Below are positions 1-61,286 of a DNA stretch of 61,286 nucleotides, in pieces; the first letter of the stretch is position 1; each line of letters starts with the position of its first letter. A program made the translations under genes and the position numbers. Source of the stretch: a virus (lineage: Duplodnaviria > Caudoviricetes); IMG/VR virus record IMGVR_UViG_3300038551_000086, positions 1-61,286 of that record; one strand, written 5' to 3'. The notes below the pieces were generated by a model. It made no database searches. It was not told the DNA's origin and worked only from the letters and a program-made list of their open reading frames with translations.

Positions 1-127
1 TAAATTGATCTTCCGGCACATAGCCAAATTCAGCCTTGAACGATTCGATAACTCGCTGCTTTATTTTATCCACTTCACTACCTCCAAATTTTGTGATTAA
101 AAGCGGGGGATTGCTCCCCCTGGTTAT
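1..127. repeat. Terminal direct repeat identical to 61160..61286 (circularisation overlap)
   Basis: Exact 127-nt match; it cuts the ORF at 61047..61232; 127 is a common assembler k-mer. Confidence 0.95.
77..127 (-). repeat. 51-bp intergenic repeat, copy 1 (GGGGGA-GCAA-TCCCCC hairpin plus GGAGGT RBS on minus strand)
   Basis: Identical to 3176..3226. Confidence 0.9.
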
Positions 128-933
128 TGATTATTAATTTGCTTCAAAACATAAGCAGTGTTCCAGATGCCCCGGTTGTTGAAGTAACACTGCCAACATT
201 CATTGTAGGGCGACCATCGAAAACCGTAGCTTTTCAATAAATGCCGGGTTTCTTCGTCGGGTTTGCCGGGAAAAAATAATTGTATCCGGTTTTCTTCGGC
301 ATTCTCAACCATTCGAATATCGCCATATTCAATCTCGGTGGTTTCCCGGTTTTCGGTTTTCTCAAGTTGTTCAATCCGCTTTTTAACATTGCCGATATTT
401 TGACTTAAATTCGATAGCTCCCATTTGGGGTAAGGTTGTTTTTCCCAACTGTAAGCCTGTTCAATTTTCGCCGCAAGTCTTTTAATCCCTTCATCGGTAA
501 AACCGAGAGCTTTTAACGCTGAATCATCGTTCTTTTTCCCGGCATACTTGCGCCATGCCGCATTAACCGCTTTCATGTTTTCCCGTTCCGCTTCGAGTTT
601 CTCAAGTTTTTCCTTTAGCAATATAACCGCTTCGGGATCATCGGAAGAAATTGCCCGGTTATTTTCCGCAGCCTTAGCGCGTTCTTCCAGGTGTTCGGCT
701 TTCCGGTTTTCCTCAACCATTTTAAACATGTGATTTCTTGACCGCTCCAAAGTGCGCCGATGGGATTTTTCGGAATAATGCCCGACTAATATCGGTTGAC
801 CGAAGGGAATATGCTCAACCAACGAATCAGAATATTTTTTGTGTTGCTCTGCCTTGTCACGGGCTTTTTCTGCACGTTCTTTCAAGCGTTCAATCCGCGC
901 CGCTTTCTTTGCTTCGTACTGTTCTTTAGTCAT
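124..933 (-). CDS. DUF3560-like domain protein
   Basis: IPFGQPILVGHYSEKSHRR motif, coiled-coil, C-terminal RIQLFFPGKP...GFRWSP; GGAGGT RBS. Confidence 0.8.
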   Translation of the reverse strand: MTKEQYEAKKAARIERLKERAEKARDKAEQHKKYSDSLVEHIPFGQPILVGHYSEKSHRRTLERSRNHMFKMVEENRKAEHLEERAKAAENNRAISSDDPEAVILLKEKLEKLEAERENMKAVNAAWRKYAGKKNDDSALKALGFTDEGIKRLAAKIEQAYSWEKQPYPKWELSNLSQNIGNVKKRIEQLEKTENRETTEIEYGDIRMVENAEENRIQLFFPGKPDEETRHLLKSYGFRWSPYNECWQCYFNNRGIWNTAYVLKQINNQ

Positions 934-983
934 GGTTTACTACCTCCATTTAAATTTAAGGCGGCGCAAGGCCGCCGGTGAAA

Positions 984-1007
984 CGGCGCTCACGTGAGCA
1001 AGCGCCG
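984..1007. repeat. 24-bp repeat CGGCGCTCACGTGAGCAAGCGCCG containing palindrome GCTCACGTGAGC
   Basis: Second identical copy at 3233..3256. Confidence 0.85.
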
Positions 1008-1022
1008 AGGGATTTAATCAAT

Positions 1023-1229
1023 TTATTGCGCCCAAATTTCAGTACCGGATTTATCGACAATTTGAAAATCATCAATAGCAAAATCGAAAAACCCGCCAGT
1101 CAATTCGAGAAGTTTATCAATACAAAGATTTTTCGCTTCTTCAAAGTCTTTCGCTTCGACGTTAAACGATCCGGTTTCGTTCGGAGTTTTATAATACGTG
1201 TAATAGATATAATTACAAGTGTATCGCAT
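1023..1229 (-). CDS. Hypothetical early protein
   Basis: GAGGT RBS, co-oriented small-gene cluster. Confidence 0.7.
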   Translation of the reverse strand: MRYTCNYIYYTYYKTPNETGSFNVEAKDFEEAKNLCIDKLLELTGGFFDFAIDDFQIVDKSGTEIWAQ

Positions 1230-1397
1230 TTCAACCTCACAAAATTACAATCATTAAACAAGCGCCCACCACCGCAGCGATGAGCAACAATTCAAAAAAA
1301 CCAAGCCGGAATGCCGGAACACTCCGCTATGTTGCAAGCGGTAAAACTTGGTCAAATTCGATTCGATCTGAAACATAAGAGGGAATGGGGGAGAGTT

Positions 1398-1595
1398 TCA
1401 ATTTTTCACCCCCTTTAATTTAGTAGGATACTGTTCAGTACCGCATGAAAAACCGCGCCCGTGAAAAATACCGCTTGAAAATGTGCAACTTGCGCCGTTT
1501 TCGGGCAGAGTGCCATTAATCGCAGTTACGCGATAATAGCAACCGCCCATATCAACATAAATTTTTCCGTCAGAATGATGATAAATTTTATACAT
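1398..1595 (-). CDS. Hypothetical early protein
   Basis: GGAGGTG RBS. Confidence 0.65.
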   Translation of the reverse strand: MYKIYHHSDGKIYVDMGGCYYRVTAINGTLPENGASCTFSSGIFHGRGFSCGTEQYPTKLKGVKN

Positions 1596-1728
1596 TTCAC
1601 ACCTCCGTTAAAATGTAGTTTTGGTTAGTTAGGTTAGCGGCAATAGATGGAATCAAACCATCTTGAAGGCTATCATCTTCAGCGCACCAGACACACTGCC
1701 AAAAGAAGGGGATAAAGCCCCCTTAAAA

Positions 1729-1986
1729 TTAATAGCAATCTTTTTCGCGTTTTTTCACCATTTCCGGCGGAACCTGAAAAACTTCATAGCGTTTGTGTCC
1801 AACTTCAACCAGAACTACGAAAATTTTGTCTTTTTTCCGAGTCAGCACTTCCCAAGCGGGACTGTAAGCATAAGGGGAAGGTATATCGGATTGACGAGGA
1901 ATATAACCGGCAATTTTCGCGTAACATTCACCATAGAATCGCGAAACCCCCGTATAGCTTGAAATCTTTTTGATACAATGCAGCAT
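1729..1986 (-). CDS. Hypothetical early protein
   Basis: GGAGGT RBS before ATG 1986. Confidence 0.65.
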   Translation of the reverse strand: MLHCIKKISSYTGVSRFYGECYAKIAGYIPRQSDIPSPYAYSPAWEVLTRKKDKIFVVLVEVGHKRYEVFQVPPEMVKKREKDCY

Positions 1987-2086
1987 GGTTACTACCTCCA
2001 AAAAATAAAATTAAACAACAGTGAATTAATTAGCGCCCGATGGCAGCGCAAACCGCCACCGGGCAAGGAATTAAGGGGAATTAAAT

Positions 2087-2401
2087 TCAATCAATTAATT
2101 CGTAAAACTCAGAAGAAGAAATACTGCTTAAAACTTCTTCATACAATCCTTGTAAATGCCAATCAAGATCGAAGTCAGGATCAATATCCACCGCATCAAA
2201 AGCGATCTTATTACTTTTTTCTTCTTTTTCCGCTTTATCCATTTCCGCCTGGAATGTTTTAAATTCCTGAAATTCTCCGGTTCCGTCTGTTCGATTCCAA
2301 GCTCCTTCGTTTATTGTTTCACCGCAGCGAGAGCAGAAAACGATCTTAACGATCTCCCCGATACCAAGTTCATTCCGGGATTGCCAAAAATGATTTGTCA
2401 T
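2087..2401 (-). CDS. Hypothetical early protein (CxxC, acidic)
   Basis: AGGAGGTG RBS before ATG 2401. Confidence 0.7.
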   Translation of the reverse strand: MTNHFWQSRNELGIGEIVKIVFCSRCGETINEGAWNRTDGTGEFQEFKTFQAEMDKAEKEEKSNKIAFDAVDIDPDFDLDWHLQGLYEEVLSSISSSEFYELID

Positions 2402-2448
2402 TCTAATCACCTCCTTTCGCCCTGAAGAGGGCGGTTAAGAGTTATCAA

Positions 2449-2494
2449 CACCCGCCTCCCGACCGCAAGCAGAACGGAAAGCGGGTTTTGGGGT
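2449..2494. repeat. ~45-bp intergenic repeat CACCCGCCTCCCGA(A)CCGCAAGCAGAA..GAAAGCGGGTTTTGGGG
   Basis: Near-identical copy at 60218..60265. Confidence 0.8.
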
Positions 2495-2501
2495 TATTTT
2501 A

Positions 2502-2753
2502 TCAAGAATTTTCGATCTGGTAACAAATTTCGTCAATATCCGCATTGTTCGGCAAATCCGCAATATCGGCTTCTTCCCATTCAAAGGGGCAGGTGAATTG
2601 ATTAGCTTCACCCACTTCCCCGGTTTTCTTATCAATCCAAGCGACCAAGCAGGAAAACGCCGACTGAGTATCTTCCCAAGAGCCGAAAAGAATGCCGAAT
2701 TGATTCTTATAGGCATTGCCAGCCCATTTCTTAATTCTAATTAATTTTGCCAT
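2502..2753 (-). CDS. Hypothetical early protein
   Basis: GAGGT RBS before ATG 2753. Confidence 0.7.
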   Translation of the reverse strand: MAKLIRIKKWAGNAYKNQFGILFGSWEDTQSAFSCLVAWIDKKTGEVGEANQFTCPFEWEEADIADLPNNADIDEICYQIENS

Positions 2754-2856
2754 CACTACCTCACTTTTTAAATGGCCGCCTGTTTTTTCGGGGCTTTCAA
2801 CTCTTAGATCAGGCGGATTGCCCCCGACCTTGCACCATGAGCGCAAGGTCACAGAG

Positions 2857-3171
2857 TTATCGAAAATAAATAATATAACCGTCGGGGCTTAATGCCTCCG
2901 CGCCGTTTTGATTGCTAAAAACATTTCCGCGCTTACCCTTTGCCGGGGCACGCCAAGAAGCTGACTTAAAAATATCTCCGGTTGAGAGATCGACAAAAGC
3001 AGACACGGAACATTGCGGACCCGTTCTCACTTCGATTTTAGCGTATTTTTTACCATAGTTAGGCGATACGCTGGATTTTTGCAACTCATAAGACTCAGGC
3101 GCAAGTTTTTTAATATGTTCGTTGCGCCGGGTTTCCAGAATTTTACAAAATTTCTCAATTGCTTCACGCAT
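2857..3171 (-). CDS. Conserved phage protein (DUF7717-like)
   Basis: GKKYAKI...AFVD..TGDIFKSASWRAPAKGKRGN motif. Confidence 0.75.
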   Translation of the reverse strand: MREAIEKFCKILETRRNEHIKKLAPESYELQKSSVSPNYGKKYAKIEVRTGPQCSVSAFVDLSTGDIFKSASWRAPAKGKRGNVFSNQNGAEALSPDGYIIYFR

Positions 3172-3175
3172 TTTT

Positions 3176-3226
3176 ACTACCTCCAAATTTTGTGATTAAA
3201 AGCGGGGGATTGCTCCCCCTGGTTAT
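3176..3226 (-). repeat. 51-bp intergenic repeat, copy 2
   Basis: Identical to 77..127. Confidence 0.9.
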
Positions 3227-3275
3227 AGTTTTCGGCGCTCACGTGAGCAAGCGCCGGGTTGATTGATTGAAAAGA

Positions 3276-3476
3276 TTACCAGACCCTCCACGTTTGCATT
3301 GTCCCACCGGAAAAAATATCTTTCTCGATATTTATACTAGATGGATCGACATAGGCAGAGCGCAAAATTTTATTCGCTTTTCTGTTTACGGCAGCCAATG
3401 ATTTCGCTTCTACGATCCTTATTCCTTCCAACTCGCCGTATCTGTTGAAAAATCTTATCATTATTTCAAAATTCAC
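3276..3476 (-). CDS. Hypothetical early protein
   Basis: GAGGAGGT RBS, GTG start. Confidence 0.65.
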   Translation of the reverse strand: MNFEIMIRFFNRYGELEGIRIVEAKSLAAVNRKANKILRSAYVDPSSINIEKDIFSGGTMQTWRVW

Positions 3477-3592
3477 GTTACCTCCTCAAAATAAAACGAT
3501 TATACACGCAGCGACCAGCGCACCAGCCGCCAACAATTCAAAGAAACCCAAACGGAACACGGTGAATGGTAACACATGTCAAATACATAAAT

Positions 3593-3608
3593 TGTGATGA
3601 ATATCACA
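3593..3608. promoter_or_regulatory. CRP/FNR-family-like box TGTGA-N6-TCACA
   Basis: TGTGAtgaataTCACA in the divergent intergenic region. Confidence 0.5.
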
Positions 3609-3925
3609 GAAATAAGAAAACAGAATTTAAAAGTGATTGCAAAACAATCAAAATTAAGCACTTAGAGAACACAAAAAAATTTAAGATGGTTGAAAATAAA
3701 AGGAAATGGTTGAATCAATCCAGGCGGTGACAGATTGCAACCAGGAGCAACCGCAAAACATAGCGACTTTGCCCGTGAAACGTCGGAATTTTCGCGTGAC
3801 ACACTTTTAAGGTGGTTTGTTATACCCGGAATCTTGCGCTTATCCTGAACGATTTTACGCCTATTTCAGAAAAAACTTGCAAAAACAAGTCAATTAAGCG
3901 TATTTTTCCGCAAAAAAAGAGAGAA

Positions 3926-4390
3926 ATGAACAATCTAACCCTTGAAACCACTACCGGGAAAATACAAATCCCTCTCAAACTTAAAGAACCGACAAGACCA
4001 CAATATAAACTCACTATCCCCAAACAGACAAAAATCCTCAAATTCCTGGCGAAAAGGTGGAACTTTACAAAAGCGGCCGCAAGTGTAGGAGTAGACCGCA
4101 AAGCGATTAGCCACCACATTGAAAACGAAACAGATTTCGGAAAAGCTATTTTAGCCTTGAAAGAAGCAAAGAACGACGACGTGAGGGAAGTAATTATCAC
4201 AATGGCTTCCGAGCCTACGCGCGAAGGTTTCAACGACCGCAAACTTTACGCAGAAGCGAATCTTCCGGAATACAAGAGAAATGCCGATCAAATCAATGTA
4301 GCGGTCCAAGTCAACACCGGCGAAGCAACCACCCGGATAATCCAGCTTACCAAACAAATTCCCAACCAGCTCACCGACGGCAAAAAGTAG
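3926..4390 (+). CDS. Probable terminase small subunit
   Basis: N-terminal HTH (FTKAAASVGVDRKAISHH), helical core ending LPEYKR, beta tail INVAVQVN. Confidence 0.65.
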   Translation: MNNLTLETTTGKIQIPLKLKEPTRPQYKLTIPKQTKILKFLAKRWNFTKAAASVGVDRKAISHHIENETDFGKAILALKEAKNDDVREVIITMASEPTREGFNDRKLYAEANLPEYKRNADQINVAVQVNTGEATTRIIQLTKQIPNQLTDGKK

Positions 4391-4925
4391 TATCTTTTTG
4401 TTCACTTTTCCAGGCTACACTTCCGAAAATAATCCTTTTTGGAAGTGCTGAAAGTGGCATCCAGCAACGATTCCCGCCAAAATGCCGTACCGAAAATTGC
4501 CCTACATCCAGCAACCACCGCAGCGATCCGGCACATCTATAATGTAGCGCACATGACCAGGCGCACCGATCCGCAGCGATCCGCCACCGCAGACCCCGTG
4601 TGTGTGCCCGACCCCCGGCCGCCAGGGAAATGCGGTAGCGCAGCGTGGGTGTGGATGTGGGCGTGACGATGGATCAACAGCAGACAATATTATTTATAAT
4701 ACAAGTTCAGTCGAAATTTTCAACAATGCAGTGTTTCGCTTTTTCTGTATGTTAGGTTTTATTTAGCCGGGTGTGTCTCATTTTTCTGATTTAAGCAGAT
4801 TTAGTAATTTTTGAGAATAATTCCCTGCCCCAAAATTTTTTTTGCATATAAGGGCGGATTCTCATTTTTGAGTTTCCGCCTTTTTTTTTATTGCGGAATT
4901 GAGTTGAGTTTAGTAGATTTGGGTT

Positions 4926-5198
4926 ATGGAAAGTATGCTAACCGATATTGCGAATGGAATCAGGCTATTGAGCATTGAGGGAGTAGATCGCCGGAACATG
5001 GTGATTGTGGTGAATTTGCTCGGCATGAAGAATCTCGTTTCTGCGATGAACGGAGATTCTTGCGGCGCGGTGGTTTCGGTTAGTCGTGTGTTTGACATTC
5101 CGGTTGAAGTTGACATGCTTGTTGAGGCGGACGATGGGTTTATGGTGTGTGACAGGCGGAAGTATTTGCAAGGGAGGGAGATTAGAAATGGAGAATGA
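4926..5198 (+). CDS. Hypothetical protein
   Basis: ORF starting a co-oriented overlapping cluster. Confidence 0.55.
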   Translation: MESMLTDIANGIRLLSIEGVDRRNMVIVVNLLGMKNLVSAMNGDSCGAVVSVSRVFDIPVEVDMLVEADDGFMVCDRRKYLQGREIRNGE

Positions 5199-5252
5199 TG
5201 TTTTTGCTTTTAAAGTTATATAGGCACGCGAATAGTTAATGCAAATGATTTA

Positions 5253-5648
5253 TTGAAGTTAAGCCCTTTTTTTTTGCTAAGTTCAATAAAAACAACAGAA
5301 GTGGATTTAAGTGATTGGAAAACAATGAGTAATCGCCTTGAAATGGTAATTAAAATTCAGGTCACAATTCCACAGGCTTTAGCATTGCAAGCGATGTTTG
5401 AATATTGGAATCAACTTGCGGGGTGGGGTGGCAGTCGAACGGTGGGTTTTTTCGTTGACGGGGATGGTGATTTTAAGCCTAAATGTGAAATTTCTTTTTC
5501 TGGCGACGTTCCGAAGATGAACAAAGAAATTGCGGAAATGGCAATTTCGGAAGATGATAACGGAAATAGAAATTTTGATTATGATACAATAGCATGGTTT
5601 TTAAGAGAGGGCAAGGATGCTCGAAACACTAAATTATCTAACCTGTGA
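5253..5648 (+). CDS. Hypothetical phage protein (start may be ATG 5325)
   Basis: GWGGSRTVGFFVDGDGDFKP motif. Confidence 0.65.
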   Translation: MKLSPFFLLSSIKTTEVDLSDWKTMSNRLEMVIKIQVTIPQALALQAMFEYWNQLAGWGGSRTVGFFVDGDGDFKPKCEISFSGDVPKMNKEIAEMAISEDDNGNRNFDYDTIAWFLREGKDARNTKLSNL

Positions 5649-5838
5649 CATCTGCAAAAAGAAGGTAAAGCAGGAAGATTCTTTTGGCTGGTATAAGATC
5701 GAGGCAAAGAGTTTTATGATACACGCAGAGGCGCGGAAAGATGTTCTTTGGTCACAGATGGTTGACAAGGATCGGCATTACTGTTCCGGCGAGTGTCTGC
5801 GGAAAGAAATCAGGATATTAACCGAGCTCCCCTACTGA
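5617..5838 (+). CDS. Small zinc-finger protein
   Basis: CDIC...HYCSGEC; GAGG RBS. Confidence 0.65.
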   Translation: MLETLNYLTCDICKKKVKQEDSFGWYKIEAKSFMIHAEARKDVLWSQMVDKDRHYCSGECLRKEIRILTELPY

Positions 5839-5840
5839 CT

Positions 5841-6167
5841 ATGCTAAAATTCGCCGCATCGTGGAAAGAAATTCGTAGAAGTATTACAAGAGATTTGTTC
5901 TTTGGCATAAAAGAAGAATCAAAAAAGAAAATCACCAATCCGAGAAAAGCGGCAAAGAAGTTCAATCTTGATTTCGAGCATCGTTGTTGTTTTCGGAATC
6001 AGTTGAATTACAAAGGGCTTCGTAATGGAAACGGAGAAATTGTTGAAGTTCTGATGCAAAGCAGAAAGATAGGTTTATACAAGGTGACTTCCGAAAGATA
6101 CAATTATGCCTTTGAGGATACCGGGCAACGTAATTGGAAATTTGAATTTCAGGGATACAAGGAATGA
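5841..6167 (+). CDS. Hypothetical protein
   Basis: ORF with ATGA overlap to next gene. Confidence 0.55.
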   Translation: MLKFAASWKEIRRSITRDLFFGIKEESKKKITNPRKAAKKFNLDFEHRCCFRNQLNYKGLRNGNGEIVEVLMQSRKIGLYKVTSERYNYAFEDTGQRNWKFEFQGYKE

Positions 6168-6367
6168 GCAAACTAATCCCCGTTGGTGACTGGCTGATAG
6201 ACCCGGATGAAGTGACGGGAATCGGCTTGTCTTGGAGCAAAGAGGAAGAATTGCGCGTTTGTTTCGAGATTGTCATTGACGGATGTGTAATTGAAATCAG
6301 GGGCAGTAAAGAAGAAATGAAACGTGCGCGGCTGAAGTTGATGGAAGTGAAAGGGATTGAATTGTGA
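6164..6367 (+). CDS. Hypothetical protein
   Basis: AAGGA RBS, coupled overlaps. Confidence 0.6.
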   Translation: MSKLIPVGDWLIDPDEVTGIGLSWSKEEELRVCFEIVIDGCVIEIRGSKEEMKRARLKLMEVKGIEL

Positions 6368-7044
6368 GAGAATTTTTAAACATAGACTGCATGGATGCCG
6401 AGCGCGGATTGCCAAGTTATCCAGATAAGTTTTTCTCATTATCCATAGTTGACCCGCCCTATGGAATAGGAGAAGATGGTTTAAAGAATCATTCAAGGAG
6501 AAAATTAGCAAAACCGACTTTGTATATTCCCAAAAATTGGGATAGAGAACCGCCGAAGCATGATTATTTCCAGGAATTATTCAGAATATCAAAGAATCAA
6601 ATCATTTTTGGCGGGAATTATTACGGATTACCCGCAACATTTTGTTATATCGTTTGGGATAAAGACAATAGTGGAGATTTTGCGGATTGTGAATTGGCAT
6701 GGACTTCTTTTAAATCGGCGGTTAGAAAATTTAAATATCGTTGGAATGGGATGCTTCAAGAAAATATGAAATTCAAAGAAACCCGCATCCATCCCACCCA
6801 AAAGCCCATTGCCCTTTATCGCTGGCTACTTGAAAACTACGCCAAACCCGGCGACCTGATTCTTGACACCCGCGTCGGCTCTGCATCCTCTCTGATTGCC
6901 TGTGAGGCGTTGGGCTTTGAATACGTGGGTTACGAAATCGACAAAGATTATTATGAAGCGGCGGTAAAGCGCATTGAAAACTGGCGCAGCCTGCCGCTAT
7001 TCGATGAACCGAAACAGCCCGAACAAACAAAGCTGGCGATATGA
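6364..7044 (+). CDS. Orphan N6-adenine/N4-cytosine DNA methyltransferase (beta class)
   Basis: DPPY catalytic motif, HPTQKP, SAM-binding DTRVGSAS, GYEID. Confidence 0.92.
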   Translation: MREFLNIDCMDAERGLPSYPDKFFSLSIVDPPYGIGEDGLKNHSRRKLAKPTLYIPKNWDREPPKHDYFQELFRISKNQIIFGGNYYGLPATFCYIVWDKDNSGDFADCELAWTSFKSAVRKFKYRWNGMLQENMKFKETRIHPTQKPIALYRWLLENYAKPGDLILDTRVGSASSLIACEALGFEYVGYEIDKDYYEAAVKRIENWRSLPLFDEPKQPEQTKLAI

Positions 7045-7265
7045 ACGAACTTGAAACCATTGAATTAATCAACGGAGTCGGCGGAACGGAGAGGATTAAG
7101 ATACCCGCAGACGGTAGGAATGAATATCACGTGCCGTTTGTTTGTATTTACGATTCGCTGCCGATGTTCCACTATGTTTACCGGAGAGTTGGGAATAGTC
7201 ATGTATTTGACTACAAAGGGATTGAGAAGATTGACCGAGGAACGATGGCACGAGAAACAGGCTGA
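7041..7265 (+). CDS. Hypothetical protein
   Basis: ATGA overlap with the MTase. Confidence 0.5.
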   Translation: MNELETIELINGVGGTERIKIPADGRNEYHVPFVCIYDSLPMFHYVYRRVGNSHVFDYKGIEKIDRGTMARETG

Positions 7266-7387
7266 GGAATGGCACAGGGAGCTTGTTTCAACACCTTTTG
7301 AAAAACTTTCTGATTTTGACAGGGAAGTTGTCGAAAATATCAAAAGGAATTATCCGAAATATTACCGTAAACTAAAGGGGAAAAGAG

Positions 7388-8263
7388 ATGAAGAAGGCAG
7401 TAATAGGGTTAAGTGGCGGTATAGATTCGTGTTGGGCTTTAAAGTGCGCGATTGACGATGGGTTCGAGATAAAAGCGGCAGTCACTTTTGATAACCATTG
7501 GGACACGGAGATAGCCGCAAACAATCGCCACCGGGTTTGCAAGTATTTCAATGTGTCAAACATCGTCAAAAAGACACCAAAAGAGGAATTTTTCAAAATT
7601 CAGAGAGCGTTTTTATACGCTTCGACAATGGATGCCGAAGCACCTTCCGATTTGGGAATCAAGAAAACATTGATTGACGCGCTGGACGAGTTTGGCGCGG
7701 ATATAATCATCACCGGCGGGAATACCCGCACCGAAGGCAGGATGCCGAAAGAGTGGAGCATGATTGACGGGCGGTATTTGCGCGACGTTTGCGCGAAATA
7801 CCGGGTTGATTTGAAGGAATACAAGGTATTATCCCTCGTGAATCAATACCGCTACAATAAGAAAAACCTTGAAATACTCGAATACGATAAAAGCTATAAT
7901 CCTACCCTTGCGAAACAGACTTTAAATAAGTTATGCGGCTGGCAGGATTACGGCGGGAAACACGAAGAAAGTGTATATACCCGTTTTGTAAGAGGATTGC
8001 GCTTCTACAAATTCGGTATTGACGTGCGGATCATCGAATTTAAGGCGAAAGTCAATTCGGGATTAATGACGGTTGACGAAATGGTTGAGGAATTATCTCA
8101 CCCTATCGTCACGCCGGAACAGTTCAAAAGAGACTGTGCATTGGTGCAGTTGAAACTCCGTGTCGATATAGATCACATTTTAAAACAGGGAATGAGAACC
8201 TACCGGGAGTTCAAAACATACCGGGAAAATCCGCTTGTGAAGGCGGTGAAATGGATAATATAG
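7388..8263 (+). CDS. N-acetyl sugar amidotransferase-like PP-loop ATPase (WbpG/WbuX-like)
   Basis: GLSGGIDS PP-loop, FDNHW, IITGGN..TEG.MP..W, WQDYGGKHEESVYTRF, FGID.R. Confidence 0.82.
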   Translation: MKKAVIGLSGGIDSCWALKCAIDDGFEIKAAVTFDNHWDTEIAANNRHRVCKYFNVSNIVKKTPKEEFFKIQRAFLYASTMDAEAPSDLGIKKTLIDALDEFGADIIITGGNTRTEGRMPKEWSMIDGRYLRDVCAKYRVDLKEYKVLSLVNQYRYNKKNLEILEYDKSYNPTLAKQTLNKLCGWQDYGGKHEESVYTRFVRGLRFYKFGIDVRIIEFKAKVNSGLMTVDEMVEELSHPIVTPEQFKRDCALVQLKLRVDIDHILKQGMRTYREFKTYRENPLVKAVKWII

Positions 8264-8658
8264 GCAGAAAAAAAGCGGTATTTGACAGGCAGAGAAGTTA
8301 CTACCAGACTGTTTCGATGGTTATCCAGACGATTCTGCTCATAACTTTAAATTTGGGTGTTTGGGGCTGGCATTGGTGGTATTTGCTGTTTATTCCTCTC
8401 TTTTTTGTATTTTTTATTCTATATAAGCGTTTTGTGCACTATGATAAAAAGATCATTTTGACTCAAGAGCAGGAGTTCCTTCACCGCAACAGCCCCGTCT
8501 TTAACGAAATGCAGCAAAAACTTGAAAGAATACTTGAAAAGTTAAATGAAAATATCAGTTATCATCCCCACCTACAACGCCGGGGAAACAATCGGAAGAA
8601 CAATCGAATCGGTTCAGTGGCAAAAGGGTGGATTCGACTTGGAAATTCTCTGCTGTGA
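8251..8658 (+). CDS. Small membrane protein
   Basis: Long hydrophobic segment VIQTILLITLNLGVWGWHWWYLLFIPLFFVFFILY. Confidence 0.6.
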   Translation: MDNIGRKKAVFDRQRSYYQTVSMVIQTILLITLNLGVWGWHWWYLLFIPLFFVFFILYKRFVHYDKKIILTQEQEFLHRNSPVFNEMQQKLERILEKLNENISYHPHLQRRGNNRKNNRIGSVAKGWIRLGNSLL

Positions 8659-9448
8659 CGATGCTTCTTCCGACAACACCCGCGATGTTGCTCAAAAAGC
8701 GGGTGCGGAAGTAATAACCTGGCGGGGCAACTCCGGCGGTCCCAACAAAGGGCGCAATATCGGGCTTGAACGGGCGACGGGTGAGTATATCTGCTTCCTG
8801 GATCAGGATGATCAGTGGCTCCCCCACAAATTATTGCTTCAAGAAAAGTGTTGCAGATTGCACAGCGTTCCGATCTGCTTCACCGAGTTTATGATTGTCG
8901 GCAAAGATTATGTTGACATTATCGGGAAACGGGAACGGATTGCGGTTAAAGAGCCGAGAAATGAGTTATTTCTTAAAATGCTCAGGCGGGATAAACGGTA
9001 TTGGGATGCGCTTTGTAACGTGTCGTCCACGATGATTCACCGCAGTTTGGGGCATATTTGGTTTGAAGAAAAGTTTGGATTTGCCGACTATGACTATTAC
9101 CTGCAATTATTAGAAGGGCAGGAAACCGGGTATGTGTCAGAGATCTTGGTGCAAAGGAATGTGGGATATAACAATCTATCGCTCAACGGCTACTACCGGG
9201 CGGTGGATTACCATTATAACAACTTAGTATTAGAGACTTATTACGACAACTACCCGGATGAAGTGGAAAAGGGTAAGAGAAATCTGTCTGGAACACTGGC
9301 AAGGTATTTCTATCTTTCCAACAATATGCGCCGGGCGCGATACTACTTCCGCCGGGCGGGGTTTAACTGGAAAATCATAGCGTATTATTTAACAAGTTAT
9401 TTGGGGCATAAATGGGTAAAAAGAAATTTCCGAATCTTTGGGACATAA
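8546..9448 (+). CDS. Glycosyltransferase family 2
   Basis: ISVIIPTYN, CDDASSDNT, RNIGL..ATGEYICFLDQDD. Confidence 0.93.
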   Translation: MKISVIIPTYNAGETIGRTIESVQWQKGGFDLEILCCDDASSDNTRDVAQKAGAEVITWRGNSGGPNKGRNIGLERATGEYICFLDQDDQWLPHKLLLQEKCCRLHSVPICFTEFMIVGKDYVDIIGKRERIAVKEPRNELFLKMLRRDKRYWDALCNVSSTMIHRSLGHIWFEEKFGFADYDYYLQLLEGQETGYVSEILVQRNVGYNNLSLNGYYRAVDYHYNNLVLETYYDNYPDEVEKGKRNLSGTLARYFYLSNNMRRARYYFRRAGFNWKIIAYYLTSYLGHKWVKRNFRIFGT

Positions 9449-10044
9449 ATAAGCACTTGCTTATTCTCGGTATTATGCACAGCGGGACGACGCTGTTAGC
9501 TGCCATGATCGGCAGACACCCGGAAGTAAGCATGATTAACGAATCATTTTCGGGTGAGCACTTCCAGCAACTCGGCAAGACTTACTCCGGGAACAAGCTG
9601 TTACTCCGGCAGATCGGCTTGAAATACCGGGGCTGTAAATTCGGGCACTTGATTAACCGGATTGTGAGCCAGAATAACCGCTTTACCTTTCGGGTATATC
9701 CGCAGTCGCTTTATTCACTCCGGGATTACCCGCAGGGCACAAAGATTATTCTGATTACCCGGAACAGCGACGATGTTATTAACAGCCTGATTCTCCGTGA
9801 TAAATACCCTCGCTGGCTGGCGGAATGGCATGTAAGAAATCAACAGAAGAAAGAAATAGATATTGTCAATATACATGGTGCATTTATTATCGGGTTTAAT
9901 ACACTTGTCAACTACCCGGAACATACCATGAGAAGAATTTGCGCTTACTTAGGTTTGCCCTATTCCCCGGCAATGCTGGAAGGGGCAAAGTTTAACCATA
10001 CTTATCCGCATGATGGAATTTTGAAAGAGAAGGCAAATGTTTGA
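9412..10044 (+). CDS. Sulfotransferase family protein
   Basis: PAPS-binding GIMHSGTTLL..MIGRHP, ILITRN..DVINS, LVNYPE.TMRRIC.YLGLPY. Confidence 0.85.
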   Translation: MGKKKFPNLWDINKHLLILGIMHSGTTLLAAMIGRHPEVSMINESFSGEHFQQLGKTYSGNKLLLRQIGLKYRGCKFGHLINRIVSQNNRFTFRVYPQSLYSLRDYPQGTKIILITRNSDDVINSLILRDKYPRWLAEWHVRNQQKKEIDIVNIHGAFIIGFNTLVNYPEHTMRRICAYLGLPYSPAMLEGAKFNHTYPHDGILKEKANV

Positions 10045-10219
10045 CTACCTTTGTCAAGACTACAATTGTCACTTTGAAGAATTAAGATCACTCCCCTACC
10101 CTGCCTGTCCCCGGTGCAAGTCGAAGAAGGTTAAGAAACTTATCGGCGCACCCGGTATTGTCCTCAAGGGCAAAGGCTTTTACTCCACAGATTATAAAAA
10201 TTCCCAAAATAATTCTTGA
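10037..10219 (+). CDS. FmdB-family zinc-ribbon protein
   Basis: FDYLC..Y.C.FE...CPRC...KKLIGAPGIVLKGKGFYSTDY. Confidence 0.8.
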   Translation: MFDYLCQDYNCHFEELRSLPYPACPRCKSKKVKKLIGAPGIVLKGKGFYSTDYKNSQNNS

Positions 10220-10273
10220 CATTTTCGCTTTGCATACATACATTACCTTTGCACATAACAAGGGAATGTAACA

Positions 10274-10477
10274 ATGAGAAAAAGAGACTATTGTCTGACA
10301 ATAATGGTTGAAAAGGAGCTATTTAATTCTTTCCGGGAGCATTTCGGGGATGCATCCCACTCGTTGGGCTTTGATGATAACACGGTCACATCGTTCGTCG
10401 AAACGATGTTCCGTGCTTACTTAAACGACCCGGAGAGATTCAGGAAAAGATTCGTGGCGGAGGTGGAAGATGAATAG
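10274..10477 (+). CDS. Small putative DNA-binding protein (RHH-like)
   Basis: beta-alpha-alpha pattern; TTGACA at 10216 upstream; overlaps the recombinase start. Confidence 0.45.
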   Translation: MRKRDYCLTIMVEKELFNSFREHFGDASHSLGFDDNTVTSFVETMFRAYLNDPERFRKRFVAEVEDE

Positions 10478-11381
10478 CCTCTCCCCTATCAAGATAACCA
10501 AAGACCAAATCCGAGCAGTATTTGAGTCCCGCGATTTAGCAGAATCGACAATCAAAGAGTATTCCCGGAAAGTCATACCGTTTATTGTTTATTCCGAGAA
10601 CAACGGGCTGAATTTAATGAACTACAAGCGAGAGTTGGCAAAGCGCACCGATATTGCAGACTCGACAAAACAAGGCTATCTTGCATCCGCGAAAGTGTTC
10701 CTGACGCAACTAAACAAAAAGGGGAAAATCCCCGACATTGCAAGTGACGTTAAACTGTTTAAGGAATCAAAAGGGCACAAGCGCGACGGGCTATCCGCCG
10801 ATGATGTAAAGAAGATTGTGGCCTACATGGCACAATTAGAACCATCCCCGGAGACGGCGAGGTTTAAAGCCTTGTTTTGCCTTGAGTATTATCAAGGGTT
10901 GCGTAATGTGGAAATTTACCGTCTGAAAATCTCTGATTTGAACTTGAACGAGGGCACAGCACTTGTCGAGCGCAAAGGGCAACAAAACAAGGAATTGATT
11001 TTTTTGCATCCCAATACGGTTAAATCCCTGAAACTCTATCTTGGTTACGTCGGTGTAAAATCCGGCGCAGTGTTTGTGTCATTTTCAACTAACGATAGCA
11101 AGGGTAAGTCCCTGTCGCAGAAGTCGTTATACAACATCATTGCCGACGTTTTAAAAGAGCTTGGCATTGCGCGGAAAGATATACCGGGTAAGCGTTACAA
11201 CAAATCACCGCATGGATTCCGGCACAGGTACACTACCAAGCTGTTAGACATTCTCAATGACCCGTTAAAGGTGATGCAATTCACCGGGCACAGGTCAGTT
11301 GAAACAATCCGCAAATACGATGATAGAAGGATACATAAACAAGACTTGAAAGTTGTCTTTGAGGAATTTAACAAGATATGA
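10470..11381 (+). CDS. Tyrosine recombinase (integrase or XerC/D-like resolvase)
   Basis: Catalytic R (GLRNVEI), K (RKG), HGFRH, FTGH, Y (RKYD). Confidence 0.92.
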   Translation: MNSLSPIKITKDQIRAVFESRDLAESTIKEYSRKVIPFIVYSENNGLNLMNYKRELAKRTDIADSTKQGYLASAKVFLTQLNKKGKIPDIASDVKLFKESKGHKRDGLSADDVKKIVAYMAQLEPSPETARFKALFCLEYYQGLRNVEIYRLKISDLNLNEGTALVERKGQQNKELIFLHPNTVKSLKLYLGYVGVKSGAVFVSFSTNDSKGKSLSQKSLYNIIADVLKELGIARKDIPGKRYNKSPHGFRHRYTTKLLDILNDPLKVMQFTGHRSVETIRKYDDRRIHKQDLKVVFEEFNKI

Positions 11382-11608
11382 AAAGAATTGAAGAAATCCG
11401 GCTGGAATTGCTAAGACAGGAAGAAGATATTAAGAAATTTCTGGAATGGATGAATACCGCTATTTCGGAAATAAGCCTATTCTCGACGCTGGACTATGTT
11501 CACGAAAATTTACCGGAAGATATAAAGAGCAAATTTTCTAACTTCGCGCTTGAAATACTTTATAATAAATTCTTTGTTACATATTATACGCGAAGAATGA
11601 GGTCTTGA
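11378..11608 (+). CDS. Hypothetical protein
   Basis: ATGA overlap. Confidence 0.5.
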   Translation: MKRIEEIRLELLRQEEDIKKFLEWMNTAISEISLFSTLDYVHENLPEDIKSKFSNFALEILYNKFFVTYYTRRMRS

Positions 11609-11685
11609 TGGAATTAAAATACACCTTCGATGAAGCATTAAAAAAACTCAATGAAGATAAATTCAATAAGATTTGAGAGGTTGAA

Positions 11686-12492
11686 ATGATTTGCATTTAC
11701 CACAAGAATTGCCAGGATGGTTTTGTAGCGGCGCTTGCTGTTTGGATGAAATACGGTGATAGTTGTGAATATATAGAGGCTCAATATGGCGATTCACCGC
11801 CTGATATTCTTTATGGGCAGGATGTGATTATCGTGGATTTCAGCTATCCCCGCGAAACCTTGCTAAAGATGAAAGAACAGGCAAAATCGCTCATAGTTAT
11901 CGACCACCACAAAACCGCACAAAAAGATTGCGAAGGTTTGGACTTCTGCATTTTCGACATGGAAAAATCCGGGGCGGTGTTGACATGGGAATATCTCTTT
12001 CCCGATCAACTTGTCCCCCTCTTGTCACGGTATGCCCAAGACCGTGATCTCTGGAAATGGGAAATGGACGGAAGCAAGGCGGTGTCTGCGGGGTTGAGAT
12101 TGCAAAAGAAGGATTTCCGGGAATGGATAAAATTTTTATTAGACGAAAATGAATTATTCAACTTGCTCAAGCAGGGCGATACCGTGTTGCAATATCAGGA
12201 TGGTTGTGTCAAAGCAGCGATTGGCGGCGAATACGACACAATTACCCTTGACGGTTATATAGTCCCAATAACTAACTGTACCCATTTGATTTCTGAGACC
12301 ATTGGCGCACTTGCAGGAGATCAACCGTTTGCCGTCGGCTATTTTGATACAAAAGATAGGCGAGTGTTTAATTTGCGGTCTAAAGAGCCGGATGGTGTAG
12401 ATGTGGCTGAAATTGCTAAGAAATACGGTGGTGGTGGTCATAAACACGCTGCCGGATTCTGGATAAAAAAACCAAAAATTTTCCCCGAATAA
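11686..12492 (+). CDS. DHH/DHHA1 phosphoesterase (NrnB-like)
   Basis: YH..C.DG, VDFS, IDHHKT, SGA.LTW, D.DLW, GGGGHKHAAGF. Confidence 0.9.
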   Translation: MICIYHKNCQDGFVAALAVWMKYGDSCEYIEAQYGDSPPDILYGQDVIIVDFSYPRETLLKMKEQAKSLIVIDHHKTAQKDCEGLDFCIFDMEKSGAVLTWEYLFPDQLVPLLSRYAQDRDLWKWEMDGSKAVSAGLRLQKKDFREWIKFLLDENELFNLLKQGDTVLQYQDGCVKAAIGGEYDTITLDGYIVPITNCTHLISETIGALAGDQPFAVGYFDTKDRRVFNLRSKEPDGVDVAEIAKKYGGGGHKHAAGFWIKKPKIFPE

Positions 12493-12517
12493 CTACCTCC
12501 TCCCTACCAGAAGCGAC

Positions 12518-12552
12518 GCACCCCCGGTTTGACAGCTACCGGGGGTGTTTTT
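12518..12552 (+). terminator. Intrinsic terminator
   Basis: CACCCCCGGT-loop-ACCGGGGGTG followed by T tract. Confidence 0.8.
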
Positions 12553-12681
12553 ACTTGACTCCCATCACATTTTACCCCGTTTTTTATGATATTTCATAAA
12601 TTTTTTGTCATATCACAAAAAAAGCCTTGACAAACTCAACTAAAATCAACTAACTTCCCGGCGAGTTGAGAGGGATGCGTT

Positions 12682-12924
12682 ATGATCGACACGGATGGTC
12701 AGGATATTTATCATACTACCTCCAAGGGGTTTGTTACGGGATCATTGCCAGATTTTCGTGAGAAGATTAGTGATGATCCCGTTATTTTTTCTGAAAAGCG
12801 GTTATCCGACAATCCGGCACAAGGAGAGGCTGGATTAGACGATAATCGCTTTTTTATTGGATTTTGGCTATCCGTGATGCTTTCCCTTGAACTATTGGGC
12901 TTTGTGGCGTGGTGGATTGCATGA
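12682..12924 (+). CDS. Small membrane protein
   Basis: C-terminal hydrophobic helix; TTGACA at 12627 upstream. Confidence 0.5.
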   Translation: MIDTDGQDIYHTTSKGFVTGSLPDFREKISDDPVIFSEKRLSDNPAQGEAGLDDNRFFIGFWLSVMLSLELLGFVAWWIA

Positions 12925-13154
12925 AGCTATTCCGCCTGAATAAAATGACAAGCGAAATGCAAAAGGAAATAGATTTTTTAAAGAACGAAGTTGAAATAAG
13001 ACAGGAAATGATAAAGCACCAAAACGAAGAAATAATAAGATTGCAACAGAAAATATTAGAACTCGAGGATGATAAAAAGGCATTAATCGACGTGGTAAAA
13101 TCCGAGATTCAACCTTTAATCCATGAAGGAAAATCAAAACGAAAGGAATCGTAA
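12921..13154 (+). CDS. Coiled-coil protein
   Basis: Heptad-rich; ATGA overlap. Confidence 0.55.
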   Translation: MKLFRLNKMTSEMQKEIDFLKNEVEIRQEMIKHQNEEIIRLQQKILELEDDKKALIDVVKSEIQPLIHEGKSKRKES

Positions 13155-13155
13155 A

Positions 13156-13410
13156 ATGAGTTTAGCAAGCAAAATAATCAATACCCTGTTGGTATTAGTC
13201 GGTCCCATTATATCCGTCCTGTCAACCTATTGGGGCATTATTCTCCCCGCCGGGTTAGAAGGGCTAATCGGGACTTTCCTGCAACTGCTATTAGTGCTCT
13301 TTGGCGGTGCGGCAGGTGGAGCAATAACAATCTTCGTCGGTGTTCCGGCTGCTTTTAGATTGTCCCCCCGGCGTTTCGCTGCGGCGATTGACAGAGCGTT
13401 AGGGCGGTGA
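13156..13410 (+). CDS. Two-TM membrane protein (holin-like)
   Basis: Two hydrophobic helices, basic C-terminus, AAGGA RBS. Confidence 0.55.
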   Translation: MSLASKIINTLLVLVGPIISVLSTYWGIILPAGLEGLIGTFLQLLLVLFGGAAGGAITIFVGVPAAFRLSPRRFAAAIDRALGR

Positions 13411-13413
13411 CGC

Positions 13414-13686
13414 ATGACGGAGATATTGAATTACGTTGCATTGGTAGCCCTGGCGTTTGCCGGGATGTTTGCTCACTTCTTGAAAAAGAATATCAAGGGC
13501 GAGACTCTGACGGAAGTCAAGAGCTATTTTAAAGATAACTTCCGCTCAACCACTTTGGCGGTTTTTGGGACTATTATCGGGTTGCTTATCGCAATCTCTA
13601 CCGATAGCCTGAATTATGTATCAGCGCCGTTAATAGGCTATACTTTTGATTCCATTTTCAACAAATGGGAAAACGGTGTCAAATGA
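13414..13686 (+). CDS. Putative holin or small multi-TM protein
   Basis: Three hydrophobic segments, GMFAHFLKK, GYTFDS..NK. Confidence 0.55.
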   Translation: MTEILNYVALVALAFAGMFAHFLKKNIKGETLTEVKSYFKDNFRSTTLAVFGTIIGLLIAISTDSLNYVSAPLIGYTFDSIFNKWENGVK

Positions 13687-14206
13687 TAATAAAACGGAGC
13701 AGAAAAGGTGTATAATGCCACAGTTGACACCCGAACAAATGAACACCAAAATCCGGGAGATCGAGGAAAACTGCCGGAAGTTGTCGCATATCGAAAAGTT
13801 GGGAGTAGAGAACCGGGCGGATATTGCCAAGATACTCCGTATCCTGATCGGCGGAATAGATAACGGTGACAAAATAGGATTAGTGGAAAGAGTGAGACAC
13901 TTGGAAGAATATCAGAAACATCAGGAAGAAAAACAGAAGGTGCACGAAAAATCGTTCCGCAATCTTAAAAATACCATTATCGGCGGTATAATTGTTGGAG
14001 TATTCTTAACAATCTTAAATTTTGCTTCTCCCGTGTTGCAGGAATACCAGACCCATGCTTTGATTGAACAACTGCAAAAGCAGGGCAGGTTACAGACACC
14101 CGAAGAAAAAAGAGAACAGGCGCGGGAAGTGGCAAAAGAAGTAATCGAAGAGTACATAAAACAAAAAGAAGATCAGCACGAAGCTGAAACTAAAAATAAA
14201 AATTAA
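13646..14206 (+). CDS. Coiled-coil plus single-TM protein (start uncertain)
   Basis: GIDNGDKIGLVERVRHLE coiled-coil then IIGGIIVGVFLTILNF. Confidence 0.6.
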   Translation: MIPFSTNGKTVSNDNKTEQKRCIMPQLTPEQMNTKIREIEENCRKLSHIEKLGVENRADIAKILRILIGGIDNGDKIGLVERVRHLEEYQKHQEEKQKVHEKSFRNLKNTIIGGIIVGVFLTILNFASPVLQEYQTHALIEQLQKQGRLQTPEEKREQAREVAKEVIEEYIKQKEDQHEAETKNKN

Positions 14207-14224
14207 ATGGAAAGGAGTAATTAA

Positions 14225-14392
14225 ATGCCCGCGATCTCTGAAAGACAACAAAGACTTATGGGCATGGCACTTTCCTACAAGCGCGGCGAAGGGAAGAAAA
14301 AGCCGAGTGGTAAAGTCAAACAAATTATGCGTTCGATGACTCTGAAAGAATTAGAGGAATATGCTAAAAAACCCAAGAAAGGTTACAAATAA
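14225..14392 (+). CDS. DUF3008-like small basic protein (55 aa, not in ORF track)
   Basis: MPAISERQQRLMGMALSYKRGE...MRSMTLKELEEYA; AAGGAG RBS. Confidence 0.75.
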   Translation: MPAISERQQRLMGMALSYKRGEGKKKPSGKVKQIMRSMTLKELEEYAKKPKKGYK

Positions 14393-14410
14393 CACAAGGA
14401 GAGTGTTGAA

Positions 14411-15505
14411 ATGAGAAACAAAACTAAATGGTATCTGTTAGGCGCGGCAATCGCTATCGTCCTGTTTGTCGGTTACAACGTGGCATTGTCGGAAAACCCC
14501 TACAAGTGGGCGATTTATATCCGCAATACCTTTGTGACGCAAAGTGACGCGACCGCCACGTTCAACGGCACGACCGTTCTTGCCGGAACGAATACGATCA
14601 GCGGGGCTACTACTCTTAGCGGCGCGACAACACTAAGCGGGACAACTACCCTTAGCGGCGCGACAACGGTTAGCGGGGCGACCACTTTTAGCAACACCGT
14701 CGATTTTAACGGATCAATTACAACCGGATCGTCTGGATTCTGGTCAAGTGTGCCGTTGTATTACTACTTCGACCCGTCTGAAGCGGCAGTGTATACAGAG
14801 GAATTTATCGGTGTCGTGCTGGATAGTGCCGGGGGCTTGTTACCCGCAGGTGTAGCTCATACTGCTCAGGTTTCAACAAATGCTACCCTGGCTGGCTGGA
14901 AAACCGCCGGAGATGCCGGATGGACACTTACGCAAGCGGCAACGGTGACAGATGGGTTACTAACGATTACGCATGTAACCGGGAGCAATAACGAGGTTTA
15001 CATGCAGTTGGGCGAACTTGGGACAGAAAACTTGCTTGAATATGTGAAATCAAGTGGTTTAAGTTCATGGATTGCTTTTCGTTTTGAGGATACGGACGTA
15101 ACTTCAAGCGCCGGTAACTTTTTCGTTGGTTTAGCGGAAGAAGGTTCTGCTGCCGGGGATTTCATAAATGATAGCGGCGCTGATATTGCCGATAAAGATG
15201 TGGTTGGCTTTGTGCAATGGGAAGCCAACGACGACACGCTGCAAGTCCTGTATCAGACTGCCGGTGGCACTTTCTGCGATACGTTCCAAACGGTTATTAC
15301 AACCGCCGCTATGGAGTTAGGCATTAAGTTTGACGGTGACAGCACCGTTACTTTTTATAAGAATGGGACTGCTCTTGGCAGTATTTATACAACTCAAGCC
15401 TTATTCCCGGATGGCGAAGAATTGTCACCCATTATCGCCACTAAAGGCGGGGCGCAGGATAGAGTATTAAACTTTGATTATATTAAATCAATAGTCGAGC
15501 GTTAA
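14411..15505 (+). CDS. Putative head-fibre/decoration protein with N-terminal signal peptide or anchor
   Basis: Basic-hydrophobic N-terminus, ATTLSG hexapeptide repeats, beta-rich domain ending DYIKSIVER. Confidence 0.6.
   Translation: MRNKTKWYLLGAAIAIVLFVGYNVALSENPYKWAIYIRNTFVTQSDATATFNGTTVLAGTNTISGATTLSGATTLSGTTTLSGATTVSGATTFSNTVDFNGSITTGSSGFWSSVPLYYYFDPSEAAVYTEEFIGVVLDSAGGLLPAGVAHTAQVSTNATLAGWKTAGDAGWTLTQAATVTDGLLTITHVTGSNNEVYMQLGELGTENLLEYVKSSGLSSWIAFRFEDTDVTSSAGNFFVGLAEEGSAAGDFINDSGADIADKDVVGFVQWEANDDTLQVLYQTAGGTFCDTFQTVITTAAMELGIKFDGDSTVTFYKNGTALGSIYTTQALFPDGEELSPIIATKGGAQDRVLNFDYIKSIVER
14591..14695 (+). repeat. 18-bp-period coding repeat (ATTLSG x5-6)
   Basis: NTISG ATTLSG ATTLSG TTTLSG ATTVSG ATTFS. 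Confidence 0.85.
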
Positions 15506-15729
15506 TGGATAATAATAAACCCTTGCCGGTACAGTTTACTTGTAGGTACCTGCCGGAAAGAAAAACAGTGTTGATATGGGTATCTTCTGCGGCGACGTTT
15601 GAGATACCCTTTGACATTCTCAAACAATTCTACTATGAGATGGACAAGGCGCAGAAAGCGGCGCAGTCTAACCTCGTTGTGCCCGACAACCGGATTATTG
15701 CGCCGGAAATGACGCTCAAGAAAGGATAA
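15505..15729 (+). CDS. Hypothetical protein
   Basis: TAATG coupling. Confidence 0.6.
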   Translation: MDNNKPLPVQFTCRYLPERKTVLIWVSSAATFEIPFDILKQFYYEMDKAQKAAQSNLVVPDNRIIAPEMTLKKG

Positions 15730-15733
15730 GCCC

Positions 15734-17449
15734 TTGTATTGGTATTTGCCCGAACATAAGCAAGTTTATTACAGCCTGAAGGAGATGAACCGTCAGGTTG
15801 TCGAGGGCGTTCTTGTGCCGGGCAGATCAAAAGAGGACGACGACAAGCTAACAGAATACGCCACCCACGTTATGACGCTGGATTTAGAAAAAGGGAAGTA
15901 TTTCTATTTTCCGAACTTGAAAGAGCAGGAGTTTCATTTACAGCCGCATACCGTAAAAATAATTTCTGGCGGAAACAGAAGCGGTAAGAGCACAACCTGT
16001 ATTATTGACATAGTATCGCAATGCGAGGGCTGGCATCCCCTGCAAAGAGAGAACTTGATTAAGCTGCAAAAAGAAGCAGAGGAAAAGTGGGTAAGAGAGC
16101 AATGCGAATACATCTTAGACAATAAATTGTGGATTTCATCGCCGCCGATCAAGGCGCGGTGTGTCGGCATCGACTTCCCGAATTTTGTTGACAAGGTTTT
16201 AGGTCCCGAATATGTAAAGTGGGCTTCTGCGGCAGAAGTGAAAGACATAGCCTATGACAACGAAAAACGCCGCAAGATCACCTGGAAGAACAAAAGTCAC
16301 GTTGAGTTTATGACTTACGCGCAGGAAGTTATCGCTCATGGAGGCGCGGCGATTGACGTTTATCACCTTGACGAAGAACCGACCGAGGGGCATTATCAAC
16401 AAGCCCTGATGCGTATCATCTCAACAAAAGGGCGGATACTGTGCGGCATGACCGCAGAGAAAGGGGTATCTTGGACAGAGCACAAGATATTTGAACCCGC
16501 AGAAAAAGGCGATCCGAATATTTACGCTATGGAAATGAGCACCTATGATAACCCGATAGCTACCCCGCAGATGATCGACACGATTAAAAGCCTTTGCTTA
16601 AATCAGGCGGAAATTGACATAAGGATACACGGCAAGCGGGTTGCTAAGGGCGGAAACATCTTTGAGAGTTGGAAAGACGACCATCCTTTTATCATCCCCC
16701 GCTTTGACATACCGCAGGAGGGCGGGATATTGGTTATGGGAATCGACCCGCACCCGCAGTTACCTCACGCGGTTAGCTGGATTTGGGTTGACCTTGAACG
16801 GCAGACCGCCGAAAAATACCCGGTGTTCCGGGATTTGCCGAATATGTTCATTGTCGGTGAGTTGTTTGAGAAGGGCGGGGGGTACAAGTTAGCTTCTTAC
16901 ATCGAGATTGCCGAGCACAAGTTAGGGCGCAAGCATGACATTGCGATTTGCGACCCGCGAGGCTGGCAGAAGTCACAAGAAGATAAGAACGCTAAATCAG
17001 TTGTCGAGCAGTTGAACGAAGCCGGGATATTCCCGATACAAGGGAGCAAGAACCTTATGGGCGGGCTTGTCAAGATGAAAGAGTGTCTTGACTTAGAATT
17101 TCAAGTTACGCTTACAATGGCTGGCGACGTTGAGAAAATTACCCGGCAATATCCGCAACTGATGATGTTTGACAACCTTGAGCACCATCGCTTTGAGTAT
17201 AAGAATTATCGCTGGCAGCCTCCGCCGATGACACGCGCCGGAGAATCGAAAGAAGTGGCTCAGAAGCCGATTGACAAAGACGACCACTTTATCGAGAATG
17301 ACCGGCGTATTATCGAGTGGGTGCGGGATCAGAACTTTGAGGTATTTGATACCCCGGATTATGAAGTTGAGAAACTGCGGTTTGTGGCAGCCGGGAGCAA
17401 GGCGGATATTAATTTTGAAGAAGAAGAATCAATGTTGATTGGGGCATGA
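15734..17449 (+). CDS. terL: Terminase large subunit
   Basis: Walker A GGNRSGKS, Walker B YHLDEE, nuclease GIDPHP, C-terminal KDDH. Confidence 0.92.
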   Translation: MYWYLPEHKQVYYSLKEMNRQVVEGVLVPGRSKEDDDKLTEYATHVMTLDLEKGKYFYFPNLKEQEFHLQPHTVKIISGGNRSGKSTTCIIDIVSQCEGWHPLQRENLIKLQKEAEEKWVREQCEYILDNKLWISSPPIKARCVGIDFPNFVDKVLGPEYVKWASAAEVKDIAYDNEKRRKITWKNKSHVEFMTYAQEVIAHGGAAIDVYHLDEEPTEGHYQQALMRIISTKGRILCGMTAEKGVSWTEHKIFEPAEKGDPNIYAMEMSTYDNPIATPQMIDTIKSLCLNQAEIDIRIHGKRVAKGGNIFESWKDDHPFIIPRFDIPQEGGILVMGIDPHPQLPHAVSWIWVDLERQTAEKYPVFRDLPNMFIVGELFEKGGGYKLASYIEIAEHKLGRKHDIAICDPRGWQKSQEDKNAKSVVEQLNEAGIFPIQGSKNLMGGLVKMKECLDLEFQVTLTMAGDVEKITRQYPQLMMFDNLEHHRFEYKNYRWQPPPMTRAGESKEVAQKPIDKDDHFIENDRRIIEWVRDQNFEVFDTPDYEVEKLRFVAAGSKADINFEEEESMLIGA

Positions 17450-17689
17450 ATGAGACAGCGTAAAAAACGAATTGGATTAAAGAAGCATTTCTTTGAAAAC
17501 AAGGGCGAGAAGCTGGAATTTAAAAACCCCAAGAAATCGCTTTTGATTGTCCACTTCCCGCGTGGGCGGGTAACACAAGACGGTGCGGCGCAGTTTGTCG
17601 AAACATTGATGAAGTTGTTGGGGATTAAAGTCAAGGGCACTTTTCAGGATGGTGAAACTATTCGATATACAGGGATTGAGGTAGGGTAA
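17450..17689 (+). CDS. Hypothetical protein
   Basis: Abuts terL. Confidence 0.55.
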   Translation: MRQRKKRIGLKKHFFENKGEKLEFKNPKKSLLIVHFPRGRVTQDGAAQFVETLMKLLGIKVKGTFQDGETIRYTGIEVG

Positions 17690-17913
17690 TGGGAAAAGGT
17701 TTGTGGCAATATAAATTACATATTTCAACTGAAGGATATGAAGGAGAAACTATCATAAATCTATCTAATCTTTCAGACATTGATTATAGTCAATATCCCT
17801 GGTTAAAGTTGGTGTTGAGGGATGTAAAGTGTTCTCTTGATAACGAAATTAGACGGTTGGAATCGTTGGCGCAAGATAAAGAACTTAAAATCGAACAAAC
17901 GGGATTGAGGTAG
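17689..17913 (+). CDS. Hypothetical protein
   Basis: GAGGT RBS, TAATG coupling. Confidence 0.6.
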   Translation: MGKGLWQYKLHISTEGYEGETIINLSNLSDIDYSQYPWLKLVLRDVKCSLDNEIRRLESLAQDKELKIEQTGLR

Positions 17914-17914
17914 G

Positions 17915-18121
17915 ATGAGCGAAGATAAGCCAAAATACGGCGTTGAACGAAAGCCGCGTTTTTCCGTTGAAAATGCGGAAAGTTTTTCCGATATTTGCAA
18001 TGAGTATATAAGACAGTTTATACTCAATAATCCGATTGGCGCGGTAAGCGGCACAATCGAGATACATTTCAAAGGGACAAGGTTTGAATTTAAGTATCAA
18101 AATTTGAGGGTAACGGATTAA
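17915..18121 (+). CDS. Small protein, YezD/DUF2292-like C-terminus
   Basis: helix then GTIEIHFKG beta-hairpin; directly upstream of a structured terminator. Confidence 0.45.
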   Translation: MSEDKPKYGVERKPRFSVENAESFSDICNEYIRQFILNNPIGAVSGTIEIHFKGTRFEFKYQNLRVTD

Positions 18122-18140
18122 CTAATTAAAACATAGAGTT

Positions 18141-18216
18141 TCGGCCAATACCAACAGTAAGCCGATTTGCTGCGTGTCTCTCACCCCTGGGAACATGCGG
18201 CGAATCGGCTTTTTTA
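18141..18216 (+). terminator. Long intrinsic terminator with overlapping alternative hairpin (attenuator-like)
   Basis: 19-bp stem 18159-18177/18193-18211 plus U tract; TCGGC 18141-45 can pair with GCCGA 18161-65. Confidence 0.7.
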
Positions 18217-18227
18217 TTTGAGGAAAT

Positions 18228-18425
18228 ATGAGATTTGAAAGAGTTTATCCGGTAAATCTTTGGATCAGAGGCAAGAGCAAGAGTAAAGGGAAACTCGAAG
18301 AAGATTTAAAACAGAGCAGACCGGATATTTTTGTCACAGAAATAGAAGAAGTCGAGGGATTCTCACAAGAAGGAATCTCATTTTACAAGATAACAGGTTA
18401 TTCAACCAATCCGGGAGTGAAGTGA
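18228..18425 (+). CDS. Hypothetical protein
   Basis: GAGGA RBS. Confidence 0.6.
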   Translation: MRFERVYPVNLWIRGKSKSKGKLEEDLKQSRPDIFVTEIEEVEGFSQEGISFYKITGYSTNPGVK

Positions 18426-18760
18426 TGGCTTTTAAAGAAGGTGAAGTATTAGACGCAAGCGCAAATCAGCGTTTTAAACTGGCGCAGATGTTTCAGCAGT
18501 TATTTAAACAAGACCCGATGCAAAAGAAAATCGGCGGGTATGCTTCGGCGTTGATATTAGAAGCAATCCGTTTTCAGCTTGAATCACTGCCGCTAAAGCC
18601 AAAAAAGGTTGTTAAGAAAATCGAGATGGCGGGAGTGGACGAAGAAGATTGGGAAGAAAAGGAATACTTTATTTTCCGCGTGAAGTGGAATCATCCCGTC
18701 ATTGAATACTCTACCGAAATCGTTCACGAAATCCCCGTTGAGGACTTTGAGATAATATGA
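18422..18760 (+). CDS. Hypothetical protein
   Basis: GGAG RBS, overlap. Confidence 0.6.
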   Translation: MMAFKEGEVLDASANQRFKLAQMFQQLFKQDPMQKKIGGYASALILEAIRFQLESLPLKPKKVVKKIEMAGVDEEDWEEKEYFIFRVKWNHPVIEYSTEIVHEIPVEDFEII

Positions 18761-18957
18761 TAATCGAAACTGTCATAATTGTTTTCGGGATGTTAGCGGC
18801 GTTTTGGATGGGCAGCCGCCTTACATCGGGCGAGCGCGTTCTGCCAAACCCGCCGGGAAAACTGGAAGTGATAGAACCGGAAGAACCGGAGGACAAATAC
18901 GGCTCAATCTGGCCGCGTGACCGGGTGGATTACAGCGAGGATAACAATGCCAGCTAA
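18757..18957 (+). CDS. Small N-terminally anchored membrane protein
   Basis: IIETVIIVFGMLAAFWMG; immediately before portal. Confidence 0.6.
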   Translation: MIIETVIIVFGMLAAFWMGSRLTSGERVLPNPPGKLEVIEPEEPEDKYGSIWPRDRVDYSEDNNAS

Positions 18958-20923
18958 GGTAATGACAACCGACACCGACGAACAAAAGGCAATCCTGAAG
19001 AGAACTGAGGACTTGATTTTTCAGGGATTGAAAGGGCGGGAAAACTCCAACGTCCTGATTCGGGCGCAGAAGTTTGACGATTACAGTTGGGGCGATCATC
19101 CCGTAAAAGAGGATTTTGGCAAGAAGGGCAAGACTTACAATAAATTTTCCGAGATCGTAGAGACCCGTGTGGCGCACCTTACCGACAACCGTCCCAAGTG
19201 GGTGTTTGGTCCGCAGGAAGAAGGCGACCTGTTCACTTCCCGCGCATTGAATCAGATTTTGGGCGATTACCTGTGGGATAAAATCGAGTGGGACGACAAG
19301 GGAGAAGATGCGGTATTAGAAGCGGCAGCAAGCGGCACGTGTCATATTAAAGCGGGTGTCGGGCTGGACGGATGGCCGACTTTCACGGTTGTTCCGGCAG
19401 AGGCAATTATCGTTGACCCGCAGGCGCGAAAGCACCGGCAATTGAGATTTATCGGGCATTTTATCGCCCGATCACCTGAATATATCCTGAAGGAATACGG
19501 CGTTAAGGTAAAGCCGGAGCGCGACTACTTGAGACAATCGACCGGGAGCAACTTTGACAAGCCGATTTTGTCTTACCAGCAGTCCAGCGGCGGAACGACC
19601 GCACCTAATGTCTGGTCAATGATCCGGGGAGGAACGAACAAAAACAACGGCGTATTTAACGATGTGATGGGACAGGCGGTATTCTGTGAGATGTATATGG
19701 ACGACTACACGCTTGAACCGATACCCTTTGACATAAATGAAACCAATACCGAGCATTCCCTTATCGCGGGATTGCAGCAGGTTTTACCTTCCATCGGTGA
19801 GAACCATCCCAAGCACTTAAAAGAGCACAAGGCGTTTTTGGCGACTCTTGACCCCGCAGTTGACCGGGATTTTATACCCTTACTTCAAAAGCATATCAAA
19901 TTGACCGAGAATTTGCCGCAGAGCACCAAGCGGTACAAATATCCCTTTGGGCGGATCGTCACCGTCTGCCAGGGAAAGCTATTGCGCGACCAGCCGAACA
20001 AGTTAGCGGAATCTGTCGGGGTTGACTGGAAAATGTTGTGGGTAAAATTCGACTACACCAAAAATCGTAACTACTATTGGGGCAAGCCCTTAGCGCATGA
20101 CCTCTTTGACCCGCAGGATGATTTCAATTATCAGCAAAACGCAATTACGCAAAATATAAAGCTGTTATTGAACGGCATCCGTAAGTGGAGGCGGGGACGG
20201 TTCAAGTTAGACGACCTGAAGCGGATTACCAACCTGATCGGCAAGAACGTACTGGTTGACGATCCGAACGACTTAACGGTTGATTTCGGCAAGGAACTCC
20301 CGGCGAGCCACTTTAACAACCTTGTCTCAATCGAGAGGTTTATGGATCGGCAAGCCGGAAATACGGATATTCTTAGCGGAAACCTGCCAAAAGGCTCACC
20401 TGCCGGGGTTACGGTAGATACCCTGATGCAGACCGGAACGGCGAGGATTCGCCTTGCCTTGCGCCACTACACTTACGCGCTCGAATGGATGGCAAGGATG
20501 GCAATCGGAATAATGATCGAATACACCGACCCGTCAGAGGAATTTGAAATCATGGGAGAAAGCGGAGCGATTGAAATAAAGCAGTGGCGGGAATTGAGAG
20601 AGACTTTAAGAGGCAATAAAGCCTTGAAGAATATCAGAATTGACGTGCGTTCTATCAGTTCCACCACCCGCCAGCAGGATCAGGAGCTAATCTTGAACTT
20701 GGGCGAAAGAGGGATTGTTGACCCGCAGACTGTCTTAGAGATGCTGGATATACCGAATAAATACGCAATCATCCAGCGCATTAATCAGATTAATCAACTT
20801 AAAGGGCAGTTAGAACAAGCCGGGCAAGTAATAGACCAACAGCAAAAGCAAATAAATACTTTTGTAAACCGAGCACAAGAACAACAAGGAGAAGGAAATG
20901 TCGGCCTCCCAACAACGAGGTAA
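18947..20923 (+). CDS. Portal protein (podovirus/P22-like, long C-terminal helix)
   Basis: YNKFSEIVETRVAHLTDNRPK, IIVDP.A, YYWGKPL..DLFDPQ, Q-rich C-terminal coil; position after terL. Confidence 0.88.
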   Translation: MPAKVMTTDTDEQKAILKRTEDLIFQGLKGRENSNVLIRAQKFDDYSWGDHPVKEDFGKKGKTYNKFSEIVETRVAHLTDNRPKWVFGPQEEGDLFTSRALNQILGDYLWDKIEWDDKGEDAVLEAAASGTCHIKAGVGLDGWPTFTVVPAEAIIVDPQARKHRQLRFIGHFIARSPEYILKEYGVKVKPERDYLRQSTGSNFDKPILSYQQSSGGTTAPNVWSMIRGGTNKNNGVFNDVMGQAVFCEMYMDDYTLEPIPFDINETNTEHSLIAGLQQVLPSIGENHPKHLKEHKAFLATLDPAVDRDFIPLLQKHIKLTENLPQSTKRYKYPFGRIVTVCQGKLLRDQPNKLAESVGVDWKMLWVKFDYTKNRNYYWGKPLAHDLFDPQDDFNYQQNAITQNIKLLLNGIRKWRRGRFKLDDLKRITNLIGKNVLVDDPNDLTVDFGKELPASHFNNLVSIERFMDRQAGNTDILSGNLPKGSPAGVTVDTLMQTGTARIRLALRHYTYALEWMARMAIGIMIEYTDPSEEFEIMGESGAIEIKQWRELRETLRGNKALKNIRIDVRSISSTTRQQDQELILNLGERGIVDPQTVLEMLDIPNKYAIIQRINQINQLKGQLEQAGQVIDQQQKQINTFVNRAQEQQGEGNVGLPTTR

Positions 20924-21278
20924 GAAAGCGCAACCGAAAAAGGTTAAAGAAACCCCGGTTGTGGTGGAAGAAAAAAAGGAAGTTACGCTCAATGATATTT
21001 TCAAGGAGAAACCGGCGGAAGTAGCGCGACCCGAACCCGCACCCGCAAAGGTCAAGGCAGAGGCAACGCCGAAAGAGCCGGAAGTATTCGTAGATCACGA
21101 GAAGCTACTAAGATGGGCTGCCCGTTTGAAAACATCCCGAAATTTCGGAGCGTGGGGAAACGGCGCGAATTTCGCCAATCACATGATTAAGGATGTTTTA
21201 AAGATTAGCGGGAAAGAATTGTCCATCGAAGAAGCGTCAAAACTGATCAGCGTTCATACGAGCGTAACGCCAGACTAA
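20898..21278 (+). CDS. Hypothetical protein (K/E/P-rich N-terminus)
   Basis: AAGGA RBS; between portal and scaffold. Confidence 0.6.
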   Translation: MSASQQRGKKAQPKKVKETPVVVEEKKEVTLNDIFKEKPAEVARPEPAPAKVKAEATPKEPEVFVDHEKLLRWAARLKTSRNFGAWGNGANFANHMIKDVLKISGKELSIEEASKLISVHTSVTPD

Positions 21279-21320
21279 TTAACCTATAATTAACAAGACC
21301 AACTCAAAGGAGCGTCTATA

Positions 21321-22139
21321 ATGTTACGACCCAAAATTTACTACGAGGACGGGGCAACTCCCGCCGGGAGCAATGCGCCGACTACGCTCACCTACAATTA
21401 CGGAGGTGAAACAATTACGGTTGATCTTTCCAATCCCGAATCTGTCAAGTTAGCCCAGGATCGTTTGAGTAAAGGGCACAACATGGAGAAGATCGCGGAA
21501 GAAAGAAATAAACTGAAAGCACAGGCTGAGAAGTTGCAGCAAACGGTTGATGCCTGGAACGACCGCCTTGAAGCCGCCAGGAGCGACCCGGCAGAAATGC
21601 AGGCTCTTGTCGGTGATCTGGAAAACTATATCGGCAGACCGCTAACCCGCGCAGAAGAAAGGGCGGTTGCAAGCGATAACGCCGATTTTGACGACCCGGT
21701 GATGAAAGAACTATTGAACTTGAAAAAGGAATTTACCACCTACCGGGAACAGCAGACCAAAGCCGCGCAGGAACGGGAAATACAGGCGGAAGCAAGGAAG
21801 CTCGTAGCCAAACTCGACGAGATGGAACACAGCCCGGATAAGTACCCCGGCTTTGACCGCGAGAAGGTTTACGAGTTGGCGCGAGAAAAGGGCACAACCG
21901 ATTTTGAAATGGTTTACTACTATCTCAATCGGGACGCTTTTGTGGAAGCGGAACGAAAAAAGATCGAAGCTGAATTTAAACAACTAACAGACAAACGAAA
22001 GGCAGCCGCTACGGAAGGCGATGCCTCACCCGCTTCTTTAAACGAACCGCCTAAGACTTTCCGCAAAGTTGCAGATGTGGGAAGGGCTTTAAGGGACGAA
22101 CTGAAAACAGGGAAAGTATCGTTTTTTACCGATGATTAA
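21321..22139 (+). CDS. Capsid scaffolding protein
   Basis: Acidic coiled-coil, KYPGFD motif, directly upstream of MCP. Confidence 0.75.
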   Translation: MLRPKIYYEDGATPAGSNAPTTLTYNYGGETITVDLSNPESVKLAQDRLSKGHNMEKIAEERNKLKAQAEKLQQTVDAWNDRLEAARSDPAEMQALVGDLENYIGRPLTRAEERAVASDNADFDDPVMKELLNLKKEFTTYREQQTKAAQEREIQAEARKLVAKLDEMEHSPDKYPGFDREKVYELAREKGTTDFEMVYYYLNRDAFVEAERKKIEAEFKQLTDKRKAAATEGDASPASLNEPPKTFRKVADVGRALRDELKTGKVSFFTDD

Positions 22140-22177
22140 GCGGATGCCTCCAATCATTTAATGGAGGATTTACTACA

Positions 22178-23188
22178 ATGGCTTTAAATTATGACAATAT
22201 CTCCGCAATCGTGAGAGATAAGTATATTCCCACTTTGAAAGATCAAGTACACAAAGGTTCTGCGGCGCTTGCTCTTTTGGGGCTGGACGACCGTATCCAA
22301 GACCCTGGTCCCCGGCTGGAATCAATGGCAATCGGCGGAGGGACTAAGGTTATTCAACCGTTGGAATACGGTGAATCTAACGCGCAGTACTACACCTACT
22401 ATGACACCATTGACATTACCCCGCCCGAATTTATCACCGGCGCGGAGTATTACATGCGTAACGTGGCAGTCCCGATCAGTATTTCGCAGGATGAAGAACT
22501 GAAGGTTGACGGGGACGACCTGAAGGTGTTGGACCTGCTCGATTCCAAAATGGAAAACGCCCGAAAAGCGATGCTGAAACAACTGGCGACCGATTTCTAT
22601 ACCGGGGCAGGTTCTACCGGGCTTGTCGGGCTGGACACCGCAATCGGAACGGGCACTTACGGCGGGATCGCCGGGGCTTCTTATTCCTGGTGGCAAGCTG
22701 GCGTTGATACGACCGCCCACACCGCCGCGAACATGAAAGACTCGACTTCTACCTCTTACCTGCCGACCATCCTGGCGACCGGGTATGCAAGCTGTACGCA
22801 GTTGGGCAATCCCGCACCGACTCACGTCTTGATGACTCAGCAGGTATGGGATATTGCCGAGCAGATAGCGGCAAACGATCAGCGATTCACTAAACCGACC
22901 GCCGGAAGCAAGGGCGAAGCCCTGGCTAATTTGGGCTTCAGCGTCCTGATGTGGCGGAATATCCCCCTGATTGTTGACCGATACATCTCGACAACTGCCT
23001 ACCCGATGTATATGGGTAATTTTGCGGAAGGGTTTGTGATGTATTACCATCCCAAGAACAACTTCAAAATGTCGGAATGGGTGAAGTCAACCAATCAAAT
23101 GGCGCGTGTGGCGATGCTTACCTACACCTGTCAGACCGCAGTATCGAACCGCCGGATGTTCTACCGTTGGAGCGACCTGAATAATTAA
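22178..23188 (+). CDS. Major capsid protein
   Basis: GGTKVIQPLEYG, LLDSKMENA, GTYGGI.GASYSWW, LGFSVLMWRNIPLIVD, SNRR. Confidence 0.9.
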   Translation: MALNYDNISAIVRDKYIPTLKDQVHKGSAALALLGLDDRIQDPGPRLESMAIGGGTKVIQPLEYGESNAQYYTYYDTIDITPPEFITGAEYYMRNVAVPISISQDEELKVDGDDLKVLDLLDSKMENARKAMLKQLATDFYTGAGSTGLVGLDTAIGTGTYGGIAGASYSWWQAGVDTTAHTAANMKDSTSTSYLPTILATGYASCTQLGNPAPTHVLMTQQVWDIAEQIAANDQRFTKPTAGSKGEALANLGFSVLMWRNIPLIVDRYISTTAYPMYMGNFAEGFVMYYHPKNNFKMSEWVKSTNQMARVAMLTYTCQTAVSNRRMFYRWSDLNN

Positions 23189-23249
23189 TCGGTTAGGTTG
23201 AGCAATTAATAAACTTAAAAAAGCAATTTGAAATCAAGGAGTATAAACA

Positions 23250-24056
23250 ATGGCACAAGGAACTCAAGCAGCATACCGGAAGCCTCGTTCTTCCGGCGCA
23301 CCTGCTATCTTAATTGGCACAGAAGGGCTTTACACCAACGACACCGTAAGACGGTTCAGTCTTGGTCAAAAAGCCCATGACGTTGATGGCAATGTTTACC
23401 GCTACGTTCTTGCCACCGAAGCCCTGGCGATGGGACAGGTAGTTACCGCTACCGCTTTGGCCGCATGGGATTCTACTATTGTGGTGGATGGCGCGGTAAC
23501 GGCCGGCGACACCAAGATTCATGTGGATACCGTGACGACCGCAGTAGCGGCAAACTACTATTCCGGGTACTGGATCGGGCAAGCTGCGGCAGCGGGACCG
23601 TTGGGCGCATTGCACAAGATTAAATCCCATGAAGCCCTGGCAGCCTCCGGCGAAGGCGATATTTGGCTGGATGAATCTACCCCGGCCGGGGAAGCGTTTG
23701 CGAATGATGCGGTTCTGTATATTTTCCATCCCTGGAAAGTGGAACTGTGCGACGCAACTTCCGAAATCATACGCGGCGTAGTAGTGAACACAATCGACTC
23801 CGGTTCTTACGGATTTATCCAAACAGGCGGATTCTGTCCGTCAGTTTTGACCGGGCATAGCACATCGGCAGCAGTGGTTGTAAATGAACCGCTTGTACCG
23901 CTTGCGACTCCGGCAGGTTCCGTCGAGGGTGTGGATTTTAGTTCTGCATCCGAAGCAGAAGTGTTGCAGGCTTGCGGTATTCGCCTGATTGCCCTTGCGG
24001 CAGTGGCAGCCAATATCGTTTGCAGGATTCCGGGCTACATCTACGGCGAACTGTAA
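23250..24056 (+). CDS. Capsid cement/decoration protein
   Basis: Follows MCP; LGQKAHDVDGNVYRYV and YGFIQTGG motifs. Confidence 0.7.
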   Translation: MAQGTQAAYRKPRSSGAPAILIGTEGLYTNDTVRRFSLGQKAHDVDGNVYRYVLATEALAMGQVVTATALAAWDSTIVVDGAVTAGDTKIHVDTVTTAVAANYYSGYWIGQAAAAGPLGALHKIKSHEALAASGEGDIWLDESTPAGEAFANDAVLYIFHPWKVELCDATSEIIRGVVVNTIDSGSYGFIQTGGFCPSVLTGHSTSAAVVVNEPLVPLATPAGSVEGVDFSSASEAEVLQACGIRLIALAAVAANIVCRIPGYIYGEL

Positions 24057-24064
24057 AAACTAAC

Positions 24065-24103
24065 AGGGTTAAGGGGAGAGGGGCTTCTTCTCCCCTGCCC
24101 TTT
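24065..24103 (+). terminator. Probable intrinsic terminator after head genes
   Basis: AGGGGAGAG.../...CTTCTCCCCT stem followed by short T run. Confidence 0.6.
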
Positions 24104-24131
24104 ATGTTCAACATAACCGGGAGATTCAAAA

Positions 24132-24626
24132 ATGAAATATCTGTATTTTGTTTTTATAGCGGTTCTTTTGTCTTTTACCGCAAACGCCCAGGTTGTCGGA
24201 ATTGATTTTAATACCTCTGTCCCCACCGGGGATTTCGGCAATACCGTCAATGTAGGCTTTAGCGGCGGGGTGCATGTGGAAGTTCCGGTATTCGGCATGA
24301 CGGGCGTTCTTTACGGCGGTTACGGCTTTTGGGATGAAAAGACTACCCCTATCCCCTCTTTCAGCGTTACCAACTTTCCGGTTATCCTTGCCGGGGCAAG
24401 AAGCTATTACGGGAAACTATATCTGTCAACTTTGGCGGGTATCTACCCGGTAAAAGTAAAGACCGAAGAAATTGAACTCTTAGAGGAAACTCAAGGCGCG
24501 ATACAGGTAGGCGCTGGCTATCTATTCCCGGTTAGTTTCTTCCATCTTGATTTATCAGGGAATTTCTTATGGACGCAGGATTACTCACAGGTTCAATTCG
24601 GCGTGGGTATTCTGCTTAACAAATAA
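24132..24626 (+). CDS. Small outer-membrane beta-barrel protein with Sec signal peptide (moron-like)
   Basis: Signal ...FTANA|Q; P.GDFG...GF.GG, GAGY, amphipathic strands, terminal QVQFGVGIL. Confidence 0.75.
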   Translation: MKYLYFVFIAVLLSFTANAQVVGIDFNTSVPTGDFGNTVNVGFSGGVHVEVPVFGMTGVLYGGYGFWDEKTTPIPSFSVTNFPVILAGARSYYGKLYLSTLAGIYPVKVKTEEIELLEETQGAIQVGAGYLFPVSFFHLDLSGNFLWTQDYSQVQFGVGILLNK

Positions 24627-24635
24627 GGTGATTAA

Positions 24636-25247
24636 ATGGCTGTGCTTGCAACGGAAATATTAAAAGTAAGGTACTTGCTGGATCAGACCGTCAACACTGA
24701 TACCCAATTTGATGACACCTATTTTTTGCCGAACGCCTTGAACCAGGGGCGCAGAATGTTTGCGCGGATATTGCCGGAAGAAATGATACCGGGATTGCAG
24801 ACAACCGGAACAATTACGCTAACGGCGGGATTCGGGGCATTTCCCTCAGACCTCTTGCGGCATATCGCAGACCCTTATGTAATAGTGGTTGCGGCGGGAA
24901 AGTCAATTGTTGCATCGGAGATCGTGCAAGGCGAACGCTGGCGGTTGGGCTTTTTGGAAGGGAATGGATTAACAGCAGGTTCAATCCCTAATGAGATTGC
25001 CTACTACATAAAATACAAGACCGGGATACAGGTATGGCCGAATAGCGCGACAAGCGTAACCTTCCCCTATATCAAAGAGCCGACCGCATTAAGCTCATCG
25101 GATAATACCGAACTGCCGCTTGACGTTGACGACATGGTTGTTACGTACGCATTTTATCGTTGCATGAATACACAACGCGGGGACATGGATATTGCTCAAC
25201 AGATTTTGAAAGAGCATCAAATTGTATTAAAAGACGCGAAGGTTTAA
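24636..25247 (+). CDS. Head-tail adaptor protein 1
   Basis: VRYLLD...LNQG, FPSDLL, IQVWP..SVTFPYIKEPT.L pattern. Confidence 0.72.
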   Translation: MAVLATEILKVRYLLDQTVNTDTQFDDTYFLPNALNQGRRMFARILPEEMIPGLQTTGTITLTAGFGAFPSDLLRHIADPYVIVVAAGKSIVASEIVQGERWRLGFLEGNGLTAGSIPNEIAYYIKYKTGIQVWPNSATSVTFPYIKEPTALSSSDNTELPLDVDDMVVTYAFYRCMNTQRGDMDIAQQILKEHQIVLKDAKV

Positions 25248-25879
25248 TTATGTTTTTGCTTTCTAACTGGTTTTGTCAAAGCATCGGGGACTTTCCAGCC
25301 GCTATTCAAACGACTGAACAATGTCCCTATTGGCATCTCAAGTTCATTCGCCCAATCGGTAACGCATTTAGTTTCGTCGTTAAATGTTACCAATCTATTG
25401 GTTCTTTTATTTCTGGATTGAACAAATCTGGTTGCCCATCTACAATTAGAAGGTTCATAATCACCATCATTGTTAATTCGATCAATGGAATAAATTCTAT
25501 ATGGGCGCTTACCCATATCGTTATAAAATTCTTCAAAAGAATTTTTCCATTTATCGCACATTTTTATTCCTCTGCCACCATAAAGATGATAATATTTACT
25601 GTTAGGGTTGTAACATCTTTCTTTCATTCTTGCCCATATACCGTATTCAGGAAAATCACGTTTCCCGTGCCTGTATTGTCTTTCTGCCGCTTTCTCCTTC
25701 GCAAAGCAACCGCAACTATTTGTGTGTCCGGTTCTAAGTTTGTAAGATTCAATATTGGCAAAATTACCGCATTTGCAACGACATCTCCAATATATGCGTT
25801 TTTTATTTTTCCTTTTGGCAATTCCAATAACCGTCAAGTAGCCGAATTTTCTACCAGTTATATCAATAAGATTAGACAT
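25244..25879 (-). CDS. HNH homing endonuclease 1
   Basis: [46 protein letters not shown]; C-terminal HTH. Confidence 0.9.
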   Translation of the reverse strand: MSNLIDITGRKFGYLTVIGIAKRKNKKRIYWRCRCKCGNFANIESYKLRTGHTNSCGCFAKEKAAERQYRHGKRDFPEYGIWARMKERCYNPNSKYYHLYGGRGIKMCDKWKNSFEEFYNDMGKRPYRIYSIDRINNDGDYEPSNCRWATRFVQSRNKRTNRLVTFNDETKCVTDWANELEMPIGTLFSRLNSGWKVPDALTKPVRKQKHN

Positions 25880-25907
25880 ACTAATATCACCTTGTTATGT
25901 TCTTCCG

Positions 25908-25936
25908 AATTTAAGAATAAATGTTGTGAATATCAA
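25908..25936 (-). promoter_or_regulatory. Sigma70-type promoter for HNH 1
   Basis: TTGATA-17-TAAATT on minus strand. Confidence 0.55.
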
Positions 25937-25965
25937 GGATTTTTTTTACAGGGAGCTAAAGTATA

Positions 25966-26658
25966 ATGGCAGCTTCATCTTGGACGTTTAAAGAGATACA
26001 GGATTTTGTCACCGATCAGTTGCAGGAAGTCTTGAGCGCACCGGATATGAGCACCCACAAAATCAAGAAGTATATCAATCTTGGCTACGTGGATTTTTGC
26101 CGGAGAACAAAGATGCTCACCGACAGCTACGACATTACGACAGTGGCGAATCAGGTAAGCTATTCGATCTACGATGCAAATTTTGCGAACGTGACCCACG
26201 TGAGATATATCGAAGATTCATCGACCGAATACGGCATACCGCTAAGACTGTTTCCGGGCGGATTTGCCAACCTGCCGCGAGATATGGAGTTTGGGGAGCC
26301 TTATTACTATTGGGTGAGATATACGGGCGACAATACCGCTACGGAGATCGGCACTGTGCCGGTTGCCTCAACCGCAGATGAAACATTGACCGTTTGGGGC
26401 TATACCCTGCCGACCGTATTAAGCACCGACAACCAAACGCCGCTTCTCAAACAGGATTACCAGGAAGCTATGATACTCTACCCGGTTTGGAAGTTATGCA
26501 ACGCCTACGCTCATAAGTCGAAGGCAATCCGGGAAAAGGCAAGGGAGGCGCGGAACGAATACATTGACTTAGTTCAGGATGCTTTGAAAGATACAAGTTC
26601 ATTCTCGACCGACGACATTTCGACGGTGGATGAATATTCGGCTTTTGATCCATTTTAA
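25966..26658 (+). CDS. Head-tail adaptor protein 2
   Basis: IKKYINLGYVDFCRRT, TVANQVSY, GEPYYYW, PTVLS.DNQTP.L. Confidence 0.75.
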   Translation: MAASSWTFKEIQDFVTDQLQEVLSAPDMSTHKIKKYINLGYVDFCRRTKMLTDSYDITTVANQVSYSIYDANFANVTHVRYIEDSSTEYGIPLRLFPGGFANLPRDMEFGEPYYYWVRYTGDNTATEIGTVPVASTADETLTVWGYTLPTVLSTDNQTPLLKQDYQEAMILYPVWKLCNAYAHKSKAIREKAREARNEYIDLVQDALKDTSSFSTDDISTVDEYSAFDPF

Positions 26659-26768
26659 GAGGGTTGCAGGAAGGCAGGTCACAGGGAAGTGACACCCTCT
26701 TTAAACTTTGAGAGAATATGAATACTAAAAACAAAACGATTGGAAATACCGAGAATCTTAGAAAGATA

Positions 26769-27281
26769 TTATATTTTCTTTGTTCTTTTTCTGCGGTTAT
26801 TGCTTTGCTCCCTATTTGTTGCCCATCGGCAATTTTCAGGCGTATAATCACCATCATTGTTGATCCGATCAATGCTATGTTTAGGGGATGGACGTTTTCC
26901 CATATCAGCGAAAAAGTTTTTAAACGAATTACGCCAACGATCACAAACTCTTATTCCTCTTTGCCCATAGTACTTGAAAGATTCCTCGTTGGAATTATAA
27001 CATCTTCTTTTCATACCGCACCAAACAGAATATTCGGGCTTATTTCTGGTAAAGCCCCATACTATACCTTTTTTGCTATGACCGCTTTTGCGACCATTTT
27101 CTATATAAAGGCAACCACAACTTTTAGTGTTTCCGCTTTTGAGATTGTCTCCTTTTGCTATTGTAGTATTACCACAATCGCACTTACAAAGCCAATAAGC
27201 ATAACCTCGTTTTGTGAAGGCATATTCTATTACCAGCAACATATTGTAACGATTACCAGAAATATCAATTCTTCTCGACAT
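26769..27281 (-). CDS. HNH homing endonuclease 2 (paralog of HNH 1)
   Basis: [41 protein letters not shown]. Confidence 0.9.
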
Positions 27282-27440
27282 AACCTATCCTCGAAATTAA
27301 AAACCCGCTATAAGGCTTGTCTCAGGTGGATAACGCAAGGCGTGTCTAACCTGGCGTATGCCTCTAAAACATACGCGGGCGCTTATAACGGGCTTATTGA
27401 AATTCGGAATCATTCTGCGTTATCTCTTTTTGACGTAATA

Positions 27441-27469
27441 AATATAAAGACAAAAGTGGTATAAATCAA
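27441..27469 (-). promoter_or_regulatory. Sigma70-type promoter for HNH 2
   Basis: TTGATT-17-TATATT on minus strand. Confidence 0.6.
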
Positions 27470-27474
27470 GCGAT

Positions 27475-30267
27475 ATGGCGACAGAAAAAAAATATTTGGC
27501 AATCAAGAAATTCAACGGGGTAAATAGGGCTATCTCAGAAAGAGATTCTCTCGAATTTGCGAATACTCTTGAGAATTTCGATACAAATATAGAGGTGGGG
27601 AAACTTATAAGCAGAGGTGATATAGGACTAATTTCTGCTGCTGCTGCGAATATAGATAAATTTGTGAATTATCGTGATATAGATTGGGGGCGAGACGTTT
27701 TAATCGTTTACGACAAAGACGGTACTGCGGCAGACCGCGACCTTTATGTGTTCACCAAGACATTAGGCGCAAGCGCGACTTATGTGGCGCACTCCACCCC
27801 TACCTACAATTACGGCTCACTGCGATTTGGGGACAACCTTCAGTTTCTCGTTCACCGGAACGGGGTAAGGATAGGGACGGGAACGGCAGCGACAAACAGG
27901 GCGATGTTTGCGGGATATATCAACCGGGAGGTTGACAGTGCTCACGATGCTATGTTTAATGACGTTATCAACTTCTCCGACTTCTTCCTGTTGAAACAAC
28001 AGTGGGTGCAGCAATCCAGCTTTGTCAATCACGGTAAGATTATTTACGATTCGACAAGGGCGAAATACTATGTATTGTCAACTGCCGGGCTGGAAATAAG
28101 AGACACCGATTTTTATATTGAAAGAATCTTAAACGACGTGGTTGTTGAAAGAGTGGGTTCTGGCGGAACAGACACCTATCACGGCGGATTGGCACTAACC
28201 GGGAACTCTCTCTATGTTGTGGGGAATGTGCCGGGCACAGAAGATTACAAGCTAATATTGTATGATCTTTCTGATGATTTGACAATAGACGCATCGGCAA
28301 CGTTGTCAAGTGCTTTCGCTTTGGGTGTAGCGACAAACGGAACTTTGGTGTGGATAACTCGCTATGACGGGGCAGATGGTTATATTGACGAATATTCCGC
28401 AGACTTAGCCAGTAGCAACACCCGCTATACCGGATCAGGTGACAAACTTTTCGGCATTACTTATGATACCACCTATGTTTATGCCTGTGATTACACAAAT
28501 AGTAAAATTTTAAGGATGCCGATTGCCGCACCTTATACTCCGGTAGATACACTTTCAACAGCCGCGGGACCGCTTGACATTGTTCATTATAACGGTGTCT
28601 TGTATTTTATAAGACCTACCGTGGTTTATTCTACTCCGACAACCGGATTCCCCACGACGATAACAACCGAATACACCGACGCGACACAGACAAACGAATT
28701 TATCAGTTTTATTGGCGCAGTCCCTTATTTGTCGCAGAGAAGCGGAAGGATTGTCAAATTTGATAACGGAACTGATTTCAATATTGCGGGATATATCCCG
28801 ACTAAGATAGCAATGGGAAATACCACATCATCCAGCAACGCAGACACTTATTTCTACGGAGTGTCTCTTGTTGACATTTATGGGCAGGAATCGCACTTGC
28901 ACCGGGGATGTGTTGTCAACGGCTCGGCAAACACGCCGGGTGTGCACTTGACAATCAGCGTGAATGTGGACAGTGAACGCTTTGCGGAAATGACCTCACC
29001 ATCGACAAGCGTTGATGCCGCTTTGTCGGTATGGAATGAATTTCGCCGGATAAAAGCGATAAGAGTTTACCGGGCTTATAATGAAGATTCGCAAGCATCA
29101 GAGCCGACTACGGCATACAATTTCCTGAGAGAGATTGACATAAACGATTCAAGCTGGACACAGGTATCTGCAAACGTGCTTTATACCTTTGCGGTTTGGG
29201 ATGGTGTTAATCAAGCGGACATTTCCACCGTCACCTACGAAGAATCAAGCGGACTGCCGGAATCGTTTAAGCCGTATTACACCAATTGGCAATACGGTAT
29301 AGAGTTTGAGGACAGGTATTATTACGGCAACGTCCGCACCGACGAACTCAATCCGCATGAAATTGTTCAAACGCCGATTGATGCGCCGGATGTGGCATAT
29401 CAGCACAGCGAGAATATAGACTACTTCCACCCCGACGACGGGGATGAAATAAAAGGGTTTGCAACCGTCTGGAATCGCTATATTGCCTTTAAAGGGCATC
29501 GGTGCATAGTCTATAACGAGTTAAACAAGGAGAACGGTTACGACATTGGGGTATCTGCGGTAAATGCGATTGTGACCCACAACAACGTGGTTTATTTCAT
29601 TTACGGAAACGGGATATACGCGCTTACCCCATCGGGCTATCAAAGAATCTCAATGCCCGTCGATGAACTCTTAGCGTCGGAAACATTGACAACCGCATCG
29701 GCGGTGTATTATAAAAACAAGAGAAAAATCTGGTTCCATGCCAGCGCGTCTAAGTCTTACCTCTTTAACCATGACGAGGGCACATGGGACGTTTACGACG
29801 TAAACAACGGTGCGGCGTTCAATTTTCCCTATATCGGGCTTGCCCTGGATAACAAGATATTCGGCTCAAATGATGTGAACGACAAAGTGTATGAGTTTGA
29901 TTCAAGTGTTGTCGGGGCTACGCCGGATATGACCGTGAAACTCACGACAAACGATATACCGTTAGGCGACAGTTTCCTGAATTACATTGTGACCCGGTTG
30001 TTTGTTACGTTTCACAGCGATACAGCAAGCGAGGGCTTGACGGTTGCGGTATATTGGCTGAATGAGGACGGATGGCACAACAAGAGCTATACCTTTGCTT
30101 CTTCCGGCACATCGAATGAGACTAAGACCAAGTATATAACCGGGGTAAGAGGGCAAATATTGAGATTTGTTATAAGCGAGGATATAGCAGACAGGCTTTT
30201 AATTGACTCCATCGGGGTTGAGTATTTAGTGCAGAAGTATGACCGAATTTTAAACGTGAGCACGTAA
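27475..30267 (+). CDS. Tail nozzle/stabilisation protein (beta-propeller)
   Basis: 930 aa, KFNGVN start, DGDEIKG, propeller-like repeats, GQILRFVI end; follows adaptors. Confidence 0.75.
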   Translation: MATEKKYLAIKKFNGVNRAISERDSLEFANTLENFDTNIEVGKLISRGDIGLISAAAANIDKFVNYRDIDWGRDVLIVYDKDGTAADRDLYVFTKTLGASATYVAHSTPTYNYGSLRFGDNLQFLVHRNGVRIGTGTAATNRAMFAGYINREVDSAHDAMFNDVINFSDFFLLKQQWVQQSSFVNHGKIIYDSTRAKYYVLSTAGLEIRDTDFYIERILNDVVVERVGSGGTDTYHGGLALTGNSLYVVGNVPGTEDYKLILYDLSDDLTIDASATLSSAFALGVATNGTLVWITRYDGADGYIDEYSADLASSNTRYTGSGDKLFGITYDTTYVYACDYTNSKILRMPIAAPYTPVDTLSTAAGPLDIVHYNGVLYFIRPTVVYSTPTTGFPTTITTEYTDATQTNEFISFIGAVPYLSQRSGRIVKFDNGTDFNIAGYIPTKIAMGNTTSSSNADTYFYGVSLVDIYGQESHLHRGCVVNGSANTPGVHLTISVNVDSERFAEMTSPSTSVDAALSVWNEFRRIKAIRVYRAYNEDSQASEPTTAYNFLREIDINDSSWTQVSANVLYTFAVWDGVNQADISTVTYEESSGLPESFKPYYTNWQYGIEFEDRYYYGNVRTDELNPHEIVQTPIDAPDVAYQHSENIDYFHPDDGDEIKGFATVWNRYIAFKGHRCIVYNELNKENGYDIGVSAVNAIVTHNNVVYFIYGNGIYALTPSGYQRISMPVDELLASETLTTASAVYYKNKRKIWFHASASKSYLFNHDEGTWDVYDVNNGAAFNFPYIGLALDNKIFGSNDVNDKVYEFDSSVVGATPDMTVKLTTNDIPLGDSFLNYIVTRLFVTFHSDTASEGLTVAVYWLNEDGWHNKSYTFASSGTSNETKTKYITGVRGQILRFVISEDIADRLLIDSIGVEYLVQKYDRILNVST

Positions 30268-30268
30268 G

Positions 30269-30796
30269 ATGCCGACAAAGCCGCAGAAAAGTTATAAGTT
30301 TGCACAGAAGCCGCTTGAGCCGTTGTTGCAACAACTTTTTCGGGAAACGGAAGATAACTTCCCGGCATACGACAAAGACGGTGATATTGTGGTTGAGAGG
30401 GATATACATTGCCGCAGTTTGTATGTGGACGATGCCAGTATTTACATCGGCGGAGTGAAGATTGAAAAGCCTAAATTCGATGAAGATAATTACTACCTGC
30501 AATATGACCGCACCGCGAAGAAGTTTGTTTATCAGGCGACCACTACCCCGACGACCGAAGATGTGCAGGATATTGTCGGGGCGATGGTTACGGGCAACAC
30601 CGAAACCTTTATTGCGGTGACTTATGAAGATTCGGACGGAACGCTCGACTTTGTAGTTCCGGTTAAAGACGAGGATAACATGGCAAGCAATTCAGATACC
30701 TTTTTAGCAACACAGCAGTCAATCAAGGCCTATGTTGACACGGTTGCGGTGACGACTCAGAATAATTCGGAATTGTTTGCATTTTTTATGAGCTAA
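30269..30796 (+). CDS. Short tail-fibre-like protein
   Basis: Fibre repeats EDVQDIVGAMVTGNTET..VTYEDSDGTLD and KDEDNMASNS...ATQQSIKAYVD. Confidence 0.7.
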   Translation: MPTKPQKSYKFAQKPLEPLLQQLFRETEDNFPAYDKDGDIVVERDIHCRSLYVDDASIYIGGVKIEKPKFDEDNYYLQYDRTAKKFVYQATTTPTTEDVQDIVGAMVTGNTETFIAVTYEDSDGTLDFVVPVKDEDNMASNSDTFLATQQSIKAYVDTVAVTTQNNSELFAFFMS

Positions 30797-30798
30797 AT

Positions 30799-31134
30799 AT
30801 GGCGAATACTTATCAGCAACTTGGACAGGCAAGGGAAAACAGCACGAATGCTGTAAGCGTGTATTCGCCAGGAGCAAGCGAAGAAGTAATTATTAAGCAG
30901 ATTATCGTAGCAAACACAAGCGGAGCAGCAGCAACGGTGAGAATGTTTCACGACAACGACGGTACAACTTACGACGAATCGACAACAGTAGGATGGGACG
31001 TAACGATCCCGGCAAACAGCGTTTGGGATCGAGGCGTAACAATCTGCATGAATAACGCGGCGGGTAACTTCGCTTACCGTTCAAGTGTTGCAAACGCTCT
31101 TACAATAACGATTTACGGCGTAGTAAAAACATGA
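30799..31134 (+). CDS. Small beta-sandwich virion protein
   Basis: VYSPGA..IIKQIIVANTS..ATVR...IPANS...ITIYG. Confidence 0.65.
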   Translation: MANTYQQLGQARENSTNAVSVYSPGASEEVIIKQIIVANTSGAAATVRMFHDNDGTTYDESTTVGWDVTIPANSVWDRGVTICMNNAAGNFAYRSSVANALTITIYGVVKT

Positions 31135-32429
31135 GAAAACTAATATACATTTTCCTGTTACTGAGCGCGGTTGCTTACGCGCAAAGCAGCATCATTTTAC
31201 CGGAGACCAAAGACCGGGAAGTAAAGGCGCAGGATTCCTTTTCGATTGACGCTTTCGGGCGGTGGCGGGTATCTGAACCCTTTACCCTGTTTGACAGCAA
31301 GCAGCTTACTGATTCTGCCGCCTTGTTTTGGGACGACCAGGAAACCGACAGTTCTATCTCTGAGTATGTGGATAATTACGCCGCTACCAAAATGAAAGTG
31401 GCGGATACCACATTGGGAACGCGCACCCGGCAGACCAAAATGAGATTCAACTACCAGCCGGGTAAATCTCAATTAATTCTCCTTACCTTTTCCAACATTA
31501 AGAGCAAAGCCGGGATTACCAAACAGGCGGGGTATTTCGACGACAGGAACGGGATATTTCTGGAAAGCCGCAATGACAGCGTTTTTGTAGTCCGCAGAAC
31601 CTACGTCACCGGGAGCGCGGTAGATAATGAGGTATATCAAACAAGTTGGAATCTCGACACCATGAAGGGCACAGGCACTTCCGGGGTGACGCTGGACTTT
31701 ACCAAAACTCAAATATTTTTAATCGACCTGGAATGGCTCGGAGTCGGGCGGGTAAGATGCGGTTTTGTGGTGGACGGGTTTATCTATTACGTGCATGAGT
31801 TTAACAATGCAAACAGTTTGAGCACCGTTTATATGAGCACGCCGAATTTGCCCTTGCGTTATGCAATCTCAAACGATTCAACGGCAATGGCAGACAGCAT
31901 GTATCATATTTGCTCAAGCGTTATCAGCGAGGGAGGGCAGCAGGAAAACGGGGTATTGCGCTACAAGTCCACCGAGGGAACGAATCAGAACGCCGACGTG
32001 GAAAACACCCTGTATTCGGTATTGGGAATAAAGCTAAAATCGACCCATTTAGGCTCGGTGGTGAAGTTGGTAAATGTAGCCTTGCAGGTGCATACGGCAT
32101 CTTCCAAATGTGAGTGGGTATTGTTATTAAACCCGACCATTGCCGGGGCTAAGACGTGGGCGGATGAAACCAACAGCGCGGTACAGACCTTTGCGGGAGT
32201 AACGGCAAATACGGTAACGGGCGGGTATGCGATAACCGGGGGATTTGTCGAAACCGGGGGCGTAGCGGCTGGCGGGGCGGGATCGGTGCAGAGTTCAATA
32301 CAAAACGCAATTTACTTAGGCTCAACCATCGCCGGGGTGTCGGATTCAATTGTTGTGGCGGTGAGACCGATTGGCGGAAGCACCCTTGTTGACGTGGAAG
32401 GGGCTTTGACATGGAGAGAATTACAATAG
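31131..32429 (+). CDS. Phage structural-family protein with Sec signal peptide
   Basis: DAFGRWRVS, YQPGKS, DLEWLGVGRVRCGF, CSSVISEGG motifs; signal ...AVAYA|Q. Confidence 0.72.
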   Translation: MRKLIYIFLLLSAVAYAQSSIILPETKDREVKAQDSFSIDAFGRWRVSEPFTLFDSKQLTDSAALFWDDQETDSSISEYVDNYAATKMKVADTTLGTRTRQTKMRFNYQPGKSQLILLTFSNIKSKAGITKQAGYFDDRNGIFLESRNDSVFVVRRTYVTGSAVDNEVYQTSWNLDTMKGTGTSGVTLDFTKTQIFLIDLEWLGVGRVRCGFVVDGFIYYVHEFNNANSLSTVYMSTPNLPLRYAISNDSTAMADSMYHICSSVISEGGQQENGVLRYKSTEGTNQNADVENTLYSVLGIKLKSTHLGSVVKLVNVALQVHTASSKCEWVLLLNPTIAGAKTWADETNSAVQTFAGVTANTVTGGYAITGGFVETGGVAAGGAGSVQSSIQNAIYLGSTIAGVSDSIVVAVRPIGGSTLVDVEGALTWRELQ

Positions 32430-32439
32430 GAGCAATAGA

Positions 32440-32910
32440 ATGGCAAGTACTATTACAGCAGCAAGTTTAGTAGTAACGATTACGGAGAGTATTTTTTTAA
32501 ACGGCAAAGATCACGGCGCGGAGAACACCTTGACGCTTACGAGCATTAATGAAGTGACCAAGAGAATTGTCACCGTCCCGACAAGCGAAGTGATTCTGAT
32601 AGCATTTTCAACCGCAGTGGCAGCCGGAACTTTCGTCGAGAGCACCGTTAAGTATATCCGAATCACTAACAAAGACGACACCAATCACGTCGGGTTGATC
32701 TTCAGAAATGAGGACAGCGACGAGTTCAGCATTAAGCTGGATAAAGGGCAGTCGTTCATTTACAACGGCGACGTGTCGGGCGGTGTGGTTGACACGATGG
32801 ATGCGGCAGCGACCGCAGTAACGCCGAACACCTTTGCCGACCTTGTGGATATAACCGCAATCGCAGACACGGCATCGGTGGATGTTGAAATCTTTATTGC
32901 AAGCACATAA
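32440..32910 (+). CDS. Virion structural protein
   Basis: KYIRITNKDDTN...VDVEIFIAST, a common tail-region family. Confidence 0.65.
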   Translation: MASTITAASLVVTITESIFLNGKDHGAENTLTLTSINEVTKRIVTVPTSEVILIAFSTAVAAGTFVESTVKYIRITNKDDTNHVGLIFRNEDSDEFSIKLDKGQSFIYNGDVSGGVVDTMDAAATAVTPNTFADLVDITAIADTASVDVEIFIAST

Positions 32911-32924
32911 GAGAGGTAATAAAC

Positions 32925-33551
32925 ATGGCATTACCAGCAATTTTAGCAGGAATAGGTACTGGGATCGGGGCGCTTGGTTCATTATTCGGAACAGGCAGCA
33001 AGACCGAGATTCCGCCGGAACTCCGGGAAATTTACAACCTTCTGATGCAGCAGTCACAGGAAGGCTTATCAGACCGCACCGTTGACATGCTATTGCGCCG
33101 CGCGAAAACCGGGCTTGGCAATGAAGCCGGGGCATTGGGCGCAATGACCGAGGCAAGGCTTACCCGCCAGGGCGCGGGGACGGGCGTAAAACAGTCCGCA
33201 TTGAGCCGGATAAACGAACAGCGATTACGCGGCATCGGGGATGTGACAACTCAGGTAGGGTTAGCCGACGAAGAAGCGAAACAAGCCGCCTTGCGCCAGT
33301 TAGCGCAGTTAGCGCCGATGTTTGGCGACCCGAACTTTAAGAGCCAATACGGGCAGGGCTTCGCAGACCTGCTACAAGGAGGCTTGAGTTATCTTCTGAA
33401 TCAACCGGGAAAGCAACCGGCAGCCGCACCCAATCCGATACTTGACGCAGTGAATGAATTTCTTTACCCGTCAACTCAAAACCCGATCCAGGTACAGCAA
33501 CCGAATGTAAACCCGACACCTTACTTATTGCAGTTTGGCGGAGGCAAATAA
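32925..33551 (+). CDS. Putative DNA ejection/pilot protein
   Basis: Gly/Ala-rich hydrophobic N-terminus AILAGIGTGIGALGSLFG; Q/A-rich helices. Confidence 0.65.
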   Translation: MALPAILAGIGTGIGALGSLFGTGSKTEIPPELREIYNLLMQQSQEGLSDRTVDMLLRRAKTGLGNEAGALGAMTEARLTRQGAGTGVKQSALSRINEQRLRGIGDVTTQVGLADEEAKQAALRQLAQLAPMFGDPNFKSQYGQGFADLLQGGLSYLLNQPGKQPAAAPNPILDAVNEFLYPSTQNPIQVQQPNVNPTPYLLQFGGGK

Positions 33552-34283
33552 ATGGCAGAGAAACTTGAGAGAACCCGAACACCTGACCGCTTGCAGGGCG
33601 CGGAGAACGCTTCACGTGCAATCGCCAACGTGCTCAACTTTACATTAGGGCAACAGATACAGCGAGAGCAGCAGCGCAAGGCGTTAGAAGCGGTTGCACA
33701 GGAGCAAGAGTTTAAGAAAGCGTTGCAACAGCAGGAGCAGCAAGCGGCGTTGTCGCGGTTGCAATCTGACCTTGCTCACCGGGCGGTTGCAGACCAACGG
33801 GCGCGGGATTTGGAACGGCAAAAGTTAGACGAGATGGCGCGGCACAACAAGGCAATGGAAGCGTCAGAAGCGGAACAAGCAAGGGCTTTAGCACAACAAC
33901 GCCGGGAATTAGCGGCGAGAACAAAGCAGGACGCGGTTGTTGAGAGCCTGTCAAAGTCGATGAAAGACCGCATTGATCGCCTTGATATACTTTACGGTTA
34001 CGGCAACGATCCGGCAGCACAATTACAAGTGCAACAGATATTGAAAGAGATACCTATCATTCAGAGGCAGCTTGACGCGGTAAGATCGGGCGGGGCTATT
34101 TCACCCGACTTTATGCAGCAAGTAGAGCAGACAACAACACCGCAACAATTCCCGGTAAGAGAAGAATTTGGTATATATACCCCTCCGGGACCAAGTTTTG
34201 CCATGCCGCAGACATACGGCGATTTGGAGAAAACAGCAAAAGGCGCAGCCGAACAACCTAAATCTAAGCCGAGGCTCTATTAA
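33552..34283 (+). CDS. Putative ejection protein (coiled-coil)
   Basis: Q/E/R-rich helix with E.ARHNKAME. Confidence 0.6.
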   Translation: MAEKLERTRTPDRLQGAENASRAIANVLNFTLGQQIQREQQRKALEAVAQEQEFKKALQQQEQQAALSRLQSDLAHRAVADQRARDLERQKLDEMARHNKAMEASEAEQARALAQQRRELAARTKQDAVVESLSKSMKDRIDRLDILYGYGNDPAAQLQVQQILKEIPIIQRQLDAVRSGGAISPDFMQQVEQTTTPQQFPVREEFGIYTPPGPSFAMPQTYGDLEKTAKGAAEQPKSKPRLY

Positions 34284-37200
34284 TGCCCGAAGAAATCCTA
34301 AAAAAAGTCTATGAAGGCGGATCGAAGTATTACGATCTGGATGATTACGACACTTTCAAACGGAAGATGCAAGACCCCGCAATCAGACGGAAAGTTTATG
34401 ATGGGTTGTCTCAGTATTATCAACTTGACGATTTTGCTAAGTTTGAAACAGATATAGGGATTCAGGCGAAGCCAAAGGAAAGCGAAAAAGATATTGGTTT
34501 TTTTAAGGCAGTCGGAAAAGCGTTATATCCAACAAGGTCATTTAGCCCGGAGGTGGTTAAGAAAGAGGGCGGGGACATAATTTCTTTAAACACAGTTGGG
34601 GAAACAGCCTTGAACGCTCTGATGTTGCTATCTGATTATATTCCTTCATCTTTTTTCCCCACAAGAAGCGGACCATATAAGGGCGTTAAAGAGACCATCC
34701 CGCAGGCTATTGCAAGAAGAAAAGAAAGATGGGAAACACTTTCGCCGGAAGAACTACAAACATCAGGGCAGGCTTTTCATTATGCACAGGGCGGAGTAGT
34801 TCAACCTCTTAGCCCGGAGATGGCTGAGGGTGTGGGCAAACAAGCCACTGAATTTATAGCCGACCCCCTTTGGATTCCTGGAATCAAAATAACCAAAGCT
34901 GGAATAGGGGCAATCTCAAGGGCTATGAAAGCTATGAAGGCGGGTAAAGAAGCTGACGCAATTAGAATAATCGGCAAGATCGAAGGAGTTACCGCCAACC
35001 AAGCCGACGAGTATGTAAAATTCTGGACAGCGCCGGAGAATAAGGCGAAATTGGATGAAGCTGAGGCGATAGTCAACAAGAGAGCGTTTGATGCAGAGAA
35101 AGTCGGCAAGCCGGAACTTGAGGCTTTAAACGAACGGCTTAGAACACAGGAACGATTAACCCGCTTAGGAAAACAGACCGAGGAAATGGCTGGAAGCCGG
35201 GTGATACTCGGACCCAACGAAGAAAGAATAACTATCCGACCCGACGGAAGCCGGATTATCCGCGATAAATACGGCAATCTGATTGAAGAAATACCGTCCG
35301 CTAAAGCAACGCCCGAAGATGTAGCTGTGAGAGAGAAATTAAGAGAAGCGGCGGTAAGAGAGAAGAAGCCCGAAGCCCCTACCCCGCTTGAACAGCTGAC
35401 CACCAAAGTCAAAGCAGGTGAGGCTACCGGCGAAGAAATCAAGACCTTTGTCAAAGAAAGCGAACCCGCAACGGTTGAGAAAGCCGAGCAGATATTAAGA
35501 AAGGCGCACAAGGAAGCTAAGACACCCGAAGAAGGTTCTGACATTGCTAACGGCATTGACGTATTGACACAGGCAAGCGGTAAAAAGCCGAAAGTGCCTA
35601 CGCCAAAAGCGCCACCTAAAAAAGCTCCAATATCTAAAAAGGTAGAAAAAGAATATCAGGCGGGGAGGGCAAGCGCAGAAGCCAATATACAGGAAAGAGG
35701 GGAGCAATTCGCAAGGAATATGGCGAAAAAGCCGGGATATGGAGCAACAGAAGAAATACAAGCGTATTGGAAGGGCTATGCCGACGTGCTGGATGAAGCA
35801 AGAGCACCCGCAAAAAAAGTGGCAACGAAGGGAGAATTAACACCTTATGAAAAATCAGCCAAAGGCGCACCATCGGGAGCGCAGAAGGTGACAACTGCAA
35901 TCGGGCGCGATCCGAATTTGCGATTGCTTGACAGCGAGATTGAGGGAATATACGGCAAGGGTACGAAAGAAACCGAGGACTTGATTAGGAAAATTGGCGG
36001 TGGCAAAAGAACCCTTGACGATGTTTCCCGCGAATTGCAGGAAGCTGGAACGATTGCACCCGCACCGCAGGACTATAATTCACAGCACCTTATCAATTTG
36101 ATTACCGAAGATGCGCCGACAGTGGCAAAGGCAGAGCGACAGGCGGAGAAAGCGGCAGAGCAGGTTTTCGGCAAGACAGCGAAAAAAGCACCGAAGGTTC
36201 AAGAGCGACCTACTCCCCCAACGCCGACAGGGGCAAAAGAGAATATCGCTTACAACAATTTTAAAGAGGGCGACAAGTTTACTGTTGACGGTGAGGAATT
36301 TACTGTTACAAGCAAGATGATTGAGAATGACGGTGAAGTAGTAGGTGTCAGGCTTAAAGACCGAAAGAATTACGAGCAAGATTTAACAGATTGGAAGTCA
36401 GGTGTTGATATTGACGAAGGCAGTTTAAAGAAAGCGGGGGCAGAGCCTACACCTGCAATAGAACTTACAGCCTTTAAACCAAATCCCAAATTGCCAGATT
36501 GGTTAAATGATGCAATGTTGAGAGAGGGCAAAAATCCAAACAGACCTTTCAATGAGATAGATATTACAAATAAGTCGGTAAGAGATGCCATAGAAGCCGA
36601 TCCATCCTTGACAAGGAAAGAGAAAGATTCTTTGTTGAAAACCGGCTCAAGGCAAGAACCTACACCTGCACCGAAGGCGGAAACACCCGCTAAACCGGAG
36701 ATCGTCGAACCTGAGCAGGCTGGGACGGCAAAACAGGGCGTTTTAGGGGAAGGCGAGACTGCACCCACACCGAAAGCCGAGCCGATTGAACAAGTCACAA
36801 AAGGGAAAAAGGAGTTTCCAAAGAATTTCAGAGAATTATTGCCAGAAGAACAAGGGGCACTTGTCGTTGACACCTTAGAAAAAGGTGAAATAATAAAGGT
36901 TGGCAATACTGAATACAAAATAACAAGCAAGACTCCCAAGAAGATAACCATAAAAAATTTAAAAACAGGGAAATCCGGCACTATTTATAAATGGGGCAAT
37001 CAGAATGTTGCATGGATGAAAACAAAGAATGACGGGACAGCGACAGGATTTTTTAGAGACATTGAATCTGATATAACAAGAAGCCTTATAAGTGAAAAAA
37101 ATATATTCGGGCAAGTCAAAACAGAAGCCTACAATAGAGCAATAAAGAGGTTCGATGAATTAAAAAGTCAAGCAAAGCCCAAAGCCGAGCCTACCCCCAT

Positions 37201-40200
37201 CGAGCAGGTGACGAAGGGGAAAGAATTGAAAGAAGGCGAATCTATCCCCTTGCAGCGCGGCACGAAAGAGTTTACCGAGCAACAGGCGAAAGCGGGAAAG
37301 AAACCCGCAAAGCTCACCAAACAGCAAAAGAAAGAAAAGTTTGCTAAGAAGCTGGAAGAAGGAGAATACAAGGGGGATATGTTTGTTGAGGAAGGCAAAG
37401 CGCGACAGACTTCTTTGCTGGAAAAGGAAAAGCCGACACCGCTTGAACAGGTGGCAAAACCGACCGCAGAGTTGAATTATGCAGACAGATGGAATAATAG
37501 CCTAAAATTGGGCAGAAAGGTTGAACTCGTTAAGGGCGGGAAATGGGTAACGAATAAAGGCGGATTGTCAAAACTTGGTGAGAAAATTGCCGAATCAAAA
37601 TGGGAAGATATTTCACCCGCAGCGCAAAAAGTTTTACAACGGGAAATTGATAAATTTTACAAGACCGCTAAAGCTACACCCGTCGAACAACTCACCGCGC
37701 CTAAACAGACCTTCCGCCAGTTTGTCGAGAGCAAGGGTGTAGAGTGGGATCAGGTTAGCGGGGCAAGGAAAGATGAAGTGTTGCGGCAACGGTTGTTTGA
37801 CGAATTTCAAGGGAAGAAACCGGAAAAGGTGAATGTGACATTTACCAATCTGCAAGAGATACCGGGATCAAAAAAGGCTACGATAATGGTTGACCTGCCG
37901 AGCAAGACAACGGTAGGTTATGATGCTTCTCGTCATATCTTGAGTGATGCGGAAAAAGCGAAACTCAACAAGGCTATACAAAAAGGCGGATTTGAGGGCG
38001 CGGTTGAAGAACCGGAATTCTTGCTTATGATGAAAGATTACAAGCCCAAGAAAGCAAAGACAGGCAAAGAGTTTGCCGAGGGCTTACTTGACGCGGCGAA
38101 AAAGGATATATTCGGGCAGGAACTCGGCATAACTCCCGATCCTTACCGCAACCTGAAGAAGTTTCTCGATGAAAACAAGCTGAGGCTCACCGATGCCGAG
38201 CGCAAGAAACTGATGGATTTCGCCAGTGGCGTAGCAAAGCGCGGATTGCTTACAGCAGAGAAACGCCAGCAGTTGATTGATGAATATATTGCCAAAAACT
38301 TTACGCGGACACCGGAAGGGATACCGACAGCGAAAACGGGAGAAACGCCGCTCGAGAGGTTGACTAAGACAGAGCCGATAACTCCGGCAGTCACAGAAGC
38401 GACAGAGGGAACGGTAAAGAAAGTTAAGCCTAAGACTTTCCGACAGCTTGAGAATAAGTGGAAGCAGCCGATGGGCGAAGGGAAACCGACTACACCTGGC
38501 TATAATGTTGAGAAGATGCACCCGGCATTGAAAGACGAATTGCCGCAGATAATTGAGAATTTCCGGGAAGAATTTAACTTGATGCGCGGGGAACGGCTTA
38601 CCACCGAGCAAGCTATTGATTCGGCTATTAAATTCGCCGGGAATCTAACAGACGATGCAGTAATGACCCTGAAACGCTCAGACGTAACAAATGCGTCCCA
38701 CCTGCTCGGCGCAAGAATTTACGTCAACAACCGATTGCTTGAGATTTCCGACAAGTTGGCTGCCATACCGAAAGACGCAAGCGGTAAATTAATCGGTGAA
38801 ATTACCGCAGAGAATAAGCACGTTCTTGATATGTATATGAAAGTCCGATCATTGGGAACAGAAACAGCAAGGGCTTTGCGCTTTATGCAGATACCGATGG
38901 GCGACAACCTGATAAACGGGATGAAAAAATACCGTGACGTTCTTGCGAAAATTGATCCCAAGTCTGCTAAGGTATTATCGGATGTTATTGCCGATGCCGA
39001 AAAACTTCCCACTAAAACCGATGCAATACTATTCTGGTGGTATAACGGTATGTTGTCAAACCCGTTTACCGACCTTGCAAACATTACCGGGAACGCTTCA
39101 CATCTTACGTGGGAAATAATGACCAATATGGCTCATAAACCATCGTCCATAAAGCAAATGTTCAAGGGGCTTTGGGAAGGTTCAAAGGAAGGCGTGAAGC
39201 AAGCAAAGGCAATTTACAATCAGGAAAAAGAATTGTTAAGCAAGTTTTCCGGGGACATTGGACGGGCAAGGTATGACGTATATCCTAAGACGAAAGTCGG
39301 TAAATTTCTGAGGAGTACTCTACCAACAACCCGACTTGCGATGGAAGATGCAATATTTTCAAACATGGCTAAGCAAATGAGAATCGGGGTTGAATCTCCG
39401 ATACTGGCTAAAAAATTCGGCACTACCGTTGACGATGTTTTAGAAACCGTAAAGAATGTTATCGAAAATCCTGAGTTTGTAGCAGGAGCGAATGATAAGG
39501 TGTATAGAGACTTAGCTGAATACGCCGAGAAATACGCTGAATATTTGACCTTTAGAACGCCGCTAAAGAGCAAGTTCATGCAGGGAGCGCAGCAAACGCT
39601 TTGGGTTAAGCCGTTTATTCCCTTCCCGCGCGTAATGGCAAATATCGCAAAGGCGGGATTTAAAAACTCCCCGGCTGGAATTATAAAATTTTTCGGCAAA
39701 GATGCAAAGACGCTATCCGCTTTTGAACGGCAGGATATAGCAAGACGGGCTTTGGCGGGGACTGCGGTGTTTTCGGGATTGGGCACAATGATGGCGGCGG
39801 GAAAGATTGAGATAACCGGATCGGGACCGGAGAGCAAGAAAGAGCGCGAATTATGGGACAAGATGGGATACAAGCCGAATCACATCTACATCGTTGACGG
39901 TGACGGTTCAAAGACCGGAATATCCTATCAGAACATAAACCCGTTTAACGTGATTCTTGCGGTAATGGGTAACTGGCAGGATCAGTACCGTTTCGGGAAC
40001 AAGCTCACCGACGACGAGAAAACCCTTACCGAGAGGTTGAGTTATGCCCTTGCCGGGGCAGCGGCAACCATGACCGATCAGAGCTTTATGCAGGGCATAT
40101 CAAATCTATACGACTGGATCAGGTATAAAGACGAGGGATATTTAGAGGACTTCTTTACCAAACCGTTTATCCCAAACATTGTCGGATTTCCGCGAAACTT

Positions 40201-40714
40201 GCGGGAATATGTTAGCGGGGAAAAGCCGAGATATGAAGCAAGAACATGGTGGGAACGGCTTAAAAGGAGAGTCGGGTTGTATGAAGGGCTGATACCGACT
40301 TACAGCGCATACGGCGGACAGAAAGAAAGCGGTTATGAAAGATTCCCCTACTTCCCTACTGATATTGAGAGAGACCCGCTATTGGAAAATCTCAGGGGTA
40401 AAAATGCTTTAATCAGTGTTCCGTCAAAAAATACAAGCATAAACAACCGGAAGATAACCGATAAGGAATACTCTGATTATGTCAAGTTTAGCGGCAATGA
40501 AATAATCAGCAAACTAAGACAGAATCAGAACGAAATTTTGAAGATGAACGCGGAAGATACGCAGGACTACATTGACAACATCGTGAGAAATGCGCGGAGG
40601 AACGCAAAGGAAACCATTGAAAACCGATCAGGCGGGGCATTGCAGCAACTCACCAAACCGCGAAGCAGGACAAGACCGAGACCGACAAGACCAAGAAGGG
40701 CAAGAGTAAGATAA
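34283..40714 (+). CDS. Giant internal virion/ejection protein (large polyvalent-type, 2143 aa)
   Basis: Low-complexity K/E/A/P middle, helical C-terminal region (GMLSNP.T...N, FIPF.R..AN, ITGSGP), Arg-rich tail. Confidence 0.7.
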   Translation: MPEEILKKVYEGGSKYYDLDDYDTFKRKMQDPAIRRKVYDGLSQYYQLDDFAKFETDIGIQAKPKESEKDIGFFKAVGKALYPTRSFSPEVVKKEGGDIISLNTVGETALNALMLLSDYIPSSFFPTRSGPYKGVKETIPQAIARRKERWETLSPEELQTSGQAFHYAQGGVVQPLSPEMAEGVGKQATEFIADPLWIPGIKITKAGIGAISRAMKAMKAGKEADAIRIIGKIEGVTANQADEYVKFWTAPENKAKLDEAEAIVNKRAFDAEKVGKPELEALNERLRTQERLTRLGKQTEEMAGSRVILGPNEERITIRPDGSRIIRDKYGNLIEEIPSAKATPEDVAVREKLREAAVREKKPEAPTPLEQLTTKVKAGEATGEEIKTFVKESEPATVEKAEQILRKAHKEAKTPEEGSDIANGIDVLTQASGKKPKVPTPKAPPKKAPISKKVEKEYQAGRASAEANIQERGEQFARNMAKKPGYGATEEIQAYWKGYADVLDEARAPAKKVATKGELTPYEKSAKGAPSGAQKVTTAIGRDPNLRLLDSEIEGIYGKGTKETEDLIRKIGGGKRTLDDVSRELQEAGTIAPAPQDYNSQHLINLITEDAPTVAKAERQAEKAAEQVFGKTAKKAPKVQERPTPPTPTGAKENIAYNNFKEGDKFTVDGEEFTVTSKMIENDGEVVGVRLKDRKNYEQDLTDWKSGVDIDEGSLKKAGAEPTPAIELTAFKPNPKLPDWLNDAMLREGKNPNRPFNEIDITNKSVRDAIEADPSLTRKEKDSLLKTGSRQEPTPAPKAETPAKPEIVEPEQAGTAKQGVLGEGETAPTPKAEPIEQVTKGKKEFPKNFRELLPEEQGALVVDTLEKGEIIKVGNTEYKITSKTPKKITIKNLKTGKSGTIYKWGNQNVAWMKTKNDGTATGFFRDIESDITRSLISEKNIFGQVKTEAYNRAIKRFDELKSQAKPKAEPTPIEQVTKGKELKEGESIPLQRGTKEFTEQQAKAGKKPAKLTKQQKKEKFAKKLEEGEYKGDMFVEEGKARQTSLLEKEKPTPLEQVAKPTAELNYADRWNNSLKLGRKVELVKGGKWVTNKGGLSKLGEKIAESKWEDISPAAQKVLQREIDKFYKTAKATPVEQLTAPKQTFRQFVESKGVEWDQVSGARKDEVLRQRLFDEFQGKKPEKVNVTFTNLQEIPGSKKATIMVDLPSKTTVGYDASRHILSDAEKAKLNKAIQKGGFEGAVEEPEFLLMMKDYKPKKAKTGKEFAEGLLDAAKKDIFGQELGITPDPYRNLKKFLDENKLRLTDAERKKLMDFASGVAKRGLLTAEKRQQLIDEYIAKNFTRTPEGIPTAKTGETPLERLTKTEPITPAVTEATEGTVKKVKPKTFRQLENKWKQPMGEGKPTTPGYNVEKMHPALKDELPQIIENFREEFNLMRGERLTTEQAIDSAIKFAGNLTDDAVMTLKRSDVTNASHLLGARIYVNNRLLEISDKLAAIPKDASGKLIGEITAENKHVLDMYMKVRSLGTETARALRFMQIPMGDNLINGMKKYRDVLAKIDPKSAKVLSDVIADAEKLPTKTDAILFWWYNGMLSNPFTDLANITGNASHLTWEIMTNMAHKPSSIKQMFKGLWEGSKEGVKQAKAIYNQEKELLSKFSGDIGRARYDVYPKTKVGKFLRSTLPTTRLAMEDAIFSNMAKQMRIGVESPILAKKFGTTVDDVLETVKNVIENPEFVAGANDKVYRDLAEYAEKYAEYLTFRTPLKSKFMQGAQQTLWVKPFIPFPRVMANIAKAGFKNSPAGIIKFFGKDAKTLSAFERQDIARRALAGTAVFSGLGTMMAAGKIEITGSGPESKKERELWDKMGYKPNHIYIVDGDGSKTGISYQNINPFNVILAVMGNWQDQYRFGNKLTDDEKTLTERLSYALAGAAATMTDQSFMQGISNLYDWIRYKDEGYLEDFFTKPFIPNIVGFPRNLREYVSGEKPRYEARTWWERLKRRVGLYEGLIPTYSAYGGQKESGYERFPYFPTDIERDPLLENLRGKNALISVPSKNTSINNRKITDKEYSDYVKFSGNEIISKLRQNQNEILKMNAEDTQDYIDNIVRNARRNAKETIENRSGGALQQLTKPRSRTRPRPTRPRRARVR

Positions 40715-40741
40715 CAATTTAATTAAAGGAGCAAGAGGGCA

Positions 40742-41263
40742 ATGAAAACACTGTTATTTTTAATCTTAATGAGCGTAGCAATTTGGGCGCAAACGGCAGT
40801 CAAGACCGTCCCGCAGAGTCACGATTGGATAAGGATTTATGACGGGTTGCTTGGCGACAACGGCGACGGAGTGGACACTACCGATGCCTTTTCACCGAAG
40901 CAATGGGAAGGCGTACTAACCTTAGCTTGTGAAATCGACACGGGCGATGTTGACGTTAGCGGAACGCCGGATAGCTGCCTTTCGGTCTATTTCCAGATCA
41001 AGCGCAGATATGTATATCCGGGAAATCAAGCAGTTGACCAGGATTGGATGGGCTACTACGACGGAACCGATGTGACAAAGGTTAAGATTGATACCGTAGC
41101 GCGGAGCGTAATAAACACGGATGCTTGCTTGTTTTACATGAACCCGGCAGCCGAAATGTCAACCACCGGAGAGTGGGCTTGGGCGGATAGCATCAGGTTC
41201 ATTTTGGGAATCGGCGTAGGTGATAGTCTTGAGTCCGTAAAGTTAGACGTGGGAGGTCAATAA
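40742..41263 (+). CDS. Exported beta-rich protein
   Basis: Signal MKTLLFLILMSVAIWA|Q. Confidence 0.7.
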   Translation: MKTLLFLILMSVAIWAQTAVKTVPQSHDWIRIYDGLLGDNGDGVDTTDAFSPKQWEGVLTLACEIDTGDVDVSGTPDSCLSVYFQIKRRYVYPGNQAVDQDWMGYYDGTDVTKVKIDTVARSVINTDACLFYMNPAAEMSTTGEWAWADSIRFILGIGVGDSLESVKLDVGGQ

Positions 41264-41655
41264 TGGCACGTAACGTAAGACCACTATTCGGCACAGATTA
41301 CAGCTTTTCCGAATCTTCCGGCACTTCCAACATTAACGGCACGAAGATTGTCAACGATTATCCCCCTTCCGCTAACAACGTGGCGAGTATTTTCATCCAT
41401 TCTGACGGGGCAAGCGTGACCTCTATCGAGATGGGAATATATTGCCAATTTTGGAGTGGCGTGGATTGGGGACCGTTACACGCGGTTATCGACGAAAACG
41501 GGGCAGCAATCACGATAGACCCGTCTGAGGATGAAGATCGTGACGCAGACCTCTACGGGCAACCCTGGTGGAAGGAGAATGACGGATGGAGGATTGTCTT
41601 AACAAGGGCAAACCCGACAACCATAGCGGGACAGGCAACCGCAATAATAAGGTGA
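41263..41655 (+). CDS. Small beta-sandwich protein without signal peptide
   Basis: GGAGG RBS, TAATG coupling. Confidence 0.65.
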   Translation: MARNVRPLFGTDYSFSESSGTSNINGTKIVNDYPPSANNVASIFIHSDGASVTSIEMGIYCQFWSGVDWGPLHAVIDENGAAITIDPSEDEDRDADLYGQPWWKENDGWRIVLTRANPTTIAGQATAIIR

Positions 41656-41659
41656 AAAT

Positions 41660-42736
41660 ATGAAAAAATTAATCTTTCTGATTGTGCTTTTGGGGATTGC
41701 GGCGGAGGCGATAGCACAGACACCGCTACCCCGGAAAAGAACGCAGTGGCTCGATTTGTCGGAAGCGGTAAAAGACTCAATCCGGGCAAGCGGTTATGTT
41801 TTCCCTGTCCCATCCGATAGTGTTTCTCCCGATACGTCCTATGTATCTGCCGACTCCGGGCTTGGCGGGGGCGGATGGTTAGAGTTGGGTGATTCCGTAG
41901 GTGTGCACGTCAACGTGGACAGCGTGACGATTGACATTCTTAATGATACTCTCCGGGCGGATACATTGCGATTGGTTACAATCACCGCTTTGATTGACAC
42001 TATTGCAACACTATACCCGATACCGCACGATTCGCTTGATACCGACACAATTTGGGTTAGCGCCGATAGCGGTTTAGGAGGCGGAGGATCGGTTGAATTA
42101 GGCGATACCATAGGCGTTCACGTCAACGTAGATAGTGTAACAATAGACATTTTAAACGATACCTTGCGAGTTGATACAACCAGAATAGCAACCTTGCCCG
42201 ACGTGAGCGACAGTTCACAATACTATTACTGGCGTTCCGTCAGCCATGACCACTACCCCTCTTATGGCAACCTTGTCCCATGGGATTTGAACGACTACCA
42301 GACCGATCAAGACAGCGTATTTATCTGTTTCTGGCAGGAAGCGGCGACACTCAAGCCCTATATCGAAATTAAAGCGGATAGCGCAAGCACCGATAGCCAA
42401 TACGTTCACCTTGTTTATTCTTTCACTGCACCGAGAAATGTTTCCGCCATTAGCGATACTTTGTTTATTGTCGAGTTTAAAACATCGGTGGCGGATACCG
42501 ATTCGGTGGGTTGTGAGTTGCTTGTTTACGAGGGCACAACGGCAAGATACGCGACAGATACAATGACCGCTTCAGCGACATGGACGACAAAAGCGATTAC
42601 AAACGCTCAGGGTACATTATCCGACATCGTAAAAGAGGACAGATTTCAGTTGATTATAAGGGTGAAGGCTCTTAATTCCTCTGCGGCGGTTGACCCGACA
42701 ACCTGGATTTCACGGATCAGGGAAAGGTGGTGGTAA
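41660..42736 (+). CDS. Exported fibre-repeat protein, very D-S/T rich
   Basis: Signal ...AAEAIA|Q; two 42-aa repeats VSADSGLGGGG..ELGD..GVHVNVDSVTIDILNDTLR.DT. Confidence 0.75.
   Translation: MKKLIFLIVLLGIAAEAIAQTPLPRKRTQWLDLSEAVKDSIRASGYVFPVPSDSVSPDTSYVSADSGLGGGGWLELGDSVGVHVNVDSVTIDILNDTLRADTLRLVTITALIDTIATLYPIPHDSLDTDTIWVSADSGLGGGGSVELGDTIGVHVNVDSVTIDILNDTLRVDTTRIATLPDVSDSSQYYYWRSVSHDHYPSYGNLVPWDLNDYQTDQDSVFICFWQEAATLKPYIEIKADSASTDSQYVHLVYSFTAPRNVSAISDTLFIVEFKTSVADTDSVGCELLVYEGTTARYATDTMTASATWTTKAITNAQGTLSDIVKEDRFQLIIRVKALNSSAAVDPTTWISRIRERWW
41840..42178 (+). repeat. Internal coding duplication (41840-41965 and 42053-42178)
   Basis: Near-identical peptide, codons diverged at silent sites. 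Confidence 0.8.
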
Positions 42737-44646
42737 TGAGAGTTCTTTTATCGTTGCTTATACCCTGGCTTCTTTTCGCTCAAATAGGGGTAGTAGATAC
42801 CTTTTATACGGGTGACGGGGATGGCACGACAGACCCGCGTACCGTGTTAACTGCGACGGATAGCGTGAAACTTGTTCTCGTGACCGCCTGGAATGTTGCC
42901 CTGTTTCCCGGCTGGAAAACGCCGGATATGAGCAATGTGACGCAGAGTGTTACAGGCTTTGCAACTACAACATCCGGAGGTATAGTCATAACCGGAACAG
43001 GAAATACTCAAGTCCAAGTGGATAGTTCGTGGGATGGACTTAATATACTACATCATGTCACCGCCTTTTACGGTGAGTCTGTTCATCACGGAACATTTGC
43101 CGGAACAGGTTCGGGGGTTAGAGTGGAGACCGGATTTCAACCGAGATGGTTGTTTATTTCTGAACATGGCGTAGGAACAACTCAGGAATTTGCGGGATAT
43201 TGGTATACAACAATTGGTGATCTAACCCACAACGTGGACGGAACAGCGATAAATTGCAAACGTGACTCCACCGGATTTACTCTCGCAACCACTACCGGAG
43301 GTCATACCTACTATTGGGTAGCCTTTTCCAGCAGCCCAAACTACTTTTATGGGGAGTATCTTGGGGATGGGACAGATGATCGGTGGATAGACATAGATAA
43401 TGAGGTTGAGTTTTTATATGTGACCGCACCAAACGAAAGTGACGCAGGGGCGGGAGTGCAGGGAACATGGAAATCACGAGATATGTTCTTGATTGACACT
43501 TGCGGTATTATGTCAAATGATCCGGGATATGAGCAAGACCGGATACAGGAAATAGACAATTCAAATACTCAGTTTCAGGTTGGAACTGTATCTAATAACA
43601 AGAACGAAGTTTATCTTTATTGGGGGATAACAACCACTGTCGATACTGTTTTACCAAAAATTTATGTAGATATGAACTATAATGAGGTTCAAATAACCGG
43701 GAACGGAAATGCAACAAGGGCGGTTAGCCTCGGTTTTCAACCGGATGTAGTTTTTATTGCACCGAGTGAGGGTGCAACGTCAAGAGTATATGCAAAGTCA
43801 TATGAAATGGGCGGTGACAGCGCAATGGCTTTGTATGATTCCACCTTGAAATCAGACAGATGCACTATTACGTCAACGGGGATTACCCTCGGTAGTCATC
43901 TTAACAAGAATACAATAGTGTATAACATTTCCGCCTTTGACTCAGACACTAATGGAGTTTTAGCGGGAAGATATGTGGGAGATGGGACATTTAGGAGAGA
44001 AGTAAATTTAACGGAGAACTTTCGTCCAGCCGTTGTATTTACGATGGCTAACGACGATACCCTATTCGGAAAGGTGAAATCATTGAGTCTTGGCGGAATA
44101 GATACATTAAGCGCAAATACATACGACGATGCTCTCGGCGGGAATGGGATAAAAGTATTAAATCACAACAAGTTTATTACAGGAAATGGTATTTATATTA
44201 ATAAAAGCGGTATTACTTACCACTGGATAGCTTTTGCGGAAGGTCAATGGTTCGACGGGTATAACTTTGCCGGAAGCGGTTCGAGTAATGTTCAAAAGGC
44301 GATCAGCAACTTATTTCAAGGCGACATTTATACAATATATGAGCATGGAAATTATGTTGACAGCGAAGCACTTTGGAAAAATTTCGATTTCGCCGTGAAC
44401 AGCGCGGCGCAAATTGCGGGGGCATACGTAACAAATCAACTTGATACAGTAACCGCTACATATTTCGTAGTGGATGAAAACATAAACAGTAATTATCTTG
44501 GAATAGACTTTTATTGGTTTGCTCTTGGTGGATATGAAGCGCCGGGCGAGGAAACTCCGACCGGGCAAGACAGACGACAACCGTGTGATGGAAATGCGAC
44601 AATCCTTAACAAAGAGGGTGTACGGTGGAAAGACAAATACAAATAA
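42736..44646 (+). CDS. Exported protein with DUF7483-like phage fibre repeats
   Basis: Signal MRVLLSLLIPWLLFA|Q; repeated YTGDG/GFQP..VFI/GFT/TYYWVAF units. Confidence 0.72.
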   Translation: MRVLLSLLIPWLLFAQIGVVDTFYTGDGDGTTDPRTVLTATDSVKLVLVTAWNVALFPGWKTPDMSNVTQSVTGFATTTSGGIVITGTGNTQVQVDSSWDGLNILHHVTAFYGESVHHGTFAGTGSGVRVETGFQPRWLFISEHGVGTTQEFAGYWYTTIGDLTHNVDGTAINCKRDSTGFTLATTTGGHTYYWVAFSSSPNYFYGEYLGDGTDDRWIDIDNEVEFLYVTAPNESDAGAGVQGTWKSRDMFLIDTCGIMSNDPGYEQDRIQEIDNSNTQFQVGTVSNNKNEVYLYWGITTTVDTVLPKIYVDMNYNEVQITGNGNATRAVSLGFQPDVVFIAPSEGATSRVYAKSYEMGGDSAMALYDSTLKSDRCTITSTGITLGSHLNKNTIVYNISAFDSDTNGVLAGRYVGDGTFRREVNLTENFRPAVVFTMANDDTLFGKVKSLSLGGIDTLSANTYDDALGGNGIKVLNHNKFITGNGIYINKSGITYHWIAFAEGQWFDGYNFAGSGSSNVQKAISNLFQGDIYTIYEHGNYVDSEALWKNFDFAVNSAAQIAGAYVTNQLDTVTATYFVVDENINSNYLGIDFYWFALGGYEAPGEETPTGQDRRQPCDGNATILNKEGVRWKDKYK

Positions 44647-46169
44647 TCTTACTTATGCTTTTACTTTCGGTATTTGTAAAAGCGCAGATATTTACTGAGA
44701 CCTTTAACAGTTTCACCTGGTCTTGGGCGTATGGGACAGCAGGTTGGAACTTCGGTGGAGCAGCATCTGGGTATGATACTGTAAACTCTGGCACATATAA
44801 CTTAACAAGATCAGCAGGATTCTCTGTAAATTGGGCATCAGAAACAGTTTCTGGTGGCATAATAGACTCGGCTGGAACATATATAACATTCGACGGATCA
44901 AGTGAGTATATGACCAGCACAAATGCTATTTTCAACCCCGGAACAGATGATTTCTGGATTTTAGGTGCACTAAAAACACCCGCGTCTATGCCAACTTCCG
45001 CTAAATACATAATTAACAAATACAGAGCAGCCACAGACAATGGATGGTCGATATTTTTTTATGATAATATCGTTTATTCCAAAATAGAACATGATCCGGT
45101 AATTGCCCCAGGCGTGACTGTTCCCGCAGATAAATCTATCTTTTTCGCCAACTTAATGGACAGAAGCGGGAACGGAACTTTCAGGGTTTGGACAGGAGAT
45201 AGTTTGTTAGCCATTGGAACGGCAGATATAAGTAGCAAATCAGGAGTTAATATTACATCAGCTACCGCTATGACCATAGGAACGTATGCGTATACTCCTG
45301 CCAACAATGAGTTTGACGGTTGGATGGATGCTCTTTGGTTTGGACGTGGGACTTTACCAACTCTTGAGCAAATATGTGCCGAGTTCTTTTTAGCTGATGG
45401 ATGGTATTCGGATACAGATAGTTCCGGGGCGATAAGGGATAACTTTGGTTGGCATCAGGGAGTGACTTGCGGAGTAGCTACGCCACAAATAACAATTGCT
45501 ATAATAGGAACAGAAGGATTGCAACCGGCAGATTATACAGATTACGCAACTATTACAGGTGACTCTACTACTTACACTATACAGTTCCCCTTAATTGACA
45601 GTTTAAATAGCGATGCAATTAGATTCGATATTGACAGCGGGGATATGAGCGATATTAACCATGCCCTACCTGATACTGTTTTTCAAGAAGGTTATGGTTT
45701 ACAAGTTAAGTTTGATTGTTGGTCTAATCCTGGAACTACCAGCAATTATTATGTGTTGTTTGATAATGTAGTTGTGACGACATATCTTCTTAATCCTGAA
45801 ATAAGTTCAAGCCCCGCAAGCAAAAATTTTGGCAATATCGTTGTAGGTGACAGTTCATCTCAAGTGTTTACAATAAGCAACACAGGAGCAGACCCGCTAA
45901 CGGTTACGGATATTAATTGGGTTACAGCCGCACAGGTGAGCGTTTCCGATACCGCTTTTACGGTAGATACAAGCGGGACGCAGAATATAACAGTGTGGTT
46001 TAAGCCTCAGTCAATCGGTGCGAAATTGGATACATTGACAATCGTCAACAATGATCAGGATGAAGGGAACTTTACAATTCCATTATCCGCAAACGGAATC
46101 TTGCCGACAGCAGGAAACACATTTAGAAAATATCCAAGCGCAAACAGCAATAAATTCAAAGGTTGGTGA
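44625..46169 (+). CDS. Exported LamG-like plus Ig-like (choice-of-anchor D/ASH-type) protein
   Basis: Signal ...SVFVKA|Q; FDGSSEY...IIN.Y..GWSI...FDGWMD; PEISSSP.S.NFGNI.VG..FTISNTG..PLTV...LTIVNND.DE. Confidence 0.75.
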   Translation: MERQIQIILLMLLLSVFVKAQIFTETFNSFTWSWAYGTAGWNFGGAASGYDTVNSGTYNLTRSAGFSVNWASETVSGGIIDSAGTYITFDGSSEYMTSTNAIFNPGTDDFWILGALKTPASMPTSAKYIINKYRAATDNGWSIFFYDNIVYSKIEHDPVIAPGVTVPADKSIFFANLMDRSGNGTFRVWTGDSLLAIGTADISSKSGVNITSATAMTIGTYAYTPANNEFDGWMDALWFGRGTLPTLEQICAEFFLADGWYSDTDSSGAIRDNFGWHQGVTCGVATPQITIAIIGTEGLQPADYTDYATITGDSTTYTIQFPLIDSLNSDAIRFDIDSGDMSDINHALPDTVFQEGYGLQVKFDCWSNPGTTSNYYVLFDNVVVTTYLLNPEISSSPASKNFGNIVVGDSSSQVFTISNTGADPLTVTDINWVTAAQVSVSDTAFTVDTSGTQNITVWFKPQSIGAKLDTLTIVNNDQDEGNFTIPLSANGILPTAGNTFRKYPSANSNKFKGW

Positions 46170-46441
46170 TGCAATTCATTCAATGGGCTTTTCTGGGCAA
46201 CGTCTATCTCTTTATGCACATGTTCGGCGGTGCGCTCGGAATGAAAATATTCATGCGCTATGTCCGAGCCGACACCGCATTTCTCATTGTCGTTTTGATC
46301 ACTTTAGTTTGGGAAGTCGGTGAGCTTGTTTATCAATACATAATCGAGTTTGACAGTTACGAATCACCGGAGCATTTCTTAGCGGATGCCTTCGGTGACA
46401 TATTCGGCGCGGTTCTAATGGCTTTCATAATCTGGATATAA
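46169..46441 (+). CDS. Small integral membrane protein (H..GG/WE..E/D...D motif)
   Basis: HMFGG, WEVGE, DAFGDIFG in hydrophobic helices. Confidence 0.65.
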   Translation: MQFIQWAFLGNVYLFMHMFGGALGMKIFMRYVRADTAFLIVVLITLVWEVGELVYQYIIEFDSYESPEHFLADAFGDIFGAVLMAFIIWI

Positions 46442-46468
46442 AACCTCAATCATCTCCCCTCCCCTAAA

Positions 46469-46502
46469 GCAAAAAGCCCGGACTGAACATCCGGGCTTTT
46501 GC
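46469..46502. terminator. Bidirectional intrinsic terminator ending the late operon
   Basis: AAAAAGCCCGGA-loop-TCCGGGCTTTT between convergent genes. Confidence 0.85.
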
Positions 46503-46998
46503 AAATCCATATCACGTTTTCAACAGAATATTCCCGCATTAAATTTTACAGGAGATATTCATTGGTTAATTAATTTAAAAGCAATACCTATATCAAATTT
46601 AACATTAAAACAGGCTCCTGCTAACCTCTTGCATCACCACCTTTCAAAACTCGTTAATCCGCGTTGCCTTGCCGAAGGGCGGAACTTATGCAGGCTGTGT
46701 CGTCGCGAACATATCATCCGATATATCCCCTTTTTGCCCGACACTGGCAATGTTTCGCAATCAGAGTGCTAAAAACTTTGTATTATCATTGCTAAGTGAC
46801 CTATCCCCCACCCTATCGCCAGCCACAGGGCAACGGCGAATATCACGCCGAGGGGGATTAGGATTATGTTTCTGATAGTGTTCATTTCAGCGTAATTTTC
46901 TTAAAAGTTCTTCAAGGGCTTCAATTTGCTTTTTATCCTTCCCGATTTTTCTCAATTCCCTTAATTTATCCTCCAATTCCGCTATTCTCCATTTTTCT

Positions 46999-47328
46999 CT
47001 AATGGTTTTTTGGGGTGATCTCGGTAGTCCCATGTTGTACCTCAATTTTCGATTTTAAGTTGTCAATTTCGTTGCTCAGGGAATCCGCGACACCGGCAAA
47101 CAAGAGCAAAGTAAAAGCTCAAACTGTCATCGCGATCCAGAAACGCAAAGCCCATTTCCTGGCTTCTGTTTGCCAATCAATTTCCGTTTTTGACTGTGAC
47201 ATTGTTGTCACAATTCTATCCCTTGCATCAGGTAAATTATCAATCTGATGAGCGTCATAAAACGATTGTTCAGCTTTCAATTTGCTCACCTTCAATTTGC
47301 TCAATTTACTATCAGTAAATTTACTCAA
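46999..47328 (-). pseudogene. Small membrane protein interrupted by in-frame TGA at 47119-47121
   Basis: KWALRFWIAMTV*AFTLLLFAGVADSLSNEIDNLKSKIE reads through as one TM helix plus coil. Confidence 0.45.
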
Positions 47329-47370
47329 CTCTCAGTTTACTCAATTTACCGCAATTTACAAGTAAATTGA
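47278..47370. repeat. Array of CAATTTRC-like motifs in both orientations
   Basis: Copies at 47278, 47293, 47302, 47333, 47342, 47352, palindrome AGTAAATTTACT 47314-25, inverted 47362. Confidence 0.8.
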
Positions 47371-47373
47371 TGG

Positions 47374-48537
47374 TTACTGATACCCCATTTCTTCGAGGTA
47401 TTTGTTTAGTGTATTGAGAGATATTTCAAGATATTGACACATCTCTTGTTTGGTTGCCGCCGGATGATCTTCTAAATATCTTTTTAATTGTGCTTTTTTC
47501 TTTGCTTTCGTTTGTGCCCGGCGCTCTTGAGAAAGCCGATTCATTTCCTCGTAATTCCGATCACTTCTGTTTTCGGAAGATTCTATCGAACCAACTTCTA
47601 TTTTTTTTTCAGGTACATTAGATAGGGAAGAGGACGATTGGAAACCAATTCCCCCTTTGGGGCGGTGCTCTGCCATTGTCGGCTCAGGCTCAAATCTTCG
47701 CTCCGGTTCGTCGTCGAATACAAAATCTTCACCTTGCATATTCATTTCCCGGCGCGGTCGTTCCGGCTGAGTAGGGGAGGGCGGTTTGACACCGTTCCCG
47801 CCTTGTCCTTGTGCGGCAACGGGAATAGGTTCAGAAGCAGTATTTTCCCTTTTTTCCTTTTCTTCTTTCCGTTTAAGAAAAGGCACTCCTGCACCTTTTC
47901 TGTAATAATCCCGCCCGTAGAAGAAAAACCATGCAGATAGGTAAAATACAATGTCAATTGCCGCCCCTACCATTGTGTGCCGACCAAATGCCCACGCACC
48001 GGGATTTCCGCCGAAGGTATTAGCAAGTCCTTGCGCCCATTGATTTTCAGCGTTCTGCGCGCCGGTTATTTCCATTTCATTCAGGCTCTTGTTTGTCTCG
48101 ACTAATGCCTGTGTCGTTTCCCCGGCGCGGGTGATCCGGTTGCGGCTCGTTTGTTCCTGAGCTAACCCCGAAAGAATATCCGCCTGAGTGCTCATGCGCT
48201 GATGCGCTTCGCTCTTGGTAATATTGCGGAACCATGAAGATTGCATACCGGAATATACGCCAAAGATGGTGAGGGAAGATAGTGCAATCCCCGCGACAAT
48301 CATCACCACCTTGATAAGCGCGAATCCCTCCAGCCAGCGATGAATGCCTATCATCACCATTATAAAACAGGCGACACCGATACCGATACCGATAGACACA
48401 AATCCATCTATCCAGAAATTTATTTCAAGTTGCTCCAAAACAGCGAGAGCGACAAAGAACGCCATTGCGCCGCCAAACAGGAATACGCAGAAATTTACGA
48501 GATACTGATAATTTTTTTCTTTCATGACTGACCTCAT
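47374..48537 (-). CDS. Multi-TM membrane protein with C-terminal HTH
   Basis: Three N-terminal TM helices, coil, fourth TM, disordered linker, HPAATKQEMCQYLEISLNTLNKYL. Confidence 0.75.
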   Translation of the reverse strand: MRSVMKEKNYQYLVNFCVFLFGGAMAFFVALAVLEQLEINFWIDGFVSIGIGIGVACFIMVMIGIHRWLEGFALIKVVMIVAGIALSSLTIFGVYSGMQSSWFRNITKSEAHQRMSTQADILSGLAQEQTSRNRITRAGETTQALVETNKSLNEMEITGAQNAENQWAQGLANTFGGNPGAWAFGRHTMVGAAIDIVFYLSAWFFFYGRDYYRKGAGVPFLKRKEEKEKRENTASEPIPVAAQGQGGNGVKPPSPTQPERPRREMNMQGEDFVFDDEPERRFEPEPTMAEHRPKGGIGFQSSSSLSNVPEKKIEVGSIESSENRSDRNYEEMNRLSQERRAQTKAKKKAQLKRYLEDHPAATKQEMCQYLEISLNTLNKYLEEMGYQ

Positions 48538-48557
48538 TAGTTAAGTTTACAGAAATA

Positions 48558-48586
48558 TTGATTTAATTGAACAATTTTATTATAAT
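48558..48586 (+). promoter_or_regulatory. Near-consensus sigma70 promoter, antisense to surrounding genes
   Basis: TTGATT-17-TATAAT. Confidence 0.7.
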
Positions 48587-48591
48587 GAGGC

Positions 48592-48645
48592 ATCCTTCCG
48601 GGATGCCTCACGCCTCTGCCTGAAAGGGCAGGGGCTTTATTTATT
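48592..48645 (+). ncRNA. Candidate ~50-nt small RNA ending in a GAAA-loop terminator
   Basis: Promoter directly upstream; stem 48612-48635 has G-U pairs only in the plus sense; U-rich tail. Confidence 0.45.
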
Positions 48646-48795
48646 TTCCTTCAATATGAATTTTTTCCCTTCTGCAAGGTTCAGAACCTCAAGAAACCTT
48701 TTTAGTTCTTTCGCATGTTTTCGGCAGAGGTTAATTTCTCCACCATATTTCTTGAGGGCTTCATTAAACCCTACTTCGCAAGCAATACACTTCAT
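48641..48795 (-). CDS. Small zinc-finger protein (not in ORF track)
   Basis: MKCIAC...LCRKH; ATGA overlap at junction repeat. Confidence 0.55.
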
Positions 48796-49049
48796 TTCTT
48801 TTCCTCTCGCTCTTTCTTTGTGAACTCAAGACAAATACTAAAGTGGTTCCTTATTGCCGATTCCTTCCCGATTCCGCTACTCTCTTGCAGTAAAACATTT
48901 CCACGTTCCTTTGTCTCAGCATCCCACTCCCAAACCATCGTCTCATAATACCAATGTTCCGTTAATTCCACCGCGGAAGATCGGCGGTAAGCGGTAGAAA
49001 CAAAGTATTTTTCGAGCAAATAGGATTGAATCAATTTGTGCTCTTTCAT
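48792..49049 (-). CDS. Hypothetical protein
   Basis: Starts and ends in junction repeats; FVSTAYR...YYETMVW. Confidence 0.65.
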   Translation of the reverse strand: MKEHKLIQSYLLEKYFVSTAYRRSSAVELTEHWYYETMVWEWDAETKERGNVLLQESSGIGKESAIRNHFSICLEFTKKEREEKK

Positions 49050-49537
49050 TTTACTTCCTTTTCCTCTCGCTCTTTCTGTATTAATGTAGCTTTGCCATTT
49101 CGTATAGTATATTTTCTTCCGCAGTCGCAAGTATGGGTTAGTTTTGCTGTCCAGTGTGCATAAACGTATGCCGGATAGCGGTTGAATATCCCGCACTCGC
49201 AAGTATATCCTTTACAAGGGCTTTTCTCATTTCTTTTCCTTTCGCTCGTATTCCCTGAGCAAATCAATAGTGTCCGACGTAGATTTGCTTGCTCCTTTAG
49301 TTGCTTATCCAACTTATCAGAATAGCGATCTGATGCGTTTACTAACCACATGATCGCTTCCGGGAATTTTTCAAATACAATGTAATTGTCTTTCCGGCAA
49401 CGCCTGGGAAAGAAAATATGCCCGAATATCTTATTTTCTTCCGCGAGGGTGAATGTTTTATCGGTTTCGATCTCTATTTCTACAATATAGAGCGATGCTT
49501 TCCCGTGCTTACTGAAATCAACGACAAATTTTTTCAT
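49046..49537 (-). CDS. Hypothetical protein, apparent fusion of two cassettes (C-terminal CECG/CDCG zinc finger)
   Basis: Internal out-of-frame junction repeat at 49227-49248. Confidence 0.55.
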   Translation of the reverse strand: MKKFVVDFSKHGKASLYIVEIEIETDKTFTLAEENKIFGHIFFPRRCRKDNYIVFEKFPEAIMWLVNASDRYSDKLDKQLKEQANLRRTLLICSGNTSERKRNEKSPCKGYTCECGIFNRYPAYVYAHWTAKLTHTCDCGRKYTIRNGKATLIQKEREEKEVK

Positions 49538-49683
49538 TTTTCCTTCTCCTCTCGCTCTTTCTTTTCTATTATCGCCTCCCGCACAACGGACGCGGCGGAA
49601 CGATTGCCTTGTTTCTTTCCGAATTTTTGACACCACTGCCAAAGGGGGAGGGGAATACCTACATTTCTTCGCTTCTCTTTCAT
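49534..49683 (-). CDS. Ribbon-helix-helix-like regulator (49 aa, not in ORF track)
   Basis: RRNVGIPLPLWQWCQKFGKKQGNRSAASVVREAI; AAGGA RBS. Confidence 0.6.
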   Translation of the reverse strand: MKEKRRNVGIPLPLWQWCQKFGKKQGNRSAASVVREAIIEKKEREEKEK

Positions 49684-49709
49684 ACAGTTTCCTTTTTTAA
49701 GGTGGGTTT

Positions 49710-49739
49710 AATATAAACACGATTAATGTTCATTGTCAA
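49710..49739 (-). promoter_or_regulatory. PL-like sigma70 promoter
   Basis: TTGACA-18-TATATT with AACA-N7-TGTT inverted repeat in the spacer. Confidence 0.6.
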
Positions 49740-49908
49740 CACTAAAAAAATAATAGTTAAAACCCCGACTTTCGCCGGGGCTATTCGGTGGGGTAGGAGT
49801 TATTGGGGGAGAAATTTCTTGACGGGTTTATTAACTAACAACTGTTTTGCAAATAGCAACGCAGTTTTTTTTTCCTCAGCAGTCAGCGAATTGAACAGTT
49901 GGCATATT

Positions 49909-50349
49909 TCATCTTTCAATAACTTCGGGGTGATTTTCTCTTTCGTGAACATTGAACTTTCCCTGTTTCATTTGGCGAAGAATCTCCCGCAAGCTCAATA
50001 AATCTTCTTCATCGAGTGCAAAAAGAATCTGCTGCAATTCATATTTGAGATCAATTAGGGTAGATTCTTGATAACTATTTTGACTTACATCTGCCTTGAT
50101 GAAAGTCACTTTATACAAATTCTTGTTTTTATCAATTAATTCCAGGCGAAACTTATGCCCGGTTGCATCGGCAATCTTTTTGACTGTTTTAAAGCCGACA
50201 CTTTTCAGCTTCAGGTTGAGAAGATTGGAAATGGTGCTCTTGTGCAGACCGCACTGATCCGCAAAGTATTTTGGCAAAATCGGTGTTTCTTCACAGATTT
50301 TTCTCACAATGTCGGCAAAACTACTTGTTTCAATTTTAAATGTCCTCAT
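49909..50349 (-). CDS. CI-like XRE-family repressor
   Basis: FADQCGLHKSTISNLLN...TVKKIADATG; divergent from cro-like gene. Confidence 0.78.
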   Translation of the reverse strand: MRTFKIETSSFADIVRKICEETPILPKYFADQCGLHKSTISNLLNLKLKSVGFKTVKKIADATGHKFRLELIDKNKNLYKVTFIKADVSQNSYQESTLIDLKYELQQILFALDEEDLLSLREILRQMKQGKFNVHERENHPEVIER

Positions 50350-50491
50350 TCATCTTACCCCTGTTTAAGATTTGGAATGAATATAATACTAAAAATATTA
50401 AAATCAAGGGTGGACTGAGTATGATACAGTTGAATAAGGTTGCATTTTAGAATCGAGTTGGATTTACGGCGAAAAAAAAAGAAAATAGTTG

Positions 50492-50520
50492 TTGCAAAAC
50501 CGGATTTAGTTTCGTACAAT
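50492..50520 (+). promoter_or_regulatory. PR-like sigma70 promoter with A-rich UP element
   Basis: TTGCAA-17-TACAAT. Confidence 0.72.
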
Positions 50521-50551
50521 GTATTAGCAAATTTAACAAAGGAAAGGAACG

Positions 50552-50815
50552 ATGAACGAAATAACGGTACAGCAGATTCAGCAGCTATACAAGATGAACA
50601 TTATAGATATTCACGACTGCGCTTATATTTTTGGCATCCAACCAATGAGCGTGTACGTCAAATTTACCCGCCTTAAAAATGGTGATTTAAACCGAACAAT
50701 TCTGCATCCAGGAGAAAAGAAACGATTAGTTGAACGGCTTCAAGAACCGATTCAATTAATCAATTCGATAAATTCAGTATTGCAAACCAATAACCACCAA
50801 ACCCCGGAGGAATAA
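50552..50815 (+). CDS. Cro-like HTH protein
   Basis: DIHDCAYIFGIQPMSVYVK; first gene after PR. Confidence 0.55.
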   Translation: MNEITVQQIQQLYKMNIIDIHDCAYIFGIQPMSVYVKFTRLKNGDLNRTILHPGEKKRLVERLQEPIQLINSINSVLQTNNHQTPEE

Positions 50816-50816
50816 G

Positions 50817-51020
50817 ATGATATTCAAAGTTTATTATCAGAGCATGTCTGCTTTTTACGGTCCAACGTATGTTGAAGCCGAAAGCGCAATCGAAGCAAAG
50901 AACAAATTTGCCGGTACAGCATTCAGACGCGAGGAATTTTCATTGATTCATGCAATACCGATTAGTTTTCAGCAAATGAAGCGGGAACTTGCGGAACAGA
51001 GAGAACTTAGTCACCAATAA
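50817..51020 (+). CDS. Hypothetical protein
   Basis: GGAGGA RBS. Confidence 0.65.
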   Translation: MIFKVYYQSMSAFYGPTYVEAESAIEAKNKFAGTAFRREEFSLIHAIPISFQQMKRELAEQRELSHQ

Positions 51021-51082
51021 AAAACGCCCGGCGGTAACCGGGCGCACCTGAAATAACCAATAAAACTACGGAGGAATATAAA

Positions 51083-51538
51083 ATGTGTGCGGCAAAAAGT
51101 CAATATCTGGATGATATTTTTATCAACGGGGCGTTCATGGATGATGAATTAAAAGTTTCCTACCTATTGCCTGATGGTACACCAATCTACACCCGCAATC
51201 CCGAACTCGAAAACGAATTTGATGACAAGGCAACCTGGAACGAGCAAGACCTTGAAACCCTTCGCTTTTGGCTTGAGGGCTTCACCGAACTTGTTGAGAA
51301 ATTCCGGGCGGAACTGGACAGGCAGGAAGCCGGGCAACCGAAATACCGGAGATTGCTCAAACAGTTTAACCCGGCGCATGATGCTTGGATGAGCTTGCGC
51401 AGTGAACTATTCCGGCGCGTGTGTTTCTGCAATAAGGGCAAATTGAACCTGCCGGAAATCGACTATATCAATCAGCCGGAGTTGGCGAGACAAGAAGAAA
51501 TTAATACCAATCAATATTTAGAGAGAAAGGAGAGGTAA
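51083..51538 (+). CDS. Hypothetical protein
   Basis: GGAGGA RBS. Confidence 0.6.
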   Translation: MCAAKSQYLDDIFINGAFMDDELKVSYLLPDGTPIYTRNPELENEFDDKATWNEQDLETLRFWLEGFTELVEKFRAELDRQEAGQPKYRRLLKQFNPAHDAWMSLRSELFRRVCFCNKGKLNLPEIDYINQPELARQEEINTNQYLERKER

Positions 51539-51540
51539 TA

Positions 51541-51717
51541 ATGATTAATTGGATTAACTACCTTAAATACCTGTTAGGAAAACCGGCAAAAGGAATAAGC
51601 CGTTGGACAGCCTTTTGGTGTCGCTTAAAGAAGCATCCGGCGGGAGTAATTTGGTATAATCCAAGTGGCTTAGAGCCTGATATGCGTTGTAGTAAATGTT
51701 TTGATGATTTAGGCTAA
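51541..51717 (+). CDS. Small zinc-binding protein (58 aa, not in ORF track)
   Basis: WCRLKKHP...RCSKC; GGAGAGGT RBS. Confidence 0.55.
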   Translation: MINWINYLKYLLGKPAKGISRWTAFWCRLKKHPAGVIWYNPSGLEPDMRCSKCFDDLG

Positions 51718-51729
51718 GGAGCGGATATA

Positions 51730-52938
51730 ATGGGAGAGTATGCAGATTATTCGATTGAAACTAACTTAAATAAAGGACTTCCCTACGCAGGGAAAATAAA
51801 AGGGAGAAATATAATGAGCGCAAAAGAGTACCAAGACGCTGAAGTTGTCGATACCGAAACCGGGGAATTATTACCCGCGATTATCGAACAGAAAACAGCA
51901 ATAGCGAATTGGCAGGGGATAGCTCAGCAACCGTTTGAGCAAAAGACCGCAAAGACCCTTGAAGCAACCATACCGGATGAACTGATAGAGATACGCCCGG
52001 ATGGTATGATTTACCTGCCGCAGACGGAATACCGCCGAATACTCAACAAGGCGTTTGGAGTCGGGGCGTGGGCTTTACGCCGCTTGCGGATTGAGAAGAT
52101 TGAAAACACGGTAATATTCGACGGTGAGCTTTGGGCTAACGGGCGGTATATCGCCGGGGCGATGGGTGAGCAAGAGTATTACGAATCTAACCGGAATACT
52201 TCTTGGGCTACTGCCGTCGAATCCGCCAAAAGCGATTGCTTAACCCGATGTTGCAAAGATATTGGAATTGCAATCGACCTATGGAGTCCGACCTTTATTA
52301 AGAGATGGAAAGAACAGAACGCGGTACAAGTCTGGTGTGAGTATATCGGGAAGGAATCGAAATACAACAAACCCGGGGACAAAAAACCGCTTTGGAGGAA
52401 GAAAACCGAATCACCTATTGATACCTATCCCTGGCGCGAATCAGGCGGGAAGCAACCACCGCCAAAAGATAGCGAAAAACGGGCAGAAACGGGGCGTACA
52501 TCGACGCAAGAGCCGAAAGCGGATAGTTCACCCCAACCGCCTAATCCTTTTGCGGAGAATCACCGGGTTCAGTGGGTAAACTTTCTCAAAGATCACCTGC
52601 CAATCCCCCCATCAGACAATTGGCAGAAAATCATTCTGAAAGACCAAAAGACTATTCACGAAAAGATTCTTGAAATCAAGTATATGGGTGCGGTTTTGTC
52701 AGAGGGAGACCAGGAAACATTTCACAGCCTTTTGAGCGATGCCAGCAAGAAGGAAGCGCAATCGACTTTTGACCTGGATGCGCTCGAAAAAGCAAACCAT
52801 GAGAAATTGATTGACAAAATCCGGGAAGATTTCAAGAAACGATTGAAAAAGCTGTTGGAAAATTTAAAAACCAATCCGCCGGAATCGCTGGAAGGTTTAG
52901 CGAAAAGGGCGGAGAAGAAAACAGGTAAACCGGAATAG
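51730..52938 (+). CDS. Rad52-superfamily single-strand annealing protein, Mgm101-like
   Basis: IEIRPDGMIYLP..EYRRILNKAFG.GAW, GEQEY, AKSDCLTRCCKDIGIAIDLW.PTFI. Confidence 0.85.
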   Translation: MGEYADYSIETNLNKGLPYAGKIKGRNIMSAKEYQDAEVVDTETGELLPAIIEQKTAIANWQGIAQQPFEQKTAKTLEATIPDELIEIRPDGMIYLPQTEYRRILNKAFGVGAWALRRLRIEKIENTVIFDGELWANGRYIAGAMGEQEYYESNRNTSWATAVESAKSDCLTRCCKDIGIAIDLWSPTFIKRWKEQNAVQVWCEYIGKESKYNKPGDKKPLWRKKTESPIDTYPWRESGGKQPPPKDSEKRAETGRTSTQEPKADSSPQPPNPFAENHRVQWVNFLKDHLPIPPSDNWQKIILKDQKTIHEKILEIKYMGAVLSEGDQETFHSLLSDASKKEAQSTFDLDALEKANHEKLIDKIREDFKKRLKKLLENLKTNPPESLEGLAKRAEKKTGKPE

Positions 52939-52940
52939 CC

Positions 52941-53255
52941 ATGAAAAAACCATCAAACGCCTATTATGACTTTATCGAGCGCATAAAAGCGCATGGTGAG
53001 AGATTCCCTAAAAAACACGGTGAATGGTATCGGATTCAGGTATTGGGAAAATGGATAACCCTCGACACATGGAACGGGAGAATTGCGCTTGTTGGGGAAC
53101 GATGCGAACCGTCAGGCCGTGACGTTTACGGTAATGTGGTTTGTTTCTATAATGACGGAAAGATACCCGAAACACTTGGATTTAATTTCGGAGAGTATTA
53201 TAAAGAACATCCACTTATGAATTTTTGGCGATTACATATACCGCCAGCAGATTGA
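52941..53255 (+). CDS. Hypothetical protein
   Basis: Co-oriented ORF abutting SSAP. Confidence 0.55.
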   Translation: MKKPSNAYYDFIERIKAHGERFPKKHGEWYRIQVLGKWITLDTWNGRIALVGERCEPSGRDVYGNVVCFYNDGKIPETLGFNFGEYYKEHPLMNFWRLHIPPAD

Positions 53256-53426
53256 TCATTGAAACGCGCCCTGAAACGGCTCAAAGAATGCCTGCAAGCA
53301 GGAGTAACATCCACAGTGAGAGCTTTGTGCTATTCAGGGCGCTTAAACTTGCCAACCTTCCCCGGCTCTCTCCGATGCCCCACCCATCGTTGCCGGAGGA
53401 GGGAGGCTTAACTCGCAGGAGGCGAA

Positions 53427-53627
53427 ATGAGCGTGTTAGAAGCACTTAATGACTTAAAGCAGGATGCAACACCCGCGCAACAAGAGCGCATTGAATTTGT
53501 TCTTGTGCGGGTGAAAAATATAATTGCAAAAATCGGAAAGTTTAACAGCTCAGGCTATTATGACGATTTGCAAATTGTTGTCAAAGAGCTTGACAAACCG
53601 GAGTGGCGAAATGGCACACGTAGTTAG
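53427..53627 (+). CDS. Hypothetical protein
   Basis: AGGAGG RBS. Confidence 0.6.
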   Translation: MSVLEALNDLKQDATPAQQERIEFVLVRVKNIIAKIGKFNSSGYYDDLQIVVKELDKPEWRNGTRS

Positions 53628-54015
53628 TCTTGAAGTTGCGAAACGTCGCAAAGAGGCGGGGTACCCGCAATCATCAGAGCATGGCGCGGGGTATTGGATG
53701 CGCGATGCTGGAGACGATGATTGGTATTTTGTTTTTCAGCCGTTCATGTCGGAAGGCGATGAGAGCATTTACGCGCCCGACCTCGGTGAGTTGATTCGGG
53801 AATTGCCGGATGATTATTTTGTTTCCAAGGATGGGCGGGTTATCAAGCAAAACCGCAAAACATTTCCCGTCACTTTTGAATTAATTGCACATGCCGACAC
53901 ACCCGAAGATGCTTGCGCTTTGGCTGAAAAACACAAGAATTTATGTGAACATGGGTACGAAAGGGGGAAATGCCCGGAAATCTGTGAATACTCAAGCTAC
54001 CATAGCCAAAAATAA
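53611..54015 (+). CDS. Conserved phage hypothetical protein
   Basis: SLEVAKR.KEAGYPQ...APDLGELIRELP...ADTPEDA.A. Confidence 0.65.
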   Translation: MAHVVSLEVAKRRKEAGYPQSSEHGAGYWMRDAGDDDWYFVFQPFMSEGDESIYAPDLGELIRELPDDYFVSKDGRVIKQNRKTFPVTFELIAHADTPEDACALAEKHKNLCEHGYERGKCPEICEYSSYHSQK

Positions 54016-54037
54016 CTAAACCAATACAGGAGAAGTA

Positions 54038-54439
54038 ATGATAACAAAAGAGAATTTAGAATTTGCAAATATGGTGTTAAAGAACCTATACCCCAAGTAT
54101 GAATTTTATTTAGACTCTTTTGACGCCGACAATGACGCTCTTATGTGCGATAAATTACCTGTCAATATTTGGACGGATTACGAAACAGGAAAATATATCG
54201 TTCAAGGTGCTCAAGTTGTTCCCGGTTGTCATACCATGCCTAACGGTGATCCGGGCTATCCTGGTGATGCGGATGTTACCGACATTTCACAACACGATAA
54301 TTTCCGTGATGCTCTTTTTGCTCTTTTTACTGTAAACGCAAAATTTGACATAGAAAATGCTTTTGATAATGCAGGGGAGGAAATGTTTTATAGAGATTAT
54401 GAACCGCCAAATGAGGCAGATTTCAGAGATTTAGGCTAA
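54038..54439 (+). CDS. Hypothetical acidic protein
   Basis: AGGAG RBS; flanked by CTAAACCAATAC direct repeats. Confidence 0.65.
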   Translation: MITKENLEFANMVLKNLYPKYEFYLDSFDADNDALMCDKLPVNIWTDYETGKYIVQGAQVVPGCHTMPNGDPGYPGDADVTDISQHDNFRDALFALFTVNAKFDIENAFDNAGEEMFYRDYEPPNEADFRDLG

Positions 54440-54463
54440 ACCAATACGGAAAGTTGGAATATT

Positions 54464-54829
54464 ATGCAGAATATCACTTTAGACATAGTTCCCACCGCAA
54501 AACCGCGCATGACAAGGCGGGATAAGCGACCGCCTGTGCGCCCGGTGGTTGCAAAATATTGGGCTTTTAAGGATGAAATCGCGCTCAAGAAAAACGGGTT
54601 TTATTTGCCCGATTCCTTCAGCGTGGTTTTCTATATGCCAATGCCGAGAACGTGGAGCAAAAAAAAGCGGGAATTGTTTTTCGGGCAACCGCATAAGCAA
54701 GTACCGGATTTAGACAATTTAATTAAGGGACTCGGAGATGCTTTCAAAGTGGATGATTCGGGCATCCACCACATTGAAGCAACCAAAATCTGGTGGGACG
54801 AGGGAAAGATAACCATCAAGGAGATTTAG
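54464..54829 (+). CDS. rusA: RusA-family Holliday junction resolvase
   Basis: AKPRMT, FYMPMP.TWSKKK, PDLDNLIKGLGDA...DDS.I. Confidence 0.88.
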   Translation: MQNITLDIVPTAKPRMTRRDKRPPVRPVVAKYWAFKDEIALKKNGFYLPDSFSVVFYMPMPRTWSKKKRELFFGQPHKQVPDLDNLIKGLGDAFKVDDSGIHHIEATKIWWDEGKITIKEI

Positions 54830-54831
54830 CC

Positions 54832-55011
54832 ATGAAGGATAAAGACGGGCGAGTTATCCGCAAAGGAACCCGTTTCAGTTGGATGGGGCGGACTTACAAG
54901 GTATGCAAATACAACGGGCATGGTTTTTACTTCGAGGATGAAAAGACGGGCAAGAAAGCAAGCTTGAAAGTCAAACCAAGAACTTTAGCGCAAATGGAAA
55001 GGGTAAGATGA
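54832..55011 (+). CDS. Hypothetical protein
   Basis: AAGGAG RBS. Confidence 0.55.
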   Translation: MKDKDGRVIRKGTRFSWMGRTYKVCKYNGHGFYFEDEKTGKKASLKVKPRTLAQMERVR

Positions 55012-55104
55012 AAAAGCACAAATTAGATAAGCCAATATTGCGACACCTGTTTTGGTTCGTTGTATTGCCATACAGACTAAAACAATACAAATGCAGGAGG
55101 AATT

Positions 55105-55494
55105 ATGAGAGAGTTGAAGTTTAGAGGTAAGCACATTGAAGGCGGAGAGTGGGTTTATGGTTTTGTAGTAAAGACGGATAAACAAACAGTTATCGTAAAA
55201 GATATTGGGGGATTTTACTGGCCTGTTGATCCTGAGACAGTCGGTCAATTCACCGAGCGTCACGACAAGAATGGCAAGGATGTTTTTGAGGGGGATATTA
55301 TCGAAGGTGGATTATTGGGACCATCTTATATCAAGTGGTCAGAGAAATTGTTGGGATGGAGTTTGGTTTGTTTTCTGCCAGTTGGTATAGAATACAATCT
55401 GTGCGAAGAGGGAGAAATCCAGATTTACGAAATAGATTTTGCGGATGTTGAAATCATCGGAAATATCCACGAAAACCCGGAATTGTTAAAATGA
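55105..55494 (+). CDS. YopX-family protein
   Basis: MRELKFRG, VDPETVGQFT..DKNG.DVFEGDI, EIIGNIHENPELL. Confidence 0.9.
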   Translation: MRELKFRGKHIEGGEWVYGFVVKTDKQTVIVKDIGGFYWPVDPETVGQFTERHDKNGKDVFEGDIIEGGLLGPSYIKWSEKLLGWSLVCFLPVGIEYNLCEEGEIQIYEIDFADVEIIGNIHENPELLK

Positions 55495-55657
55495 GAGAAG
55501 AACTCAGACACCTTTATTGCAAACGGGCAGAATATGAACAGCTTATTGACTATTATCACCATACCCGGCAAGACCTGGTAATGGCAAAAAAGTATATTCT
55601 CAAGAGAAAACAAGTCAATGAGTTGATTCAAGAACTCAAAAAACAGGAGGCGGTGAA

Positions 55658-55846
55658 ATGAGCACAAAAAAGCAGGAACAGCAGAAATTGGCGGTTGAGG
55701 AAGAAGCAACCACGCAAGATGTTTGGTTGAATTGCCTTAATTGCAAACGTGATTATTGGGAAATACGACAAAATTGGGAAAAAGAACATTATACCTGTCC
55801 GCATTGCGGCACAGGTGCTTTGTATATCGTCGAGGTTCGGCCATGA
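55658..55846 (+). CDS. Small zinc-ribbon protein
   Basis: CLNC...CPHCG; AGGAGG RBS. Confidence 0.6.
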   Translation: MSTKKQEQQKLAVEEEATTQDVWLNCLNCKRDYWEIRQNWEKEHYTCPHCGTGALYIVEVRP

Positions 55847-56100
55847 AAACAAAAGAAGTGTTGAATCTACTCAAAAAAGCCGGGCAGAATGAGGATATTG
55901 CAAAAATTCTTGAATTTGTGCTGGAACAACAGACAGAAATCAATCGCCTCATCGAAGAGAAAGACCTCGACAGCATTTTGATTGATAAATATCAGGCAAA
56001 GCTGGCGGAGATTAAGCGGATTGTGGAATTTACAGACAGGCAATATGGGATAACGGAAATGGAAGTAAACCAAATCCGCAAAATCCTGGAGGATGTATGA
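55843..56100 (+). CDS. Coiled-coil hypothetical protein
   Basis: GAGG RBS, ATGA overlap. Confidence 0.55.
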   Translation: MKTKEVLNLLKKAGQNEDIAKILEFVLEQQTEINRLIEEKDLDSILIDKYQAKLAEIKRIVEFTDRQYGITEMEVNQIRKILEDV

Positions 56101-56185
56101 CTCTCGAATCATTCTTAATCGTCTGCTGTTTTATCGCCGCGCTGTTCTGGCTGGCGGTGGTGGTGGTGCGGATAATCGGAGGTGC

Positions 56186-56440
56186 ATGATGCACAAAGGC
56201 AAGCAAGGGGCAAAAGAGCGTTTAAAATTGGCATTAGAGAAGGATTTCCCGGAGCAGATACAAATTGAGTTTGCCGTTCACTATTTACGGTATTTAATCG
56301 GCGGGGATTGGTCTATCATTTGGCGGATTTTATCGGAGAATATTAATCTAAAGTGGCGCACATTTTTAATTTGGCTGCCTTTCACTTATCCAAAAACAAA
56401 AGCTGAATTAAAAAAGATGTGGGAAGAAGCAAATAATTAG
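56186..56440 (+). CDS. Hypothetical protein
   Basis: GGAGGT RBS. Confidence 0.55.
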   Translation: MMHKGKQGAKERLKLALEKDFPEQIQIEFAVHYLRYLIGGDWSIIWRILSENINLKWRTFLIWLPFTYPKTKAELKKMWEEANN

Positions 56441-56450
56441 TTGAAATCAG

Positions 56451-56479
56451 TTGACTTTGGTGTTGTTTTGGTTGATAAT
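56451..56479 (+). promoter_or_regulatory. Sigma70-type promoter upstream of replication genes
   Basis: TTGACT-17-GATAAT. Confidence 0.55.
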
Positions 56480-56668
56480 ATTTTGTATATTTGGGTGTTC
56501 TAAATGTTCAAAGAAAAGGTATTTATGATTCCAATTTTGAAAATAAGTGAGTTAAGCGAGTCCCCCGTGTATCGTGAGAGCCGGGCGGCCACCTACCTTT
56601 ACCTTTTCGCCGGGACAGGGCTCGCTTAGCCACTTTATACAAGGATGTTCTTTCTCAGAGGATTTGTT

Positions 56669-57520
56669 ATGAAATACCCGGAAAAGAACGGGCAAGCGGA
56701 ATCTGTTTCCGATTTCCAAGAAAATTATGAATCAGGAGCACGATACAGGCTTATATGGGATAGCGTTATTAATCACCCTTATATAGGCTTTAAGAAACCA
56801 TACGGAAAAGATACAGCTTGGCTTTGGATGATATTTGAGGCGAGAAGAAAACCACAAAAGGGAAAATTAATTGAAGGGAAAACCCCAATGAATGACAGAT
56901 GTATTGATATACCTTATGCTTCATTTGTCGCCTCCCGTAGTTTCCTTGCTAAAGCCTGGGGATGGTCTGAGCAGTCAGTTAGAACCTTTTTGGAGAAGCT
57001 AAAAAAACTAAACATGATTGAAACAAAAGTAATTCAAAATTTAACCATGATAACTATATGTAATTTCGAGGATTATCAAAACCCATCAACCAATCGTCAA
57101 CCAGACGCTAACCAATCGTCAACCAGAACACCAACAGGTAAACAGGATAATAAAACTACTTTCCCCGAAACTTCCTGGCAGTATCGTTTTGCAAAGCGGT
57201 TTTGGGAAAAGAAGCAAAACAACTACGGGCATTATAGCTACATCCAAAAAGCAAAAGAAGATAACTTCCAAACCTGGGCGGACGAACTTGATAAACTTAA
57301 TCGCATAGACGAGAAAGAGCAGGAAACAATCAGGCAGGTTTTGAAATTTGCAACGGAAGATGATTTTTGGGAAAAGAATTTATTAAGCCTTGCCGGAATA
57401 CGGAAACCGAACGATAGCGGCATACCAAAATTTGAAGTAATAGAAAGTAAGATGAAAAACTTTTCAAATAACGGAAAACACAAAGAAGAGGACACTATCG
57501 AATATGAATATTGGAATTAA
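56669..57520 (+). CDS. Replication initiator (replisome organiser, lambda O-like)
   Basis: AWLWMI..A, wHTH LAKAWGWSEQSVRTFLEKL, ITICNFEDYQ, internal iterons, C-terminal DDFWEKNLLS. Confidence 0.82.
   Translation: MKYPEKNGQAESVSDFQENYESGARYRLIWDSVINHPYIGFKKPYGKDTAWLWMIFEARRKPQKGKLIEGKTPMNDRCIDIPYASFVASRSFLAKAWGWSEQSVRTFLEKLKKLNMIETKVIQNLTMITICNFEDYQNPSTNRQPDANQSSTRTPTGKQDNKTTFPETSWQYRFAKRFWEKKQNNYGHYSYIQKAKEDNFQTWADELDKLNRIDEKEQETIRQVLKFATEDDFWEKNLLSLAGIRKPNDSGIPKFEVIESKMKNFSNNGKHKEEDTIEYEYWN
57086..57136 (+). repeat. Iterons, probable replication origin
   Basis: AACCAATCGTCAACCAGA at 57088 and 57110; AACCA at 11-bp period. Confidence 0.75.
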
Positions 57521-58796
57521 ACCGCAGGACGAGCTTGTTTATGCTCTTGCGCTTCATCCCGAAAAACATGCAAGCAAAATATTTGCGAAAATTAAGCCGG
57601 AAATGCTAACCGGGTACGCGCAGAAACTATTTATGCGATGCTATGAACTTCACAGCAAGGGAATGGATATTGATGCGGTAACGATAGGGGATAGTGAGCT
57701 TGTTATTTATTACGCTGATTTACACAATGCCGTTCCTCCCGTTGACTTGCGCCTTGATGATATTGTCAGGCGGGTATATCGAGAATATTACCGCAGCAAG
57801 GTTTTAAAATTGGGGGAATCGCTTATCGAATTAAGCAATGACAAACTTCTCGACGTTAAAGACTATTGGGAATTTATCGACAAGCAGCGTCTTGATTTCG
57901 AGACAACCAGCGAAGAAAGTTTTAAATCCCTTGCTGATATTATCGACCTTTATGGAAATCCGAAAAGCTATGAGGAAATGACTGTTTCCTGTTTGCATAC
58001 CGATTGGCCGGAATTTGACGAGAAGATAATTATCAAGCCGGGGGATATTATATTTCTGGCGGGGCGTCCTTCGATGGGTAAAACCGATTTCGCTTTACAG
58101 CTTGCAAAAAGAATGAGCAGACACCAACAACCTTGCGCGATTTTCAGCATCGAAACAGCCGGGCAGTATCTTAATAAGCGGCTGGCTGGCGGTTCCAGTT
58201 TGCAGGAATACTTAGACGGATGCGCGAAAAACGTAGATTTACCGATTTTTATTGACGATTCGCCTACTCAAAACGTATTCAGCGCGAAAAACAAGGTTGT
58301 GTATGCTATGAAAAATTATGGGATCAAACTGGCTATTTTTGATTATTTGAGTTTGATGGATGCGCCAAGAGCTGAAAACCGGAACCGGGAAATTGAAGAA
58401 CTTGCAAAGGGATTGAAACAGAACGCACGCGAAACCGGAATACCTCACCTTGTGGTTGCTCAATTAAGCCGGGCAGTAGAAACCCGGCACGATAAAAAGC
58501 CGATGCTGTCAGATTTAAGAGATTCGGGCGGGATTGAACAGGTTGCGGATATTGTTTTATTTGCTTACAGGCCGGGGTATTATCCGGGGCTGGAAGTCGA
58601 GAGCGTTGAAAAGGATGATTTGAAAAACTATCTTGAAATAATTTCCGCGAAACAGAGAGAAGGGGCAAGGGGCGCATTACGTTTTTATTACGATTTAGCA
58701 AACAAGAAAATTGAGCAATGGGCGGGAAATGGTTTTATGGAATATACAGAACCCGCACCGGCGGAGGGGATAGAACAGGAATCAGTACCATTTTAA
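57504..58796 (+). CDS. dnaB: DnaB-like replicative helicase
   Basis: GRPSMGKT, FSIE, IFDYLSL, AQLSRAVE, SDLRDSGGIEQVAD, AKQREG. Confidence 0.95.
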   Translation: MNIGIKPQDELVYALALHPEKHASKIFAKIKPEMLTGYAQKLFMRCYELHSKGMDIDAVTIGDSELVIYYADLHNAVPPVDLRLDDIVRRVYREYYRSKVLKLGESLIELSNDKLLDVKDYWEFIDKQRLDFETTSEESFKSLADIIDLYGNPKSYEEMTVSCLHTDWPEFDEKIIIKPGDIIFLAGRPSMGKTDFALQLAKRMSRHQQPCAIFSIETAGQYLNKRLAGGSSLQEYLDGCAKNVDLPIFIDDSPTQNVFSAKNKVVYAMKNYGIKLAIFDYLSLMDAPRAENRNREIEELAKGLKQNARETGIPHLVVAQLSRAVETRHDKKPMLSDLRDSGGIEQVADIVLFAYRPGYYPGLEVESVEKDDLKNYLEIISAKQREGARGALRFYYDLANKKIEQWAGNGFMEYTEPAPAEGIEQESVPF

Positions 58797-58813
58797 CCAA
58801 AAAGGAGAAAGTC

Positions 58814-59041
58814 ATGTATGATGATTACGATGTTATTTTAACAACTGAAAACGAGTTTATGTTTTATTGGGAAGCCGAAAAATATCATTGCCTTGTTGAG
58901 CGTAAAGCGACAAAAGAGGAAGCGAAATCTTATAAAAGCGAATGGGAATATTGGCAAAAAGAGAAGTGGGATGTTCCGGGGGGCGGGTATAATTCGAGCA
59001 ATGATTTTCGGGGTGACGTAGTTGAGGATGAGAAATATTAA
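58814..59041 (+). CDS. Hypothetical protein
   Basis: AAGGAG RBS in junction repeat. Confidence 0.6.
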   Translation: MYDDYDVILTTENEFMFYWEAEKYHCLVERKATKEEAKSYKSEWEYWQKEKWDVPGGGYNSSNDFRGDVVEDEKY

Positions 59042-59064
59042 CCGTTTTGAGAAAGGGGAAAGTC

Positions 59065-59274
59065 ATGTTTGAATTTGGTGATATTGTTGTAAATCATTAT
59101 GCAAGCGAATCAAACCCGCAGAGAAAAGGCGTATTTGTGCGCTATTGCAAGCGGGGCGGAATGAACTGTATCGAGCTTACAAACATGAAGGGTGAATTTT
59201 GGTACCCGGTCAATGATGAAAACGCCAAACTCGAAAAGACTGGAAGTATTTTAGACAACTGTTATGTGTTTTGA
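59065..59274 (+). CDS. Hypothetical protein
   Basis: FEFGDIV.NHYASESNP.R.G. Confidence 0.65.
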   Translation: MFEFGDIVVNHYASESNPQRKGVFVRYCKRGGMNCIELTNMKGEFWYPVNDENAKLEKTGSILDNCYVF

Positions 59275-59436
59275 AAAAGGGGAAATATGAAAATCGGTGA
59301 CTATACCATCAAGCGGCTGAAAAACGGCAATTTCCTGATTATGCACAAAGATGGTGAAGGAATGAAAATCGGGCGGGAAACACTAATTAAGTGGTTAGAA
59401 AAATTATGGAAGAAAGAATTTTGAAAAAGGGGAAAG

Positions 59437-59622
59437 ATGAAAGTAATTACCGACTATAATTGTAAATGTTGCAGCACAAATGAGCCTGTTTTAGTCAGGG
59501 ATGGCAAAAAATACCAGGTAAAATGTTTGAAATGCGGATACACCACAGCATCCCGTCCCAACCGCAAGTTAGCGGTAATGGAATGGGAAAGAGACAATGA
59601 GAAAGGCTATGTGATATTATGA
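59437..59622 (+). CDS. Lar-like (restriction alleviation) zinc finger
   Basis: CKCC...YQVKCLKCG.T......AVMEW. Confidence 0.6.
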   Translation: MKVITDYNCKCCSTNEPVLVRDGKKYQVKCLKCGYTTASRPNRKLAVMEWERDNEKGYVIL

Positions 59623-59942
59623 CACCCTACATTTTGCTAATAATCAGCGCAGCATTTCGGGCGCTGGTTCAAATAATCGTATTCAATCAGGCGCATCAAT
59701 CCTGGCTCCCGGAAATCGTTTTCACGTGGGATTTGCGCGAGGGAACGGTATTCGATGCCTATCATATTTACCAGGGGATTTGGGAAGTATTGGCAATGGT
59801 GGGATTTTATCTTTTAGGCGGGTTAGATTGGTGGATAATTGCGGGGGTGATTTTGATATATTGGCAATGCTTTAATTTGTTTTTTCACATTATTTTTCGG
59901 CTGCCGCAGTTCTGGCGGTGGCCGCTGCCGTTCAGTACATAA
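59619..59942 (+). CDS. Membrane protein
   Basis: Three hydrophobic segments, DAYH motif. Confidence 0.6.
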   Translation: MTPYILLIISAAFRALVQIIVFNQAHQSWLPEIVFTWDLREGTVFDAYHIYQGIWEVLAMVGFYLLGGLDWWIIAGVILIYWQCFNLFFHIIFRLPQFWRWPLPFST

Positions 59943-59973
59943 AAAAAGCCGCCGGGATTGCTCCGGGCGGCTG
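59941..59973 (-). terminator. Terminator between convergent middle and early operons
   Basis: AAAAAAAGCCGCC..GGATTGCTCC..GGCGGCT. Confidence 0.7.
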
Positions 59974-59987
59974 TGAATAAAATAATT

Positions 59988-60185
59988 TTAAGCGCGTTCT
60001 ACGATGATTTCCTCACCGTATTCCTTAACATATTTTGCCAATTTCTTTCTGTAATCGGCAAGATTTTTTGATTTAATTTCCCCGACCTTGCCAACGCCGG
60101 GAGCAAAGACTTCAAATTTCCCGGAGAAGTCTCCGTAAGATATTCCCTCGTAATTTTCACAACTTGCCCAAAATTTTTCCAACAT
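59988..60185 (-). CDS. Hypothetical early protein
   Basis: GAGGT RBS. Confidence 0.65.
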   Translation of the reverse strand: MLEKFWASCENYEGISYGDFSGKFEVFAPGVGKVGEIKSKNLADYRKKLAKYVKEYGEEIIVERA

Positions 60186-60274
60186 TTCACTACCTCGTTT
60201 TTAGATTTTTAGTTTACCACCCGCCTCCCGAACCGCAAGCAGAATCGAAAAGCGGGTTTTGGGGGAATTATTAT

Positions 60275-60487
60275 TCATTCTTCGGTGACAATACATTCAA
60301 CACCGTCAGAGAACAAATAAACCCCATCGGGAAGAATATACTTAGTCGAACCGTAGCGAACCGACGGCTTTTTTATTGCCGCTTTAACTTCTGGTTCATT
60401 CTGAAATTCTTGCGGTATTTCGACCGCCTCTAAGTCCGGGTGTTGATTCCCGAACCTTTGTGCTTTTTTCCACTCTTGAAAATTCAT
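60275..60487 (-). CDS. Hypothetical early protein
   Basis: GAGGT RBS. Confidence 0.65.
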   Translation of the reverse strand: MNFQEWKKAQRFGNQHPDLEAVEIPQEFQNEPEVKAAIKKPSVRYGSTKYILPDGVYLFSDGVECIVTEE

Positions 60488-60570
60488 TTCAACCTCACTT
60501 TTTTAGATTGAACAGAACGCCAGCGCCAGCGCCAGCCAAATTAAGCCCGTTAGCCGGGCGAGAAATAGTT

Positions 60571-60750
60571 TTATTTTACGCCTCCTCCTGAAAGAATTTG
60601 TTGAATTTTGGCGGCTACATTAAATTCCGCCATGTTTTTAATTTGCACACTTGCGCCGCGCAGCAAGAGCAGCGCAGCGAGCCGGGCGAATTGACGCAGA
60701 GCCTTATTCGGTTGCGCGTCAATGATTTGATTAATTGCAACAATGTTCAC
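60571..60750 (-). CDS. Hypothetical early protein (GTG start)
   Basis: GAGGT RBS before GTG. Confidence 0.5.
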   Translation of the reverse strand: MNIVAINQIIDAQPNKALRQFARLAALLLLRGASVQIKNMAEFNVAAKIQQILSGGGVK

Positions 60751-60766
60751 GGTTGCACCTCTTTTC

Positions 60767-60964
60767 TTATTGTTGCGATATTCTAATAATTTCACAGTTT
60801 TCGGTAGGAATATTTTCTTCTTCATTTTTGCGAAGATATTCCTCCGCCTCTTTTTGGGAAGAAAACTGTAAAACAGCTTCCATTGTAAAATTTTTTCCGT
60901 CGATAAAAAGAGGCATTCCATTTTTGTCAATATAGAAGTTATCGGTTAATCGAATTGCAAACAT
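60767..60964 (-). CDS. Hypothetical early protein
   Basis: AGGAG RBS. Confidence 0.6.
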   Translation of the reverse strand: MFAIRLTDNFYIDKNGMPLFIDGKNFTMEAVLQFSSQKEAEEYLRKNEEENIPTENCEIIRISQQ

Positions 60965-61046
60965 TTTAATTCTCCTGTTTACGTTTTAAGTCCCCCCCCG
61001 GAATTACGCCGACACCATGCCTGCAACCGGGCGGGGGTGATGGTGG

Positions 61047-61232
61047 TTATGATAAATTTAATCGCCAGGAATGTTTTTTAACTTTCCCGGTTTTGGTTAA
61101 ACGGCACCAGTATTTATCGGCTTCGGCTATACCGTAATCAAGATCAATTTTTATGTTTTTAAATTGATCTTCCGGCACATAGCCAAATTCAGCCTTGAAC
61201 GATTCGATAACTCGCTGCTTTATTTTATCCAC
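61047..61232 (-). CDS. Hypothetical early protein
   Basis: GGAGGT RBS in the 51-bp repeat. Confidence 0.65.
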   Translation of the reverse strand: MDKIKQRVIESFKAEFGYVPEDQFKNIKIDLDYGIAEADKYWCRLTKTGKVKKHSWRLNLS

Positions 61233-61286
61233 TTCACTACCTCCAAATTTTGTGATTAAAAGCGGGGGATTGCTCCCCCTGGTTAT

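Follow-up and report, generated by a model that had tools for sequence, protein, structure and literature searches.

The window, i.e. the whole stretch of 61,286 nucleotides that was analysed, is the complete 61 kb genome of a wetland phage which is temperate and podovirus-like. It encodes a tailed-phage set of portal, major capsid protein, adaptors and internal proteins, and genes for a sulfotransferase and a GT2 glycosyltransferase lie next to that of its integrase. Cultured relatives are almost lacking for the major capsid protein and the nozzle. There is one close relative, the sister phage contig L003, and alignment of the nozzle retrieves only this contig again; L003 stops short of positions 40742–46169, so that the comparison of the sister phages covers the upstream part only. 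A search of IMG/VR yielded no close relative of 42736, of 44625, of the 41660 family or of the C-terminal end of the giant internal protein. The host is uncultured and is predicted to belong to the Bacteroidota.

A first-pass annotation had described five late genes with signal peptides followed by glutamine, and all five open reading frames are present on the + strand at 31131, 40742, 41660, 42736 and 44625 with the N-termini then described. Their number, however, has to be raised to six by the addition of 24132. This count comes from a rule-based scan of open reading frames of at least 40 aa on both strands, in which a candidate needed K/R in its n-region, at least 10 uncharged hydrophobic residues in a row and, with Q at +1 placed within residues 15–31, a small residue at −1 and a permitted one at −3. 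The scan was passed by 9 of 1636 start/ORF combinations, eight of which fall in the six genes 24132, 31131, 40742, 41660, 42727/42730/42736 (three alternative starts of one gene) and 44625; the ninth is a 40-aa minus-strand ORF within another gene, the one spurious ORF in the window. With reversed sequences 3 of 661 passed. The small residue at −1, the allowed residue at −3 and Q at +1 are found in all six proteins, and by this rule-based call the six late genes would encode precursors of the Sec/signal peptidase I type with Gln at +1. In the accessible part of an earlier report (PMC5837995) the Q-rule is presented as a peculiarity of the Bacteroidetes. A lipobox with Cys at +1 (signal peptidase II) occurs in none of the six, all of which have Gln. 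Likewise, no T9SS C-terminal sorting domain was found in the six proteins with NCBIfam at E ≤ 0.1 or in the window proteins and six relatives with Pfam.

The genes are tightly packed: 31131 overlaps the gene before it by 4 nt, and 41263 and 42736 do so by 1 nt each, while 40742 is preceded by a gap of 27 nt and 41660 by one of 4 nt. For 31131 and 42736 the start is fixed by this translational overlap. A promoter scan with a Bacteroidota-type pattern gave one match (2.8 expected), and scans of the window for sigma-70 promoters and terminators stayed at chance level. Contigs from four other wetland metagenome runs span the signal-peptide genes with zero differences (e.g. 40741–43499 and 30868–32586) and L003 retains the signal peptide of 31131, the changes being synonymous. 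Thus, the signal-peptide genes are not an assembly artefact. The five large lectin-type signal-peptide proteins take up about 11% of the genome.

Gene 31131..32429 (+) encodes a 432-aa precursor with a 17-aa signal peptide (31131–31181, AYA↓Q) and a virion-structural/ConA-like lectin body. The earlier assignment of this body to the DAFGR..YQPGKS..EWLGVG family is borne out by its match to phrog_1645 (E 7e-86, residues 31–430); it matches 171 phage records, and the virion-structural label comes from the annotations of these records. Ten residues are invariant in our alignment of the family (alignment A1; D40, F42, R44, Y108, P110, G111, K112, W202, L203 and G206). The AF2 model (pLDDT 71) gave Foldseek matches to the receptor-binding domain of TM4 gp23, to lectins and to GH16 enzymes. 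A GH16-type enzyme was rejected, as by eye the conserved IDxEW in alignment A1 does not match the catalytic E-x-D-x-E, and from the structure literature on HFTV1 the fold could not be mapped to a virion part. Full-length relatives without a signal peptide align collinearly with the mature protein, and in 31131 as well as in 42736 the signal peptide lies in the position of a short N-terminal segment of such relatives. Among about 30 relatives of 31131 whose N-termini were read, only the L003 protein has a signal peptide. A general gain of signal peptides in phages of FCB hosts, as had been considered, is contradicted by three Bacteroidota-binned homologues of 31131 without one. Dual targeting of 31131 was discarded because no in-frame ATG, GTG or TTG lies between the signal peptide and the conserved core, and the genome contains no paralogue of 31131 or 42736 free of a signal peptide.

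The neighbours of 31131 have no signal peptide. Upstream, 30269..30796 (+) codes for a 175-aa fibre stub whose residues 90–161 match the PHROG tail fibre/tail families phrog_24210 (E 6e-6) and phrog_1197 (E 1e-4) and which is 61% identical to its L003 counterpart. It is followed by 30799..31134 (+; 111 aa), a conserved neighbour of the lectin gene with 90% identity in L003; in another contig (L029) a homologue (E 1e-24) is found directly upstream of a lectin gene without signal peptide. Downstream, between the lectin gene and the genes of the internal proteins, lies 32440..32910 (+; 156 aa), for which Pfam and PHROG gave no family match and tblastn no match in L003.

The other signal-peptide genes of the first-pass set are found between 40742 and 46169. 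Gene 40742..41263 (+) encodes a 173-aa orphan with a signal peptide (AIWA↓Q) and no match in Pfam, PHROG, NCBIfam or the phage database. The 130-aa product of 41263..41655 (+), placed among the signal-peptide genes, has no signal peptide itself and no family match in Pfam, PHROG or NCBIfam. The 358-aa precursor encoded by 41660..42736 (+; AIA↓Q) consists of two repeats of the fibre-shaft type and a C-terminal CBM-like beta-sandwich, for which a confident model predicts a CBM4-like domain. It has 33 relatives, and its shaft repeats are common to fibres bearing Peptidase_S74 (endosialidase chaperone); metagenome scans gave no match for the family and a cluster look-up returned metagenome sources only. 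Gene 42736..44646 (+), which possibly starts with the GTG at 42727, encodes a 636-aa precursor (LFA↓Q) with repeats that are probably of the DUF7483 type. It is related (E 2e-42) to protein P0004, which has seven DUF7483 stretches and matches 39 phage records, including gp37 of pelagiphage HTVC011P, annotated as 'tail fiber protein'; BLASTP of 42736 against this gp37 gave E 2e-4, and the phage relatives of P0004 bear the annotation tail fibre or virion structural protein. There is no direct match of 42736 to PF24299 in Pfam at E ≤ 0.05; the only hit is DUF7361 (E 0.015), below its cut-off.

The last gene, 44625..46169 (+), encodes a 514-aa precursor (VKA↓Q if the GTG start is used) with an orphan N-terminal part of 380 aa and an Ig-like choice-of-anchor D domain (NF012200, 62.8 bits at a cut-off of 45, residues 388–480; in Pfam ASH with E 8.5e-12, HYDIN-type Ig and DUF1573). 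Its signal peptide needs the GTG start with a 22-nt overlap with the upstream gene; the database gene call begins at Met11 (ATG 44655), which leaves only MLLLSVFVKA↓Q. Thus, where appendage-like bodies had been claimed for four of the proteins, we can confirm the body of 31131, the modules of 41660 and 42736 and the Ig domain of 44625, but the LamG part of 44625 is only a weak lead (Atlas language-model score 0.86). In addition, no direct match to 41660, 42736 or 44625 turned up among 50,697 phage records.

The added gene, 24132..24626 (+), lies between head and adaptor genes and encodes 164 aa with the signal peptide MKYLYFVFIAVLLSFTANA↓Q (…TANA↓Q). It has no Pfam match at E ≤ 1, and resembles OMP_b-brl clusters that are commonest in Bacteroidota (Atlas feature score 0.97, structure TM 0.83–0.88). 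It has no counterpart in L003. Going by this modelled similarity, 24132 probably forms a small beta-barrel in the outer membrane and represents an insertion of the moron type.

A second feature of these proteins concerns motifs for glycosylation. According to the accessible part of a published study, the general O-glycosylation motif of the Bacteroidota is D(S/T)(A/I/L/V/M/T) (PMC8550257). The six signal-peptide proteins contain 45 D[ST][AILVMT] motifs where 12.7 are expected (3.6-fold), whereas the 25 other phage proteins contain 31 and are not enriched (27.4 expected). Five of the six are enriched individually: 31131 (7 motifs, 1.9 expected), 40742 (4, 1.15), 41660 (18, 3.2; reached in 0 of 500 shuffles), 42736 (8, 2.9) and 44625 (8, 3.3); the exception is 24132 with no motif. 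Leaving out the repeat-rich 41660 still gives 27 motifs against 9.2 (0 of 200 shuffles). In the controls, E, N, Q, G, K, S, T, A or P at position 1, the reversed motif and three other changed forms all gave counts at or below expectation, and D[ST] followed by another residue was found 23 times against 19.0, a count reached by 41 of 200 shuffles. The enrichment follows the signal peptide in two families. In the family of 31131 enrichment is confined to the two members that have a signal peptide (7 motifs against about 2; 0 of 300 shuffles), and the 22 members without one have 0–4 motifs each; of the 33 relatives of 41660, the 12 whose N-termini are hydrophobic show enrichment and 19 without such an N-terminus do not. 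The motif enrichment offers new, sequence-based support for export that is independent of the signal peptides. As it tracks the signal peptide in two families, export and periplasmic glycosylation are well supported in silico, and we consider it very likely, as a prediction from sequence, that the proteins are exported and O-glycosylated by the host in the periplasm. We found no phage-encoded substrates of this glycosylation system in the literature searched.

What the exported proteins do has to be deduced from less direct evidence, as their sequences carry topology signals only. We suggest that six Sec/signal peptidase I precursors are made late in infection of a Bacteroidota host, that after export the new N-terminal Gln would be cyclised under the Q-rule of this phylum, and that five of the six proteins would be O-glycosylated at many sites by the general periplasmic system of the host. 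24132 would then be an outer-membrane barrel and the other five soluble proteins of the beta-sandwich or lectin type, of which 31131, 41660 and 42736 appear to be built from modules that other phages use for tail fibres or virion proteins. These fibre-derived glycan binders may no longer join particles in the cytoplasm but may serve in the envelope or be released at lysis as stabilised, free lectins; in this way they could mask or occupy surface-glycan receptors, exclude other phages or spare the progeny from cell debris. We tentatively favour this role, free or at the envelope, over that of appendages joining particles at lysis. It is favoured by 24132, which is OMP-like and absent from the sister phage, by the domain of 44625, which is typical of bacterial surface proteins, by the missing direct matches of 41660, 42736 and 44625 among phage records, and by the temperate nature of a phage with glycosyltransferase and sulfotransferase genes beside its integrase. 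In addition, Q-rule proteins of Porphyromonas phages have been read as outer-membrane modifiers, as far as the accessible part of that report goes (PMC10367356). On the other hand, 31131 beside the fibre stub and 42736 after the giant internal protein occupy the positions expected of fibres, and in the absence of T9SS domains and lipoboxes there is no known route to the cell surface before lysis. Furthermore, the high motif density would be expected of an exposed extracellular structure and counts against a free or envelope role.

The same observations can be read as a two-compartment morphogenesis, which we regard as possible but rather doubtful. Heads, tails and the 175-aa stub would be made in the cytoplasm, while 31131, 42736, 41660 and perhaps others would fold in the periplasm, gain pyroglutamate and a glycan coat there and dock as distal receptor-binding parts at lysis, once the inner membrane is breached. 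The virion- or fibre-family modules in three of the five soluble proteins, the fibre-gene positions and the tight packing of the late operon fit well with this proposal, as does the fact that 31131 is single-copy, has no alternative start and is collinear in its mature form with relatives free of a signal peptide. Its conserved neighbour 30799, lacking a signal peptide, stays in the cytoplasm, and no conventional receptor-binding protein without signal peptide was recognised in the genome. Moreover, larger signal-peptide, motif-rich relatives such as P0036 (pectate-lyase-like beta-helix) and P0042 (LamG) resemble whole fibres or spikes; together with P0024 and P0038 these fibre-like proteins suggest a wider class of such phages. 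Nevertheless, a tailed phage sending virion parts through Sec was not found in the literature searched, the mature N-termini show by eye no common docking motif, and 24132 suggests that non-virion envelope genes also lie in the operon. The relatives of 44625 and of the C-terminal domain of 41660 are all of cellular type or unplaced, and shifting an essential fibre to the periplasm would presumably cost assembly yield. The first-pass annotation had put forward both two-compartment morphogenesis and former fibres repurposed as cell-surface proteins; in our view the second is at least as likely as the first.

Two further explanations carry less weight. The proteins might be cargo for the benefit of the host, i.e. 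secreted carbohydrate binders and an outer-membrane protein which modify the surface of the lysogen or its foraging for glycans and have no role in the infection cycle. The integrase, the two genes next to it and the CBM4-like and ConA-like folds agree with this, and signal peptides are reported, in the accessible part of one study, on about 5% of prophage carbohydrate-active enzymes (PMC13507307). However, the genes overlap within the late structural operon with promoter and terminator signals not above chance, no catalytic family was detected in Pfam or NCBIfam, and three of the proteins are of fibre type and not of host type, which makes this explanation improbable. It is even harder to believe that the hydrophobic N-termini are uncleaved membrane anchors or stem from a wrong choice of start codons. 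The start of 44625 is indeed uncertain, as database calls begin at Met11, but all six proteins have the expected residues at −3, −1 and +1, overlaps fix the starts of 31131 and 42736, L003 keeps the signal peptide with synonymous changes, and the motif enrichment follows the signal peptide.

To our knowledge, the cytoplasm is regarded as the sole site of particle assembly in tailed phages, and the phage-encoded proteins that are exported are mostly small accessory factors. In the present phage, whole fibre-type proteins carry an export signal together with dense host glycosylation motifs, and both features track each other in two families. Whichever role holds, this points to phage proteins as substrates of Bacteroidota O-glycosylation, and a signal peptide followed by Q and motif enrichment on fibre-like bodies provides a signature with which Bacteroidota phages from gut, marine and soil habitats can be screened. 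Should the proteins act free, phage fibres would have given rise to a new kind of factor for receptor masking or exclusion. If they join the virion, the approach to receptor-binding proteins, host-range prediction and virion proteomics in this phylum would change, and the two-compartment pathway would parallel, in bacteria, the way in which glycoproteins of eukaryotic viruses mature in the secretory pathway.

Signal-peptide genes among tail genes are well known from lambda Lom and Bor, T5 Llp and Cor, which act in the host envelope. Lom is a small outer-membrane barrel, as 24132 probably is, but these are single small proteins unrelated to fibres, whereas here five large lectin-type proteins are found, three of them fibre-derived. 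Structural proteins that pass Sec before assembly are known from Inoviridae (pIII and pVIII) and from PRD1; these viruses assemble at or with the membrane, in contrast to the phage studied here with its tailed-phage gene set. The literature on rumen phages and zeta-crAss offered nothing pertinent. Tail fibres bearing S74 share the shaft repeats with 41660, and the DUF7483 fibres of pelagiphages and cyanophages probably share the repeat type with 42736, but these classical fibres have neither a signal peptide nor motif enrichment, and the fibre-type proteins of the window lack the S74 chaperone and a recognised N-terminal virion anchor. 31131 keeps all invariant residues of the phrog_1645 'virion structural protein' family of cyanophages and HMO-2011, yet among the relatives read only 31131 and its L003 counterpart have a signal peptide and additional glycosylation motifs. 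With known Bacteroidota O-glycosylation substrates the proteins share the three-residue motif and the requirement for periplasmic exposure, their own glycosylation being predicted. A close parallel is provided by Porphyromonas gingivalis phages, which have five Q-rule signal-peptide genes that the authors read as envelope modifiers (PMC10367356); these are likewise phage-encoded Sec/signal peptidase I proteins with Gln at +1 in a Bacteroidota host, but in the accessible text of that report they are genes of unknown function, not described as a fibre or virion family, and O-glycosylation motifs are not mentioned.

Six genes of the window, named here by their start coordinates, encode proteins with a predicted signal peptide, and in all six the residue at +1 is Gln. 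The first-pass annotation had described five of them (31131, 40742, 41660, 42736, and 44625), and these ORFs and their N-termini were found in the window as described; the count nevertheless has to be raised to six, as a looser hydrophobicity scan added 24132–24626. Of 1636 start/ORF combinations examined by a stricter rule-based scan, nine passed, eight of them from the six genes and the ninth from a 40-aa antisense ORF. In the reversed-sequence control, 3 of 661 combinations passed. Gene 44625 starts with a GTG overlapping the upstream gene and the database gene calls start at Met11; its signal peptide is less certain because that start would shorten it. In four additional wetland metagenome runs, possibly of one sampling campaign, contigs cover the region with an identical sequence. 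In L003, the contig of a close sister phage, the signal peptide of 31131 is preserved with synonymous changes. No paralogues of the signal-peptide genes occur in the phage genome.

Bacteroidota are described to O-glycosylate exported proteins at the motif D(S/T)(A/I/L/V/M/T) (PMC8550257). We counted this motif in 31 hand-picked ORFs, of which six are the signal-peptide genes and 25 are others chosen as larger or annotated; the expectations come from composition-matched shuffles. The six signal-peptide proteins contain 45 motifs where 12.7 are expected, and the 25 others 31 where 27.4 are expected. The single counts are 7 (1.9 expected) for 31131, 4 (1.15) for 40742, 18 (3.2) for 41660, 8 (2.9) for 42736, and 8 (3.3) for 44625, while 24132 has none. 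A mild excess is also seen in three proteins without signal peptide: the capsid protein (4 vs. 1.4), 23250 (3 vs. 0.9), and 56645 (3 vs. 0.5). When 41660 is left out of the signal-peptide set, 27 motifs remain (9.2 expected), a number reached by none of 200 shuffles. Fourteen altered motifs gave no clear enrichment in the signal-peptide set; D[ST] followed by any other residue occurs 23 times (19.0 expected), a count that 41 of 200 shuffles attain.

The same relation is found among homologues. Protein 31131 and its L003 homologue have seven motifs each (0 of 300 shuffles), six of them at common alignment columns; the 22 relatives of 31131 without signal peptide have 0–4, the strongest case being reached by 19 of 300 shuffles. 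For 41660, the N-termini of 33 relatives were classed by eye. Twelve have a hydrophobic N-terminal segment, in 10 followed by Q after a small residue, and their motif count was unreached by shuffles in nine cases and reached by 2, 13, and 26 of 500 in the others. In the 19 relatives without such a segment the motif is not enriched (18 of 200 shuffles at the lowest, at least 72 for the rest), and the two N-terminally incomplete relatives are both motif-rich. Large relatives with signal peptide include P0036, 918 aa long and with a pectate-lyase-like beta-helix, and P0042, 1169 aa long and with a LamG domain; no T9SS sorting domain was present in those scanned. Because two independent sequence signals thus track each other across families, we suggest that the signal-peptide proteins are very probably exported and, apart from 24132, glycosylated. 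With neither a T9SS domain nor a lipobox found in them, the five soluble proteins would, by the known routes, remain in the periplasm until lysis.

The body of 31131 is of the ConA-like lectin type. It matches the family phrog_1645 ("virion structural protein") with an E value of 7e-86 and 171 phage records, mostly cyanomyoviruses but also HMO-2011 and DSL-LC04. Fourteen sequences went into an AF2 model (mean pLDDT 71), whose top match in the PDB is TM4 gp23, in its C-terminal receptor-binding domain (E 8.9e-7, low TM), followed by concanavalin-A-type lectins and GH16 enzymes with a target TM of about 0.5–0.6. The matches among predicted viral structures are to Caudovirales proteins (E 1e-33), to haloarchaeal tailed viruses, to virion proteins of cyanophages, and to minor tail proteins of actinophages. 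For the relatives we followed the reading frame upstream from the conserved core and classed the N-termini by eye. Among 17 N-terminus-containing IMG/VR loci, some mutually identical, L003 alone has a hydrophobic signal-like segment; it is absent from 13 genome-assembly loci, one of them truncated by the contig end, and from the HMO-2011 and DSL-LC04 homologues. The idea that signal peptides might mark phages of FCB hosts generally did not hold, as the homologues binned to Chitinophagaceae, Cyclobacteriaceae, and "Bacteroidetes" lack one (n = 3; binning of phage contigs is unreliable). Judged from these N-termini, the signal peptide of 31131 is lineage-specific. The mature protein starts about 20 residues ahead of the core, like full-length relatives without signal peptide, and the window offers no in-frame alternative start after the signal peptide.

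The upstream neighbor 30799 (111 aa, 90% identical in L003) has no signal peptide, and at locus L029 a lectin gene that lacks the signal peptide is immediately preceded by a homologue of 30799 (E 1e-24). For this reason the pair 30799/31131 looks like a conserved module that would now be split between two compartments. Many unrelated phages (L001, L002, L005, L008, L029, L031) encode a protein of about 110 aa beside their lectin gene, and by eye the residue pattern of HMO-2011 ORF64 is that of 30799, which suggests a widespread two-gene module.

Two further proteins have fibre-type bodies. The DUF7483-like nature of 42736 noted previously is supported indirectly, through its one relative in a large protein collection, P0004 (E 2e-42), which has seven DUF7483 stretches and matches 39 phage records, among them HTVC011P gp37, labelled "tail fiber protein", and two genes labelled "virion structural protein"; compared directly, 42736 and gp37 are weakly similar (E 2e-4). 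Mature 42736 starts at its first repeat, and gp37 reaches its own after about 15 residues. P0004 (like P0047, of a Planctomycetota assembly) has a signal-like hydrophobic N-terminus followed by Q, yet the glycosylation motif is not enriched in it. The fibre repeats assigned to 41660 are supported: its two N-terminal copies are also found in large proteins, and three of the five scanned bear the Peptidase_S74 endosialidase-chaperone domain, a hallmark of phage fibres. The tandem repeat (residues about 55–180, roughly 70 aa, SADSGLGGGG...VDSVTIDI..DTLR.DT) is present in up to 12 copies in metagenomic proteins of very large size, such as P0033 (3888 aa). The C-terminal domain of 41660 gave a confident structure model with a modest similarity to CBM4-type carbohydrate-binding modules (E 1e-4 to 1e-3).

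For 44625, LamG plus Ig had been proposed. The Ig part stands, as an Ig-like choice-of-anchor D domain scores over the curated cut-off and all six relatives are confined to this part, whereas LamG did not go beyond a lead (language-model score 0.86). Protein 40742 is an orphan in profile and phage-database searches. For the sixth protein, 24132, the similarity is to small outer-membrane barrels, with a feature score of 0.97 and a structure TM of 0.83–0.88; L003 has no counterpart of it.

The window, 61,286 bp long and bounded by direct terminal repeats, represents a complete viral record. Its late operon lies on the plus strand and comprises the large terminase (15734), portal (18917), major capsid protein (22178), two SU10-type adaptor paralogues (24636 and 25966; Pfam PF24175, 51.9 and 55.2 bits, cut-off 27), a putative 930-aa nozzle (27475), read as such from its position because family searches gave no match, a 175-aa fibre stub (30269), and a 2143-aa internal virion protein (34283–40714; phrog_6651, E 1.7e-24). 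The latter is cysteine-free, its first two thirds are long K/E/P/A-rich low-complexity sequence, and residues 1762–1950 are the part matching the known family. Directly after each adaptor gene lies one of two Cys-rich paralogues (25160–25966 and 26718–27464; 12 and 7 Cys, 41% identity over 126 aa) without L003 or family match, which may be mobile insertions. As no tube, sheath, or tape-measure genes were seen in the window, the phage looks like a podovirus. The block 40742–46169 follows the giant internal protein, and in T7-like phages the fibre gene is placed after the internal protein. A search of 50,697 phage records gave a single weak hit for the capsid protein and no hit for the nozzle; in IMG/VR there is one close relative of the phage, contig L003/L035.

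An integrase (10470–11381) is present and the phage is therefore probably temperate. Just upstream lie genes for a family-2 glycosyltransferase (8546–9448; Pfam E 5e-27, GtrB-like O-antigen conversion in PHROG) and for a sulfotransferase (9412–10044, E 1.8e-12); together they may form a module for surface-glycan conversion, carried by the very phage that is predicted to export motif-rich proteins. The early region encodes a Mgm101-type single-strand annealing protein (51730–52938; Pfam PF06420, E 1.4e-48) adjoining RusA-like, DnaD-like, and DnaB-like genes. No endolysin, holin, or spanin family was recognized in the whole genome; candidate lysis genes are the ORFs 14411–15505, 13414–13686, and 46163–46441, with membrane segments at the N-terminus or internally.

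What the exported proteins do can be read in several ways. The first-pass annotation had proposed either a morphogenesis divided between two compartments or fibres repurposed for the cell surface. Attachment of the proteins to particles at lysis appears less likely than a role outside the virion. It would agree with the fibre-family bodies of three proteins, the fibre-gene positions of single-copy genes, the cytoplasmic partner gene of 31131, and the very high motif density, and no further receptor-binding candidate was recognized in the genome. That the proteins are cargo benefiting the host is improbable, and that they are not exported at all very improbable.

We tentatively favor a role outside the virion, in which the proteins would act free or at the envelope, although mixed roles among the six are quite possible. 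This role is in line with 24132, a probable envelope protein in the same operon, with cellular-type domains among the signal-peptide proteins, and with a temperate phage carrying glycan-modifying genes. The literature searched gave no description of a tailed phage with Sec-routed virion parts; for a non-virion role, a precedent has been published with the Porphyromonas phages (PMC10367356).

What the first reader, a model, noticed from the sequence alone, without database searches (positions are those of the whole stretch)
41660..42736. Extreme density of D-(S/T)-(A/I/L/V/M/T) O-glycosylation sequons in an exported fibre protein
Seen (hand count): 25 of about 36 Asp residues are followed by S/T, and 18 match the strict motif in 358 aa. 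Other exported ORFs give about 4/173 (40742), 8/636 (42736), 8/514 (44625) and 7/432 (31131). The unsignalled neighbour 41263 has 0/130 and the nozzle about 7/930; the MCP has about 4/336, so enrichment is overwhelming only for 41660 and modest for the others. Known: this is the sequon of the Bacteroidota general periplasmic O-glycosylation system. Inference: export is selected in order to obtain host glycans, giving a glycan-coated fibre for shielding, adhesion, stability or host mimicry.
Basis: partly seen in the sequence, partly recalled or inferred. Interest (0 to 1): 0.88.

Follow-up and report, generated by a model that had tools for sequence, protein, structure and literature searches.

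The report
Sequon-packed exported phage fibre protein
A wetland phage routes its fibre-like, sugar-binding tail proteins through the host's secretion pathway and has packed them with the short motif that Bacteroidota-type bacteria use to attach sugars to exported proteins, which suggests that the host coats them with glycans.

Summary
The count is exact. ORF 41660-42736 (358 aa) has 36 Asp, 25 followed by S/T, and 18 strict D-[ST]-[AILVMT] motifs against 3.3±1.7 in shuffles (0 of 5000 reach 18). An internal duplication adds 6; without it the count is 12 vs 2.3.

The enrichment is motif-specific: reversed, E- and N-versions are not enriched. It tracks export. Signal-bearing relatives total 220 vs 77 expected, unsignalled ones 328 vs 313. 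In the window, signal/TM-like ORFs total 48 vs 15.2, all others 32 vs 31.7.

The protein has a signal peptide with Gln at +1, two copies of a common tail-fibre shaft repeat, and a CBM4/61-like β-sandwich. It is predicted to trimerise. Sequons arose by placing Asp before conserved Ser/Thr.

A second family (ORF 31131) shows the same gain, only in its signal-bearing lineage.

Glycosylation is inferred, not shown. The host is unresolved: Shine-Dalgarno use argues against class Bacteroidia. How periplasmic proteins would join a cytoplasmically assembled virion is unknown. Other phages export neighbouring proteins without sequon enrichment, so "exported in order to get glycans" is not supported as stated.

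The parts
41660..42736 (+). CDS, 358 aa: exported fibre-like protein with 18 strict D-[ST]-[AILVMT] sequons (25 D-[ST])
   Evidence: 9 metagenomic homologs
41660..41716 (+). Signal peptide, residues 1-19 (MKK / hydrophobic core / A-I-A), with predicted SPI cleavage before Gln20 (Q-rule type)
   Evidence: Read from the translation; hydrophobicity 3.5. All 9 homologs have an N-terminal hydrophobic leader followed by small-x-small-Q. No SignalP was available.
41807..41980 (+). Shaft repeat copy 1 (about residues 50-107), 5 strict sequons
   Evidence: profile hits to multi-repeat tail-fibre proteins
42014..42187 (+). Shaft repeat copy 2 (about residues 119-176), 6 strict sequons; the copy conserved in the whole family
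42212..42733 (+). C-terminal beta-sandwich domain (residues ~185-358), CBM4/CBM61-like; 5 strict sequons at loop/strand junctions; conserved C-terminal E-R-W-[WY]
   Evidence: AF2 block pLDDT 72-93 apart from one 54 block; VIA-align Z 12.9, rmsd 2.6 A, 132 aligned residues to 2xom_A; Foldseek; sequon positions
40742..41263 (+). Neighbouring ORF with a Q-type signal peptide, 4 sequons vs 1.1 expected
41263..41655 (+). Unsignalled neighbour, 0 sequons among 11 Asp (internal contrast)
42727..44646 (+). Neighbouring ORF with a Q-type signal peptide (ATG at 42736), 8 sequons vs 3.0; Atlas lead to viral DUF7483 lectin-like proteins
44625..46169 (+). Neighbouring ORF with a Q-type signal peptide, 8 sequons vs 3.2; ASH/HYDIN-type Ig-like domain at residues 393-482
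31131..32429 (+). ORF with a Q-type signal peptide in the tail module, 7 sequons vs 1.9; phrog_1645 'virion structural protein'; two lectin-like beta-sandwich domains
24132..24626 (+). ORF with a Q-type signal peptide in the head/neck module, 0 sequons (only 5 Asp, 0.3 expected)

Best explanation
ORF 41660-42736 encodes a late-operon phage protein. It is exported by Sec, cleaved by signal peptidase I before Gln20, and forms a homotrimeric fibre made of two shaft repeats and a CBM-like sugar-binding head. In this lineage, Asp residues have been placed in front of Ser/Thr positions that already existed. This created about one D-S/T-hydrophobic site per 20 residues.

The best reading is that these sites are acceptor sequons for a host periplasmic O-glycosylation system of the Bacteroidota D-(S/T)-x type, so the fibre and its signal-bearing neighbours leave the cell glycan-coated and pyroglutamyl-capped. 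I infer that they are the phage's peripheral receptor-binding proteins and that they meet the cytoplasmically built particle only when the inner membrane is breached at lysis.

Shown: the motif excess, its specificity, its link to Q-type signal peptides, and the domain architecture. Inferred: glycan attachment, virion membership and the assembly route.
For: 1. Excess. 18 vs 3.3 expected (0 of 5000 shuffles reach 18); 12 vs 2.3 after removing the duplicated copy.

2. Direction and residue specificity. Reversed, E- and N-motifs are not enriched in any of the 10 family members, while all 10 are enriched for the forward motif (z 4.6-8.7).

3. Link to export among relatives. Of 80 proteins in the profile search, 25 with a hydrophobic N-terminus total 220 vs 77.1 expected (median z 4.8). 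The 55 without total 328 vs 313 (median z -0.4). Mann-Whitney P=3.5e-6.

4. Repeat level. The 9 shaft units of the close family carry 2-5 sequons each; 226 units from unsignalled fibre proteins average 0.46.

5. Sequon creation. In the [LIV]G-x-[ST] element, x is Asp in 9 of 9 close-family units but in 14 of 349 unsignalled ones (Gly in 140). In the D-x-L-R-V-K element, x is S/T in 9 of 9 close-family units, 12 of 14 units from distant Q-signal proteins, and 27 of 105 unsignalled units.

6. Conservation. S and T interchange at conserved sequon columns, for example DTI/DSI/DTV at position 149.

7. Independent family. Among the 120 best homologs of ORF 31131, only 5 have a signal peptide, all of the xQSS type. 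They total 30 sequons vs 10.1 expected; the 115 unsignalled total 241 vs 235.4. The gains occur as ATT->DTT, DGT->DST and TTV->DSV.

8. Window-wide. Signal/TM-like ORFs total 48 vs 15.2 (n=9); the rest total 32 vs 31.7 (n=48).

9. Host type. 6 of 6 signal peptides in the window have Gln at +1. This rule holds at a mean of 71% in Bacteroidetes and 77% in Ignavibacterium album, and is low in most Chlorobi (passages of PMC5837995).

10. Non-Q signal peptides show no excess. 50 such ORFs in 52 other viral loci total 61 vs 50.2, and L012 has 2 vs 2.0.

11. Fibre nature. The shaft repeat occurs 1-15 times in large unsignalled tail-fibre-like proteins. For a trimer of residues 45-358, ESMFold2 ipSAE was 0.84 against a best control of 0.00, pLDDT 87-88, with runs sharing >=95% of contacts. 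This mark was reached by 20 of 30 solved pairs and 1 of 23 single chains, and the calibration used two copies, not three. The head is CBM4/61-like (Z 12.9).

12. Late-operon placement. Gene junctions are 28 nt, overlap, 4 nt, overlap, overlap, directly after the internal virion protein gene.

13. Head-domain sites. None of the 5 head-domain acceptor residues is in the predicted trimer interface, and all 5 lie at loop/strand junctions.
Against: - There is no experimental evidence of a glycan, of signal-peptide cleavage, or of presence in virions.
- The host is unknown. 24 of 57 ORFs (42%) have a Shine-Dalgarno core. The same pipeline gives 5 of 47 for Bacteroides phage B40-8 and 4 of 50 for Cellulophaga phage phi38:1, and 11 of 25 for a gammaproteobacterial phage. 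The host is therefore probably not class Bacteroidia, where the D-S/T system is documented (passages of PMC11632369).
- A portal homolog at 79% identity carries the label Planctomycetota MAG, on a 3.8-kb contig.
- P0042, a 1915-aa protein with a Q-type signal peptide, is not enriched (9 vs 7.9). ORF 24132 has 0 sequons, although only 0.3 are expected.
- 10 of the 12 shaft acceptor residues are listed as touching another chain in the predicted trimer. They could be inaccessible after folding.
- The AF2 monomer is low-confidence over the shaft (pLDDT below 50 for residues 43-181).
- Signal peptides were judged by a hydrophobicity rule and by eye, not by SignalP.
- Sequences within each family are related, so the counts are not independent events.
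- My three literature searches found no precedent for periplasmic proteins joining a tailed virion.
Confidence: 0.55

Rival explanations
1. The protein is exported, and probably glycosylated, but it is not part of the virion. In this reading the signal-bearing lectin-like proteins act in the periplasm, on the cell surface or in the lysate. They could mask the phage's own glycan receptor (superinfection exclusion, or protection of progeny from adsorbing to debris), or they could remodel the envelope.
For: SPI substrates without a T9SS C-terminal domain or a lipobox should stay periplasmic, away from cytoplasmic assembly; no Por_Secre_tail hit was found. The CBM- and lectin-like folds would suit binding of envelope glycans. 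P. gingivalis phages encode Q-rule signal-peptide proteins that the authors propose modify the host surface (passages of PMC10367356).
Against: The genes are translationally coupled to the late structural operon. ORF 31131 belongs to phrog_1645 'virion structural protein', and its homologs are annotated as virion structural proteins in cyanophages and HMO-2011. The shaft repeats are those of tail-fibre proteins. Apart from the 175-aa ORF 30269 with weak tail-fibre hits, no unsignalled receptor-binding candidate was found in the module. If all five signal-bearing ORFs outside the head/neck region were decoys, the phage would have almost no fibre.
Confidence: 0.2
2. The D-S/T-hydrophobic triplets are a structural device rather than a glycosylation signal, for example Asx/ST turns capping beta-strands or metal-binding sites. 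Proteins that fold in the periplasm would favour them.
For: In the C-terminal domain all 5 sites sit at loop-to-strand junctions. The generic unsignalled shaft repeat already contains one such triplet (VDDSTIE), which gives 0.46 sites per unit. Some unsignalled fibres reach z 2.7-3.2 (P0020, P0034). 10 of the 12 shaft acceptors touch other chains in the predicted trimer.
Against: The same folds in unsignalled relatives do without the extra Asp: 328 vs 313 in the repeat family and 241 vs 235 in the 31131 family. Signal-bearing phage ORFs with non-Gln cleavage sites are not enriched (61 vs 50.2), so periplasmic folding alone does not explain the excess. S and T interchange while Asp is kept. The same excess appears in unrelated folds: shaft, CBM-like, lectin-like and Ig-like.
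Confidence: 0.12
3. The host is not a Bacteroidota member. In this reading the motif serves another host-specific process acting on exported proteins, such as a different O-glycosylation system, a protease-protection rule or another modification.
For: Shine-Dalgarno use resembles that of non-Bacteroidia hosts. There is a Planctomycetota label on a 79% portal homolog. Outside Bacteroidetes, Q-values form a continuum (PMC5837995). Glycans have been assigned to Ignavibacteria strains, with no motif given (passage of bioRxiv 10.64898/2026.04.15.718822).
Against: The enriched triplet is exactly the published Bacteroidetes sequon, including its third-position preference (18 of 25; PMC11632369). 6 of 6 signal peptides have Gln at +1. 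In two cultured Bacteroidia phages, the membrane-anchored ORF after the endolysin is likewise enriched (5 vs 0.8 and 3 vs 0.3).
Confidence: 0.1

Closest known systems
Substrates of the Bacteroidetes general protein O-glycosylation system (e.g. Tannerella S-layer proteins)
   Same: Sec-exported proteins with many D-(S/T)-(A/I/L/V/M/T) sites; Asp at -1 is the fixed feature and L/V/T/A/I are preferred at +1 (passages of PMC11632369). The window protein fits both preferences.
   Different: The protein is phage-encoded, has fibre architecture, has an unidentified host that is probably outside class Bacteroidia, and has no glycan data. Its density of 5.0 sites per 100 aa is the highest among the proteins counted.
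Q-rule signal-peptide proteins of Porphyromonas gingivalis phages (PMC10367356)
   Same: Phage genes whose signal peptides expose Gln after SPI cleavage, read as adaptation to the host's secretion system (passages).
   Different: Those are five genes of unknown function, proposed to modify the host outer membrane. The word stem 'glycosyl' occurs 0 times in that text. Here the proteins are fibre- or lectin-like, sit in the tail module and are sequon-rich.
Phage tail-fibre proteins built from the '...TAGxGLxGGGxVxLGGS...VNVDDSTIEI..DALRVKD' shaft repeat (P0015-P0017, P0020, P0024, P0027 etc.)
   Same: Homologous repeat unit (profile E down to 2.6e-41); trimer predicted.
   Different: Those have 3-15 units, no signal peptide, about 0.46 sequons per unit and other C-termini. 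Several end in what I recall as an S74-type chaperone sequence, which was not tested here.
CBM4 / CBM61 beta-sandwich carbohydrate-binding modules and distal domains of phage tailspikes and fibres
   Same: Fold of residues ~190-358: 2xom_A Z 12.9, 4bj0_A Z 12.8, CBA120 TSP4 Z 11.2, Kp7 gp52 fibre Z 10.6.
   Different: Sequence identity is 6-13%, ligand-binding residues were not examined, and no Pfam CBM hit was found. Fold likeness shows no function.
Glycosylated mycobacteriophage virions (recalled from memory, no call)
   Same: Glycans on phage structural proteins.
   Different: As I recall, those use phage-encoded cytoplasmic glycosyltransferases. Here the proposal is hijacking of a host periplasmic system through Sec export.

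Membership tests
Substrate of Bacteroidota-type general O-glycosylation | Exported across the inner membrane (Sec signal peptide) | tested here: met
   MKK + 12-residue hydrophobic core + AIA|Q; hydrophobicity score 3.5; conserved in 9 of 9 homologs. Judged by rule of thumb, not by SignalP.
Substrate of Bacteroidota-type general O-glycosylation | D-(S/T)-(A/I/L/V/M/T) sequon present | tested here: met
   18 strict and 25 D-[ST] sites; 5-fold excess
Substrate of Bacteroidota-type general O-glycosylation | Host possesses the system (Bacteroidota) | tested here: inconclusive
   Gln at +1 in 6 of 6 signal peptides supports it. Shine-Dalgarno use of 42% vs 8-11% in Bacteroidia phages and a Planctomycetota label speak against class Bacteroidia. 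No host genome was found.
Substrate of Bacteroidota-type general O-glycosylation | Glycan attached to the Ser/Thr | not testable with these tools
   Needs glycoproteomics
Bacteroidetes Q-rule SPI substrates | Gln immediately after the signal-peptidase I site; no lipobox Cys | tested here: met
   AIA|Q20; no Cys in residues 1-30
Phage tail fibre | Shaft repeats homologous to those of known fibre proteins | tested here: met
   weak hits to phrog_15277 and phrog_15005
Phage tail fibre | Homotrimer | tested here: met
   Prediction only: ipSAE 0.84 vs best control 0.00; mark reached by 20 of 30 solved pairs and 1 of 23 single chains; pLDDT 87-88; contacts agree >=95%
Phage tail fibre | Present in the virion / has a tail-attachment domain | not testable with these tools
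   Only about 25 residues lie between the cleavage site and the first repeat, and no attachment domain was recognised
T9SS cargo | C-terminal sorting domain (Por_Secre_tail) | tested here: not met
   No Pfam hit at E<=0.01; the C-terminus is the last strand of the beta-sandwich
CBM4/CBM61-like module | Beta-sandwich jelly-roll fold | tested here: met
   Z 12.9, rmsd 2.6 A, 132 aligned residues; Foldseek E 3e-5
CBM4/CBM61-like module | Carbohydrate-binding residues or function | not tested
   No ligand-site comparison was made

The most novel reading that the evidence does not exclude
A tailed phage sends its whole peripheral adsorption apparatus through the host Sec pathway. This apparatus comprises five fibre- or lectin-like proteins of unrelated folds. 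In the periplasm the host caps them with pyroglutamate and coats them with O-glycans, and they dock onto cytoplasmically assembled particles only at lysis. The sequon signature would also extend D-S/T O-glycosylation to a Shine-Dalgarno-using lineage outside class Bacteroidia, such as an Ignavibacteria-like host. Signal-peptide gene arrays at the same position in other viral contigs (L029, L030) suggest that periplasmic maturation of fibres is a wider, unrecognised assembly route.
Probability: 0.3. Interest if true: 0.92.

Novelty: new variant of a known kind. Interest (0 to 1): 0.8.

Why it matters
If the sites are used, this would be a phage that borrows a host's general periplasmic glycosylation system to decorate its receptor-binding proteins. 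That has consequences for stability, immune or protease shielding, and host recognition.

It would also require an unconventional step in tailed-phage assembly, because periplasmic parts would have to join cytoplasmic particles.

The sequence signature (Q-type signal peptide plus sequon excess) is cheap to compute. It could serve as a host-phylum marker for uncultured phages and as a probe for where D-S/T glycosylation exists.

My full-text searches found no paper linking phage structural proteins to the Bacteroidetes O-glycosylation system. Supplementary files could not be seen.

Tried and rejected
- **Cultured relatives.** tblastn of the fibre protein, the portal and the MCP against 50,697 phage records found no match. 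The terminase and integrase gave only distant, uninformative hits at 20-27% identity to phages of Actinomycetota and Bacillota.
- **Genomic context of the 9 homologs.** Scans of viral, genome and metagenome contigs with the protein, alignment A1 or P0002 found none. I therefore could not check whether the homologs sit in the same module. ORFs 42736 and 44625 have no relatives in viral contigs.
- **Host search.** Alignment A3 against genome contigs returned only one Fermentibacteria MAG contig with an unsignalled homolog. Control genomes carry no handles.
- **Expression.** No RNA holder is listed. The five DNA holders are wetland metagenomes, and two of them may be the source.
- **Promoters and terminators.** The scan of 33000-48000 found 22 and 18 sites against 22.5 and 18.0 in shuffles, so it is uninformative.
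- **tRNAs.** None were found.
- **Lipoprotein and T9SS routes.** Both were rejected: there is no lipobox Cys and no C-terminal sorting domain.
- **Protein Atlas.** Feature hits are below 0.9 and serve as leads only.
- **Crude cleavage rule.** It may misplace sites. At least 3 of the 50 'non-Q' rows (in L017, L029, L030) can be read with Gln at +1.
Full report
**What the window is.** The window is a complete 61,286-bp viral record with direct terminal repeats. It was recovered in wetland metagenomes. It encodes the following:
- a P22-type portal and a major capsid protein;
- an SU10-type adaptor;
- a 2143-aa internal virion protein (phrog_6651);
- an integrase, a GT2 glycosyltransferase and a sulfotransferase.

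No cultured phage is close. The portal, the MCP and the fibre protein give no tblastn hit in 50,697 phage records.

ORF 41660-42736 (358 aa) has 36 Asp. Of these, 25 are followed by Ser/Thr and 18 match D-[ST]-[AILVMT]. Composition shuffles give 3.3±1.7, and 0 of 5000 reach 18 (maximum 11).

Residues ~64-103 and ~135-174 are a duplication, with 34 of 40 aa identical but only 71% nucleotide identity. It is therefore an old duplication kept under purifying selection. Removing one copy leaves 12 vs 2.3 (z 6.9, 0 of 5000). The non-repeat parts alone give 6 vs 1.55 (8 of 5000).

The excess is motif-specific. The reversed motif and the Glu- and Asn-versions are at expectation in all 10 family members.

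**What the protein is.**
- Residues 1-19 are a classical signal peptide (MKK, hydrophobic core, A-I-A) with Gln at +1.
- A profile search of 1.84 billion representatives gave 75 hits at E<=0.001.
- Residues ~50-107 and ~119-176 are two copies of a shaft repeat. The same repeat occurs 1-15 times in large proteins that look like tail fibres and have no signal peptide.
- Residues ~185-358 form a family-specific domain that AlphaFold2 models well (block pLDDT 72-93, with one 54 block). It is a β-sandwich like CBM61/CBM4: 2xom_A Z 12.9, rmsd 2.6 Å over 132 residues. It also resembles distal domains of phage tailspikes and fibres (Z 10.6-11.2).
- As a monomer the shaft is modelled poorly (pLDDT below 50). 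As three copies of residues 45-358 the model is confident: ipSAE 0.84 vs best control 0.00, pLDDT 87-88, with runs agreeing in >=95% of contacts. That mark was reached by 20 of 30 solved pairs and 1 of 23 single chains, and the calibration used two copies. The result supports a trimeric fibre but does not prove it.

- *Whole proteins.* Among the 80 proteins of the profile search, the 25 with a hydrophobic N-terminus total 220 sequons vs 77.1 expected. The 55 without total 328 vs 313 (P=3.5e-6). The exceptions with a leader but no excess are P0019, P0041 and P0071 (leaders not of the Gln type), P0035 (not a real leader) and P0042 (Gln type, 9 vs 7.9).
- *Repeat units.* The 9 units of the close family carry 2-5 sequons each. 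The 226 units from unsignalled proteins average 0.46, mostly from the generic VDDSTIE triplet.
- *How the sites arose.* Asp was placed before a conserved Ser/Thr, or Ser/Thr after a conserved Asp. In [LIV]G-x-[ST], x is Asp in 9 of 9 close-family units and in 14 of 349 unsignalled ones. In D-x-LRVK, x is S/T in 9 of 9 close-family units, 12 of 14 units from distant Gln-type proteins, and 27 of 105 unsignalled units.
- *Conservation.* Within the family, sequon columns are conserved with S/T interchange.

**An independent family behaves the same way.** ORF 31131 belongs to phrog_1645 'virion structural protein'. Its homologs are so annotated in T4-like cyanophages and in phage HMO-2011. Its model has two lectin-like β-sandwiches, and the top Foldseek hit is the receptor-binding domain of phage TM4 gp23.

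Of its 120 best homologs, only the 5 closest (72-100% identity) carry a signal peptide, all ending xQSS. They total 30 sequons vs 10.1 expected. The 115 unsignalled homologs total 241 vs 235.4. The gains occur at ATT→DTT, DGT→DST and TTV→DSV. These five sequences represent a single lineage, so this counts as one evolutionary event.

A further homolog in viral contig L012 acquired a signal peptide of another type (AFA|S). It has 2 vs 2.0.

**Window-wide and across other phages.**
- In the window, signal- or TM-bearing ORFs total 48 vs 15.2 (n=9). All other ORFs total 32 vs 31.7 (n=48).
- In 52 other viral loci, 50 signal-like ORFs with non-Gln sites total 61 vs 50.2, and 596 other ORFs total 485 vs 541.
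- In Bacteroides phage B40-8 and Cellulophaga phage phi38:1, no structural ORF is signal-bearing. The membrane-anchored ORF after the endolysin is enriched in both (5 vs 0.8 and 3 vs 0.3).

**Host.** All 6 signal peptides in the window, and the leaders of the 9 homologs, place Gln after a small-x-small site. This 'Q-rule' averages 71% in Bacteroidetes and is 77% in Ignavibacterium album. It is below 9% in most Chlorobi (passages of PMC5837995).

The phage nevertheless uses Shine-Dalgarno sites. 24 of 57 ORFs have one, against an 11% background. The same pipeline gives 11% and 8% for the two Bacteroidia phages, 20% for a Rhodothermus phage and 44% for a gammaproteobacterial phage. Ribosomes of Bacteroidia do not recognise SD sequences (abstract of PMC10798248).

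The host is therefore more likely a Q-rule lineage outside class Bacteroidia. One portal homolog at 79% identity is labelled as a Planctomycetota MAG, on a 3.8-kb contig. The D-(S/T)-x motif is documented for classical Bacteroidetes, with Asp fixed and L/V/T/A/I preferred at the third position (passages of PMC11632369). Whether it operates in the true host is unknown.

**Mechanism.**
- *Shown:* the export signal, the sequon excess tied to Gln-type export, the fibre/lectin architecture, and tight coupling to the late operon (gaps of 28 nt and 4 nt, otherwise overlaps).
- *Inferred:* the host O-glycosylates these sites in the periplasm, and the proteins are the phage's receptor-binding parts and join particles at lysis.

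Arrays of signal-bearing ORFs occur next to the 31131 homolog in other contigs without sequon excess (five in L029, six in L030). Export is therefore not explained by glycan acquisition. The sequons look like a host-specific overlay on exported proteins.

**Literature.** P. gingivalis phages are reported to encode Q-rule signal-peptide proteins of unknown function, and glycosylation is not mentioned in that text (passages). Three full-text searches found nothing that links phage structural proteins to this glycosylation system or to Sec export of tail fibres. Supplements were not available.

**Verdict.** The novelty lies in a phage-encoded, sequon-saturated, exported fibre set. Glycan attachment, host identity and virion membership remain to be tested.

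Noticed in passing
window:7388-10044: A QueC-like PP-loop ORF, a GT2 glycosyltransferase (E 5e-27) and a sulfotransferase (E 2e-12) sit just upstream of the integrase (10470-11381). They may modify a glycan or the envelope, which could bear on which glycan the exported proteins receive.
   Followed up: no
window, all ORF starts: 24 of 57 ORFs have a Shine-Dalgarno core at -20..-4. The same pipeline gives 5 of 47 and 4 of 50 for two phages of class Bacteroidia. This conflicts with a classical Bacteroidia host despite Q-rule signal peptides.
   Followed up: partly
L030:2254-7864; L029:11227-18955; L012:1580-3998; L027:2308-3483: Other IMG/VR contigs carry runs of 2-6 signal-peptide ORFs directly downstream of (and, in L012, including) the homolog of ORF 31131. 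Their cleavage sites are of the AxA|A type and overall they show no sequon excess. Exported tail-module proteins may be a wider phenomenon. They have no sequence similarity to the window's signal-bearing ORFs.
   Followed up: partly
L058:15801-16406 (Bacteroides phage B40-8); L059:44184-44783 (Cellulophaga phage phi38:1): In both phages the membrane-anchored ORF right after the annotated endolysin is enriched in the sequon (5 vs 0.8, z 5.2; 3 vs 0.3, z 5.0). These ORFs may be spanin-like, which is my guess. This hints that periplasm-exposed proteins of Bacteroidia phages generally carry the sequon.
   Followed up: no
window:34283-40714: The 2143-aa internal virion protein contains several copies of a short K/E/P-rich motif of the type (A/K)(E/T)PTP(I/L)EQ(V/L)T, seen by eye in the translation. 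The C-terminal part matches phrog_6651. It has few sequons (3 vs 4.4).
   Followed up: no
window:42722-42733 (C-terminus of the fibre protein): The extreme C-terminus E-R-W-[WY] is invariant or nearly so in all 10 family members (E355, R356, W357). Its role is unknown.
   Followed up: no
window:51730-52938: Mgm101-type (Rad52-like) single-strand annealing protein, Pfam E 1e-48.
   Followed up: no
P0203 (portal homolog, 79% identity): This is the only named close relative of any core gene. It is labelled 'MAG: portal protein [Planctomycetota bacterium]' on a 3.8-kb contig. P0197, an unsignalled 31131 homolog, carries the same phylum label.
   Followed up: no
window:24132-24626: A sixth ORF with a Q-type signal peptide (164 aa) lies between the capsid and adaptor genes. 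It has no family hit and no sequon (5 Asp).
   Followed up: no
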